From Aquifex aeolicus VF5 (GTDB lineage: Bacteria > Aquificota > Aquificia > Aquificales > Aquificaceae): DNA of 32,000 nt. Positions 1-32,000 of this stretch are shown in pieces. Where the stretch lies: contig NC_000918.1 in assembly GCF_000008625.1 (NCBI RefSeq), positions 330,001-362,000 of the forward strand. The letters are read 5' to 3'. The position numbers and the translations under genes are program-made. Each line of letters opens with the position of its first letter. The first letter of the stretch is position 1. The notes beneath the pieces were generated by a model. That model had not been told where the DNA came from. It worked only from the letters and a program-made list of their open reading frames with translations, and did no database searches.

Positions 1-319
1 ACTTGAACTTGGGAACACTCTTTCCCCACTCAATCCAGCCGAAAACCTCACCGGGGAATACGAGCCTTACTATTATGCTCCTTCCGTCGGAAGTTTCTTT
101 TATTAACTTAACGAGACCTTCAACGAGTATGAATATCCCCGGTTCTGCCTCCTCTTCGAAGAAGATATACTCTCCCTTCATGTAATTCCTGACTTGTATG
201 TACTTTGCAACTTCTCTTAATTCCTGAGGACTCAAATCCTCAAAGAGGTGCGTTTTCTTGAGGAGATCTATTTTTAAATCCTCTGGAGTTTGCCCTTTGC
301 TAAAAGCTCCTTGCGCCAT
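1..319 (-). CDS. Crp/Fnr-family cyclic-nucleotide-binding regulator, N-terminal part (runs off left edge)
   Basis: Absent from the ORF track because it leaves the window. Reverse-strand ATG at 319-317 is preceded by GGAGGA (rc of 321-330). My translation is MAQGAFSKGQTPEDLKIDLLKKTHLFEDLSPQELREVAKYIQVRNYMKGEYIFFEEEAEPGIFILVEGLVKLIKETSDGRSIIVRLVFPGEVFG, a typical start of a cNMP-binding domain. Confidence 0.7.
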   Translation of the reverse strand, partial: MAQGAFSKGQTPEDLKIDLLKKTHLFEDLSPQELREVAKYIQVRNYMKGEYIFFEEEAEPGIFILVEGLVKLIKETSDGRSIIVRLVFPGEVFGWIEWGKSVPKFK

Positions 320-416
320 CCTTTTCCTCCTACAACAACAGTTGGTTCAAAAACTACGTAATCTGTGTGAAAGGGGACCTTGTTCTTACCTCCGAAGGTG
401 TGGTTGTCCCCTATTG

Positions 417-1355
417 CTACGTGGATAGTTCCATAATCTTTTCCGCTTCCAGAATGTTGTCAGCCCTTCTAGCCTTCGGATTTGTTCCCACACCAAATTC
501 CGCAATGTAGCGGGCGTTAGGGTAAGTGTCGAAAACCCTCTCCAGTTCGTACCTGTAATCTTCAAAGCCCTCTATTCTCTCAACCGCTCCGTCTTTAAAG
601 TAAAGGGTTATCTCCCTTTCTAGTTTTCTGTTTGGAGCGTACAGAATTACGAGTTTTCCGAAGGCACTTTCCTCAATGGGTGCTATGAAAGCCTCTCCCG
701 CCGGAAGGTTTCCGTAAGAGCCGGGTTCTGTCAGGAGCCCCGTATCGGGAATCCCCTTCCTTCCCTTTATAGAAAACTCTAAGTTTACGCCGTAAGGACT
801 GCTGACCTCAACGTACTCACCTTCCGTCAGTACTTCCGCTATATCCGTGCTCAGCTTCGCAACGTAATCCCAGTCAACGTCCATCGGTCCTAAGAACATC
901 TCGGGTTCAAAGAGAGGCATAGACGCGTATCTCGCTTTAAAAACGTCTGTCAATACTTTTCTGTAAGTTGTGTGAGTGGTTGAGTAGTGGGAAAGGGCGA
1001 TTACAACGTTCGGAACTTTTTCGGAGTAACTTTTTAAAATTTCTGCGAGTTTTTCGTAATCGTAGGGCTCTTTATTCAAAACCTTTTCAAAAATTCCCTC
1101 TTCCTTTAAAACTTCTACAGCCTTTTTACCGAAGGTTTCAACCCACAGAACTTCTGGAGGTTCTTTACCGTGCTGTCCCGTAGAGGGGAAAACGATAGTT
1201 TTTACCTCCGGAGTTATACCTTTTGCTACTTTTTCAATTTCCTTTAAAACCTCGGATAATTCCTTCCTGTAGTCGTCCGTGAACGCCAGTAAGTACTCAT
1301 TACCCTTTAGGGCTAAATTGATTGTAAGAAGCTTTTGTATCTGAGGTTCAAACAT
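417..1355 (-). CDS. M29-family aminopeptidase (AmpS/PepS/aminopeptidase T-like), 3' end apparently frameshifted
   Basis: 312-aa ORF with M29-like layout (GNLPAGEAF, EFGVGTNP). The conserved distal motifs GTIHVAIGDNHTFGG...HTDYVV lie in another frame downstream (432-274). Confidence 0.8.
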   Translation of the reverse strand: MFEPQIQKLLTINLALKGNEYLLAFTDDYRKELSEVLKEIEKVAKGITPEVKTIVFPSTGQHGKEPPEVLWVETFGKKAVEVLKEEGIFEKVLNKEPYDYEKLAEILKSYSEKVPNVVIALSHYSTTHTTYRKVLTDVFKARYASMPLFEPEMFLGPMDVDWDYVAKLSTDIAEVLTEGEYVEVSSPYGVNLEFSIKGRKGIPDTGLLTEPGSYGNLPAGEAFIAPIEESAFGKLVILYAPNRKLEREITLYFKDGAVERIEGFEDYRYELERVFDTYPNARYIAEFGVGTNPKARRADNILEAEKIMELST

Positions 1356-1381
1356 TTCTAATTAATAATAATAAAAAATTT

Positions 1382-2350
1382 TTATCGGATTGGTACTCCG
1401 ATTCCTCCGAGGAGGTACTTGAGATCTTCGTCAACAAACTCCAGACCTACACCTCCAAAAAATCCCCTTAACTTCGAGTTTAAAAGATCGTCCCCGCCGA
1501 ATCTAACGTACAGGTTCCTGTTTATGTACCAGTGAATGCCGATTTGAAGGTTCGGTTTCAAATCCTTATCCTGCGGTCTGTCCTTTCTCCCGAAGTCCCA
1601 GAGATCCGCAAACAGGTACTTGTCCCTGTAAATGTAGTAATCCGCTCCTACACCTCCGGTGTTTTCTTTAAGCCCACCCCTTAAAGTTAATGTCCTTCCG
1701 AAAAGGGAGAAGTTTCTGGCGTACTGGAGCGTAAACTCTGGCTTGAACTCCTTCTTCACCACTTCCCTTCCGTCGAGGTACTCTTCTCTGTAAACCCTTC
1801 CTCTTGAATCTCCTACAACTTCCAGCAAGTAGTACTTATCCCTGTCTGGAACAAGTCTGACGGAAAGTATTCCCTTTGAATCCCCTTCCCTGTAGAGTTC
1901 TCCCCTGAGTCCTATGTAGAGCTGCGTCTTTTCCACAACCTTTCCCGCCTTTCCTAAAGCTTTAACACCCTGATTCACGTTCTCGTAGAGTTCTTCGTCT
2001 TTCAGGAGTTTCCCGAGTGTTCCTTTTCCGCTTTCAAGATCTGCGAGTATTTTATCCAGTTTGTAGGAAGCCCTCGAGAGGTTTTCCGTAGTCTTCCTCA
2101 GGGAAACGAGCGTTTTGTTTATGTTTACTTTGTTGTTCTTAACAACTGTGTTCAAATTAACCGAAAGCTCCTTTAAGTTTTCAACCAGAACGGGAAGGTC
2201 GTCTTTTACCTTTTCCATTACTATTGAGAGGTTGTAAGCTATTTTTCTTATATCCTCTCTGTTTTCAAGGAGTATTCTGTCCGCGTCCGAGGAGAGCTTA
2301 TTCAAAGTAGCGAGGAGAACGGGCAGATCCCTGTTTAAAGATTCTGTCAA
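1382..2350 (-). CDS. C-terminal part of MCE/MlaD-family envelope protein (helical repeats plus beta-rich tail)
   Basis: 322-aa ORF that begins only at a TTG directly after the frame switch. It continues the ENRE../NL..L helical repeat pattern of the upstream MCE ORF. The beta-rich C-terminal ~180 aa starts at YIGLRGELY. Confidence 0.6.
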   Translation of the reverse strand: MTESLNRDLPVLLATLNKLSSDADRILLENREDIRKIAYNLSIVMEKVKDDLPVLVENLKELSVNLNTVVKNNKVNINKTLVSLRKTTENLSRASYKLDKILADLESGKGTLGKLLKDEELYENVNQGVKALGKAGKVVEKTQLYIGLRGELYREGDSKGILSVRLVPDRDKYYLLEVVGDSRGRVYREEYLDGREVVKKEFKPEFTLQYARNFSLFGRTLTLRGGLKENTGGVGADYYIYRDKYLFADLWDFGRKDRPQDKDLKPNLQIGIHWYINRNLYVRFGGDDLLNSKLRGFFGGVGLEFVDEDLKYLLGGIGVPIR

Positions 2351-2951
2351 TTGTTTTAAATTCTTCAGAGCTAAGTTTATGTTTTCCCCTGTTCTGTTCC
2401 GTGATCTCGTTTAAGTTCTTTATCAGGTAGTTTAGGTGAGCTATAGTTTGTCTTAAGTTTTCCCTGTTTTCAAGGAGTATGGTATTTAAGTTTTGGGCTA
2501 CCTTTTTAAATTCTTCCGCGGTCTGAGTCAGGCTCGCTATTAATTTATCCGTGTCGCTCACGGTTTTTACGTTCTTTATCTCACTTCTCGGTGGGAGTTC
2601 TCCGCTCTCGGGACTACCCGGCTTCACCGCCAGGTACTTGTCTCCCATGAGTCCCAAGGTTCCTATTGAGGCAATGGCGTCTCTGTATATGGGAATTTCC
2701 TCCTTTACTTCAAAAACTACCTTAACCTTCCCCCTCTCCAGGATTATTTCTTTAACTTTGCCCGCTCTTACACCTGATACCCTCACCTCCGCTCCCTTTG
2801 AGAGTCCAGCAACTTCGTCAAAGTAAACGAGGTATTCCTTCATTTTGGGTTGAAAGAAAGGGATTTCACCGAAGGTTAAAACCAGAAAGGCAAAAGCCAA
2901 AGAAACGGCTACTACAAAGGCTCCGAGTTTTAATTCTGTAGTGAGTCTCAT
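2298..2951 (-). CDS. MCE/MlaD-domain protein, N-terminal part (TM anchor plus MCE domain)
   Basis: Start taken at the ATG at 2951-2949 (MRLTTELKLGAFVVAVSLAFAFLVL TM anchor). MCE-domain pattern: YLVYFDEVAGLSKGAEVRVSGVRAGKVKEI...GLMGDKYLAV. The longer track ORF (to 3059) would overlap bcp. Confidence 0.75.
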   Translation of the reverse strand: MRLTTELKLGAFVVAVSLAFAFLVLTFGEIPFFQPKMKEYLVYFDEVAGLSKGAEVRVSGVRAGKVKEIILERGKVKVVFEVKEEIPIYRDAIASIGTLGLMGDKYLAVKPGSPESGELPPRSEIKNVKTVSDTDKLIASLTQTAEEFKKVAQNLNTILLENRENLRQTIAHLNYLIKNLNEITEQNRGKHKLSSEEFKTIDRIFKQGSARSPRYFE

Positions 2952-2979
2952 TCTATGAGAATAGTTTATAATACTAAAC

Positions 2980-3465
2980 ATGCTAAAAGAAGGAGATAAG
3001 GTTCCCAGTTTCTGCCTTCCCGGGATAGACGAGGAAGTAAACGAAAGGGAGATTTGCATAGATGAGTTTAAGGGAAAGAAAGTAATCCTCTACTTTTACC
3101 CCAAGGACAATACGCCCGGTTGCACACAGGAAGCCTGCGACTTCAGGGATAACCTGAACCTTTTAAAGGAAATGGGATACGTCGTGATAGGCGTAAGTCC
3201 TGACAGCACAGCATCCCACAAAAAGTTCAAGGAAAAGTATGGACTGAACTTTATACTCCTTTCGGACAAGGATAAAAAAGTAGCCGAAATGTTCGGGGTT
3301 TACGGGGAAAAGAAGGCTTACGGCAAGGTAACTAAAGGGATTATACGTTCAACTTTTCTTATAGACGAAGAGGGGAGGATAATAAAGGAATGGCGAAACG
3401 TAAAGGCAAAGGGACACGTAGCGAAAGTAATAGAAACCTTGAAGAGCTTAGAAGAAAAGCAGTAG
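2980..3465 (+). CDS. bcp: Thiol peroxidase Bcp (peroxiredoxin, AhpC/TSA family)
   Basis: 161 aa. YFYPKDNTPGCTQEAC carries the peroxidatic Cys in the TPGCT context. Length and layout are typical of Bcp. Confidence 0.9.
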   Translation: MLKEGDKVPSFCLPGIDEEVNEREICIDEFKGKKVILYFYPKDNTPGCTQEACDFRDNLNLLKEMGYVVIGVSPDSTASHKKFKEKYGLNFILLSDKDKKVAEMFGVYGEKKAYGKVTKGIIRSTFLIDEEGRIIKEWRNVKAKGHVAKVIETLKSLEEKQ

Positions 3466-4088
3466 AAATAGTAAAGAGACTAGAAAAAGTTTACCTCAAC
3501 CCGAGGCTCGAACTGGAGTACGAAAATGCCTTTCAGCTCCTCGTTATGGCTATACTCGCAGCCCAGGAAAGTGACAAAGTCGTAAACAAGGTAAGTAAAG
3601 AGTTCTTCAAAAAGTACAAAACTCCTCAGGATATAGCAAGGGCAAATTTAGAAGAACTGGAAGAGGACTTAAAACACATAAACTTCTACCGAAGAAAGGC
3701 AAAGCTTATTAAAGAGTGCTGTGAAAAATTAATAGAGCTCTACAAGGGAGAGGTTCCCAAAAGTGTGGGAGAACTAGTAAAACTGCCGGGAGTAGGGAGA
3801 AAAACCGCAAACATGGTAATAGGTGGAGCTTACAACCTTCCTGCGATAATAGTTGACAGACACGTCCACAGAGTGGTTGAAAGGATAAGTCTGAGCAAAC
3901 AAAAGAACCCTGACAAGATGGAGATGGAATTAAGCGAAATAGTCCCTCAGGAGCTCTGGACAAAGTTTTCCCTTTTGCTCCTAAACCACGGAAAGACTAT
4001 ATGTAAAGCGAGAAATCCGGAGTGTGAAAAGTGTCCGATACTTGACCTTTGTGAATACGGACAGAAGAACCTCAAAGGCAGGAAATGA
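3390..4088 (+). CDS. nth: Endonuclease III (DNA glycosylase/AP lyase)
   Basis: HhH-GPD motif LPGVGRKTANMV, IVDRHVHRV, and a 4Fe-4S cluster loop C-x6-C-x2-C-x5-C (CKARNPECEKCPILDLC). The only in-frame start upstream of the conserved core is the ATG at 3390. Confidence 0.9.
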   Translation: MAKRKGKGTRSESNRNLEELRRKAVEIVKRLEKVYLNPRLELEYENAFQLLVMAILAAQESDKVVNKVSKEFFKKYKTPQDIARANLEELEEDLKHINFYRRKAKLIKECCEKLIELYKGEVPKSVGELVKLPGVGRKTANMVIGGAYNLPAIIVDRHVHRVVERISLSKQKNPDKMEMELSEIVPQELWTKFSLLLLNHGKTICKARNPECEKCPILDLCEYGQKNLKGRK

Positions 4089-5367
4089 AATCCTCTGCAA
4101 ATTCTGGAATAAGGACTCTGTCATCGTAAGTCAAAACTTCCTTTTCTTTTTTCAATAGAGGTTCTGTTTTTTCCCAGAGTATCTCCGTCTCCTCTGCGTC
4201 CAGAAAGAGCGTCTTGTCTCCCCTTATGACGTCCAGAAGGAGGGACTCGTAAGCTTCGGGAATTTCTCCCAGAACGTCTTTGAGGGAAACTCTCCAGTTA
4301 ATACTTTCCGTACACCTCAAAAAGCCAAGTGGAGATATAACGTTTACCCTAAAGGAAACTTCCTGCTCTGGATAGAGTTCAAAAACGAGTAAATTTCTCT
4401 CAGGAACGCAGCCGAGAAGCCGTTCAATCTCCTTCGGGAAGTTCTTAAAGTGGATGCACACCCTCGTCAATTTTTTCTTTAACTTTTTTCCCGTGGCGAG
4501 TACGAAAGGCACTCCGGTGAAACGCTCGTCGTCAAAGTGGAGTTTTACAAGGGCAAAAGTGGGAGCTTTTCCTTGATAACTTTTGTACTTTCCGAGTATC
4601 AAGCTCTCGGACTCAAACTCGGCACGCTTTAAGGCGTTCTTCAGCTCAAAGTGGAAGTCCTCCGCCCTTGGAGGGAGTCTCATAACGATTAAAGAGGAGA
4701 GGAGCAACATGTGATTCTGTAGCATGTCCCTTATGACTCCCACTTTCTCGTAATAAGCTTTTCTGCCCTCTACTCCCACCTCTTCAAGGGCAATTACCTC
4801 CACCTTCTCTACAAGACACTTGTTTAAGACTTCGGAAAACACGTAATTTGAGAACTTAAAGGCGAGTATATTTTGAACCTGCGGCTTTCCGAGGTAGTGA
4901 TCTATTCTGAAGATTTCTTCTTCTTTGAAATAAACGGAAATTATTTTGTTTAAGTCCTTTGCGTGCTTTAAGCTGAGGCCGAAAGGTTTTTCAATAACAA
5001 TACGTTTTTCTGGAAAGTTCAGGTATTTTCCTACGTTTTCTAGAATTTCCTTGAATAGGTCGGGAGGTACCGCAAGGTAAAAAACTTTTAAAGATTCTTT
5101 TCCTAAAATACTTGATATATTTTTATAACTCTCTTCCCTCTCCGCGAGGAATTCTACGAACACGAATAACTCTGAAAAATCCTTAAACTTTTCTTTTATT
5201 TCTTCAAACTTTTTCCTATTCCTGCCTAAAATGTAAATCTTCTTTAAATCTATTTTGTCTTTCAGTTTCAGGATTGCGGGAATTAATTTATTTCTGCTCA
5301 GATCCCCGGTTCCGCCGAAGATTATAAATTCAATCCTTTTTCTTAACTCTGTGTCTCCCGAACTCAT
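4072..5367 (-). CDS. zwf: Glucose-6-phosphate 1-dehydrogenase
   Basis: IIFGGTGDLSRNKL (NADP site), EKPFG, RIDHYLGK signature. 431 aa. Confidence 0.9.
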   Translation of the reverse strand: MSSGDTELRKRIEFIIFGGTGDLSRNKLIPAILKLKDKIDLKKIYILGRNRKKFEEIKEKFKDFSELFVFVEFLAEREESYKNISSILGKESLKVFYLAVPPDLFKEILENVGKYLNFPEKRIVIEKPFGLSLKHAKDLNKIISVYFKEEEIFRIDHYLGKPQVQNILAFKFSNYVFSEVLNKCLVEKVEVIALEEVGVEGRKAYYEKVGVIRDMLQNHMLLLSSLIVMRLPPRAEDFHFELKNALKRAEFESESLILGKYKSYQGKAPTFALVKLHFDDERFTGVPFVLATGKKLKKKLTRVCIHFKNFPKEIERLLGCVPERNLLVFELYPEQEVSFRVNVISPLGFLRCTESINWRVSLKDVLGEIPEAYESLLLDVIRGDKTLFLDAEETEILWEKTEPLLKKEKEVLTYDDRVLIPEFAEDFISCL

Positions 5368-6232
5368 ACCTCAAAACTGCCAAAACTTTGTTTTTAAATA
5401 GATCTTTCTCCCTTGATGAAAACCTTTCGTAAAAGGATTGAGCTATTACGGGAATAGGGGCTCCGAGTTCTACGCTTTCTTTAACGCACCACCTGCCCTC
5501 TCCGCTGTCCTCAACGTAACCCTCCACGTCTTCAAGGTCTCCGAAGTCTTCAAAGGCTTTAACAAGGAGATCAATCAAAAAAGAACGTATTACGCTTCCC
5601 TGCGAGTAAACTCTCGCAACTTCTCTCAAATCGTAATCAAAAGGAGACTTTTTTAGGAGCTCAAAGCCCTCTGCTATCGCTTCCATAATTCCGTACTCAA
5701 TACCGTTGTGAACCATTTTCGCAAAGTGCCCCGCACCGCTACTTCCAAGATAAGCGTACCCCTTTTCCTCGTAGGCCAAATCCTTAAAGAGCTTTTCGTG
5801 TTTTTTAAAGACTTCTTCATCTCCGCCTATCATAAAGGAGAAGCCCGTATCCTTTCCGAGAATCCCTCCGCTTACTCCAACATCCAGAAAGTTTACATCT
5901 ACTTCCTTTAGTTCCCTATACCTCCTCTGGGAATCTTTATAGTAAGAATTTCCTCCGTCTATTACCGTATCTCCCTTATTTAGAAAAGGTTTTAAATTTT
6001 GGAGAACCTCGTCCACTGCGGTGTGTGGAACCATTAGCCACACAGTTTTAGGAGAAGGGAAGTTTTTTAGATTTTCATAAGAGTTTAAAACCTTTATCCC
6101 TAGGTCCTTTTTGGCTCTTTCTCTGGTTGTTTGTGTGCGAGAATAGCCGTAAATCTCCCAGCCTCTGTTCTTGAGTCTGTAGGCGAGGGCAGAGCCCATG
6201 CGCCCCAGACCTATGAGGAAAAGTGTTTTCAT
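5330..6232 (-). CDS. gnd: 6-phosphogluconate dehydrogenase, short (about 300 aa) form
   Basis: N-terminal Rossmann motif LIGLGRMGSALAYRL, then GGNSYYKDS, GVSGG, GAGHFAKMVHNGIEYG. Confidence 0.85.
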   Translation of the reverse strand: MKTLFLIGLGRMGSALAYRLKNRGWEIYGYSRTQTTRERAKKDLGIKVLNSYENLKNFPSPKTVWLMVPHTAVDEVLQNLKPFLNKGDTVIDGGNSYYKDSQRRYRELKEVDVNFLDVGVSGGILGKDTGFSFMIGGDEEVFKKHEKLFKDLAYEEKGYAYLGSSGAGHFAKMVHNGIEYGIMEAIAEGFELLKKSPFDYDLREVARVYSQGSVIRSFLIDLLVKAFEDFGDLEDVEGYVEDSGEGRWCVKESVELGAPIPVIAQSFYERFSSREKDLFKNKVLAVLRYEFGRHRVKKKD

Positions 6233-7026
6233 TACGTTCCCTGTGTGAGGCCGAGTTCCTCAGGTGTGAGTTCTTGAATAGCCTGTTTGAGATTGTCAAA
6301 AACTGTGTAGAAGTCTTCCCCGAGAAATCTCACTCCTTTTCCGTAGAGCTTCTGGAAGGCGTAGGAAACGATCTTGTGCTTTTCGTAGGACATGGTAATT
6401 CCGAGCTCTTCCGCCTTTTGATTTAGAACTATTTTTACTTCTTCCAGTTTTCTCGCCCTGTTTTCCCTCTCCTTTTCCGCTTCCTTCAGAGGCATGTCAA
6501 GGAATTCGTCCACTTTCTGGAGTATCCTCTCAAAGTAAGAGCCCGGGAACTTTCTGTCTCCGAGCCTTTCAATAACAAAACCTATCGTTATGTAGAAGGG
6601 GTATTCAATAAAGGGTTCAAGTTCGTACTCCTTCATGTCTGGATTTTGCTGAAGTTTTTCCATAAACAAGTTGTAAGCTTGAATGGCTTTTTCTTTGAGT
6701 GCAGGAGCTTTTTCAATGTTAAAACTCAGGATGTAATTTCTGAGCTCCTTAGGAAGTACAAAGGCGGGAACCTTTTCAAGTCCGACGATCTTAGCTGCTT
6801 CCAGTCTGTGTTGACCATCAATTACTTCGTAATACCCTTCCTGTTCTTCCGGAACTACCATTATGGGATCTATAAAACCGAGTTTTTGAATTGAGCTGAC
6901 AAGCCTCTCTATTAATGTTTCCGAAAGGGGTCTTTCTATGGGCGGGATAACGACTTTGTCCGTTTCCACTTCCTTGAAGATAATTTCGTATCCCTTTACC
7001 GGTTCCGTGTATTTGCATTCGTTCAT
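6232..7026 (-). CDS. ParB N-terminal-domain (ParB/Srx-fold) protein with DGQHR motif
   Basis: PIMVVPEEQEGYYEVIDGQHRLEAAKIVGLEKVPAFVL matches the ParB-like nuclease/NTP-binding domain. The ATG at 7026 has AAGGAAGG 7 nt upstream; the track ORF starts at the GTG at 7032. The stop overlaps the gnd ATG by 1 nt. Confidence 0.7.
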   Translation of the reverse strand: MNECKYTEPVKGYEIIFKEVETDKVVIPPIERPLSETLIERLVSSIQKLGFIDPIMVVPEEQEGYYEVIDGQHRLEAAKIVGLEKVPAFVLPKELRNYILSFNIEKAPALKEKAIQAYNLFMEKLQQNPDMKEYELEPFIEYPFYITIGFVIERLGDRKFPGSYFERILQKVDEFLDMPLKEAEKERENRARKLEEVKIVLNQKAEELGITMSYEKHKIVSYAFQKLYGKGVRFLGEDFYTVFDNLKQAIQELTPEELGLTQGT

Positions 7027-7113
7027 TTTCACACCTTCCTTTTTAAACTTTTTAAGTTCTCTTTTATAAAATTTATATCTTTTAAAGGAAAAGGCAAAGA
7101 AAGGGATGGAGAA

Positions 7114-8085
7114 TTACCACTGAGGAACGATTTTCTTCTTTCCACTGAGGAACTTATCCACCGCTAGGGCCGCTTTACATCCCATTGCCGCGGCAACTAC
7201 CGCCTGCTTTACCTCGTTACAGAGCACGTCTCCCGCCGCAAAAACTCCCGGAACGGAAGTCATCATCTCCTCGTTCACCACTATACAATCCCCCTCCGTC
7301 ATCTCAACCTGACCCATTAAGAAATCAACGGATGGCTTCGTTCCCCCGAGAAATATGAACACACCGTTCACCTCTAAAAGCTTTTCCTCTTTCTTTTCGA
7401 GATCCTTGAGTTTTATTCCCTTAACCACCTGATCTCCAACTATTTCGATGGGTCTGTGTCTAAGGAGTATTTCAACGTTGGGGAGTTTTTCAAAGTGTTC
7501 TATTACCTCGGGAGGTGCTTTTATCTTGCTTCCGGGAACAACGAAGAAAACTTTATTTGCAAACCTCGCTATAAATTCCGCCTCTTCTATGGCGTAGTCG
7601 TCGTCACCGATGACCGCAACGGGCTGGTCTTTAAAGAATGCGGCGTCACAAACTCCGCAGTAAGAAACTCCCCTTCCGAGAAACTCCTCCTCTCCCTTGA
7701 ACTTATTAGCCCTTTCCATAGCACCTGAAGCAACTATTATGGTTTTGCCCCTGAACTCCCTTCCGTCTATCGTGTAAACTTTTTTAGGATCGCTGTTTAA
7801 ATCCGTAGCTATCACTTTTCCCCTTACGAATTCAGCTCCGAAGCTCTTCGCCTGTTCTCTCATAATCTTTAAGAGCTCGTATCCCGAAAGCGGACCCGGA
7901 ACGCCTGGGTAGTTTTCTATCTTCTGGGTAACCCCGAGGGCTCCGTCAGCTTCCGCTCTATATAAAACCAGCGTTTTCCAGCCAGCACGTGCCGTGTATA
8001 TGGCTGCAGTCGTTCCCGCAGGTCCCGCACCTATTATTATCACGTCGTAAACTTTATCGGGTTGTTGCATCAGGCTTACAGCCAT
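7114..8085 (-). CDS. trxB: Thioredoxin reductase
   Basis: FAD motif VIIIGAGPAGTTAAIYTARAG, redox-active CGVCDAAFF (CxxC), distal GVFAAGDV. SD AAGGAGG upstream. Confidence 0.9.
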   Translation of the reverse strand: MAVSLMQQPDKVYDVIIIGAGPAGTTAAIYTARAGWKTLVLYRAEADGALGVTQKIENYPGVPGPLSGYELLKIMREQAKSFGAEFVRGKVIATDLNSDPKKVYTIDGREFRGKTIIVASGAMERANKFKGEEEFLGRGVSYCGVCDAAFFKDQPVAVIGDDDYAIEEAEFIARFANKVFFVVPGSKIKAPPEVIEHFEKLPNVEILLRHRPIEIVGDQVVKGIKLKDLEKKEEKLLEVNGVFIFLGGTKPSVDFLMGQVEMTEGDCIVVNEEMMTSVPGVFAAGDVLCNEVKQAVVAAAMGCKAALAVDKFLSGKKKIVPQW

Positions 8086-8227
8086 TTTCGTACCTCCTTG
8101 CGACAGTTGAAAATTTTACAACCTATATCAATATGTTAAAAGATAGAAAATTGCATAGCTTAGAGGGAACATATAGATGAAGAGAGATTTTTTAGAGGTG
8201 GGAACTTGGGTTTAAAGAATTTGTTAA

Positions 8228-9604
8228 TTATTTTAAGAGTTCTAAACCCTTCTGGATAATCTTTTCCACCTCTTCCTTGGTTGGAGTTTCTGCGTAAACC
8301 CTTATTAGCGGTTCCGTTCCCGAAGGTCTCATAAGAAGCCAAGAATCGTCCTCAAACACAAACTTAACACCGTCTATAGTTTTCACTTCCCTTACCTTAA
8401 ACTCCCCTATCCTTTCCGGCGGATTTTCCTTCAGCTCTTTTATTCTTCCCTTTATCTTTTCCTTAACTCTCAAATCCACCCTCTTGTAATACGCCTCTCC
8501 GAAACGTTCGAATATCTCCGCAACAACCTCCGAGACTTTTTTGTCCTTAAGATAAAGGAGTTCTAAAATGTTCAGAGCAGAAAATATTCCGTCTCTCTCC
8601 GGAAGGTATTCAGGTATACCGTAGCCTCCTGACTCCTCTCCTCCGAATATAACTCCTCCTTCTTTAAGGATTATTTCGTTTATGTTTTTAAAACCGACTC
8701 CGACTTCTATTAACGGAACTCCAAACTCCTTACAGATCCTGTCCGCCAGATAAGTTGTTGAAACCGTCTTTACCACTTTTCCCCTCTTTCCCTTATTTTC
8801 AAGAAGGTGGAGGAGGAGCATTGCGTATATGAGCTGGGTGTTTACGTAATTTCCCTTATCGTCCACAAGTGCTATCCTGTCTCCGTCCCCGTCGTTTGCA
8901 ATCCCGAGCTCCGCACCAAGAGCCCTAACTTTCTCTTTTGTAATTTCCATATACTTCTCTATCGGCTCAGGTGGATGTCCCCCAAAGAGAGGATCTCTAT
9001 CCTTCCTTATGTTTATTACGCTGACCTTCGTATCCCTGAGTACAAAATCGAGAAGTCCAGAAGACGTGCCGTGCATGGAATCGTGAACTACAAGCGTTTT
9101 CTTCTCTTTGAATAAATCCATATCGAAGAATTCCCTTATTTTTTCCACGTACTTTTTCCTGACTTCCTGATATTCGGGCTCGAACTCTTTTATCTCTACA
9201 CTTTCTATATCCTTGACTTTTTCTTCAACGTTTTTTACAAATTCCGGAGTTGCGGAACCTCCGAAACTTTCTTTAATCTTGTACCCGTTGTAAGCCGGTG
9301 GATTGTGAGAAGCCGTAATCATAACCCCGTTTTCATATCCGAGATACTTTACAGCGAAAGAAACCATAGGCGTAGTACAGGCACTTCCAACTAGTTTCGC
9401 CTCAAGTCCCTCACTTCTAAATACGTCGTAAACAGCTTTAGCAAAATCTTCAGAACGAAAACGCCAGTCGTACCCGACTATTACACGTTTTACCCCTTTT
9501 TCCTTTAAAACTTCCGCGTGCGCCTTTGCAACTCTCCTTACATTATCAAAGTTAAACTCTTCCGCTATCCTTGCCCTCCACCCATCCGTCCCGAACTTAA
9601 TCAT
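8228..9604 (-). CDS. Phosphoglucomutase/phosphomannomutase (alpha-D-phosphohexomutase)
   Basis: Start at ATG 9604-9602 (MIKFGTDGWR). Motifs: TASHNPPAYNGYK phosphoserine loop, NDGDGDR Mg loop, GGEESGG sugar loop. The track ORF extension to 9727 is non-coding upstream sequence. Confidence 0.9.
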   Translation of the reverse strand: MIKFGTDGWRARIAEEFNFDNVRRVAKAHAEVLKEKGVKRVIVGYDWRFRSEDFAKAVYDVFRSEGLEAKLVGSACTTPMVSFAVKYLGYENGVMITASHNPPAYNGYKIKESFGGSATPEFVKNVEEKVKDIESVEIKEFEPEYQEVRKKYVEKIREFFDMDLFKEKKTLVVHDSMHGTSSGLLDFVLRDTKVSVINIRKDRDPLFGGHPPEPIEKYMEITKEKVRALGAELGIANDGDGDRIALVDDKGNYVNTQLIYAMLLLHLLENKGKRGKVVKTVSTTYLADRICKEFGVPLIEVGVGFKNINEIILKEGGVIFGGEESGGYGIPEYLPERDGIFSALNILELLYLKDKKVSEVVAEIFERFGEAYYKRVDLRVKEKIKGRIKELKENPPERIGEFKVREVKTIDGVKFVFEDDSWLLMRPSGTEPLIRVYAETPTKEEVEKIIQKGLELLK

Positions 9605-10221
9605 AATGGAATATTGTATTATTCTTTTTCTGCTGCATTCTGCTTTACATAGAAAGGTAATTTTTCGTATATCTTTCTGTAAAGGTCGAAGGGTCTTCCT
9701 GCTAATTGTCCTATATCCCTGCTCCAAGGAGCTAAAGAAAAAGAAGCTATTTGTTTTACATCTCTTAGATTAAATATTCTAAGTGGTATACGTACAAAAA
9801 CCCCTTTGTCGTGGTAATTTTTATTAGGTCCCGTAAAGTCTGAAGTGTCTGAGTATGTATACCAGAACCCAACTTCAAAACCTTTGACTATTCTTGATAC
9901 TTCTATTCGTACACCTTTATCACCGGCTAGAAATCTACCCGCTTTCACACTAAATAACAGTTGAGGTTTTCTCGTCATATAGTAAGCCGATACGTAGAAA
10001 TCGTAAAAATCCCAATCTTTTCTAATCCCTAAAAACACGTCTGGCTTCCTTTTCCAGACGTAATCTCCCCCTATCCCCAAAGCAAACCTGCTGTCTCCGA
10101 AAAGGTGTAATACATCTCCCTACTTTAAATAATACACATGCATTAAAAATAGGAAAAAAGCAACTACAACTTTGTTATAGTGTAAACAGTTAGCGCTGAC
10201 TGGTATATTATCTGGATTACA
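9077..10221. repeat. Repeat A : resident pgm 5' part / YjbH-like ORF / Wza-like 3' end matched by 17716-18860
   Basis: See repeat A'. Confidence 0.9.
9619..10080 (-). CDS. YjbH/GfcD-like outer-membrane polysaccharide protein, C-terminal-domain-sized ORF (possible gene fragment)
   Basis: 153 aa. GFEVGFWYTYSD...YHDKGVFVRIPL...LAPWSRDIGQ resembles the C-terminal end of the YjbH family. There is no ATG and no signal peptide, and the frame is closed by a stop 14 codons upstream of the TTG. Confidence 0.5.
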   Translation of the reverse strand: MGIGGDYVWKRKPDVFLGIRKDWDFYDFYVSAYYMTRKPQLLFSVKAGRFLAGDKGVRIEVSRIVKGFEVGFWYTYSDTSDFTGPNKNYHDKGVFVRIPLRIFNLRDVKQIASFSLAPWSRDIGQLAGRPFDLYRKIYEKLPFYVKQNAAEKE

Positions 10222-10583
10222 TCACGTATAAGCGGTCTCCACATGGTTGGTATTTTTATCTTCGTGGGTACTATTATTGCATCACCAGGCTCGAGCTTGT
10301 AATTCAGAATATCGTTATAAGCCCATCCCCAAATGAACCTTTTGCGTTCAGAATCCCATTCTATAAGACTTTTTCCGCTTTCCTGAGATATTGCTATTCC
10401 ATTTGCCTTGATTATGAATACGTTGTCTACGTCGGCATCTCTTGTAAAACCTCCGCTTAAAGCTATGTAATCCTTTACCTTCAGACCGGGTTTGTAAAGA
10501 ATTGCTGACGGATTCTGTACCTCTCCAAATACAAGTACAGCGGAAGGTTTTCTCGGCACGTAAATCATATCTCCATCTTCCAA
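10164..10583 (-). CDS. C-terminal SLBB-domain segment of the Wza/KpsD-like exporter (same frame as the upstream ORF, separated by one TAG)
   Basis: DGDMIYVPRK...VFGEVQNPSAILYKPG is an SLBB-type repeat. 10584-10613 is open and in frame with the 10614-10616 TAG that ends the 725-aa ORF. Confidence 0.6.
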   Translation of the reverse strand: MEDGDMIYVPRKPSAVLVFGEVQNPSAILYKPGLKVKDYIALSGGFTRDADVDNVFIIKANGIAISQESGKSLIEWDSERKRFIWGWAYNDILNYKLEPGDAIIVPTKIKIPTMWRPLIRDVIQIIYQSALTVYTITKL

Positions 10584-10613
10584 GATTATGTTGTAGGGAG
10601 AATTCTTAAGAGC

Positions 10614-12749
10614 CTATATATCGGGGGGTATATTAAGACCTACGAGCCTTCCCGTTACCTGTACTTTTTCCATTTCCTGAAGCAATCTTCTTTTTGCCGC
10701 AAAAGCCTCTTTGTAAGCTTCCTTTTGCTCTTTTGGCAATTCAGCCTGCATGTATCCGGCAATTTCCTTTTCCAGTTGGGCTTTTAGGAAAACCATCGCC
10801 TTGTTTAGCCTTTCTCTTTGCATTTGAGCTATAGATTCTCTCAGTATTACTATTCCCTTAGGATATGCCATGGGTTTGAAGCCACCCGCTGCCTTCAATA
10901 CATCATAAAGGGTAGTCCTTTCACCTATCTTGTAAACACCCGGCTTCCATACTTGACCATAAACGTAAACCTTTGTAACCGTTTCATCCTCTTTGACTCT
11001 TTTTACTACAATTTCCGTTCCTGGTTTTAATTTCACAAAACTCAAAGGAGAAGGATGTTTCCTTAAATCGTTGAGGTAGAAAACTTCAACCTTTTTATCC
11101 TGTTTCACTATAACTTTCAACTCTCCCAACGGGTACTTAAACTTAACCTGTGATATTGCTTCCTCGAGAGTTAATCCCGGTTTATAAGTAACCCAAAGTG
11201 GTCTTTCCACTTCACCGCTTATTCTTACAGGTTCGTATACAAACTCCGGATAAAACACTATCCTGTCCCAGGATTGGAGTTTGATATCTTTGGAACCGTT
11301 CAATACTTCAATAGGTTTGAACTTTATTATTTCCTCCCTTTGAAGCGTTTTCGGATTAAAGCGTTCTATCTCCGCATAATTCAGGTTCGTATCTTTAAGA
11401 ATTAGGTCCTTCTGGAGGATTTCGGAAATGTAACAATCATCGGAACAAGCTACAGGACCTGTATACTTGTAGTATCCTGAAACTAAAACGTAGTTTTTTA
11501 CCAAATTCAGATTTATTTTCTTTCCTACGCTTTGTCCTAATTTAAAGAATATTAACCTATCGTAAGGCTTCAGCTCCATATCTTCCTTTCCTGTAAGAAC
11601 TTTTTCAGGTGAAAAGGCTATGTACTTCGGGATGGATCCTTTGGGATATTGCCTTACGAGAACGGCAAATTTAAGGTTTGTATCCTTAAAGAAAAGATCG
11701 GGGTTCAGGATATCAGATAACTTTAAACCCTCCTTATACTCGTACACTCCCGGGAGTGTTACATAACCTTCTATACTGTACGAGTTTTCAGGTATATCAG
11801 CCGACTTTTTGATCAATACTAAATCCCCGTCTCTTAAATTTTCGTTCATAAAGGCTTTATTGGTTAGGGAATCCTCTATTATCCTCAGTTTTCCATTTTC
11901 GTATCTCTGGAGTATAACCTTGTACTGGTACGAGGAAGGAAGAAGACCACCTGCAAGTTCTATAAGATCCTTGATTGTTTCACCACCTTTTATCTCATAG
12001 ATTGCAGGTCTTTTAACCTCACCAGCTATAGCAACCGTAGGGCCTATTGGTTTAACTAGAATAGTATCACCATCTCTCAACGTAAGATCTATAGGTTTCC
12101 CTTTTATGAATACATCGTACAGGTCTATGTTATAGGTTTTCAAACCAGAAGGTGTTTTCCTTGTAAGGATGATATTCCTCAAAGATCCTGTCTTTTTTAC
12201 ACCACCTGCAATAGAAAGAGCGTCTATTACTGTGTTTACAGCCGTTGCTACGTGAGTTCCCGGTCTGTTTACTTCTCCTGCAACGTAAATCACAAAAGTT
12301 CTGATTTCCCCGACCGTTACCTTTAGATCCAGACCAAGTTCCTGTCTAAGGAGTTCCTCAGTTTCTTTTAACGTAAGTCCCCATACGTTAAAAACACCTA
12401 GGTTAGGAATGGAAATATTTCCTTCTCTGTCAACAATTGTCTTTATTACCGGGGGGATTTCTTGATTAGATGGAAGACCTACTATGTATATGATTACTTC
12501 GTCTCCTGGGCCAAGCTTGTAATTTTCGCTGACGGGAAGGACTAACTTTGATACGTCTAAAGGAGTCATAAAAAACTCGTACCCAAATTGTCTGAGAGGC
12601 GTACTGTTTCTGGAAGAAAACTCCTTTTCTATTTTGGATATCAAATTTTTATACTTTGGAAGTTTCTTAGGTTGAGGTTTATCTTTTGCGTATACAAATA
12701 AAAAAGCCGCAACGAAAATAAGGATAAGTGATCTAAGAAACACTTTCAT
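10614..12749 (-). CDS. Polysaccharide export protein, Wza/KpsD family with multiple SLBB repeats
   Basis: Start at ATG 12749 (MKVFLRSLILIFVAAFLFVYA signal peptide). Poly_export motif YKLGPGDEVIIYIVG...DREGNISIPNLG. Repeated V..GEV.RPG.Y SLBB-like units. Confidence 0.8.
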   Translation of the reverse strand: MKVFLRSLILIFVAAFLFVYAKDKPQPKKLPKYKNLISKIEKEFSSRNSTPLRQFGYEFFMTPLDVSKLVLPVSENYKLGPGDEVIIYIVGLPSNQEIPPVIKTIVDREGNISIPNLGVFNVWGLTLKETEELLRQELGLDLKVTVGEIRTFVIYVAGEVNRPGTHVATAVNTVIDALSIAGGVKKTGSLRNIILTRKTPSGLKTYNIDLYDVFIKGKPIDLTLRDGDTILVKPIGPTVAIAGEVKRPAIYEIKGGETIKDLIELAGGLLPSSYQYKVILQRYENGKLRIIEDSLTNKAFMNENLRDGDLVLIKKSADIPENSYSIEGYVTLPGVYEYKEGLKLSDILNPDLFFKDTNLKFAVLVRQYPKGSIPKYIAFSPEKVLTGKEDMELKPYDRLIFFKLGQSVGKKINLNLVKNYVLVSGYYKYTGPVACSDDCYISEILQKDLILKDTNLNYAEIERFNPKTLQREEIIKFKPIEVLNGSKDIKLQSWDRIVFYPEFVYEPVRISGEVERPLWVTYKPGLTLEEAISQVKFKYPLGELKVIVKQDKKVEVFYLNDLRKHPSPLSFVKLKPGTEIVVKRVKEDETVTKVYVYGQVWKPGVYKIGERTTLYDVLKAAGGFKPMAYPKGIVILRESIAQMQRERLNKAMVFLKAQLEKEIAGYMQAELPKEQKEAYKEAFAAKRRLLQEMEKVQVTGRLVGLNIPPDI

Positions 12750-13920
12750 TTTCCTGTCCCTCCACATTCTCACTGTATCTCTTCCTTGCATTATTTAACC
12801 ACTCCTTAAAGAATGCTAAGAATATACCTGTAAAAAGACCGCTTACAAAGGAAACAGCTAAGATTAAAGCTTTTTTAGGCTTTGCCGGTTTTTGAGGAAT
12901 ATAAGGAGGATCTATGATCTGGAATGATACGGATTCCTTCACTTCGTTTGCCTTTGCGATCTGATACTGCTGGAATAATGTGGAAAGCAGGTTTTTGAGT
13001 ACCTCAAATTGCCACTGGAGTTTCTGGTAATTGAATTGGTACTCAGGTAAATTTCTATTCATTCCCTTAGCTATTGGTATATTCCTTTCTAAGTTTTGCT
13101 TTAAATTACCAGGAATATCAAATTTATCGTTGTTCTCGTAATTTAAACTTTCTTTGAAGATTTTACTTATAAACCTCTCATCAACAACTATCGGTACTTC
13201 TTTTATCTCACCCTTTATAAACTTGAGGTAAACCTCTTCCAGAACCTTTTGTTTATTGAGCACTTCCTTTATCTGGTTTTCAAGAAATATCCTGTGCTTC
13301 TTGGCTAAAGACCAGCTTTTTTCGTTCAGTATCTTATAAGCCTCTTCCAAGGAAACCTGTGCAATTTTATACGCCATATGCGGATCTTCTGGAAATTCTA
13401 CTGAAAAAGTTATAGTTCCTGTTTTTTTATTTGAGGAAACAGAAATTAAGTCTTCTAACAATTCGGCTCCATCTAGAATTGTGGGAATATCTTCTGGTTC
13501 AAGATCTTGTCTCCAAGTATTCCTACTTTCGTCCCATAAATCCTTGAACAAGACAGGCATAAGGTTTAATTTCTCAATCACTCTTTCCCTTAAAGTTCTG
13601 CTTTTTAAAACGGACTCAACGGTTACTTTATCTGCAACAGATGGTAGGGGTACTGGAAGACCTTCCAGTATTGAGGGTAAATTTGTTTTTTCTCCGCCTA
13701 TAGGAAATATCACAGCTTCGGTTTTGTAAACCGGAGGAGCTATGAATACATATGCAACCGCACCTGCAATAAAGATAACTAGAGTAAGCAGTATAACCCT
13801 GAACCTTTTTTTAAGTACAACCCAGAGCTCATATAGATCTATTTCATCTTCCTCGTACATCGGATATCCTAACTTCTCACTCTTCCGATCAATACTCTTT
13901 TCTTCCATACTGGATATCAT
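12733..13920 (-). CDS. Wzz-type polysaccharide co-polymerase / chain-length determinant (no kinase domain)
   Basis: N-terminal EIDLYELWVVLKKRFRVILLTLVIFIAGAVAYVF (Wzz motif plus TM1), a long coiled periplasmic region, and C-terminal TM ALILAVSFVSGLFTGIFLAFF. The start is uncertain (ATG at 13920, 13908 or 13860). The track start at 14034 would overlap the divergent MNT gene. Confidence 0.75.
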   Translation of the reverse strand: MISSMEEKSIDRKSEKLGYPMYEEDEIDLYELWVVLKKRFRVILLTLVIFIAGAVAYVFIAPPVYKTEAVIFPIGGEKTNLPSILEGLPVPLPSVADKVTVESVLKSRTLRERVIEKLNLMPVLFKDLWDESRNTWRQDLEPEDIPTILDGAELLEDLISVSSNKKTGTITFSVEFPEDPHMAYKIAQVSLEEAYKILNEKSWSLAKKHRIFLENQIKEVLNKQKVLEEVYLKFIKGEIKEVPIVVDERFISKIFKESLNYENNDKFDIPGNLKQNLERNIPIAKGMNRNLPEYQFNYQKLQWQFEVLKNLLSTLFQQYQIAKANEVKESVSFQIIDPPYIPQKPAKPKKALILAVSFVSGLFTGIFLAFFKEWLNNARKRYSENVEGQENESVS

Positions 13921-13966
13921 TTTATATGATGCTAAATTGAGTGTCCGTATAAATTTTAAACTTACA

Positions 13967-14278
13967 ATGGCAAAGATTGAAACGATAGAAGATCTCAGGA
14001 AATATATAGAAGATTTTTTCAAACGGAGAAACAAGAAGGTAAAGGTTATACTTTTTGGTTCCAGAGCACGGGGAACGCATACATCATATTCAGATGTGGA
14101 TATTGCTATTTTGTCGGATGAAAATATAGATAACGATCTGATACTACTTAGAGAAGAAATAGAAAACTCATTGTTGCCTCAGAAAGTTGATATAGTCGGC
14201 TTTTCAAAACTTGAGGAGAGTTTTAAAGAAGAAATCCTAAAAGAGGGAAAAGTGTGGATAGACTTAACAAAATCCTAA
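13967..14278 (+). CDS. Minimal nucleotidyltransferase (MNT/MntA-type antitoxin)
   Basis: Start at ATG 13967 (MAKIETIEDL). GSRARGTHTSYSDVDIAIL is the G-S-x9-D-x-D pol-beta-fold NTase motif. About 103 aa. Confidence 0.85.
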   Translation: MAKIETIEDLRKYIEDFFKRRNKKVKVILFGSRARGTHTSYSDVDIAILSDENIDNDLILLREEIENSLLPQKVDIVGFSKLEESFKEEILKEGKVWIDLTKS

Positions 14279-14664
14279 AAGACTTTTCTTCAGCGGTAAA
14301 TAGATTAGAAAAAGCGATAAATAAAGCAAAAGAATTTAAAGGATCAGAGGAGTACTCCTTTTACAGAGATTCTGCCATACAAAGATTCGAGTTCACGTTT
14401 GAATTAATGTGGAAAGTACTGAAAGTATTTCTCGAAAAAGAAGGAATACTCTGTAGATCGCCTAGAAGTTGTATAAGAGCTTTCTTTAACGCAGGCTATT
14501 CCACAGAAGAAGAAACAAGACTTATGCTAAAAATGGTAGAGGATAGAAACTTAACCGTACACACTTACAACGAAAAGCTTGCTGAGGAAATATTCAGCAG
14601 ACTTGAGAGCTACGTAAAGATCTTTCGAAGCATTTATGAAACAATTGAGGATGGATCACATTAG
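14254..14664 (+). CDS. HEPN-domain protein, HI0074-like NTase substrate-binding family (HepT-type toxin)
   Basis: 136 aa. R-x4-H motif in EDRNLTVHTY. Overlaps the MNT gene by 25 nt, the usual MNT-HEPN operon layout. Confidence 0.85.
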   Translation: MDRLNKILKDFSSAVNRLEKAINKAKEFKGSEEYSFYRDSAIQRFEFTFELMWKVLKVFLEKEGILCRSPRSCIRAFFNAGYSTEEETRLMLKMVEDRNLTVHTYNEKLAEEIFSRLESYVKIFRSIYETIEDGSH

Positions 14665-14672
14665 ATATGAGT

Positions 14673-14717
14673 CAAGTATTGTTAACCTCAATTTACGAAA
14701 TACTTGTTGCTTTTTTT
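14673..14717 (+). terminator. Weak candidate intrinsic terminator after the HEPN gene
   Basis: Inverted repeat caagtatt (14673-14680) / aatacttg (14699-14706), followed by a T-run at 14711-14717. The stem is AT-rich and the loop is long. Confidence 0.25.
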
Positions 14718-14765
14718 ATTTGCTTTAAAGTACAATATTTGAAAGCAAGGGATTAGTTTACCTGA

Positions 14766-14995
14766 ATGAATGATGAGCTTTTTAAAAGCTACACACTGCA
14801 GGATTATATAAGAATGGTTGGAGAAGCTGTAAGTAAAGCTCTTGAAAATAAAGACAGCTTTATCATATTCTTCGGTAAGGAAATCTGAGGAGGACTTCCG
14901 ACATAGATGTGGGAATTTACTGCGGAAAGAAACTTGACCTTTGACTTACGTGAAGATACTGGAAGAGATTGAAGCTCTGCTGATGCTGAGAAAAA
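14766..14995 (+). pseudogene. Decayed second minimal-nucleotidyltransferase gene (at least 2 frameshifts)
   Basis: Frame 1 reads MNDELFKSYTLQDYIRMVGEAVSKALENKDSFIIFFGKEI*. The next frame continues RRTSDIDVGIYCGKKLDL*. A third frame reads LTYVKILEEIEALLML. Spliced together these resemble an FG-x-SDIDVGI NTase core. Confidence 0.4.
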
Positions 14996-15063
14996 AAAAG
15001 AAAAGATTTATAAGGCAATAAAGAAAGTGCGGGTAGCTTTTAGAAAAGAGATAAAGGGAAAAA

Positions 15064-16395
15064 GTGATTATGGGAATTGAGGAAAAACTTACTACTGCTT
15101 CTAAGATTAAAAGCCTTCTTAACATTCGGGAACAGGAAAAGGTTTTAGATGCATTAATAAGATCCTCTTTTATTAATATATTAGCAAGAGGTTTTGGCTA
15201 TTTAAAACACGTAACAATTGCAGTTGTTCTAGGGTTTAACCTTCAAACTGATGCTTTTTTTATGGCATTATCACTTATAGGTATATTTCTTATTTTTGCG
15301 GATGTTTTTGATTCCATAGGTGTTCCAAATTTGGTTGACGCAAGATTAAAAAGTCAGGAGGAGTTTAAGAAATTATCTGGATTGCTTTTTACCTTTACAC
15401 TAATATTAACTTTTTTAACAGGATTCTTAGCAATAGGTTTCTATCCATTCGTTCTTAAAATTCCTGTAGGATTTAATATGGAAGCTTTATCATATACGCA
15501 AGTGGCATATTTTTTACTACTTCCATACTTGCTTTTTAATTTTCTATTTCACCACTTTGGTGCTGTTCTCAGAAGTGTAAGAAGATTTACAGTTTACTTT
15601 GTAGGGGAATTTTTATTTTCCTTTTTTAGTTTTTTATTTATTTTCTTAGGTTTGATTTTTTATAATAAATGGCTTGTTTTACCATTGTCAATTTCATTTG
15701 CACAAATAATTGCCACACTTTATATGTTTTATGTAGGAAGAGAATTTATTCATATAAATTTTTTTCTAAATCAGACTACGAAAAAAATTTTAAATCATTT
15801 TTTTTATCTTTCAGCGTTATATGGAGTGCTTCATTTGTTTATTGTTATTGATAGAGCATTTGGTTCATTGCTTGGAGAGAAATCAATTTCCGCTATTCAT
15901 TACGGTTTAATAGTTGCCAGTATTCCAAGAGGAATAATAAGGCTTGAAAATATCGCTATAACTTCACTTTCTGAATCAAAAGGAGACATAAAAAAGTTGA
16001 ATTTTTATATAAAAAGAATTTTAATTGTTTCAGGAATATCATTATTATTTTTCTTTGTTTTTGCTGAAATTATTGTTAAACTTCTTTTTGGATATGGTGC
16101 TTTCACTCAAATGGATTTAATTCTTACAGTAGAAGCAACCAGATTTTACTCTTTAAGCCTTCCTTTTATGTTTTTATGGCCAATTTTATACAGAGTTTTC
16201 CAGATAAAGGAAAATTTGAAACCAGTGTTTTTTATAGCCATATCAGGAATAACTGTAAACGGTATTTTAAATTATTTTTTTGTGCTAAAACTTAATTATG
16301 GTATAAAAGGTATAGCACTTGGAACTTTAGGAGCGTATATTGTAATATGTAGTTTAAGTTATATAATACTTTATTATAAATACAGGAGAAATTAA
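15064..16395 (+). CDS. MOP-superfamily polysaccharide/lipid-linked-oligosaccharide flippase (MurJ/MviN/Wzx-like)
   Basis: 443 aa and very hydrophobic (about 12 TM segments). The N-terminal ARGFGYLKHVTIAVVLGFNLQTDAFFMALS resembles the MurJ/MviN signature. AT-rich. GTG at 15064 or ATG at 15070. Confidence 0.75.
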   Translation: MIMGIEEKLTTASKIKSLLNIREQEKVLDALIRSSFINILARGFGYLKHVTIAVVLGFNLQTDAFFMALSLIGIFLIFADVFDSIGVPNLVDARLKSQEEFKKLSGLLFTFTLILTFLTGFLAIGFYPFVLKIPVGFNMEALSYTQVAYFLLLPYLLFNFLFHHFGAVLRSVRRFTVYFVGEFLFSFFSFLFIFLGLIFYNKWLVLPLSISFAQIIATLYMFYVGREFIHINFFLNQTTKKILNHFFYLSALYGVLHLFIVIDRAFGSLLGEKSISAIHYGLIVASIPRGIIRLENIAITSLSESKGDIKKLNFYIKRILIVSGISLLFFFVFAEIIVKLLFGYGAFTQMDLILTVEATRFYSLSLPFMFLWPILYRVFQIKENLKPVFFIAISGITVNGILNYFFVLKLNYGIKGIALGTLGAYIVICSLSYIILYYKYRRN

Positions 16396-16866
16396 ATGGT
16401 AAAAAGTGATTATACAAGATGCCCAATTTGTGAAACTCAGAAGAATGTGAACCAGTATATAGACACTTACATTTCTCCTTTTAATAATCAGGAATATAAA
16501 CTCTACGAATGCTCAAATTGTAAACTCCAGTGGTGGGAACCATTAAAAATTATTCCTGAATTTTATGAAAATGAAGTTTTTGACTCCTATATTTCCTTCC
16601 ATGAAGGTATTAGAAGTAGAATAGGCAAAAATCATGAAGCTTTTTTCAAGTATGTCCCTAAAAATGTAAAAGGGAAATTGTTAGATATAGGGTGTGGAGA
16701 TGGAGTTTTTCTTAGAGAAGCTCAAAAATATGGATTTGAAGTGTGGGGAATAGATTTTGATAAAAAAAGTGTTGAAACTGCTAAAAAAAACTTAGGGGTT
16801 AAAACTATTTATGCGATGAGTCTTGAAGAATTTCATAAATTTGCTAAAGATAATAATATAAGATAA
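16396..16866 (+). CDS. Class I SAM-dependent methyltransferase with N-terminal zinc ribbon, C-terminally truncated
   Basis: CPIC...CSNC zinc ribbon, motif I LLDIGCGDGVF, post-I GIDFD. The ORF stops about 45 residues after motif I with motifs II/III missing, exactly where the murB-like repeat begins. Confidence 0.7.
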   Translation: MVKSDYTRCPICETQKNVNQYIDTYISPFNNQEYKLYECSNCKLQWWEPLKIIPEFYENEVFDSYISFHEGIRSRIGKNHEAFFKYVPKNVKGKLLDIGCGDGVFLREAQKYGFEVWGIDFDKKSVETAKKNLGVKTIYAMSLEEFHKFAKDNNIR

Positions 16867-16904
16867 AGAGTATTAAAGTAAAAGAAATTAATGAAAAATT
16901 TTTA

Positions 16905-17546
16905 GTGGAGGCATTTGCTGGAACTCCTTTAAAGGATTTAATAAGGTTTAGTGTAAAGGAAAATATAAGGAATTTCTACAAACTTCTCGGTTTTCCGGCA
17001 AGTGTCGGGGGAGCGGTCAGTATGAACGCGGGAGCTTTCGGAGTTGAGATATCGGATTTTTTAAAAGAAGTTTACTTCGTGGATTGGGAGGGGAAACTCC
17101 AAAAAGCAAAAAGGGATGAACTGAGTTTCTCTTACAGAAAGTCACCTTTTCCGGAACTTGGAATAGTTTACAAAGTGGTTTTTGAGCTTGGAAAAAGTGA
17201 AGAAAATATACTTCCCAAGTACGAAAAAATAAGAAGAATAAGGAAAGAAAAACAGCCTATAAACTTTCCAACCAGCGGTTCTACCTTCAAAAATCCTAAA
17301 GGTAATTTTGCTGGAAAACTTCTGGAAGAAGTAAGTTTAAAAGGTTTTAGACTTAAAAACGTGGGATTTTCCGAAAAACACGCTAACTTCCTTGTGAATT
17401 ACGGAGGGGGAACATTTTCGGAAGTGGTGGATTTGATAAACATTGCAAAAGAAAGGGTTTACGAAAACTTCGGTATAGTATTGGAGGAGGAGGTAAAACT
17501 GATTGAGAGTAGTGGTTCTGATGGGTGGAAGGTCCTCGGAGCGTGA
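16905..17546 (+). pseudogene. murB: murB fragment (lacks about 74 N-terminal codons)
   Basis: The 213-aa ORF is about 93% identical to residues about 85-297 of the intact MurB at 23194-24087. The FAD-binding N-terminus is absent. Confidence 0.8.
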
Positions 17547-17718
17547 AATTTCCCTGAAAACGGGAAAGGCGGTTGCCAACGCATTGAAAGAACTGGGGCA
17601 CGAAGTTTACGAGCTTGACCTTGACAAGGAACTTCCCTGTAAACTCCTCGAGATAAAGCCCGATAAAGTATTTATAGCCCTTCACGGAAGGTACGGGGAA
17701 GACGGAACCGTGCAGGGA
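17503..17718 (+). pseudogene. ddl: ddl fragment (first 72 codons), fused to antisense pgm sequence
   Basis: MRVVVLMGGRSSEREISLKTGKAVANALKELGH...HGRYGEDGTVQG matches Ddl at 24044 with 2 aa changes, then diverges abruptly at 17719. Confidence 0.85.
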
Positions 17719-18243
17719 ATCGTGAACTATAAGCGCCTCCCTTTCTTTGAATAAATCCATATCGAAGAATTCCCTTATTTTTTCTACGTACTTTTTTCTG
17801 ACCTCCTGGTATTCGGGTTCGAATTCTCTTACTTCTACGCTTTCTAAATCCTTAACCTTTTCTTCAACGCTCTTTACAAATTCCGGAGTTGCAGAACCCC
17901 CGAAGCTTTCTTTGATCTTGTACCCGTTGTAAGCCGGTGGATTGTGAGAAGCCGTAATCATAACCCCGTTTTCATATCCGAGATACTTTACAGCGAAAGA
18001 AACCATAGGCGTAGTACAGGCACTTCCAACTAGTTTCGCCTCAAGTCCCTCACTTCTAAATACGTCGTAAACAGCTTTAGCAAAATCTTCAGAACGAAAA
18101 CGCCAGTCGTACCCGACTATTACACGTTTTACCCCTTTTTCCTTTAAAACTTCCGCGTGCGCCTTTGCAACTCTCCTTACATTATCAAAGTTAAACTCTT
18201 CCGCTATCCTTGCCCTCCACCCATCCGTCCCGAACTTAATCAT
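17719..18243 (-). pseudogene. Phosphohexomutase fragment (first 175 codons only)
   Basis: MIKFGTDGWR...TASHNPPAYNGYK... is identical or near-identical to the 5' part of the gene at 8228-9604. The Mg and sugar loops are missing. The track ORF 17383-18366 is a read-through chimera. Confidence 0.85.
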
Positions 18244-18257
18244 AATGGAATATTGTA

Positions 18258-18719
18258 TTATTCTTTTTCTGCTGCATTCTGCTTTACATAGAAAGGTAAT
18301 TTTTCGTATATCTTTCTGTAAAGGTCGAAGGGTCTTCCTGCTAATTGTCCTATATCCCTGCTCCAAGGAGCTAAAGAAAAAGAAGCTATTTGTTTTACAT
18401 CTCTTAGATTAAATATTCTAAGTGGTATACGTACAAAAACCCCTTTGTCGTGGTAATTTTTATTAGGTCCCGTAAAGTCTGAAGTGTCTGAGTATGTATA
18501 CCAGAACCCAACTTCAAAACCTTTGACTATTCTTGATACTTCTATTCGTACACCTTTATCACCGACCAGAAATCTACCTGCTTTCACACTAAACAACAGT
18601 TGTGGTTTTTGAGTCATGTAATAAGCCGATACGTAAAAATCGTAAAAATCCCAGTCTTTTCTAACACCTAAAAACACGTCTGGCTTCCTTTTCCAGACGT
18701 AATCTCCCCCTATCCCCAA
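18258..18719 (-). CDS. Second copy of the YjbH/GfcD-like ORF
   Basis: 153 aa, with 3 conservative differences (I/V, R/Q, A/V) from the copy at 9619-10080. The frame is intact. Confidence 0.4.
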   Translation of the reverse strand: MGIGGDYVWKRKPDVFLGVRKDWDFYDFYVSAYYMTQKPQLLFSVKAGRFLVGDKGVRIEVSRIVKGFEVGFWYTYSDTSDFTGPNKNYHDKGVFVRIPLRIFNLRDVKQIASFSLAPWSRDIGQLAGRPFDLYRKIYEKLPFYVKQNAAEKE

Positions 18720-18802
18720 AGCAAACCTGCTGTCTCCGAAAAGGTGTAATACATCTCCCTACTTTAAATAATACACATGCATTAAAAATAGGAAAAAAGC
18801 AA

Positions 18803-18860
18803 CTACAACTTTGTTATAGTGTAAACAGTAAGTGCTGACTGGTATATTATCTGTATTACA
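18803..18860 (-). pseudogene. Tail (last 19 codons) of a second Wza-like gene copy
   Basis: rc translation VIQIIYQSALTVYTITKL* equals the end of the ORF at 10164-10583. Homology stops at 18860. Confidence 0.6.
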
Positions 18861-19375
18861 AACCAAAAACATATCAAAAACTTGCAAATACGCTCGGAAT
18901 ATCAAGAAACACATTCTATAAATGGCTAAAAAGATATGAAAAAGATGGACTTGCAGGTCTTTACGATAAACCTAAAGCTCCAGTAAACACAAGAAAACCA
19001 ACCATAAGAAACAAATGCAAAGAAAGGGTGGATAAAGCTTTATATAACCTTAGACCTTAAGAGGAGAAAGTAGTGGGGCTTGAGGTAACGGATGATAGAG
19101 TACATGAGGGACAGGTTGATAAGGCAGATAAGGAGGGGAAGAGGAAGTGGAAGGAGAAAGTGGTGTATGGCAACAGATGGCTTATTGAGAGCTTCTTTTC
19201 AACCTTCGAGCGATGGTTTGGAGAGTATGTAGTGAGCAAAAGGCTTGGTAACATAAGGAATGAGCATGTGTTTAAAGTTGGGATAATGATCATGATGATG
19301 AGGTCAGGTGGTATGAGAGATGGCTGTGGTGGAGTTGATGTGGACGAGAAAATAATCAGGTCAGGGAGATCATAA
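18860..19375 (+). mobile_element. Degraded IS transposase: HTH N-terminal fragment plus DDE C-terminal fragment (IS4/IS5-like Y-R-E-K region)
   Basis: 18860-19060 reads KPKTYQKLANTLGISRNTFYKWLKRYEKDGLAGLYDKPKAP...* with no start codon. 19073-19375 contains YGNRWLIESFFSTFERWFG (Y-x2-R-x3-E-x6-(K/R) block). Both pieces are in the same frame, and the total is far shorter than a full transposase. Confidence 0.6.
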
Positions 19376-19476
19376 CAGATTTATTGGACAGAGCATGGAA
19401 TTTATAACCCTCTGGGTGATTTTTAACTGAATACCTATAAATTCAAATGATTATAAATATTATGGAGCGATTGATT

Positions 19477-20571
19477 ATGAACAGTATCTACATTGACGGA
19501 CTATTTTATAAAGGCTCCGGGATAGGAAGATATTATGAGTTTTCGATTCAAGAATTAAGCCAATATGCAATCATTTATATATATGTTCCAATGAAATTTA
19601 AAAACGAATTTTATCAACAATTCGGCAATAATGATAAAATTGTTCCAATATCCACCAAATATGAAAAATTTTCCTTAAAGGGACTCCTTATCCAATCTAA
19701 AATTTTGAAAAGTCTTGAAAATAAAGTTTATTTGTTTTTCTTTCCTCACATAAATCTACCTCTTTATATATCACAAAATACTGTTGTAACCGTTCATGAT
19801 CTAAGACCTTTCACAGAGTATTGGGATAGAGGAGAATTCAAAAAACTTATTATTAAAAAGCTTTTTTTTGATAGAGCAATTAAGTATTCAAAGGCTATAA
19901 TATCTATATCAAAAACAACTAAAAACGACTTACTAAAATTTTATTCCGAAGTTCAAAATAAGATTGTGGTTATTTATGAAACATTTAGTATTAATAAAAA
20001 ATCAACAGAGACAAAACAAAATATTGTTGGGGATTATCTGCTCTATGTAGGGCAGTTTAAAAAACATAAAAATTTAGATAGATTGCTTAAAGCTTTTTCT
20101 ATGATCAAAAATAAAATTAAATGCAAGCTTGTAATAGCAGGAAAAAAAGATAATATAGATATCTATAATTCTATCAAAAGCCTCAATCTTGGTGATCGTG
20201 TTGTGGTTATAAAAAATCCTTCCGATGGCGAGTTGATAAATTTATATAAAAATGCTAAATTTTTCATTTCTCCTTCTTTATATGAAGGTTTTGGTTTACC
20301 ACCCCTTGAAAGTTTAAATTATGATGTCCCTGTAATATTGTCTGATATACCAGTATTTAGGGAAATATACGAAGATATAGCAATTTATTTTAATCCTTTT
20401 TCAGAAGAAAATATTGCTGAAAAGATAATTTTTGCACTTTCCAATTATAATAGCATAAAACAAAAAACTGTATCTGAAAAAGATAAAATTTTCAATAAAT
20501 TTGAAAAAAGAAAAATAGTAAAGCAGTATCTGGAGCTTTTTAACAAAATTATAAAAGGTGAATTAGCGTGA
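19477..20571 (+). CDS. GT4-family (group 1) glycosyltransferase
   Basis: MNSIYIDG...GIGRY start, then SPSLYEGFGLPPLESL (E-x7-E region). GGAG lies 9 nt upstream of the ATG at 19477; the track ORF starts at 19447. AT-rich. Confidence 0.8.
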   Translation: MNSIYIDGLFYKGSGIGRYYEFSIQELSQYAIIYIYVPMKFKNEFYQQFGNNDKIVPISTKYEKFSLKGLLIQSKILKSLENKVYLFFFPHINLPLYISQNTVVTVHDLRPFTEYWDRGEFKKLIIKKLFFDRAIKYSKAIISISKTTKNDLLKFYSEVQNKIVVIYETFSINKKSTETKQNIVGDYLLYVGQFKKHKNLDRLLKAFSMIKNKIKCKLVIAGKKDNIDIYNSIKSLNLGDRVVVIKNPSDGELINLYKNAKFFISPSLYEGFGLPPLESLNYDVPVILSDIPVFREIYEDIAIYFNPFSEENIAEKIIFALSNYNSIKQKTVSEKDKIFNKFEKRKIVKQYLELFNKIIKGELA

Positions 20572-21674
20572 AAGTCTTACATCTTGGGAAGCTATGTCCT
20601 CCGAATGAAGGAGGAATAGAAGTTTTTTCATACGACTTACTTGAATACTTAAACTCAAAAGGTATAAAAGCAGATTTACTATGTTTTGGAAATAGAACAT
20701 TTAATGACGCTTATAGAGGTTTTAACTTTTTTTCCTGCAAAATGAATGTCAAACTAAATTCGGCTCCACTTTCCTATGACTTTGTAAAAACTTTTAAGAA
20801 AATAGAAAAAAACTATGACATAATACACGTTCATTCTCCTAATCCATTGGCAGAAATTTTGTCTCTTTTTTCTCATAAAAAAGTGGTGGCTCACTGGCAC
20901 TCAGATATTGTCAGGCAAAAATTTACATACTTTTTTTATAAACCATTTCAACATATGTATTTGAAAAAAGCAATTAGAATAATCTGTACATCTCCACAAT
21001 ATTTACAAACTTCAAAGCAATTAGAAGGTTTTAGGAATAAAGCAGTAGTAATTCCCTTAGGCTTAAATCCCAAAAGATTGATGAGCGACTACGTAGATGA
21101 AAAATTTAAAGATTTTATTGAGTTGAAAAATAAAGGAAGAAAAATAGTTCTCTCAATAGGAAGACTGGTAGAGTATAAAGGGTATAAATACTTAATAGAA
21201 GCTGCAAAATATATAAATAACAACATCTCAATAGTTATCGCGGGTTCGGGACCTTTATTTCAATCATTAGAAGAAAAAATCGAAACATTGAATTTAAAGG
21301 AAAAGGTTTTTCTATTCGGAAGAATTAATAATGTGAGCCTTTACATGAAAAATTGTGATGTATTTTGTCTACCTTCTATCACCAGAAACGAAGCTTTTGG
21401 TCTGGTATTAGTAGAAGCATTATACTTTGGTAAACCTCTTATAACTACAGACGTTGAAGGCTCCGGTATAAGCTATGTTAATCAAAACGGTATAACAGGT
21501 TTAGTAGTAAAACCAAAAGACCCAAAAGCACTGGCAGAAGCCATTAATAAAATTTTAAAAAATGAAAATTTATATAAACAATTTAGTGAAAATGCTAAAA
21601 AACGTTTCAAAGAATTTGAGATATCAAATATAGGAGATAAAATATTAAATTTGTACGAGGAGGTTTTAAAATGA
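20568..21674 (+). CDS. GT4-family (group 1) glycosyltransferase
   Basis: MKVLHLGK...GGIE start, then PSITRNEAFGLVLVEALYFGKPLITTDV. GTGA overlap with the preceding GT gene. Confidence 0.8.
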   Translation: MKVLHLGKLCPPNEGGIEVFSYDLLEYLNSKGIKADLLCFGNRTFNDAYRGFNFFSCKMNVKLNSAPLSYDFVKTFKKIEKNYDIIHVHSPNPLAEILSLFSHKKVVAHWHSDIVRQKFTYFFYKPFQHMYLKKAIRIICTSPQYLQTSKQLEGFRNKAVVIPLGLNPKRLMSDYVDEKFKDFIELKNKGRKIVLSIGRLVEYKGYKYLIEAAKYINNNISIVIAGSGPLFQSLEEKIETLNLKEKVFLFGRINNVSLYMKNCDVFCLPSITRNEAFGLVLVEALYFGKPLITTDVEGSGISYVNQNGITGLVVKPKDPKALAEAINKILKNENLYKQFSENAKKRFKEFEISNIGDKILNLYEEVLK

Positions 21675-21737
21675 TTATCCGATATCATGCTCCTTTGGGA
21701 CTTGGACTTGCAGTGGTGTAACTGATCTAAGTCCATT

Positions 21738-22151
21738 ATGAATGGGAAGGCCGGTGCAAGCAGTAAAGGTGGAAATTTTGTGTATACAATAATTCGCAAA
21801 GCTAAGGCAGGAGAACCGCTAAGGGTGGTTGATGATATATACATGTCTCCTACCTATACCTTAGATGCTGCAAAAGAGATATGGAAAATTTTACTTGAAA
21901 ATAAACCTTACGGTATATACCACGTTACAAACTCAGGATACTGCTCATGGTATGAGTTTGCTGTCAAGATACTCGAATACTCTGGATTGAAAACGGATAT
22001 AAAACCTGTAAGACATACAGAATTTAAGACTAAAGCAAATAGACCACTGTGGAGCCCTTTAGCAAGTAAAAGGGGAATAAAACTGAGAAACTGGGAAGAA
22101 GCTTTAAAGGATTTTATAAATGCTATTTCCATTAATAACCTTTCTTATTAG
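21738..22151 (+). pseudogene. rmlD: dTDP-4-dehydrorhamnose reductase (RmlD) C-terminal remnant
   Basis: GGNFVYTIIRKAKAGEPLRVVDDIYMSPTYTLDAA, YHVTNSGYCSWYEFA and ANRPLWSPL match the distal half of RmlD. The Rossmann N-terminal half (about 150 aa) is absent and a stop lies 5 codons upstream of the ATG. Confidence 0.65.
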
Positions 22152-23193
22152 CTTCTTTCTCTGTTTTCTATTCATAAAGTACATTAACCTAAATCTCTTC
22201 CACGATACTCAAAAAGGTGTTCAGAAATTTCACCACAGGCCTACACCCAGAATAGGCGGCCTTGCTATTTATTTATCCGTTCTTTTAGTATCAGTAATCT
22301 TCATTCTTTTAAATAAGCCTTTTTCAAAAGAGTTTTTTCTTTTTATAATGTCTGCCTTCCCCGTTTTTTTCAGCGGACTTCTTGAGGATATAACAAAAAA
22401 AGTTTCCCCGAAATGGAGATTACTTATAGGATTTATTTCGGGAATACTTGCGTTTTATTTGATTTCCGCAAAAGTAACAAGAGTAGATATTCCTTTTGTA
22501 GATAGCCTCCTTTCCATACCTCTTATTTCTCTTTTATTTACTGCTTTTGCTCTGGCAGGTGTTTCCCATGCTTTTAACATAATTGACGGTTTTAACGGTC
22601 TTGCCTCGGGTGTTGCAATGCTCGTTTTTGGAGCTTACGCTTACGTGTCTTTTTTACATAATGATCTTTTCCTCGTTTACTTAAATCTTCTTCTTATCGC
22701 TGCTACCTTAGGATTCTTTCTGTGGAATTATCCCTTCGGGCTTATATTCCTCGGGGACGGAGGAGCTTACTTTTTAGGTTTCTGTGCGGGAGCCATAGGA
22801 GCTATTCTAGTAAATAAATATCCTGACATTTCTCCCTGGTTTCCCATGTTGCTTGTTATTTATCCTGTATGGGAGACTTTATTTTCCATATACAGAAGAA
22901 AATTTCTTAAAGATTATCCACCACATATGCCCGATGCACTTCATTTCCATCAATTGCTTTACAGGAGACTCCTTAAATTTACTCTAGGTTCAAACATAGA
23001 ACCTTTTAAAAGGAATTCATACACTTCACCCTTCCTGTGGGTTATGGAACTTATATGTTTAGTTCCAGCGGTTCTATTTTGGGATAATACTCCTATCTTG
23101 ATGCTTTTCACATTTGCTTTCATAGTTTTTTATACATGGCTTTACTTCAGAATAGTCAAGTTTAAAACTCCGAAAATCTTTAGAATTAAATAA
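22120..23193 (+). CDS. Polyprenyl-phosphate N-acetylhexosamine-1-phosphate transferase (WecA/MraY family, initiating transferase)
   Basis: 357 aa with about 10-11 TM segments, HRPTPRIGGLAIY and NIIDGFNGLASG motifs. The stop is immediately followed by the murB ATG. Confidence 0.8.
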   Translation: MLFPLITFLISFFLCFLFIKYINLNLFHDTQKGVQKFHHRPTPRIGGLAIYLSVLLVSVIFILLNKPFSKEFFLFIMSAFPVFFSGLLEDITKKVSPKWRLLIGFISGILAFYLISAKVTRVDIPFVDSLLSIPLISLLFTAFALAGVSHAFNIIDGFNGLASGVAMLVFGAYAYVSFLHNDLFLVYLNLLLIAATLGFFLWNYPFGLIFLGDGGAYFLGFCAGAIGAILVNKYPDISPWFPMLLVIYPVWETLFSIYRRKFLKDYPPHMPDALHFHQLLYRRLLKFTLGSNIEPFKRNSYTSPFLWVMELICLVPAVLFWDNTPILMLFTFAFIVFYTWLYFRIVKFKTPKIFRIK

Positions 23194-24087
23194 ATGCTCT
23201 TCCTAAAGAACGTTCCCCTTCAGAACCTTACGACTATAAAAATAGGGGGAAGGGTATCCTTTTACGCAGAGCCTTCCGATCTAAAGGAAATTTCCCTATG
23301 TATTGATTTTTCAAAATCCCGAGACATTCCTCTTTTTGTTTTGGGTAACGGTTCTAATACTATTTTCGGTGACGTAAGAGGGCTCGTTGTAAATTTAAAA
23401 AACTTAAAAGGTTTTAAAGTAAAAGAAATTAAAGGGAAATTTTTTGTAGAAGCTTTTTCCGGAACGCCTTTAAAGGATTTAATAAGGTTTAGTGTAAAGG
23501 AAAATGTAAAGAGTTTTTACAAACTTCTCGGTTTTCCGGCAAGTGTCGGGGGAGCGGTTAGTATGAACGCCGGGGCTTTTGGGGTTGAGATATCGGATTT
23601 TTTAAAGGAAGTTTACTTCGTAGATTGGGAGGGGAAACTCCAAAAAGCAAAAAGGGATGAACTGAATTTTTCTTACAGAAAATCGCCTTTTCCAAAACTT
23701 GGAATAGTTTTCAAAGTAGTTTTTGAGTTTGAAAGAAGTAAAGAAAATATACTTCCCAAGTACGAAAAAATAAGAAGAATAAGGAAAGAAAAGCAACCTA
23801 TAAACCTTCCAACCAGCGGTTCTACCTTCAAAAATCCGGAGGGTAATTTCGCGGGAAAGCTTCTGGAAAAAGCAGGTTTAAAAGGTTTTAGACTTAAAAA
23901 CGTAGGATTTTCCGAAAAACACGCTAACTTCCTTGTAAACTACGGAGGTGGAACTTTTTCGGAAGTGGTAGATTTAATAAATATTGCAAAGGAAAGGGTT
24001 TACGAAAACTTCGGTATAGTATTGGAGGAGGAGGTAAAGCTGATTGAGAGTAGTGGTTCTGATGGGTGGAAGGTCCTCGGAGCGTGA
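23194..24087 (+). CDS. murB: UDP-N-acetylenolpyruvoylglucosamine reductase
   Basis: LTTIKIGG, VLGNGSN, SGSTFKNP, HANFLVN motifs. 297 aa. Confidence 0.9.
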   Translation: MLFLKNVPLQNLTTIKIGGRVSFYAEPSDLKEISLCIDFSKSRDIPLFVLGNGSNTIFGDVRGLVVNLKNLKGFKVKEIKGKFFVEAFSGTPLKDLIRFSVKENVKSFYKLLGFPASVGGAVSMNAGAFGVEISDFLKEVYFVDWEGKLQKAKRDELNFSYRKSPFPKLGIVFKVVFEFERSKENILPKYEKIRRIRKEKQPINLPTSGSTFKNPEGNFAGKLLEKAGLKGFRLKNVGFSEKHANFLVNYGGGTFSEVVDLINIAKERVYENFGIVLEEEVKLIESSGSDGWKVLGA

Positions 24088-24259
24088 AATATCCTTGAAA
24101 ACGGGAAAGGCCGTTGCAAAGGCATTAAGAGAACTGGGGCACGAAGTTTACGAGCTTGACCTTGATAAGGAACTTCCCTGTAAACTCCTCGAAATAAAGC
24201 CCGATAAAGTATTTATAGCCCTTCACGGAAGGTACGGAGAGGACGGAACCGTGCAGGGA
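23414..24259. repeat. Repeat B : resident murB/ddl sequence matched by 16873-17718
   Basis: See repeat B'. Confidence 0.9.
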
Positions 24260-24919
24260 TTGCTGGAGATTTTAGACATACCTTACACGGGTTCGGATAC
24301 GATAGCTTCCGCTGTATCTATAGACAAGGACTTTACAAAGAGAATAGTAAAAAGCCTTGGTATAAACACACCTGACTGGGAAACGTTCATTTCGGAGGGA
24401 GATGTTCTAAATACAGAATGGAATAAATTTCCCGCGGTGGTAAAGCCGGTAAGAGAAGGATCAAGCGTTGGGCTGAAAATAGTGGAAAGTCTTGAAGAAT
24501 TAAAAGAGTACGCCTTAGACCTCCTTAAAAAAACCGAAAGGGTTATGGTTGAGGAATTCGTGGAAGGGAGGGACATGACTGTAGGGATACTGAAAGGGGA
24601 AGCCCTTCCCGTTGTGGAAATAATACCTAAAAAAGGAGTTTACGACTACGAGTGTAAGTACACAAAAGGTATGAGCGAGTACAGAATTTTAAAAGATGAA
24701 AAATTATCTAAAAAACTCCAGGAAATCTCCCTCAAAATTTCTAAATTTCTCTCTTTAAAGGACTTTGCAAGAATTGACTTCAGAGTGACAAAAGAAGGTA
24801 AAATATTTTTCTTAGAGGTAAATACCATACCAGGGATGACTGAACTCAGTCTCCTTCCTATGGCAGCGAAAGAAAAAGGTATGGACTTTAAAAAATTAAT
24901 ATCTATAATTATCACTTAA
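24044..24919 (+). CDS. ddl: D-alanine--D-alanine ligase
   Basis: TTG start 8 nt after GGAGGAGGAGG. Motifs GGRSSEREISL, HGRYGEDGTVQGLLE, ATP-grasp region, LEVNTIPGMT. Confidence 0.9.
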   Translation: MRVVVLMGGRSSEREISLKTGKAVAKALRELGHEVYELDLDKELPCKLLEIKPDKVFIALHGRYGEDGTVQGLLEILDIPYTGSDTIASAVSIDKDFTKRIVKSLGINTPDWETFISEGDVLNTEWNKFPAVVKPVREGSSVGLKIVESLEELKEYALDLLKKTERVMVEEFVEGRDMTVGILKGEALPVVEIIPKKGVYDYECKYTKGMSEYRILKDEKLSKKLQEISLKISKFLSLKDFARIDFRVTKEGKIFFLEVNTIPGMTELSLLPMAAKEKGMDFKKLISIIIT

Positions 24920-24929
24920 GGGGGGAATA

Positions 24930-25580
24930 TTGAGGGGTATACTTGGACTAGTATTCGGAAGTGTAATCCTCATATATTTAATCTCTCTGTTCCTTATGAA
25001 GCATCCCTTTTTTCAGATAAGGGAAATAAAGGTCAGTGGATTATACGTGGAGGAAATAGAAAAAATTGAGAAGGACATTCACGCACTAGGGAGAGGTTTG
25101 TTAGTAATTCCCGAGAGCAACATACTTGAGCTCTTCAACGAGAAACTCAATAACAGGTTTCAGGGAGTAGAGATAAATAAAAGGTTTTCAACGGAAGGCA
25201 TAACAATTGAAATGAACTTCCAGAGAAGGAAAGCTATATCTTTTGTAAATATAAACGAAAAAAAATTCCTGATGGATATGGAAGGTATATTCTTTTGGGA
25301 TGAATACCAGAAACCAGATAAAACTTTATTCATTTACTCTAAAGAGGTTTTTCAGTTTTTCAAGCAAAAAATACTCAAACTTTTGACACAGGGAAACTCC
25401 GTTAAAGTTTATAAGGATAAAGTAATGGTGGATATAGGTGGAAAGAGATTTATACTCCCACCTTTAGAAGATATCAACGAAAAAGAGATACATTTAATGA
25501 AAAAGCTTCTAAAACTTCACCCGGATGCAAAAATATTTGATATCAGATATAAAGGCTTTATACTTTTAAATGAGGGGTGA
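24930..25580 (+). CDS. ftsQ: Cell division protein FtsQ
   Basis: Single N-terminal TM (ILGLVFGSVILIYLISLFLM) followed by a POTRA-like FFQIREIKVSGL. Position between ddl and ftsA. TTG start. Confidence 0.75.
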   Translation: MRGILGLVFGSVILIYLISLFLMKHPFFQIREIKVSGLYVEEIEKIEKDIHALGRGLLVIPESNILELFNEKLNNRFQGVEINKRFSTEGITIEMNFQRRKAISFVNINEKKFLMDMEGIFFWDEYQKPDKTLFIYSKEVFQFFKQKILKLLTQGNSVKVYKDKVMVDIGGKRFILPPLEDINEKEIHLMKKLLKLHPDAKIFDIRYKGFILLNEG

Positions 25581-26830
25581 TGAAACGACTAGCTGCATTA
25601 GACATTGGTAGTCAAAAAACAGTATTTGTTATAGGTGAAAGGGACAGTTACGGAGATATCCACATAATAGGATTCGGAGAAGTCCCTTCCAGAGGTATAG
25701 TAAAGGGAGTTATAAACGACCTTTCAGAAGCAAAAGGAAGTATCCTCAGAGCCATGAAAGAAGCCGAAGCAATGGCAGGTTTAAAGGTAAGGGAGGTGGT
25801 TTACAACGTATCGGGGGGAACTACGAAGAACGGAACGGTGAAGAGCCAGAACGTAAAGGATACGATAAGTATATCCACAAAATCGTCAGAGATAGAAGAA
25901 AGTCACATTCAGAGACTTCACGAAAGGTGTTTGATGAAGGCGAAGGAAGAGGGGTATGAAATAGTCTACACAGCACCCAGAAAGTACATTCTGGACGACC
26001 ACACGGAAGTGAAGAATCCTTTAGGGCTCGTAGGCTCAAAACTTTCTGTTGAAATGCACGTCGTCAAAGTGAGCACAACTATACTCAGGAACTTAGAAAA
26101 AGCCATAAGGGAAGTGGGGTTAAATCCTGTGGGGAGAACGGTGAACGCCATAGCTTCAGCGGATTCAGTTTTAACACATGACGAAAAGGAAGACGGCGTT
26201 CTTTTACTCGATATGGGAGCGGGACTTACGGATTACTCCCTGTATACCGAGGGAAGACCGTACATTACCGGAGTCGTTCCCTTTGGAGGGATTAATATAA
26301 CAAAGGACTTGAGTTACATGCTTAAAATAGACACAGAAACCGCAGAGAGTGTGAAGGTAAACCACGGTGTGGCTTTTGAGAGTTTAGTTGACGATGAAGA
26401 TGTAGTGAAGATAAAGCCGAGGGGAGAAGACAGGGAAATCCCTATACAGAAGAAGCAGGTTGCGGAAATTATACAGAGCAGGGTTGAAGAGATAGTGGAA
26501 AAGGTTTTTAAAGAAATAAAGGCAAGAGGAGTACCGCTGAATCAGATAAACAGCGGGATTGTTGTAACGGGAGGAACAGCTAATTTAAAAGGAATAAGGG
26601 AATTGATAGAGCACATGACGGGGCTTCCAGTAAGGATAGGTTTACCTCAGGGAATAGTGGGTTTGAGGGAAAAGATAGAAAACCCGAAGTACGCTACTGT
26701 TTGTGGACTTTTAAGGCAAGCTTTTGTAAGCGGGACAATAGATATAACTGAATCTACAAACAGTAATACAGGAAATTTCTTCAAAAATTTATCGGAAAGA
26801 TTTAAGAAATGGTTTGAGGAACTCTTGTGA
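25577..26830 (+). CDS. ftsA: Cell division protein FtsA
   Basis: Actin-fold motifs ALDIGSQKT, LLLDMGAGLTDY, GIVVTGGTANLKGI. GTG at 25577 or ATG at 25580. Overlaps the ftsQ stop. Confidence 0.9.
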   Translation: MMKRLAALDIGSQKTVFVIGERDSYGDIHIIGFGEVPSRGIVKGVINDLSEAKGSILRAMKEAEAMAGLKVREVVYNVSGGTTKNGTVKSQNVKDTISISTKSSEIEESHIQRLHERCLMKAKEEGYEIVYTAPRKYILDDHTEVKNPLGLVGSKLSVEMHVVKVSTTILRNLEKAIREVGLNPVGRTVNAIASADSVLTHDEKEDGVLLLDMGAGLTDYSLYTEGRPYITGVVPFGGINITKDLSYMLKIDTETAESVKVNHGVAFESLVDDEDVVKIKPRGEDREIPIQKKQVAEIIQSRVEEIVEKVFKEIKARGVPLNQINSGIVVTGGTANLKGIRELIEHMTGLPVRIGLPQGIVGLREKIENPKYATVCGLLRQAFVSGTIDITESTNSNTGNFFKNLSERFKKWFEELL

Positions 26831-26842
26831 AGGAGGGCTAAT

Positions 26843-27946
26843 ATGGAGGAGTTCGTGAACCCCTGCAAGATAAAGGTGATAGGCGTAGGCGGAGGGGGAA
26901 GTAACGCTGTAAACAGGATGTACGAGGACGGTATAGAAGGAGTTGAACTGTATGCGATAAATACGGACGTGCAGCACCTGAGTACTCTTAAGGTTCCAAA
27001 CAAGATACAGATAGGGGAAAAGGTAACGAGGGGGCTCGGAGCCGGGGCAAAACCAGAAGTAGGAGAGGAAGCGGCTTTAGAAGATATAGATAAAATCAAA
27101 GAAATTTTGAGAGATACGGACATGGTGTTTATCTCAGCCGGACTCGGTGGAGGTACGGGAACGGGAGCAGCTCCCGTAATAGCTAAAACCGCCAAAGAAA
27201 TGGGAATACTAACCGTTGCGGTAGCAACTCTGCCCTTCAGGTTTGAAGGTCCAAGGAAGATGGAAAAGGCTCTAAAAGGACTTGAAAAGTTAAAGGAGTC
27301 TTCTGACGCTTACATAGTAATACACAACGACAAAATAAAGGAACTCTCAAACAGGACACTGACTATAAAAGACGCCTTTAAGGAAGTAGACTCTGTCCTT
27401 TCAAAAGCTGTCAGGGGTATAACGAGTATAGTTGTCACTCCCGCTGTCATAAACGTGGACTTTGCGGATGTGAGAACAACGCTTGAAGAAGGTGGACTCT
27501 CGATAATAGGTATGGGAGAAGGAAGGGGAGACGAAAAGGCGGATATAGCTGTAGAAAAGGCTGTAACGAGCCCGCTTCTAGAAGGAAATACGATAGAGGG
27601 TGCGAGAAGACTTCTCGTTACTATATGGACCTCCGAGGACATACCCTACGACATAGTGGACGAAGTCATGGAAAGGATCCACTCAAAGGTTCACCCGGAA
27701 GCAGAAATAATATTCGGTGCTGTTCTGGAACCCCAGGAGCAGGACTTTATAAGGGTGGCCATTGTAGCCACGGACTTTCCCGAAGAGAAGTTCCAGGTAG
27801 GTGAAAAGGAAGTTAAGTTCAAAGTTATAAAGAAGGAGGAAAAGGAAGAACCGAAGGAAGAACCTAAACCTTTATCCGATACGACCTATCTGGAAGAGGA
27901 GGAAATACCCGCGGTAATCAGAAGGAAGAATAAGCGGTTGCTATGA
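26843..27946 (+). CDS. ftsZ: Cell division GTPase FtsZ
   Basis: GVGGGGSNAVNRM, tubulin signature GGGTGTGAAPVIA, acidic linker, and a C-terminal peptide IPAVIRRK. Confidence 0.95.
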   Translation: MEEFVNPCKIKVIGVGGGGSNAVNRMYEDGIEGVELYAINTDVQHLSTLKVPNKIQIGEKVTRGLGAGAKPEVGEEAALEDIDKIKEILRDTDMVFISAGLGGGTGTGAAPVIAKTAKEMGILTVAVATLPFRFEGPRKMEKALKGLEKLKESSDAYIVIHNDKIKELSNRTLTIKDAFKEVDSVLSKAVRGITSIVVTPAVINVDFADVRTTLEEGGLSIIGMGEGRGDEKADIAVEKAVTSPLLEGNTIEGARRLLVTIWTSEDIPYDIVDEVMERIHSKVHPEAEIIFGAVLEPQEQDFIRVAIVATDFPEEKFQVGEKEVKFKVIKKEEKEEPKEEPKPLSDTTYLEEEEIPAVIRRKNKRLL

Positions 27947-28707
27947 GAACCGTAGACATAACGACGAAGATAGAGACCTTAAGAGAGGCGAAGGCTTACG
28001 GCAGGATAAGGTTAAAGCCCGAAACCGTAAAACTGATTAAGGAAAACAAAGTTCCAAAAGGAAACCTCGTAGAAGCCACAAAACTGAGCGGTATATTCGG
28101 GGCAAAGAAAACGGGAGAACTCCTTCCATTCTGCCACCCTATTCCCTTAGACTTCGTGGCTCTTGAAGTGAAAGTAAACGAAGATAATCTGGAAGTATTC
28201 TCAACGGTAAGAGGGATAGCAAGGACGGGCTACGAGATGGAAGCCCTGACGGCGGTCACAACTGCACTTCTTAATGTTTACGATATGTGCAAGGCTCTTG
28301 ACGACTCCATGGTAATAGAAGAGGTGAAACTCCTCGAAAAGAGCGGTGGAAAATCTGACTGGTTTAGAAGGCTGGACGGAGTGAAGGTGAACCTTCACGC
28401 GGAAAATGAAGGATTAAGGAAAATCGCAGAAGACTACCTGAAAGAACTTGGAGCAACCTTTGCCGAAGAGGCAGAACTTTACATCTCCATCGGAGATAAT
28501 CTTCCTATAAACAAGGAAATAAGGTCCCTTGAGCGTGTGATTTCCCTTTACGACTTTCGTAGGAATCCGAAAGAGGTGGGAAAGGAGATAAGAGTAGGGT
28601 GGTCCGACGATGCCCTGATAATAATCCTTCCCGAAAGCGAAGAAAAAATCAGGTTCTTCTTTGAAACCTTCGGAGGTATCATAGGAAATCTTTTATGCAG
28701 AAGATAG
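27943..28707 (+). CDS. moaC: Cyclic pyranopterin monophosphate synthase MoaC with about 100-aa C-terminal extension
   Basis: Residues 1 to about 150 carry LPFCHPIPLD, TGYEMEALTAV, VYDMCKA, KSGGKSD. The remaining about 100 aa are extra. ATGA overlap with the ftsZ stop. Confidence 0.85.
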   Translation: MRTVDITTKIETLREAKAYGRIRLKPETVKLIKENKVPKGNLVEATKLSGIFGAKKTGELLPFCHPIPLDFVALEVKVNEDNLEVFSTVRGIARTGYEMEALTAVTTALLNVYDMCKALDDSMVIEEVKLLEKSGGKSDWFRRLDGVKVNLHAENEGLRKIAEDYLKELGATFAEEAELYISIGDNLPINKEIRSLERVISLYDFRRNPKEVGKEIRVGWSDDALIIILPESEEKIRFFFETFGGIIGNLLCRR

Positions 28708-29264
28708 CCCTCTGTATTACGGGTGCAAGCGGAGTAATATACGGGATAAAACTCCTGCAAGTATTGGAGGAGTTAGATTTTTCAGTAGACTTGGTAATTT
28801 CAAGGAACGCAAAAGTAGTATTAAAGGAAGAGCACTCTTTAACCTTCGAAGAGGTTCTTAAAGGTCTCAAAAACGTCCGTATTCACGAGGAGAATGACTT
28901 TACCTCACCTCTCGCGAGCGGCTCAAGGCTTGTCCATTACAGGGGTGTTTACGTAGTTCCCTGTTCCACGAATACGTTATCCTGCATAGCAAACGGCATA
29001 AACAAAAACCTTATTCACAGAGTAGGGGAGGTGGCCCTGAAGGAGAGAGTTCCCTTGGTTTTGCTCGTTAGAGAAGCTCCGTACAACGAGATACACCTTG
29101 AAAACATGCTAAAAATTACGAGGATGGGGGGAGTTGTAGTTCCCGCAAGTCCCGCCTTTTATCACAAACCACAAAGTATAGACGACATGATAAACTTCGT
29201 TGTGGGAAAGCTTTTGGACGTTTTGAGGATAGAGCATAATCTTTATAAGAGATGGAGAGGGTGA
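28695..29264 (+). CDS. ubiX: Flavin prenyltransferase UbiX/Pad1 family
   Basis: IALCITGASGVIYGIKLL start and VVPCSTNTLSCIANG. 189 aa. Confidence 0.85.
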   Translation: MQKIALCITGASGVIYGIKLLQVLEELDFSVDLVISRNAKVVLKEEHSLTFEEVLKGLKNVRIHEENDFTSPLASGSRLVHYRGVYVVPCSTNTLSCIANGINKNLIHRVGEVALKERVPLVLLVREAPYNEIHLENMLKITRMGGVVVPASPAFYHKPQSIDDMINFVVGKLLDVLRIEHNLYKRWRG

Positions 29265-29545
29265 AGTTCAACAGTACGGGAATAAAGGACAAAGAAAAGA
29301 TTTACGAAATACTGAGAAAGGAAGGGTATTCAGTTTACGAGTGGTACGATTCTCCCGGAACTTACTACCCGACTCACACTCATCCAGACAGGGAAATCAG
29401 GTGGGTGATTGAGGGAGAAGTTGTGATCGGAGCTGAGGGTAAGGAGTTCGTGTTGAAAGAAGGTGATATGATAGAGCTTGAGCCGAACACTCCCCACTGG
29501 GCTAAAACGGAAAAGGGCGTAAGGTACATATGCGGTTCTAAGTAA
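29252..29545 (+). CDS. Small cupin-domain protein
   Basis: 97 aa. Cupin metal motif HTHPDREIRWVIEG ... PNTPHWA. Confidence 0.7.
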   Translation: MERVKFNSTGIKDKEKIYEILRKEGYSVYEWYDSPGTYYPTHTHPDREIRWVIEGEVVIGAEGKEFVLKEGDMIELEPNTPHWAKTEKGVRYICGSK

Positions 29546-29563
29546 AAAAGGAAAGAAAGGATT

Positions 29564-29577
29564 GCCCCTGCAGGGGC
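29564..29577. terminator. GC-rich hairpin between convergent genes (likely terminator, mainly for the minus-strand receptor gene)
   Basis: Perfect palindrome GCCCCTGCAGGGGC. On the minus strand it is followed by the T-rich tcctttctttcctttttt, and on the plus strand it is preceded by an A-rich run. Confidence 0.5.
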
Positions 29578-29589
29578 CGTGAGTAGGCT

Positions 29590-31632
29590 TCAGAAGGTGT
29601 ACGAAACGGAAAGATAATAAGTCCTTCCGGGCTCGGGAACCTTTACACCCGTTCTGAAGGGATTTCTCAAATAAGAGAGGTGCGTATAGTAGAGTTTATC
29701 AAACAGGTTGTTAATTCCCGCAACAACCCTCAGGTTCCTGTAATTAACCCCACCCTTCAAGTTAATTATTCCGTATCCTGAGGTCTTTTCCTCCTGAAGG
29801 TCACTATCTACGTTGTCCTGAGTTGCGGCAAGCACTCCCTCAACCTGTCCAAAGTACATGCCTGTGTCGTATCTGAGGGCTAACCTCGCGGTGAGCGGCG
29901 GTATTTCTGCTATATCTTTGTCCGTTATGTTTTTTGCAGGATAAGTATCGTCCTTCCTTCCCCTAGTGTACGCTACGTTTCCATCAAAGAAGATTGTATC
30001 CGTAATCGCGTAGCTTCCGCTCAGTTCAAAGCCGTAGAAGTATGCGTCTATGTTTGTGTAGGACATGGCTTTAGTGTTCTGGTTCATCATGTTTCCGCTG
30101 GACGGTGCGGTTGCCCTGTAAACGTATATGTAATCTTTAACGTAACTGAGGAAAGTTCTCAGTTCCCCACTGTACCTTTCTCCAGTTAGTTTTATTCCGA
30201 GGTCAAGTTCGTTGTTCCTCTCTGGGTCCAGTTTGGGATTTCCCACCCAGTCTCCCATCGTATTTTCCATTTTTCCCATCCTGTCGAGGGCAAAGTAGCG
30301 TTCCTGAGGATCGGGAACCCTGACCGCCGAACCTAACCCTGCAAAGAGCTCAATTCCCTCCTTCAGTTCGTAGAACACCTGAACGTTTCCCGAGGGATAC
30401 ACGTCAGTTTGAGAAGTGTCGGTGGTGTTGTGGTAATGTCTGTAGAGGTTTATATTTGCCTTTCCTGAATCCGCTTTTGTCTTGGACCAGTCAAGTCTGA
30501 GCCCTGCGACGAGTCTAAGCTTCGGAGATAGCTTTTTCCTGTATTCCCCGTAAAGTCCGAAGTTGTAAACGTCAACGTCGGGAATCGTGTTCTGAGTTCT
30601 GTACATTCCCATGTTTCTCATGTACATGGTTGTTTGTGCTTTCCAATACCTGTAAAAAGTATCAATACCGAAGCTGAAATCTCCGAAGCTGTATTCGCCT
30701 TTAAAGCCGTAAACCTTTGACTTTGCGTAGGTTCCCATTGTATACCCGCGGGGTGCGTTCTGAGATATTACCCTTTTTGGGTTTGTCATCCAGTGTCTGA
30801 CGGAAGAACCGTATAGTTGGGCCTTAAACCTCTTCCCTTCAAGTCCTAAGTTTACCCGGTCCACCTCGTCATATATTCCATCCATCATAAGGTAGGGGTA
30901 GAGTACGTCTGTAGCCCTCTGGTGTGCGTAATCAAGCTTAAACTTCACACCATCCGTAATCTTGTACCTGAGTTTTGCCCATGCCGTGTGTATGTTAAAG
31001 GCTGTAGAATCCCTTTCGTCCTGAGAGTAAGCTGAAGGGTTGCCCGAGGGGTATATCTCCGTTATCTTTCTACCTTTTCCGTCTTCATAGGGCTTTCCGA
31101 ACCTGAAAGCGTATCCTATCAGGAATGAGAGTCTGTCTTTTCCGTAAGAGAAGTAAAAGGAAGGGTTAATAGTGCTCCAGTTGTCCGCGTAAGTGGTTAT
31201 CCTTCCTTCCATTCCCTCTTTGGGTTCTTTGGTTTTGACGTTAACCGTTCCTCCTACCGCTCCGTAATTTCTAACGTCAAAGGGACCTTTTATGACTTCA
31301 ACACTTTCAACTTCAGAAAAGTCCACGTGGAATATTCCCGGATCCATCCTGTTTGGACAAGCGTTGTAAACCCTTGCTCCGTCAAAGAGCTGGTTTACCT
31401 CGTCCTTTTTAAATCCCCTGATTACAACGTCGTTCGCTATGGCACCCTTTCTTACTTTCCAGACTCCGGGAATGTTGTACTCAAGTGCTTCTCCCACGTC
31501 CTTCGCAGGCAGTTCCCTCACCACGTCTTCGGTCAAAACTTCTCTCTTTCCGATAACTTGAATTTCTTCAAGGTTCACTTCCTGAGCAAAGGCAACCGAA
31601 AACAGCGCTCCTAAAAGCAGAGTTCTCTTCAT
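29590..31632 (-). CDS. TonB-dependent outer-membrane receptor
   Basis: Signal peptide MKRTLLLGALFSVAFA, plug region (IRGF..., VEVIKGP), long beta-barrel, and a C-terminal aromatic end SVSYTF. SD GGAGGTGGGA upstream. Confidence 0.85.
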   Translation of the reverse strand: MKRTLLLGALFSVAFAQEVNLEEIQVIGKREVLTEDVVRELPAKDVGEALEYNIPGVWKVRKGAIANDVVIRGFKKDEVNQLFDGARVYNACPNRMDPGIFHVDFSEVESVEVIKGPFDVRNYGAVGGTVNVKTKEPKEGMEGRITTYADNWSTINPSFYFSYGKDRLSFLIGYAFRFGKPYEDGKGRKITEIYPSGNPSAYSQDERDSTAFNIHTAWAKLRYKITDGVKFKLDYAHQRATDVLYPYLMMDGIYDEVDRVNLGLEGKRFKAQLYGSSVRHWMTNPKRVISQNAPRGYTMGTYAKSKVYGFKGEYSFGDFSFGIDTFYRYWKAQTTMYMRNMGMYRTQNTIPDVDVYNFGLYGEYRKKLSPKLRLVAGLRLDWSKTKADSGKANINLYRHYHNTTDTSQTDVYPSGNVQVFYELKEGIELFAGLGSAVRVPDPQERYFALDRMGKMENTMGDWVGNPKLDPERNNELDLGIKLTGERYSGELRTFLSYVKDYIYVYRATAPSSGNMMNQNTKAMSYTNIDAYFYGFELSGSYAITDTIFFDGNVAYTRGRKDDTYPAKNITDKDIAEIPPLTARLALRYDTGMYFGQVEGVLAATQDNVDSDLQEEKTSGYGIINLKGGVNYRNLRVVAGINNLFDKLYYTHLSYLRNPFRTGVKVPEPGRTYYLSVSYTF

Positions 31633-31654
31633 ATCCCACCTCCGTTCATCTTAT

Positions 31655-31700
31655 GTTAATTTTAACAAATTTTTAAACATAATTTAACGTTAAATTTAAC
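31655..31700. promoter_or_regulatory. Divergent promoter region with three copies of a TAAWTTTAAC-like element (candidate metal-regulator operator)
   Basis: gttaattttaac (31655-31666), cataatttaac (31678-31688), gttaaatttaac (31689-31700), between the receptor ATG (31632) and the tonB-like ATG (31705). Confidence 0.3.
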
Positions 31701-31704
31701 ATTG

Positions 31705-32000
31705 ATGGGAGCCAAATACTCCTTCCTCGGATACTTGCTTTCTGGTCTCCTCCACGGAGCCCTGTTATTTTCCTTGACACACGCAGGTTTAGAAGTGCGC
31801 GAACAAAAATCAAAAGAACCCGTAGGACTTTCCCTGAAAACCTTGCAGATCAAAAAGGAAGAGCCAAAGACGGTAAGTACGATTAAGAAATCTGAGAAAA
31901 AGACAATCAAGAAGGAACAAAAAGTTGTGAAAAAGCCCAAAAAAACTTTTAAGAAAAAATACAAGAAAAGACATAGAAGAAAAATCGTAAAACCTAAAAA
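31705..32000 (+). CDS. tonB: TonB-like energy transducer, N-terminal part (runs off right edge)
   Basis: Absent from the ORF track because it leaves the window. My translation is MGAKYSFLGYLLSGLLHGALLFSLTHAG..., a TM helix with the S-x3-H motif (SGLLH), followed by a Lys/Pro/Glu-rich spacer (KKEEPK...KKPKK...). Confidence 0.7.
   Translation, partial: MGAKYSFLGYLLSGLLHGALLFSLTHAGLEVREQKSKEPVGLSLKTLQIKKEEPKTVSTIKKSEKKTIKKEQKVVKKPKKTFKKKYKKRHRRKIVKPK

Follow-up and report, generated by a model that had tools for sequence, protein, structure and literature searches.

A 2-kb block of gene fragments in the surface-polysaccharide locus of Aquifex aeolicus VF5 as the probable join point of a trimmed two-allele tandem duplication

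Switching of capsule and O-antigen types proceeds by double crossover in conserved flanking genes, e.g., dexB/aliA or galF/gnd, and is normally a clean replacement leaving no duplicated flanks. Homology-facilitated illegitimate recombination (HFIR) is known from the competent species Acinetobacter, Pseudomonas stutzeri, and Streptococcus pneumoniae. It has been described for three naturally competent species as well as for Escherichia coli conjugation (PMC3240628); normally, recipient DNA by the anchor is replaced and short segments are inserted. Furthermore, merodiploids are made by transformation in S. pneumoniae, where duplication is set off by the DNA that is taken up (Johnston et al. 2013, PMC3784515). 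Pneumococcal merodiploids arise between long repeats (IS861 remnants), comprise 100–900 kb, and are unstable (PMC3784515). The cap locus of Haemophilus influenzae type b is a tandem duplication with a 1.2-kb bexA–IS1016 deletion in one copy, mediated by flanking IS1016 copies, with nearly identical and largely intact units and a copy number that affects virulence (PMC6535587).

The locus compared here with these systems lies in a stretch of 32,000 bp of the A. aeolicus VF5 chromosome (contig NC_000918.1, positions 330,001 to 362,000), referred to as the window, on which all coordinates are based. Self-BLASTN of the whole window revealed exactly two repeat pairs, both in direct orientation. Block A' (17698–18860, minus strand) corresponds to block A (9060–10221, minus strand) with 96.0% identity over 1163 bp (45 mismatches), and block B' (16865–17718, plus strand) to block B (23407–24259, plus strand) with 92.0% identity over 854 bp (67 mismatches). 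Both ends of the segment occur twice, directly oriented and arranged as A...B'|A'...B, as is characteristic of tandem duplications. The repeat coordinates of the original prediction (16873–17718/23414–24259 and 17716–18860/9077–10221) are correct to about 20 bp, and the order claimed there is the one expected of a direct duplication or of the single-crossover insertion of a circularised copy. It fits a Campbell-type circle, HFIR, and duplication followed by allele replacement alike. The 2-kb block is probably the join point of a tandem duplication of two alleles (a merodiploid), formed by illegitimate recombination between ddl and pgm and trimmed later.

The gene content of B' and A' was read from Pfam matches and translations; Pfam also supported A and B, and identity to VF5 supported A, B', and B. 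The outer, intact left-flank copy A covers codons 1 to approximately 181 of pgm (aq_501), a YjbH-like C-terminal fragment (9619–10080), and the 3' end of a Wza-like ORF, and the outer, intact right-flank copy B falls within murB (23194–24087, aq_520) and ddl (24044–24919). The truncated right-flank copy B' contains murB from codon 72/74 or thereabouts to the stop (297), with an ORF of 213 aa (16905–17546) annotated as O66799, and ddl codons 1–72. The truncated left-flank copy A' contains pgm codons 1–175, a 153-aa YjbH C-terminal fragment (18258–18719), and the last ~19 codons of the Wza-like ORF, the pgm fragment running on as a chimeric ORF of 286 aa (17383–18243). A model in which an ancestor lacking the island duplicated 1.6 kb and later received two island insertions was rejected, because A' already has the YjbH and Wza end of the island.

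The two truncated copies meet at junction J2 (17698–17718), which joins ddl codon 72 to antisense pgm codon 175 inside both coding sequences, with the switch or crossover point at 17716–17718. The microhomology at this junction (GAAGACG..CCGTGCAGGGA) comprises 11 bp and is imperfect, with 10 of 11 positions matching: the scar reads CCGTGCAGGGA, ddl CCGTGCAGGGA, and antisense pgm CCGTGCATGGA. The BLAST hits overlap by 21 bp (17698–17718) because the parents share this imperfect microhomology. Matches of 10/11 or better were found for 74 of the 3.4 million position pairs between the parent regions (p = 2.2e-5), i.e., the microhomology at J2 is far beyond chance. As in tandem duplications, a single novel junction connects the distal end to the proximal start at a short homology. 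Like the novel joints of merodiploids, the locus thus combines direct repeats in the order given above with a single distal-to-proximal joint, and each boundary gene is represented by one complete and one truncated copy. In contrast to the pneumococcal examples, the Aquifex joint is an 11-bp microhomology in two coding genes, the alleles are 8–13% apart, and a trimmed 2-kb remnant is left.

J2 itself is present in the finished VF5 genome alone; its junction 24-mer was absent from JGI metagenome contigs, and it sits in a unique stretch of approximately 100 bp between shared 31-mers, at which Logan contigs break. The failure to find J2 in any independent data set would suit an assembly or cloning artefact, i.e., collapsed strain variants or a chimera created in the shotgun assembly of 1998. 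Such an artefact is nevertheless highly improbable, since the sequence comes from an isolate whose genome is finished, reads are unambiguous near J2 owing to the 8–13% divergence of the repeats, an imperfect microhomology of 10/11 is too short for a misjoin by the assembler, and a closed chromosome without J2 would have two dangling ends. Furthermore, comparison of the window with Logan assemblies built from three or more other sequencing runs reproduced both outer junctions (J1 and J3) and the scar-specific variants of B' and A'. Contigs L028 and L029 correspond to window positions 10161/10221–16955, and L024 and L025 to 18667/18800–23496, all four with 99.96–100% identity.

Junction J1 (16864–16872), spanned by L028/L029, is a deletion joint leading from approximately codon 156 of a methyltransferase gene, truncated at 156 aa by a stop codon at 16864–16866, to murB' codon ~72. 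J3 (18860–18861), spanned by L024/L025, connects the Wza' 3' end to the interior of a transposase gene. All three junctions named in the original prediction were found, each of the character described there (methyltransferase cut, ddl/pgm fusion, and IS remnant at 18860). The remnants at J3 are an IS481/IS630-like transposase HTH fragment (18861–19060, plus strand; Pfam HTH_29/28/23, NCBIfam transpos_IS481, profile positions 16–69 of 284), which is without approximately 15 N-terminal residues, and the C-terminal fragment of an IS5-family transposase (19073–19375, plus strand; NCBIfam transpos_IS5_2, profile positions 222–285 of 289, E = 3e-11). A search of plasmids, e.g., ece1, yielded no match to them. 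IS remnants occur only at J3 and are lacking at the join point J2, where an IS-mediated locus duplication would have left them. The H. influenzae cap locus is similar in that a surface-polysaccharide locus stands in tandem and a deletion in one unit truncates an export gene by an IS, leaving non-equivalent units; in Aquifex, however, the join point is without an IS, and the units represent different alleles that have each lost most of their length.

The IS remnants adjoining one block end, together with the resemblance of the flanking island parts to two halves of one locus, could also suggest that the 2-kb fragment was already assembled and entered the middle of a single-copy island as a whole, perhaps having moved together with the neighbouring IS elements. 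This course of events is very unlikely: the ddl|pgm joint would have to form beforehand, in a genome or a circle, and neither terminal inverted repeats nor target duplications were found around 16865–19375. The IS copies are truncated at J3, which therefore marks a deletion and not the end of an IS. Moreover, the 3' half of the methyltransferase and the 5' half of RmlD are missing, and deletions must therefore have happened in any case.

The part of the island in repeat unit 1 (I1, 10222–16864; Pfam, 99.97–100% match to L028/L029) encodes a Wza-like protein (ORF interrupted by an in-frame stop), Wzz, an MNT/HEPN pair, a MurJ-like flippase, and the N-terminal methyltransferase fragment (16396–16866). 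The part in repeat unit 2 (I2, 19447–23193, plus strand; Pfam and NCBIfam, 100% match to L024–L027) encodes two GT1 glycosyltransferases, a C-terminal RmlD fragment, and a WecA-like GT4 enzyme adjoining murB. Between the two interiors (10222–16864 and 18861–23406), self-BLASTN revealed no common sequence or genes, i.e., the repeat units do not share the same interior, a difference attributed here to the two proposed later deletions. The central parts of I1 and I2 are equally low in GC (0.28–0.33), and contig L032 carries genes for a MurJ-like protein, a full-length methyltransferase, glycosyltransferases, a Wzy-like protein, and a WecA-like GT4 enzyme in one continuous locus. Judged by gene content, I1 and I2 appear to be complementary halves. 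Neither tRNA genes, Rfam families, nor relevant short repeats were found around the island, no integrase domain was detected in any ORF between 8 and 25 kb of the window, and no long direct repeats other than the gene-fragment copies were present, which does not match a site-specific island or integrative element.

In A. pyrophilus (L033) and five Aquifex MAGs (L001–L004, L018), pgm and murB are divergent neighbours 16–23 bp apart, so that the pieces repeated in the scar are the genuine flanks of an island inserted there. This synteny strengthens the case made in the original prediction, which had raised the question of whether the two genes are contiguous in relatives. The adjacency of GT4 and murB is common to VF5 and its sister lineage (L030/L031, ~81% nucleotide identity), so that the island is older than the split between B and B'. 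In L009, murB and pgm are separated by 6.9 kb; an island at the same site was considered and rejected because of the housekeeping genes in this interval (NifU, a ThiI-like protein, AroE, a PIN-domain protein, and RNA ligase). Scans of GTDB genomes and metagenomes with pgm yielded no relative above 76–82% protein identity, no genome nearer than ~82% nucleotide identity was found, and the search for murB' homologues revealed no lineage nearer to B' than B.

The scar copies differ from the outer copies by 112 substitutions in ~2 kb of fragments, with zero indels and zero stop codons. For the four fragments, dS ranged between 0.12 and 0.31 and dN/dS between 0.06 and 0.12 (murB 0.12 and ddl 0.06 for B' vs. 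B). B and B' are sister alleles (p-distance 0.079), each 0.175 from L030 and with branches equal in length. Along the murB' branch, 20 changes are synonymous and 7 non-synonymous (P = 2.4e-7 under neutrality); along the intact murB branch, 15 are synonymous and 13 non-synonymous, slightly more of the latter than in the fragment, a difference that was not significant (P = 0.16). Given this substitution pattern, the fragments are not decaying in place. An old internal duplication whose truncated copies decay where they stand would be the simplest reading of the repeat topology, but is hardly credible in view of the low dN/dS in four of four fragments, a B' branch that is no longer than that of B and mostly synonymous, and the lack of indels and stop codons among so many substitutions. 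The scar copies rather appear to be alleles of another lineage, where they diverged as working genes subject to purifying selection, as is expected for a diverged allele imported from a relative. The claim of an exchange is thereby favoured over a purely internal duplication. Indirect evidence indicates that one of the two repeat units carries alleles of a related Aquifex lineage, about 88–92% identical in nucleotides; either unit may be the foreign one.

Divergence between A and A' is uneven. A tract of 650 bp (17915–18564 = 9276–9925) is identical in both copies (P ≈ 3e-10 under uniform divergence), as is a second tract of 163 bp (18667–18829 = 10028–10190), and both lie between segments that are ~10–13% divergent. 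This indicates gene conversion or recent shared ancestry. The mosaic also resembles patchy imports and would agree with a tandem duplication within one genome, by unequal sister-chromosome exchange at the same microhomology, after which DNA of a related strain, brought in by homologous recombination, replaced the outer copies (all of B and parts of A), leaving native 'pre-import' alleles in the scar. Topology and microhomology are equally expected under this order of events, and the intact B branch is relatively richer in non-synonymous change. It requires more events, with at least three import tracts besides a duplication and two deletions, and the import at B must span all 854 bp evenly; moreover, inter-strain DNA is still needed, and only the event order differs. 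This alternative is considered unlikely, while retaining some weight.

Under the preferred reading of a trimmed duplication of two alleles, the history may have proceeded as follows. Illegitimate recombination at the 11-bp microhomology of ddl and antisense pgm made the novel joint, as J2 itself shows, and the duplicated segment would have comprised ~14–15 kb or more, beginning at pgm codon 175, taking in the entire island, and ending at ddl codon 72. The units would stem from different genomes, one of them, as shown indirectly by the alleles, with those of a related Aquifex lineage. In the likeliest course, the cell took up a long piece of donor DNA, either linear or circularised, one end of which was presumably anchored by homologous recombination in a flank and the other by the microhomology joint. 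Two deletions, suggested by the anatomy of the scar, would then have removed redundant halves, one reaching from the middle of the methyltransferase gene to murB' codon ~72 (J1) and the other from the Wza' 3' end into an IS (J3). One non-redundant set would have resulted, with export and flippase genes from unit 1 and glycosyltransferases from unit 2. Finally, the 650-bp and 163-bp tracts were presumably made identical by gene conversion, or are so by recent shared ancestry.

As in HFIR, foreign DNA from a diverged relative would be fixed by homology at one end and a short microhomology at the other; unlike in HFIR, the illegitimate joint is situated beyond the anchor homology, and the flanks are duplicated instead of being replaced. 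The locus resembles those of capsule switching in that housekeeping genes beside a low-GC, variable polysaccharide cluster provide the homology for strain exchange, but one side is illegitimate here and both flank alleles are kept. A search of the literature on the scar, the Aquifex murB duplicate, and aq_509–514 returned nothing relevant. The statement that no such scar had been described was nevertheless too strong, because microhomology join points, merodiploids formed by transformation, and duplicated capsule loci with deletions are known (PMC3784515, PMC6535587, PMC3240628). The kind of rearrangement is already known, and it is the example, not the mechanism, that is new.

The scar itself is probably without function. 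It is conceivable, but rather improbable, that it records how DNA passed by natural uptake from one hyperthermophilic Aquifex lineage to another, with one homologous and one microhomology joint, and that the flank repeats act as a recombination switch. If so, recombination of A with A' would remove the export and flippase genes and that of B' with B the glycosyltransferase genes, and either would yield surface-polysaccharide variants in the population. A. aeolicus VF5 has long served as a model hyperthermophile, and sampling of its close relatives is poor. For its genome, the proposed history would explain odd annotations, namely a second 'murB' (O66799), an over-long pgm model, and fragmentary YjbH, methyltransferase, and RmlD genes, in a locus that represents an island wedged in the 16–23-bp pgm–murB spacer. 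It would also provide sequence-level evidence that VF5 exchanged chromosomal DNA with a ~92% identical lineage at a surface-polysaccharide locus, the scar keeping alleles of an unsampled Aquifex lineage.

Self-BLASTN of the window identified exactly two repeat pairs, each direct: 17698-18860 corresponds to 9060-10221 (left flank, A' and A; 96.0%, 1163 bp), and 16865-17718 corresponds to 23407-24259 (right flank, B' and B; 92.0%, 854 bp). The second flank copies suggested to lie inside the locus were thus detected, repeats being confined to the ~2-kb scar and the flanks. Pfam scans and translations revealed that B' comprises murB from codon ~72 to codon 297 together with the first 72 codons of ddl, and A' comprises the first 175 codons of pgm, 153 aa of the YjbH C terminus, and ~19 codons from the 3' end of the Wza-like ORF. 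For this chromosome of 1,551,335 bp (A. aeolicus VF5), exact protein matches were obtained for FtsZ (aq_525/O66809), MurB (aq_520/O66805), the phosphohexomutase Pgm (aq_501/O66791), TrxB (aq_500), and MtfB (aq_515); the truncated scar murB already represents a database entry of its own (213-aa 'UDP-N-acetoenolpyruvoylglucosamine reductase', AAC06751.1/O66799). Homologues and RefSeq support the ATG at 9604 as the true pgm start (458 aa), and the GenBank aq_501 model (8228-9727, minus strand; 499 aa, TTG start) runs into the YjbH fragment. The YjbH-like ORF (9619-10080 and 18258-18719, both minus strand) covers only Pfam profile positions 522-656 of 658, and its truncation is identical in form in both repeat copies, indicating that this deletion is older than the split of the two alleles. 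The scar pgm (17383-18243, minus strand) retains its entire upstream region, inside a 650-bp identical tract, and its frame stays open into a chimeric ORF of 286 aa that runs antisense to the scar ddl and murB, so that it could be transcribed and translated.

At J2, where ddl meets antisense pgm, the two BLASTN matches overlap at 17698-17718, because the parent regions have a common microhomology there. The scar reads GAAGACGGAACCGTGCAGGGAATCG and represents ddl up to 17715 and pgm from 17719 on, which places the crossover within GGA at 17716-17718. When the murB-ddl region is compared with the pgm-YjbH region, just 74 of 3.4 million position pairs agree at 10/11 or more (p=2.2e-5), and this rarity gives J2 the mark of microhomology-mediated illegitimate recombination. 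At J1 (~16864-16872), the SAM methyltransferase gene is cut at residue 156, mid-domain, before the scar murB. At J3 (18860/18861), the end of the scar Wza fragment abuts the interior of an IS481/IS630-like transposase gene, of which only profile positions 16-69 of 284 are retained; an IS5-family C-terminal fragment (19073-19375; profile positions 222-285 of 289) lies downstream.

An assembly artefact is unlikely to account for the scar. Logan contigs from other sequencing runs extend across J1 and J3 and include variants specific to B' and A': L028 (ERR15087784) and L029 (SRR29904084) represent 10161/10221-16955, L024 (SRR29904084) and L025 (ERR15087784) represent 18667/18800-23496, and L026 (SRR22575695) and L027 (SRR22575694) end at 23558, all six with 99.96-100% identity to the window. 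Contig ends fall exactly at 31-mers common to both copies, and J2 lies within a ~100-bp unique stretch flanked by two such shared blocks. Since the contigs break there and the J2 junction 24-mer was not found in JGI metagenome contigs, support for J2 comes from the finished isolate genome, in which it is considered reliable because the surrounding repeats diverge by 8-13% and because the closed chromosome would otherwise have two dangling ends.

The synteny comparison showed that pgm and murB are divergent direct neighbours in A. pyrophilus (spacer 16 bp) and likewise adjoin divergently in four Aquifex MAGs (L001-L004) and contig L018 (spacers ~17-24 bp), indicating that the entire 13.6-kb pgm-murB interval of VF5 is an inserted island. 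As judged from this gene order, the scar is a duplicate of the island's two true flanks. GC content is 0.28-0.33 at the island centre versus 0.42-0.46 in the flanks; tRNA and repeat scans and domain scans of the ORFs detected no tRNA, att-like repeat, or integrase in the island. In a nearer lineage (L030/L031, ~81% nucleotide identity), the same WecA-like GT4 gene adjoins murB, which makes the island older than the split of the repeat alleles. The far side of pgm is also non-syntenic (window 4072-8085 versus 11393-13153 of the A. pyrophilus sequence L033): trxB, a ParB_N/GmrSD_N-like gene (6232-7032), gnd, and zwf are found in VF5, and ppa, an SIS-CBS gene, and hfq in A. pyrophilus, indicating that a second rearrangement adjoins pgm.

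All four scar fragments differ from their intact partners mainly synonymously (dN/dS and dS: murB, 0.12 and 0.31; ddl, 0.06 and 0.20; pgm, 0.11 and 0.18; YjbH, 0.08 and 0.12), and their ~2 kb hold no indels or stop codons among 112 substitutions. B and B' form a sister pair (p-distance 0.079; each 0.175 from L030). With L030/L031 as outgroups, 20 synonymous and 7 non-synonymous changes were assigned to the truncated B' branch and 15 and 13, respectively, to the intact B branch; seven or fewer non-synonymous changes of 27 have P=2.4e-7 under neutrality. In-place decay of duplicates, in which the divergence would postdate truncation, is thus an unlikely reading. Because the three truncated pieces (murB tail, 224 codons; ddl head, 72 codons; pgm head, 175 codons) cannot all function, the divergence must have accumulated in working genes of another Aquifex lineage; by their substitution pattern, the scar copies must be foreign alleles, recently truncated, and not decaying duplicates. 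A and A' form a mosaic in which two identical tracts, 650 and 163 bp long, lie amid segments 10-13% divergent (P≈3e-10 under uniform divergence), a pattern that fits inter-repeat gene conversion or recent common ancestry within a recombining population.

The island parts on either side of the scar had no gene in common in the self-BLASTN of the window: I1 (10222-16864) encodes Wza, Wzz, an MNT/HEPN pair, a MurJ-like flippase, and the methyltransferase fragment, and I2 (19447-23193) two GT1 glycosyltransferases, an RmlD fragment, and the WecA-like GT4. On metagenome contig L032, a MurJ-like gene 69% identical to that of VF5 is followed, in one locus, by a full-length 230-aa methyltransferase, GT9, GT2, GT1, AsnB, EpsG (Wzy-like), GT1, and a WecA-like GT4 (52% identity to the VF5 GT4). 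By this layout, I1 and I2 look like two ends of one locus architecture, with the scar and IS debris occupying its variable middle.

Other observations concern individual island genes. The Wza-like export gene (10164-12791, minus strand) is interrupted by an in-frame stop codon (10614-10616), which leaves two ORFs of 725 aa and 139 aa in the same frame; independent Logan contigs give the same two pieces (711 aa, 134 aa), indicating a genuine stop, and the gene may be a pseudogene or read through. The RmlD (dTDP-4-dehydrorhamnose reductase) C-terminal fragment (21738-22151, plus strand) covers profile positions 154-285 of 287 without the N-terminal half, and this truncation marks one more deletion joint, located at about 21700 between the second GT1 and WecA-like genes. 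Between the divergent export and flippase operons, a nucleotidyltransferase and an NTase_sub_bind/HepT-like protein (13967-14664, plus strand) form the MNT/HEPN-type pair, likely a toxin-antitoxin system. The MurJ/MviN-like flippase (15070-16395, plus strand; 441 aa, in 28-29% GC DNA) scored 108 bits, far below the NCBIfam MurJ cutoff of 235; its best homologues (60-69% identity) occur in the other thermophile lineages Balnearium, Thermodesulfovibrio, and Thermodesulfobacterium, a distribution suggestive of transfer between phyla. Over its first 51 residues, which include two Cys-x-x-Cys pairs, the methyltransferase (16396-16866, plus strand) shares 67% identity with the L032 enzyme (1641-2333); the SAM-binding domains beyond show no relationship, suggesting that domains were shuffled at this site of the locus. 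Outside the island, only residues 4-136 of a 254-aa ORF (27943-28707, plus strand) form a MoaC domain; the C-terminal ~115 residues lack a Pfam match, and the length is kept in A. pyrophilus and L030.

The repeat topology and the J2 microhomology show that a segment beginning at pgm codon 175, spanning the island, and ending at ddl codon 72 was doubled in direct order, joined at the ddl/pgm microhomology, and the substitution pattern indirectly shows that one unit derived from a related strain. As the simplest route, we infer that a long donor fragment was taken up and became fixed through homologous recombination within one flank and through an illegitimate joint on the opposite side (HFIR-like, i.e., homology-facilitated illegitimate recombination, or, as an equivalent, a circularised fragment inserted in Campbell fashion), and that the redundant halves were lost by two deletions, at J1 and at J3, of which the one at J3 ends within an IS. 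The original prediction of a locus-scale duplication or circle insertion with later trimming was essentially right. A duplication within one genome, with alleles later replaced by recombination, would leave an identical topology, by which alone it could not be told from donor uptake, and is considered rather improbable. Insertion of the scar as a pre-formed 2-kb unit is unlikely.

The closest known cases include merodiploids arising through transformation (PMC3784515), HFIR (PMC3240628), duplication join points at short homology, and the Hib cap-b duplication, in which one of the units carries a bexA-IS1016 deletion (PMC6535587). Unlike these, the Aquifex case involves two different alleles, its joint lies within two coding genes without an IS, and only a trimmed remnant survives; literature searches found no published description of it. 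The rearrangement is genuine and a new instance of an already known type, with no new mechanism. It tidies the VF5 annotation and represents a record of inter-lineage recombination at the surface-polysaccharide island of a model hyperthermophile.

Follow-up and report, generated by a model that had tools for sequence, protein, structure and literature searches.

Serotype switching at O-antigen and capsule loci proceeds via conserved flanks, such as galF/gnd in enterobacteria and dexB/aliA in pneumococcus. Conversion between pseudogenes and genes is likewise well known, both from the concerted evolution of dispersed repeats and from silent cassettes such as pilS/pilE. A third type of event, homology-facilitated illegitimate recombination (HFIR), is described for natural transformation of Acinetobacter baylyi, Streptococcus pneumoniae, and Pseudomonas stutzeri, with microhomologies of 3–10 bp at the illegitimate join, in the work summarized in PMC6382021 (by de Vries and Wackernagel in 2002, Prudhomme and colleagues in 2002, and Meier and Wackernagel in 2003).

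Each of these systems shares features with a 2-kb patch (16864–18860) in a 32,000-nt stretch of the Aquifex aeolicus VF5 chromosome (NC_000918.1, positions 330,001 to 362,000), hereafter the window, in whose numbering all positions are given. As in HFIR, a homologous anchor appears to be paired with an illegitimate join that uses a short GC-rich microhomology, DNA would have been added without an integrase, and a duplicated, diverged flank is left behind. Unlike HFIR as reported, the microhomology is 11 nt long within a patch of ~21 similar nucleotides, which is at or above the 3–10 bp range, the event would have added a whole island with both flanks and needs two later deletions, and it is inferred from sequence rather than observed. 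To our knowledge, no transformation experiment exists for A. aeolicus. The permuted order of the copies is exactly that expected from Campbell-type (single-crossover) integration of a circularized, non-replicating fragment or from the joint of a pgm…ddl tandem duplication, but in contrast to a fresh duplication the copies are non-identical, apparently xenologous alleles, and deletion has removed most of the duplicated interior.

Similar to O-antigen and capsule loci, the region presents a low-GC patchwork of sugar genes between housekeeping recombination anchors, with truncated genes and an insertion sequence (IS) remnant. However, integration at the scar appears to have been additive rather than replacing, the anchors murB, ddl, and pgm are left mid-operon as remnants, and the host is a hyperthermophile, in which population processes of this kind are little documented. 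Two-way patches between fragments and live genes, in sets that differ among strains, recall silent cassettes and concerted evolution; in contrast to pilS/pilE, there is no sign of a programmed or selected system, and the live genes encode essential cell-wall enzymes rather than surface antigens. The mechanism of formation is one already known, and the patch is a clear but ordinary recombination scar.

Anatomy of the Patch and Its Resident Counterparts

Alignment of the window against itself by BLAST revealed two repeat pairs, one comprising murB/ddl and the other pgm/yjbH/wza. In the first pair, the segment at 16864–17718 (B′) matches 23405–24259 (B) over 855 nt without gaps and with 69 differences (91.9% identity). 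In the second, 17698–18860 (A′) matches 9060–10221 (A) over 1163 nt with 45 mismatches (96.0% identity) and a single 1-nt gap at the joint. A genome-wide search found no further copies of either repeat elsewhere in the genome.

B′, on the plus strand, consists of the 3′ two-thirds of a second murB copy followed by the start of ddl, and begins at 16864 rather than at 16873, where a preliminary description of this DNA had placed the start of the copy. Its murB portion (murB′) retains codons 71–297, in frame at 16866–17546, and lacks the first ~70 codons, which encode part of the FAD-binding domain; its ddl portion (ddl′, 17503–17718) retains codons 1–72 and nothing beyond. The resident segment B lies inside full-length murB (23194–24087) and ddl (24044–24919), both on the plus strand. 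A′, on the minus strand, contains codons 1–178 of pgm (pgm′, from 18243 down to 17710), a 3′ remnant of yjbH (ORF 18258–18719, with homology reaching to approximately 18758), and the final 58 nt of a wza-like gene (18803–18860). Its counterpart A, also on the minus strand, holds the 5′ part of full-length pgm (8228–9604, minus strand), a yjbH remnant (9619–10080, minus strand), and a wza-like 3′ end. B′ is joined head-to-tail to A′, with the right-flank copy preceding the left-flank copy. The murB-like, pgm-like, and yjbH-like ORFs of the patch are remnants and not paralogous enzymes, and the patch contains no working genes. In the protein collection, the murB-fragment ORF is recorded at 213 and 219 aa in NCBI, UniRef, and nr entries of this genome itself, and a cluster look-up returned solely the window's own fragment, under these two annotated starts.

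The illegitimate joint between B′ and A′ (17708–17718) is marked by an 11-nt microhomology, CCGTGCAGGGA, which is identical to ddl at 24249–24259 (11/11), matches antisense pgm at 9069–9079 (10/11), and is embedded in a patch of ~21 nt of imperfect similarity (17698–17718). An RNA-seq contig covering 17667–18829 spans this joint with 0 differences. On the left, a truncated methyltransferase gene (16396–16866, plus strand) is cut off after codon ~155, precisely where B′ starts, whereas its full-length relatives measure 312–338 aa; this border constitutes deletion joint 1. On the right, at deletion joint 2, a transposase remnant (18860–19375, plus strand) starts mid-domain exactly where A′ ends. 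This remnant matches HTH_29 (E=1.5e-10) and, weakly, DDE_Tnp_1 (E=0.003), carries an internal stop, and occurs once in the genome; it accounts for one deletion joint but not for the duplication of the flanks. Apart from this truncated transposase adjoining one border, the ORFs scanned from 8228 to 24919 yielded no integrase domain. All five junctions of the region, from A into the left part of the island (module X), X into B′, B′ into A′, A′ into the right part (module Y), and Y into B, are each spanned with 0–2 differences by independent contigs from same-organism RNA-seq and/or vent metagenomes, the latter being contigs, not reads, from one study; joints with only 21–28 nt on one side were left uninterpreted in this comparison.

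Genes surrounding the patch were identified by Pfam and NCBIfam matches. Module X (10222–16395) encodes a wza-like exporter, interrupted by an in-frame stop, together with wzz, an MNT/HEPN pair, and a MurJ/Wzx-like flippase whose block has a GC content of 26–31%. Module Y (19447–23193, plus strand) encodes two glycosyltransferases (GC 26–30%), an RmlD fragment, and a WecA-like initiating transferase. With its genes for export, a flippase, glycosyltransferases, and an initiating transferase, its low GC content, and its absence from the corresponding site of congeners, the region fits an O-antigen/capsule-like island. In all six congeners (6/6), the start codons of pgm and murB lie ~17–30 bp apart with no island between them, and thus the 13.6-kb sugar island and the scar inside it are lineage-specific. 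The AT-rich halves on either side of the scar are alike in composition, and in two other Aquificota genomes the flippase, methyltransferase, glycosyltransferases, and WecA-like transferase form one unbroken series on the same strand. Because of this contiguity, and because A′ has kept the wza 3′ end, we regard X and Y as two halves of one operon and reject the possibility that they are alternative cassettes from two strains.

Differences between the Copies Are Predominantly Silent

Differences were classified by codon-aware counts, and dN/dS was estimated by the NG86, LWL85, YN00, and maximum likelihood (ML) methods. Over the 72 shared codons of ddl there are 11 differences (1/1/9 at codon positions 1/2/3), nine synonymous and two replacements (K/N, R/K), exactly as counted in the preliminary description. 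Its count for the yjbH-like ORF was also reproduced: 14 differences (2/2/10), of which 10 are third-position synonymous changes affecting 10 codons, with three replacements (I/V, R/Q, A/V), all confined to 9926–10027. For murB, the silent bias that it reported holds, but its figures of roughly 50 differences and about 14 replacements were too low, the counts being 58 (11/8/39) and 21. The 178 codons of pgm contain 26 differences (6/3/17), including nine replacements. No stops, frameshifts, or indels occur in any fragment frame, and the four frames combined contain 35 replacements among 109 differences.

The resulting dN/dS values are 0.12–0.17 for murB, 0.06–0.10 for ddl, 0.12–0.22 for pgm, and 0.08–0.11 for the yjbH remnant. 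This estimation, which the preliminary description had proposed as a check, thus gave 0.06–0.22 in all four frames, not near 1, with the codon-position bias retained. The values are far below the pairwise ratio of at least 0.5 expected from drift of a truncated copy after duplication in place. With 3000 neutral simulations per segment, none reached the observed low replacement count. Combined binomial tests rejected neutrality with P=4e-16 and a pairwise omega of 0.5, which corresponds to one copy decaying since duplication, with P=1.2e-6. The yjbH segment has to be set apart. Its two copies represent one and the same 3′ remnant, from a gene of roughly 650 codons, and since they are truncated alike, the argument from a functional gene versus a fragment, which had been extended to this ORF, fails there; its silent bias has another cause, either constraint on the remnant or spread of the truncation by conversion. 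Synonymous divergence between the copies (dS about 0.2–0.35) is similar in both flanks, and as these are physically joined, a single donor molecule is indicated, in support of the earlier proposal that a related strain contributed DNA including both flanks.

When replacements are polarized with the closest outgroups, they divide 12:16 between fragment and live gene, and with farther ones 15:12. Under decay in place, about 87% of replacements would be expected on the fragments (P=4e-8 for the 12:16 split), and tests of branch symmetry reject such decay with P=4e-8 to 6e-5. The near-even split limits unconstrained evolution to at most 11–31% of the fragment branch. MurB′ and MurB group as sisters in an ML tree (support 89/91); their branches measure 0.040 and 0.054, respectively, such that the fragment branch is not the longer one. 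The nearest non-self MurB is 85% identical (P0003) and equidistant from both copies, and the next is 84% identical (P0004). Both copies are in fact equally distant from all relatives, an outcome that the preliminary description had associated with decay in place; the equidistance was observed, but it fits sister lineages and by itself is no sign of such decay.

The closer donor allele that the same description had hoped to find among relatives was not found in 30 related genomes, 5.8 billion proteins, and JGI contigs. The scar has only 71–78% nucleotide identity to the closest related genomes, and a scan of JGI metagenome contigs with MurB′ returned nothing above 57% protein identity, in a search that possibly omits records very near the genome itself. 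We found no description of the scar in the literature; PMC3879981 contains MurB only in phylogenies.

Gene Conversion between the Scar and Live Genes

Two tracts within A and A′ are identical. One extends over 650 nt (17915–18564 = 9276–9925) between blocks that are 12–14% diverged, and the other over 163 nt (18667–18829 = 10028–10190). At 4–8% divergence, 650 identical nucleotides would arise by chance with P = 3e-12 to 3e-24. Both tracts are gene-conversion patches.

A strain represented in a vent metagenome, X3, reveals the same process. It differs from the window by three substitutions in 13.5 kb of unique DNA (0.02%), and yet lacks 42 of the 69 differences between B and B′ (murB/ddl). Wherever X3 has a variant letter at a site at which the copies differ, that letter equals the paralogous copy (25/25), and the longer identical tract is collapsed in its assembly at a depth corresponding to two copies. 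Over the 3′ part of murB, X3 has a single contig, and this shows the scar allele at 22/22 murB-part sites (17200–17549), which implies that this allele is compatible with a working essential gene; conversion is a more likely source of it than a donor. In this strain, the ddl′ part of the scar bears the resident-type allele and the resident murB the scar-type allele. Patches are thus exchanged in both directions between scar and live genes, and the exchange is still ongoing in wild strains. Conversion removes differences about 400 times faster than they build up in place, and given its pace in X3 at 0.02% unique divergence, the copies cannot have diverged in place. Together with the dN/dS values, the 12:16 split, and the fragment frames free of stops and indels, this rate supports the earlier proposition that the two versions diverged as functional genes, in separate lineages.

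In another metagenome, X4, a contig at 8899–9253 (depth 4.6) starts in unique pgm sequence and continues into 13 alleles of the scar type, which could represent a converted pgm or repeat-mediated loss of the export half. Because so shallow a contig might equally be a chimera formed via a 41-nt shared stretch, it is disregarded here. The same metagenome has low-depth holes over 9168–13255.

Origin of the Scar

We consider it probable, at roughly 0.7, that the patch arose when DNA from a relative was integrated additively and two deletions followed. The starting point would be the arrangement in which pgm and murB-ddl, back-to-back in the genus, are separated by the 13.6-kb surface-polysaccharide island of the present lineage. 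The incoming DNA would have stemmed from a relative with roughly 8–12% nucleotide divergence (dS about 0.3) and contained the same region, pgm-island-murB-ddl; it would have joined the chromosome additively, without replacing the resident DNA, either by a homologous crossover at one end and an illegitimate join at the other, as in HFIR, or by circularization of the fragment and subsequent Campbell-type insertion. The illegitimate join at CCGTGCAGGGA would have linked ddl codon 72 with antisense pgm codon ~180, creating a tandem, heterozygous two-copy state. One deletion would then have taken out the DNA between the mid-portion of the methyltransferase gene and murB′ codon 70, and the other a stretch reaching from the 3′ end of wza′ into an insertion sequence, leaving one exporter/flippase half and one glycosyltransferase half with the head-to-tail flank remnants between them; patch exchange between remnants and live genes by gene conversion would have followed. 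Three separate joints are needed: the fusion and the two deletions, which complement each other almost exactly, whether by chance or by selection to keep one copy per gene. The immigrant copy may be either the scar or the live genes.

An unlikely alternative reverses the roles of the alleles, with the scar being native and the live genes immigrants: a rearrangement within the genome would have been followed by homologous recombination with a diverged lineage, in which the resident 5′ part of pgm and murB-ddl were replaced and the older alleles survived as a fossil in the scar. The genome's own murB-ddl and pgm-yjbH would have been copied into the operon at the outset, whether through microhomology-mediated templated insertion or as the novel joint left by a tandem duplication. 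Such a history predicts the same low dN/dS, symmetric branches, and outgroup equidistance, and transformation is described in PMC13344027 as often leaving several discontinuous donor segments close together. It nevertheless requires two imports of similar divergence, 14 kb apart, that spared the island and the scar, because a single long import would overwrite the latter, in addition to a rare rearrangement in place; moreover, the swapped ddl′ and murB alleles of X3 suit conversion between co-resident copies better than repeated imports. Templated insertion from the genome's own genes in a single step was also considered; it does not account for the divergence pattern without a later replacement of the resident alleles.

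An old, large duplication of pgm, the island, murB, and ddl within the same genome, of which both copies remained complete and under selection for long (dS about 0.3) and were trimmed by deletions only recently, including the fusion of ddl′ to pgm′, would equally produce low dN/dS and symmetric branches. We judge this highly improbable: tandem duplications are unstable, most differences are erased within 2e-4 substitutions per site, such that 8–12% divergence is out of reach, none of the six congeners has two copies, and it would be unusual for redundant copies of essential single-copy genes to stay under selection for long. Scarcely credible is duplication in place with neutral decay of the fragments, or an artefact of assembly or mixed culture. 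The equal distance of both copies to all relatives could be read in this way, and the assembly is an old one; decay in place, however, is refuted by the dN/dS values, the branch symmetry, and the intact fragment frames, and an artefact by the independent RNA-seq and vent-metagenome contigs across the five junctions.

Implications for Natural Aquifex Populations

Whether the scar serves any purpose is a more speculative matter. It is quite unlikely, but conceivable, that it is kept in vent populations as an allele reservoir for murB, ddl, and pgm, or as a route for deleting an operon half via the direct repeats, whose pairs lie 8.6 kb and 6.5 kb apart. If the former were true, gene conversion would feed alternative alleles into essential cell-wall genes; if the latter, the locus would possess a built-in loss of the export half or the glycosyltransferase half that is reversible by uptake.

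Under the preferred reading of additive integration, the acquisition would be recent, given that conversion is much faster than point mutation. The conversion between scar and live genes in metagenome strains indicates that homologous recombination is active in natural Aquifex populations. The patch therein represents a well-resolved footprint of what is probably inter-lineage recombination, anchored in essential cell-wall genes, in a deep-branching hyperthermophile that lacks a genetic system.

Results

Self-comparison of the sequence, which occupies 330001-362000 of contig 1 in a two-contig genome of 1,590,791 bp, revealed two repeat pairs whose second copies are joined in a composite segment, the scar (16864-18860). 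In the first pair, positions 16864-17718 (B′) align with 23405-24259 (B) over 855 ungapped nt with 69 differences; in the second, 17698-18860 (A′) aligns with 9060-10221 (A) over 1163 nt with 45 mismatches and one 1-nt gap. Domain searches identified the originals as full-length murB (23194-24087) and ddl (24044-24919) on the + strand and, on the − strand, full-length pgm, a phosphogluco/phosphomannomutase gene (8228-9604), a YjbH-like ORF of 153 aa (9619-10080) and, beside it, the 3′ end of a Wza-like exporter gene. The scar thus combines codons 71-297 of murB and 1-72 of ddl, placed head-to-tail with antisense pgm codons 1-178, a piece of yjbH and a 58-nt stretch of wza. Each of the three enzyme pieces lacks a complete domain set, which argues that none could encode a working enzyme. 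The ddl′/pgm′ fusion occurs at CCGTGCAGGGA (17708-17718), which is identical to ddl, differs from antisense pgm at one of its 11 positions, and sits within a patch of about 21 nt of imperfect similarity. A predicted 327-aa ORF (17383-18366, − strand) begins with the N-terminal domain of pgm′, crosses the joint and continues through antisense ddl′ and murB′; its whole length is covered by contigs from an RNA library of this organism.

These RNA-seq contigs, which establish presence in the library rather than transcription, show no differences from the window and bridge the ddl′/pgm′ joint (17667-18829) as well as the borders of the flanking island modules X (10222-16395) and Y (19447-23193), namely A′/Y (18800-20033), Y/B (20598-23558) and A/X (10161-10861). 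From a vent metagenome (X3; one study, evidence in the form of contigs, depth ~22), one contig covers 10161-16955 with 2 differences and another 18800-23496 with 1 difference and a 1-nt deletion, the pair spanning the A/X, X/B′, A′/Y and Y/B junctions. The scar structure is therefore real and present beyond the sequenced culture. Other contigs from X3 and a second run, X5, match the window as far as 9898, or starting at 23416, before continuing into unrelated sequence, and summed X3 depth reaches ~200 at 9886, compared with ~22 for the strain; a second, more abundant organism or arrangement shares short stretches at about 9886-9898 and 23416.

The preliminary description had noted that differences between the copies are mostly synonymous. 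Codon-aware comparison reproduced its counts for ddl, where 9 of 11 differences are synonymous and the replacements are K/N and R/K. The counts for the yjbH piece were likewise reproduced, with 10 of 14 differences at third positions and 3 amino-acid replacements. For murB the bias stands (11/8/39 by codon position), but the 58 differences and 21 replacements exceed the earlier estimate; pgm, previously uncounted, has 26 differences (6/3/17) and 9 replacements. The dN/dS values proposed as a check are 0.06-0.22 in every segment by four methods, with dS of ~0.2-0.35, and the fragment frames contain no stops or indels. When the same number of mutations was placed at random with the observed 80% transitions, none of 3000 neutral simulations per segment gave replacement counts as low as those observed. 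Pooled, 35 of 109 differences are replacements (P=4e-16 under neutrality; P=1.2e-6 against a pairwise omega of 0.5, the lowest value that a truncated copy drifting after in-place duplication should give).

Protein searches place resident MurB closest to the fragment MurB′ (91%), followed by two metagenomic MurB proteins (85% and 84%) that are equidistant from both copies (85.0 and 84.1%). A maximum-likelihood tree unites MurB′ and MurB as sisters (support 89/91); the terminal branch lengths are 0.040 for the fragment and 0.054 for the resident. Of the 21 MurB replacements, polarisation against the nearest outgroups puts 8 on the fragment branch and 10 on the resident branch and leaves 3 ambiguous; with six congeners as outgroups, the fragment:resident ratios are 3:5 for pgm and 1:1 for ddl. 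Decay in place would assign ~87% of replacements to the fragments, as against the observed 12:16 (P=4e-8) or, under a less favourable polarisation, 15:12 (P=6e-5), these assignments depending on outgroups 15-35% diverged. The fragments can have spent at most about 11-31% of their branch free of constraint. Searches of 30 related genomes, a 5.8-billion-protein collection and JGI contigs revealed no donor allele.

The premise that a working gene is being compared with a dead fragment fails for yjbH. The homologous 153 residues form the C-terminus of an open frame of ~650 aa in a genome from another family of the same order, where the gene order wzz-wza-yjbH is identical, so both copies are the same 3′ remnant. 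The truncation point (10081-10163) falls within a 163-nt tract identical between the copies; either the truncation spread by conversion after the alleles diverged, or the small yjbH ORF is still constrained.

Further indications come from X3. Positions 16926-17124 and 17200-17696 are each represented there by one contig, with depths of 43 and 35 that correspond to about two copies, and 23768-24207 has no resident-type contig of its own. At all 22 murB sites the 17200-17696 contig has the scar allele, and at 9 ddl sites it has the resident one; at sites differing between the window copies, all 25 X3 variant letters match the paralogous copy. Of the 69 B/B′ differences, 42 are thus gone from X3, through conversion in both directions, in a strain separated from the window by 3 substitutions over 13.5 kb of unique sequence (2.2e-4). 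This pattern argues that scar-type murB, with its changes at the otherwise invariant positions 205 and 228, works as a live essential gene, and that homogenisation within one genome far outpaces divergence, such that the 8-12% divergence could not have arisen in place. A 650-nt identical A/A′ tract is likewise collapsed at two-copy depth in X3, which places this patch, on the contig evidence, before the split of the two strains. Within that tract, a two-copy-depth X3 contig carries three substitutions in 25 nt (9335, 9350 and 9359), suggesting an additional patch imported or converted in both copies.

In all six congeners compared, pgm and murB lie next to each other in divergent orientation, with start codons ~17-30 bp apart, and the genes downstream of murB, beginning with ddl, are the same. 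In VF5 they are separated by 13.6 kb, containing the yjbH remnant, Wza-like exporter and wzz (− strand) and then, on the + strand, an MNT/HEPN pair, a MurJ/Wzx-like flippase, a methyltransferase truncated at codon ~155 and the scar, followed by a transposase remnant, a pair of glycosyltransferases, an RmlD fragment and a WecA-like transferase. The flippase and glycosyltransferase blocks both have 26-31% GC, and the scar 34-44%, like its originals. In two other Aquificota genomes, the flippase, methyltransferase (full-length, 312-338 aa), glycosyltransferases and WecA-like gene form one unbroken same-strand series, which argues that the scar interrupts a former single operon and that both of its outer borders are deletion joints. 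At the left border the 3′ half of the methyltransferase gene and the first 70 codons of murB′ are missing; at the right, A′ retains just the last 58 nt of wza and adjoins the transposase remnant, which begins mid-domain and occurs once in the genome.

The Wza-like exporter (10164-12791, − strand) reads as two ORFs of 725 and 139 aa, both aligning at 42-73% identity to one continuous gene in a genome from a different family within the order, and so looks split by a stop. The nucleotidyltransferase and HEPN-type pair (13742-14664), which is toxin-antitoxin-like, lies between the export genes and the flippase. The RmlD fragment (21738-22151), which separates the second glycosyltransferase from the WecA-like gene, is a further remnant, of which just the C-terminal half is present (profile positions 154-285 of 287).

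Discussion

Low dN/dS, symmetric branches and conversion in X3 support the earlier proposal that, the yjbH piece apart, the two versions diverged as functional genes in separate lineages. Similar dS and the physical joining of the flank remnants indicate that both probably came from one donor molecule; their permuted order, right flank then left, is what a circle or tandem array of the pgm-to-ddl segment would show at its novel joint. The most economical history has three steps. A related lineage's segment would have integrated additively, either by one homologous crossover and one microhomology join or by circularisation and single-crossover insertion; two deletions would then have removed redundant DNA; and the remnants and live genes would have continued to convert each other.

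Two lineages are retained if the direction is reversed, such that the native alleles survive in the scar and it was the live genes that were later replaced, but we rate this lower because it requires two matching imports that spared the intervening DNA. A long-lived functional duplication would account for constraint on both copies, yet is rejected or nearly so, since co-resident copies homogenise far faster than they could diverge. The same holds for decay of the fragments in place, given the 12:16 polarisation, the omega test and the stop- and indel-free frames, and for an assembly artefact, given junctions bridged by RNA-seq contigs, X3 contigs or both.

Genome self-comparison also detected two further repeat pairs of 94-95% identity on contig 1, one of 1.8 kb (933401-935192 and 979573-981361) and one of 0.9 kb (509197-510124 and 1288392-1289324), which could be paralogs or more scars of the same kind. 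Integration by one homologous crossover and one microhomology join would resemble homology-facilitated illegitimate recombination (PMC6382021). The scar is a known kind of feature, of which it provides a large and unusually well-documented example.
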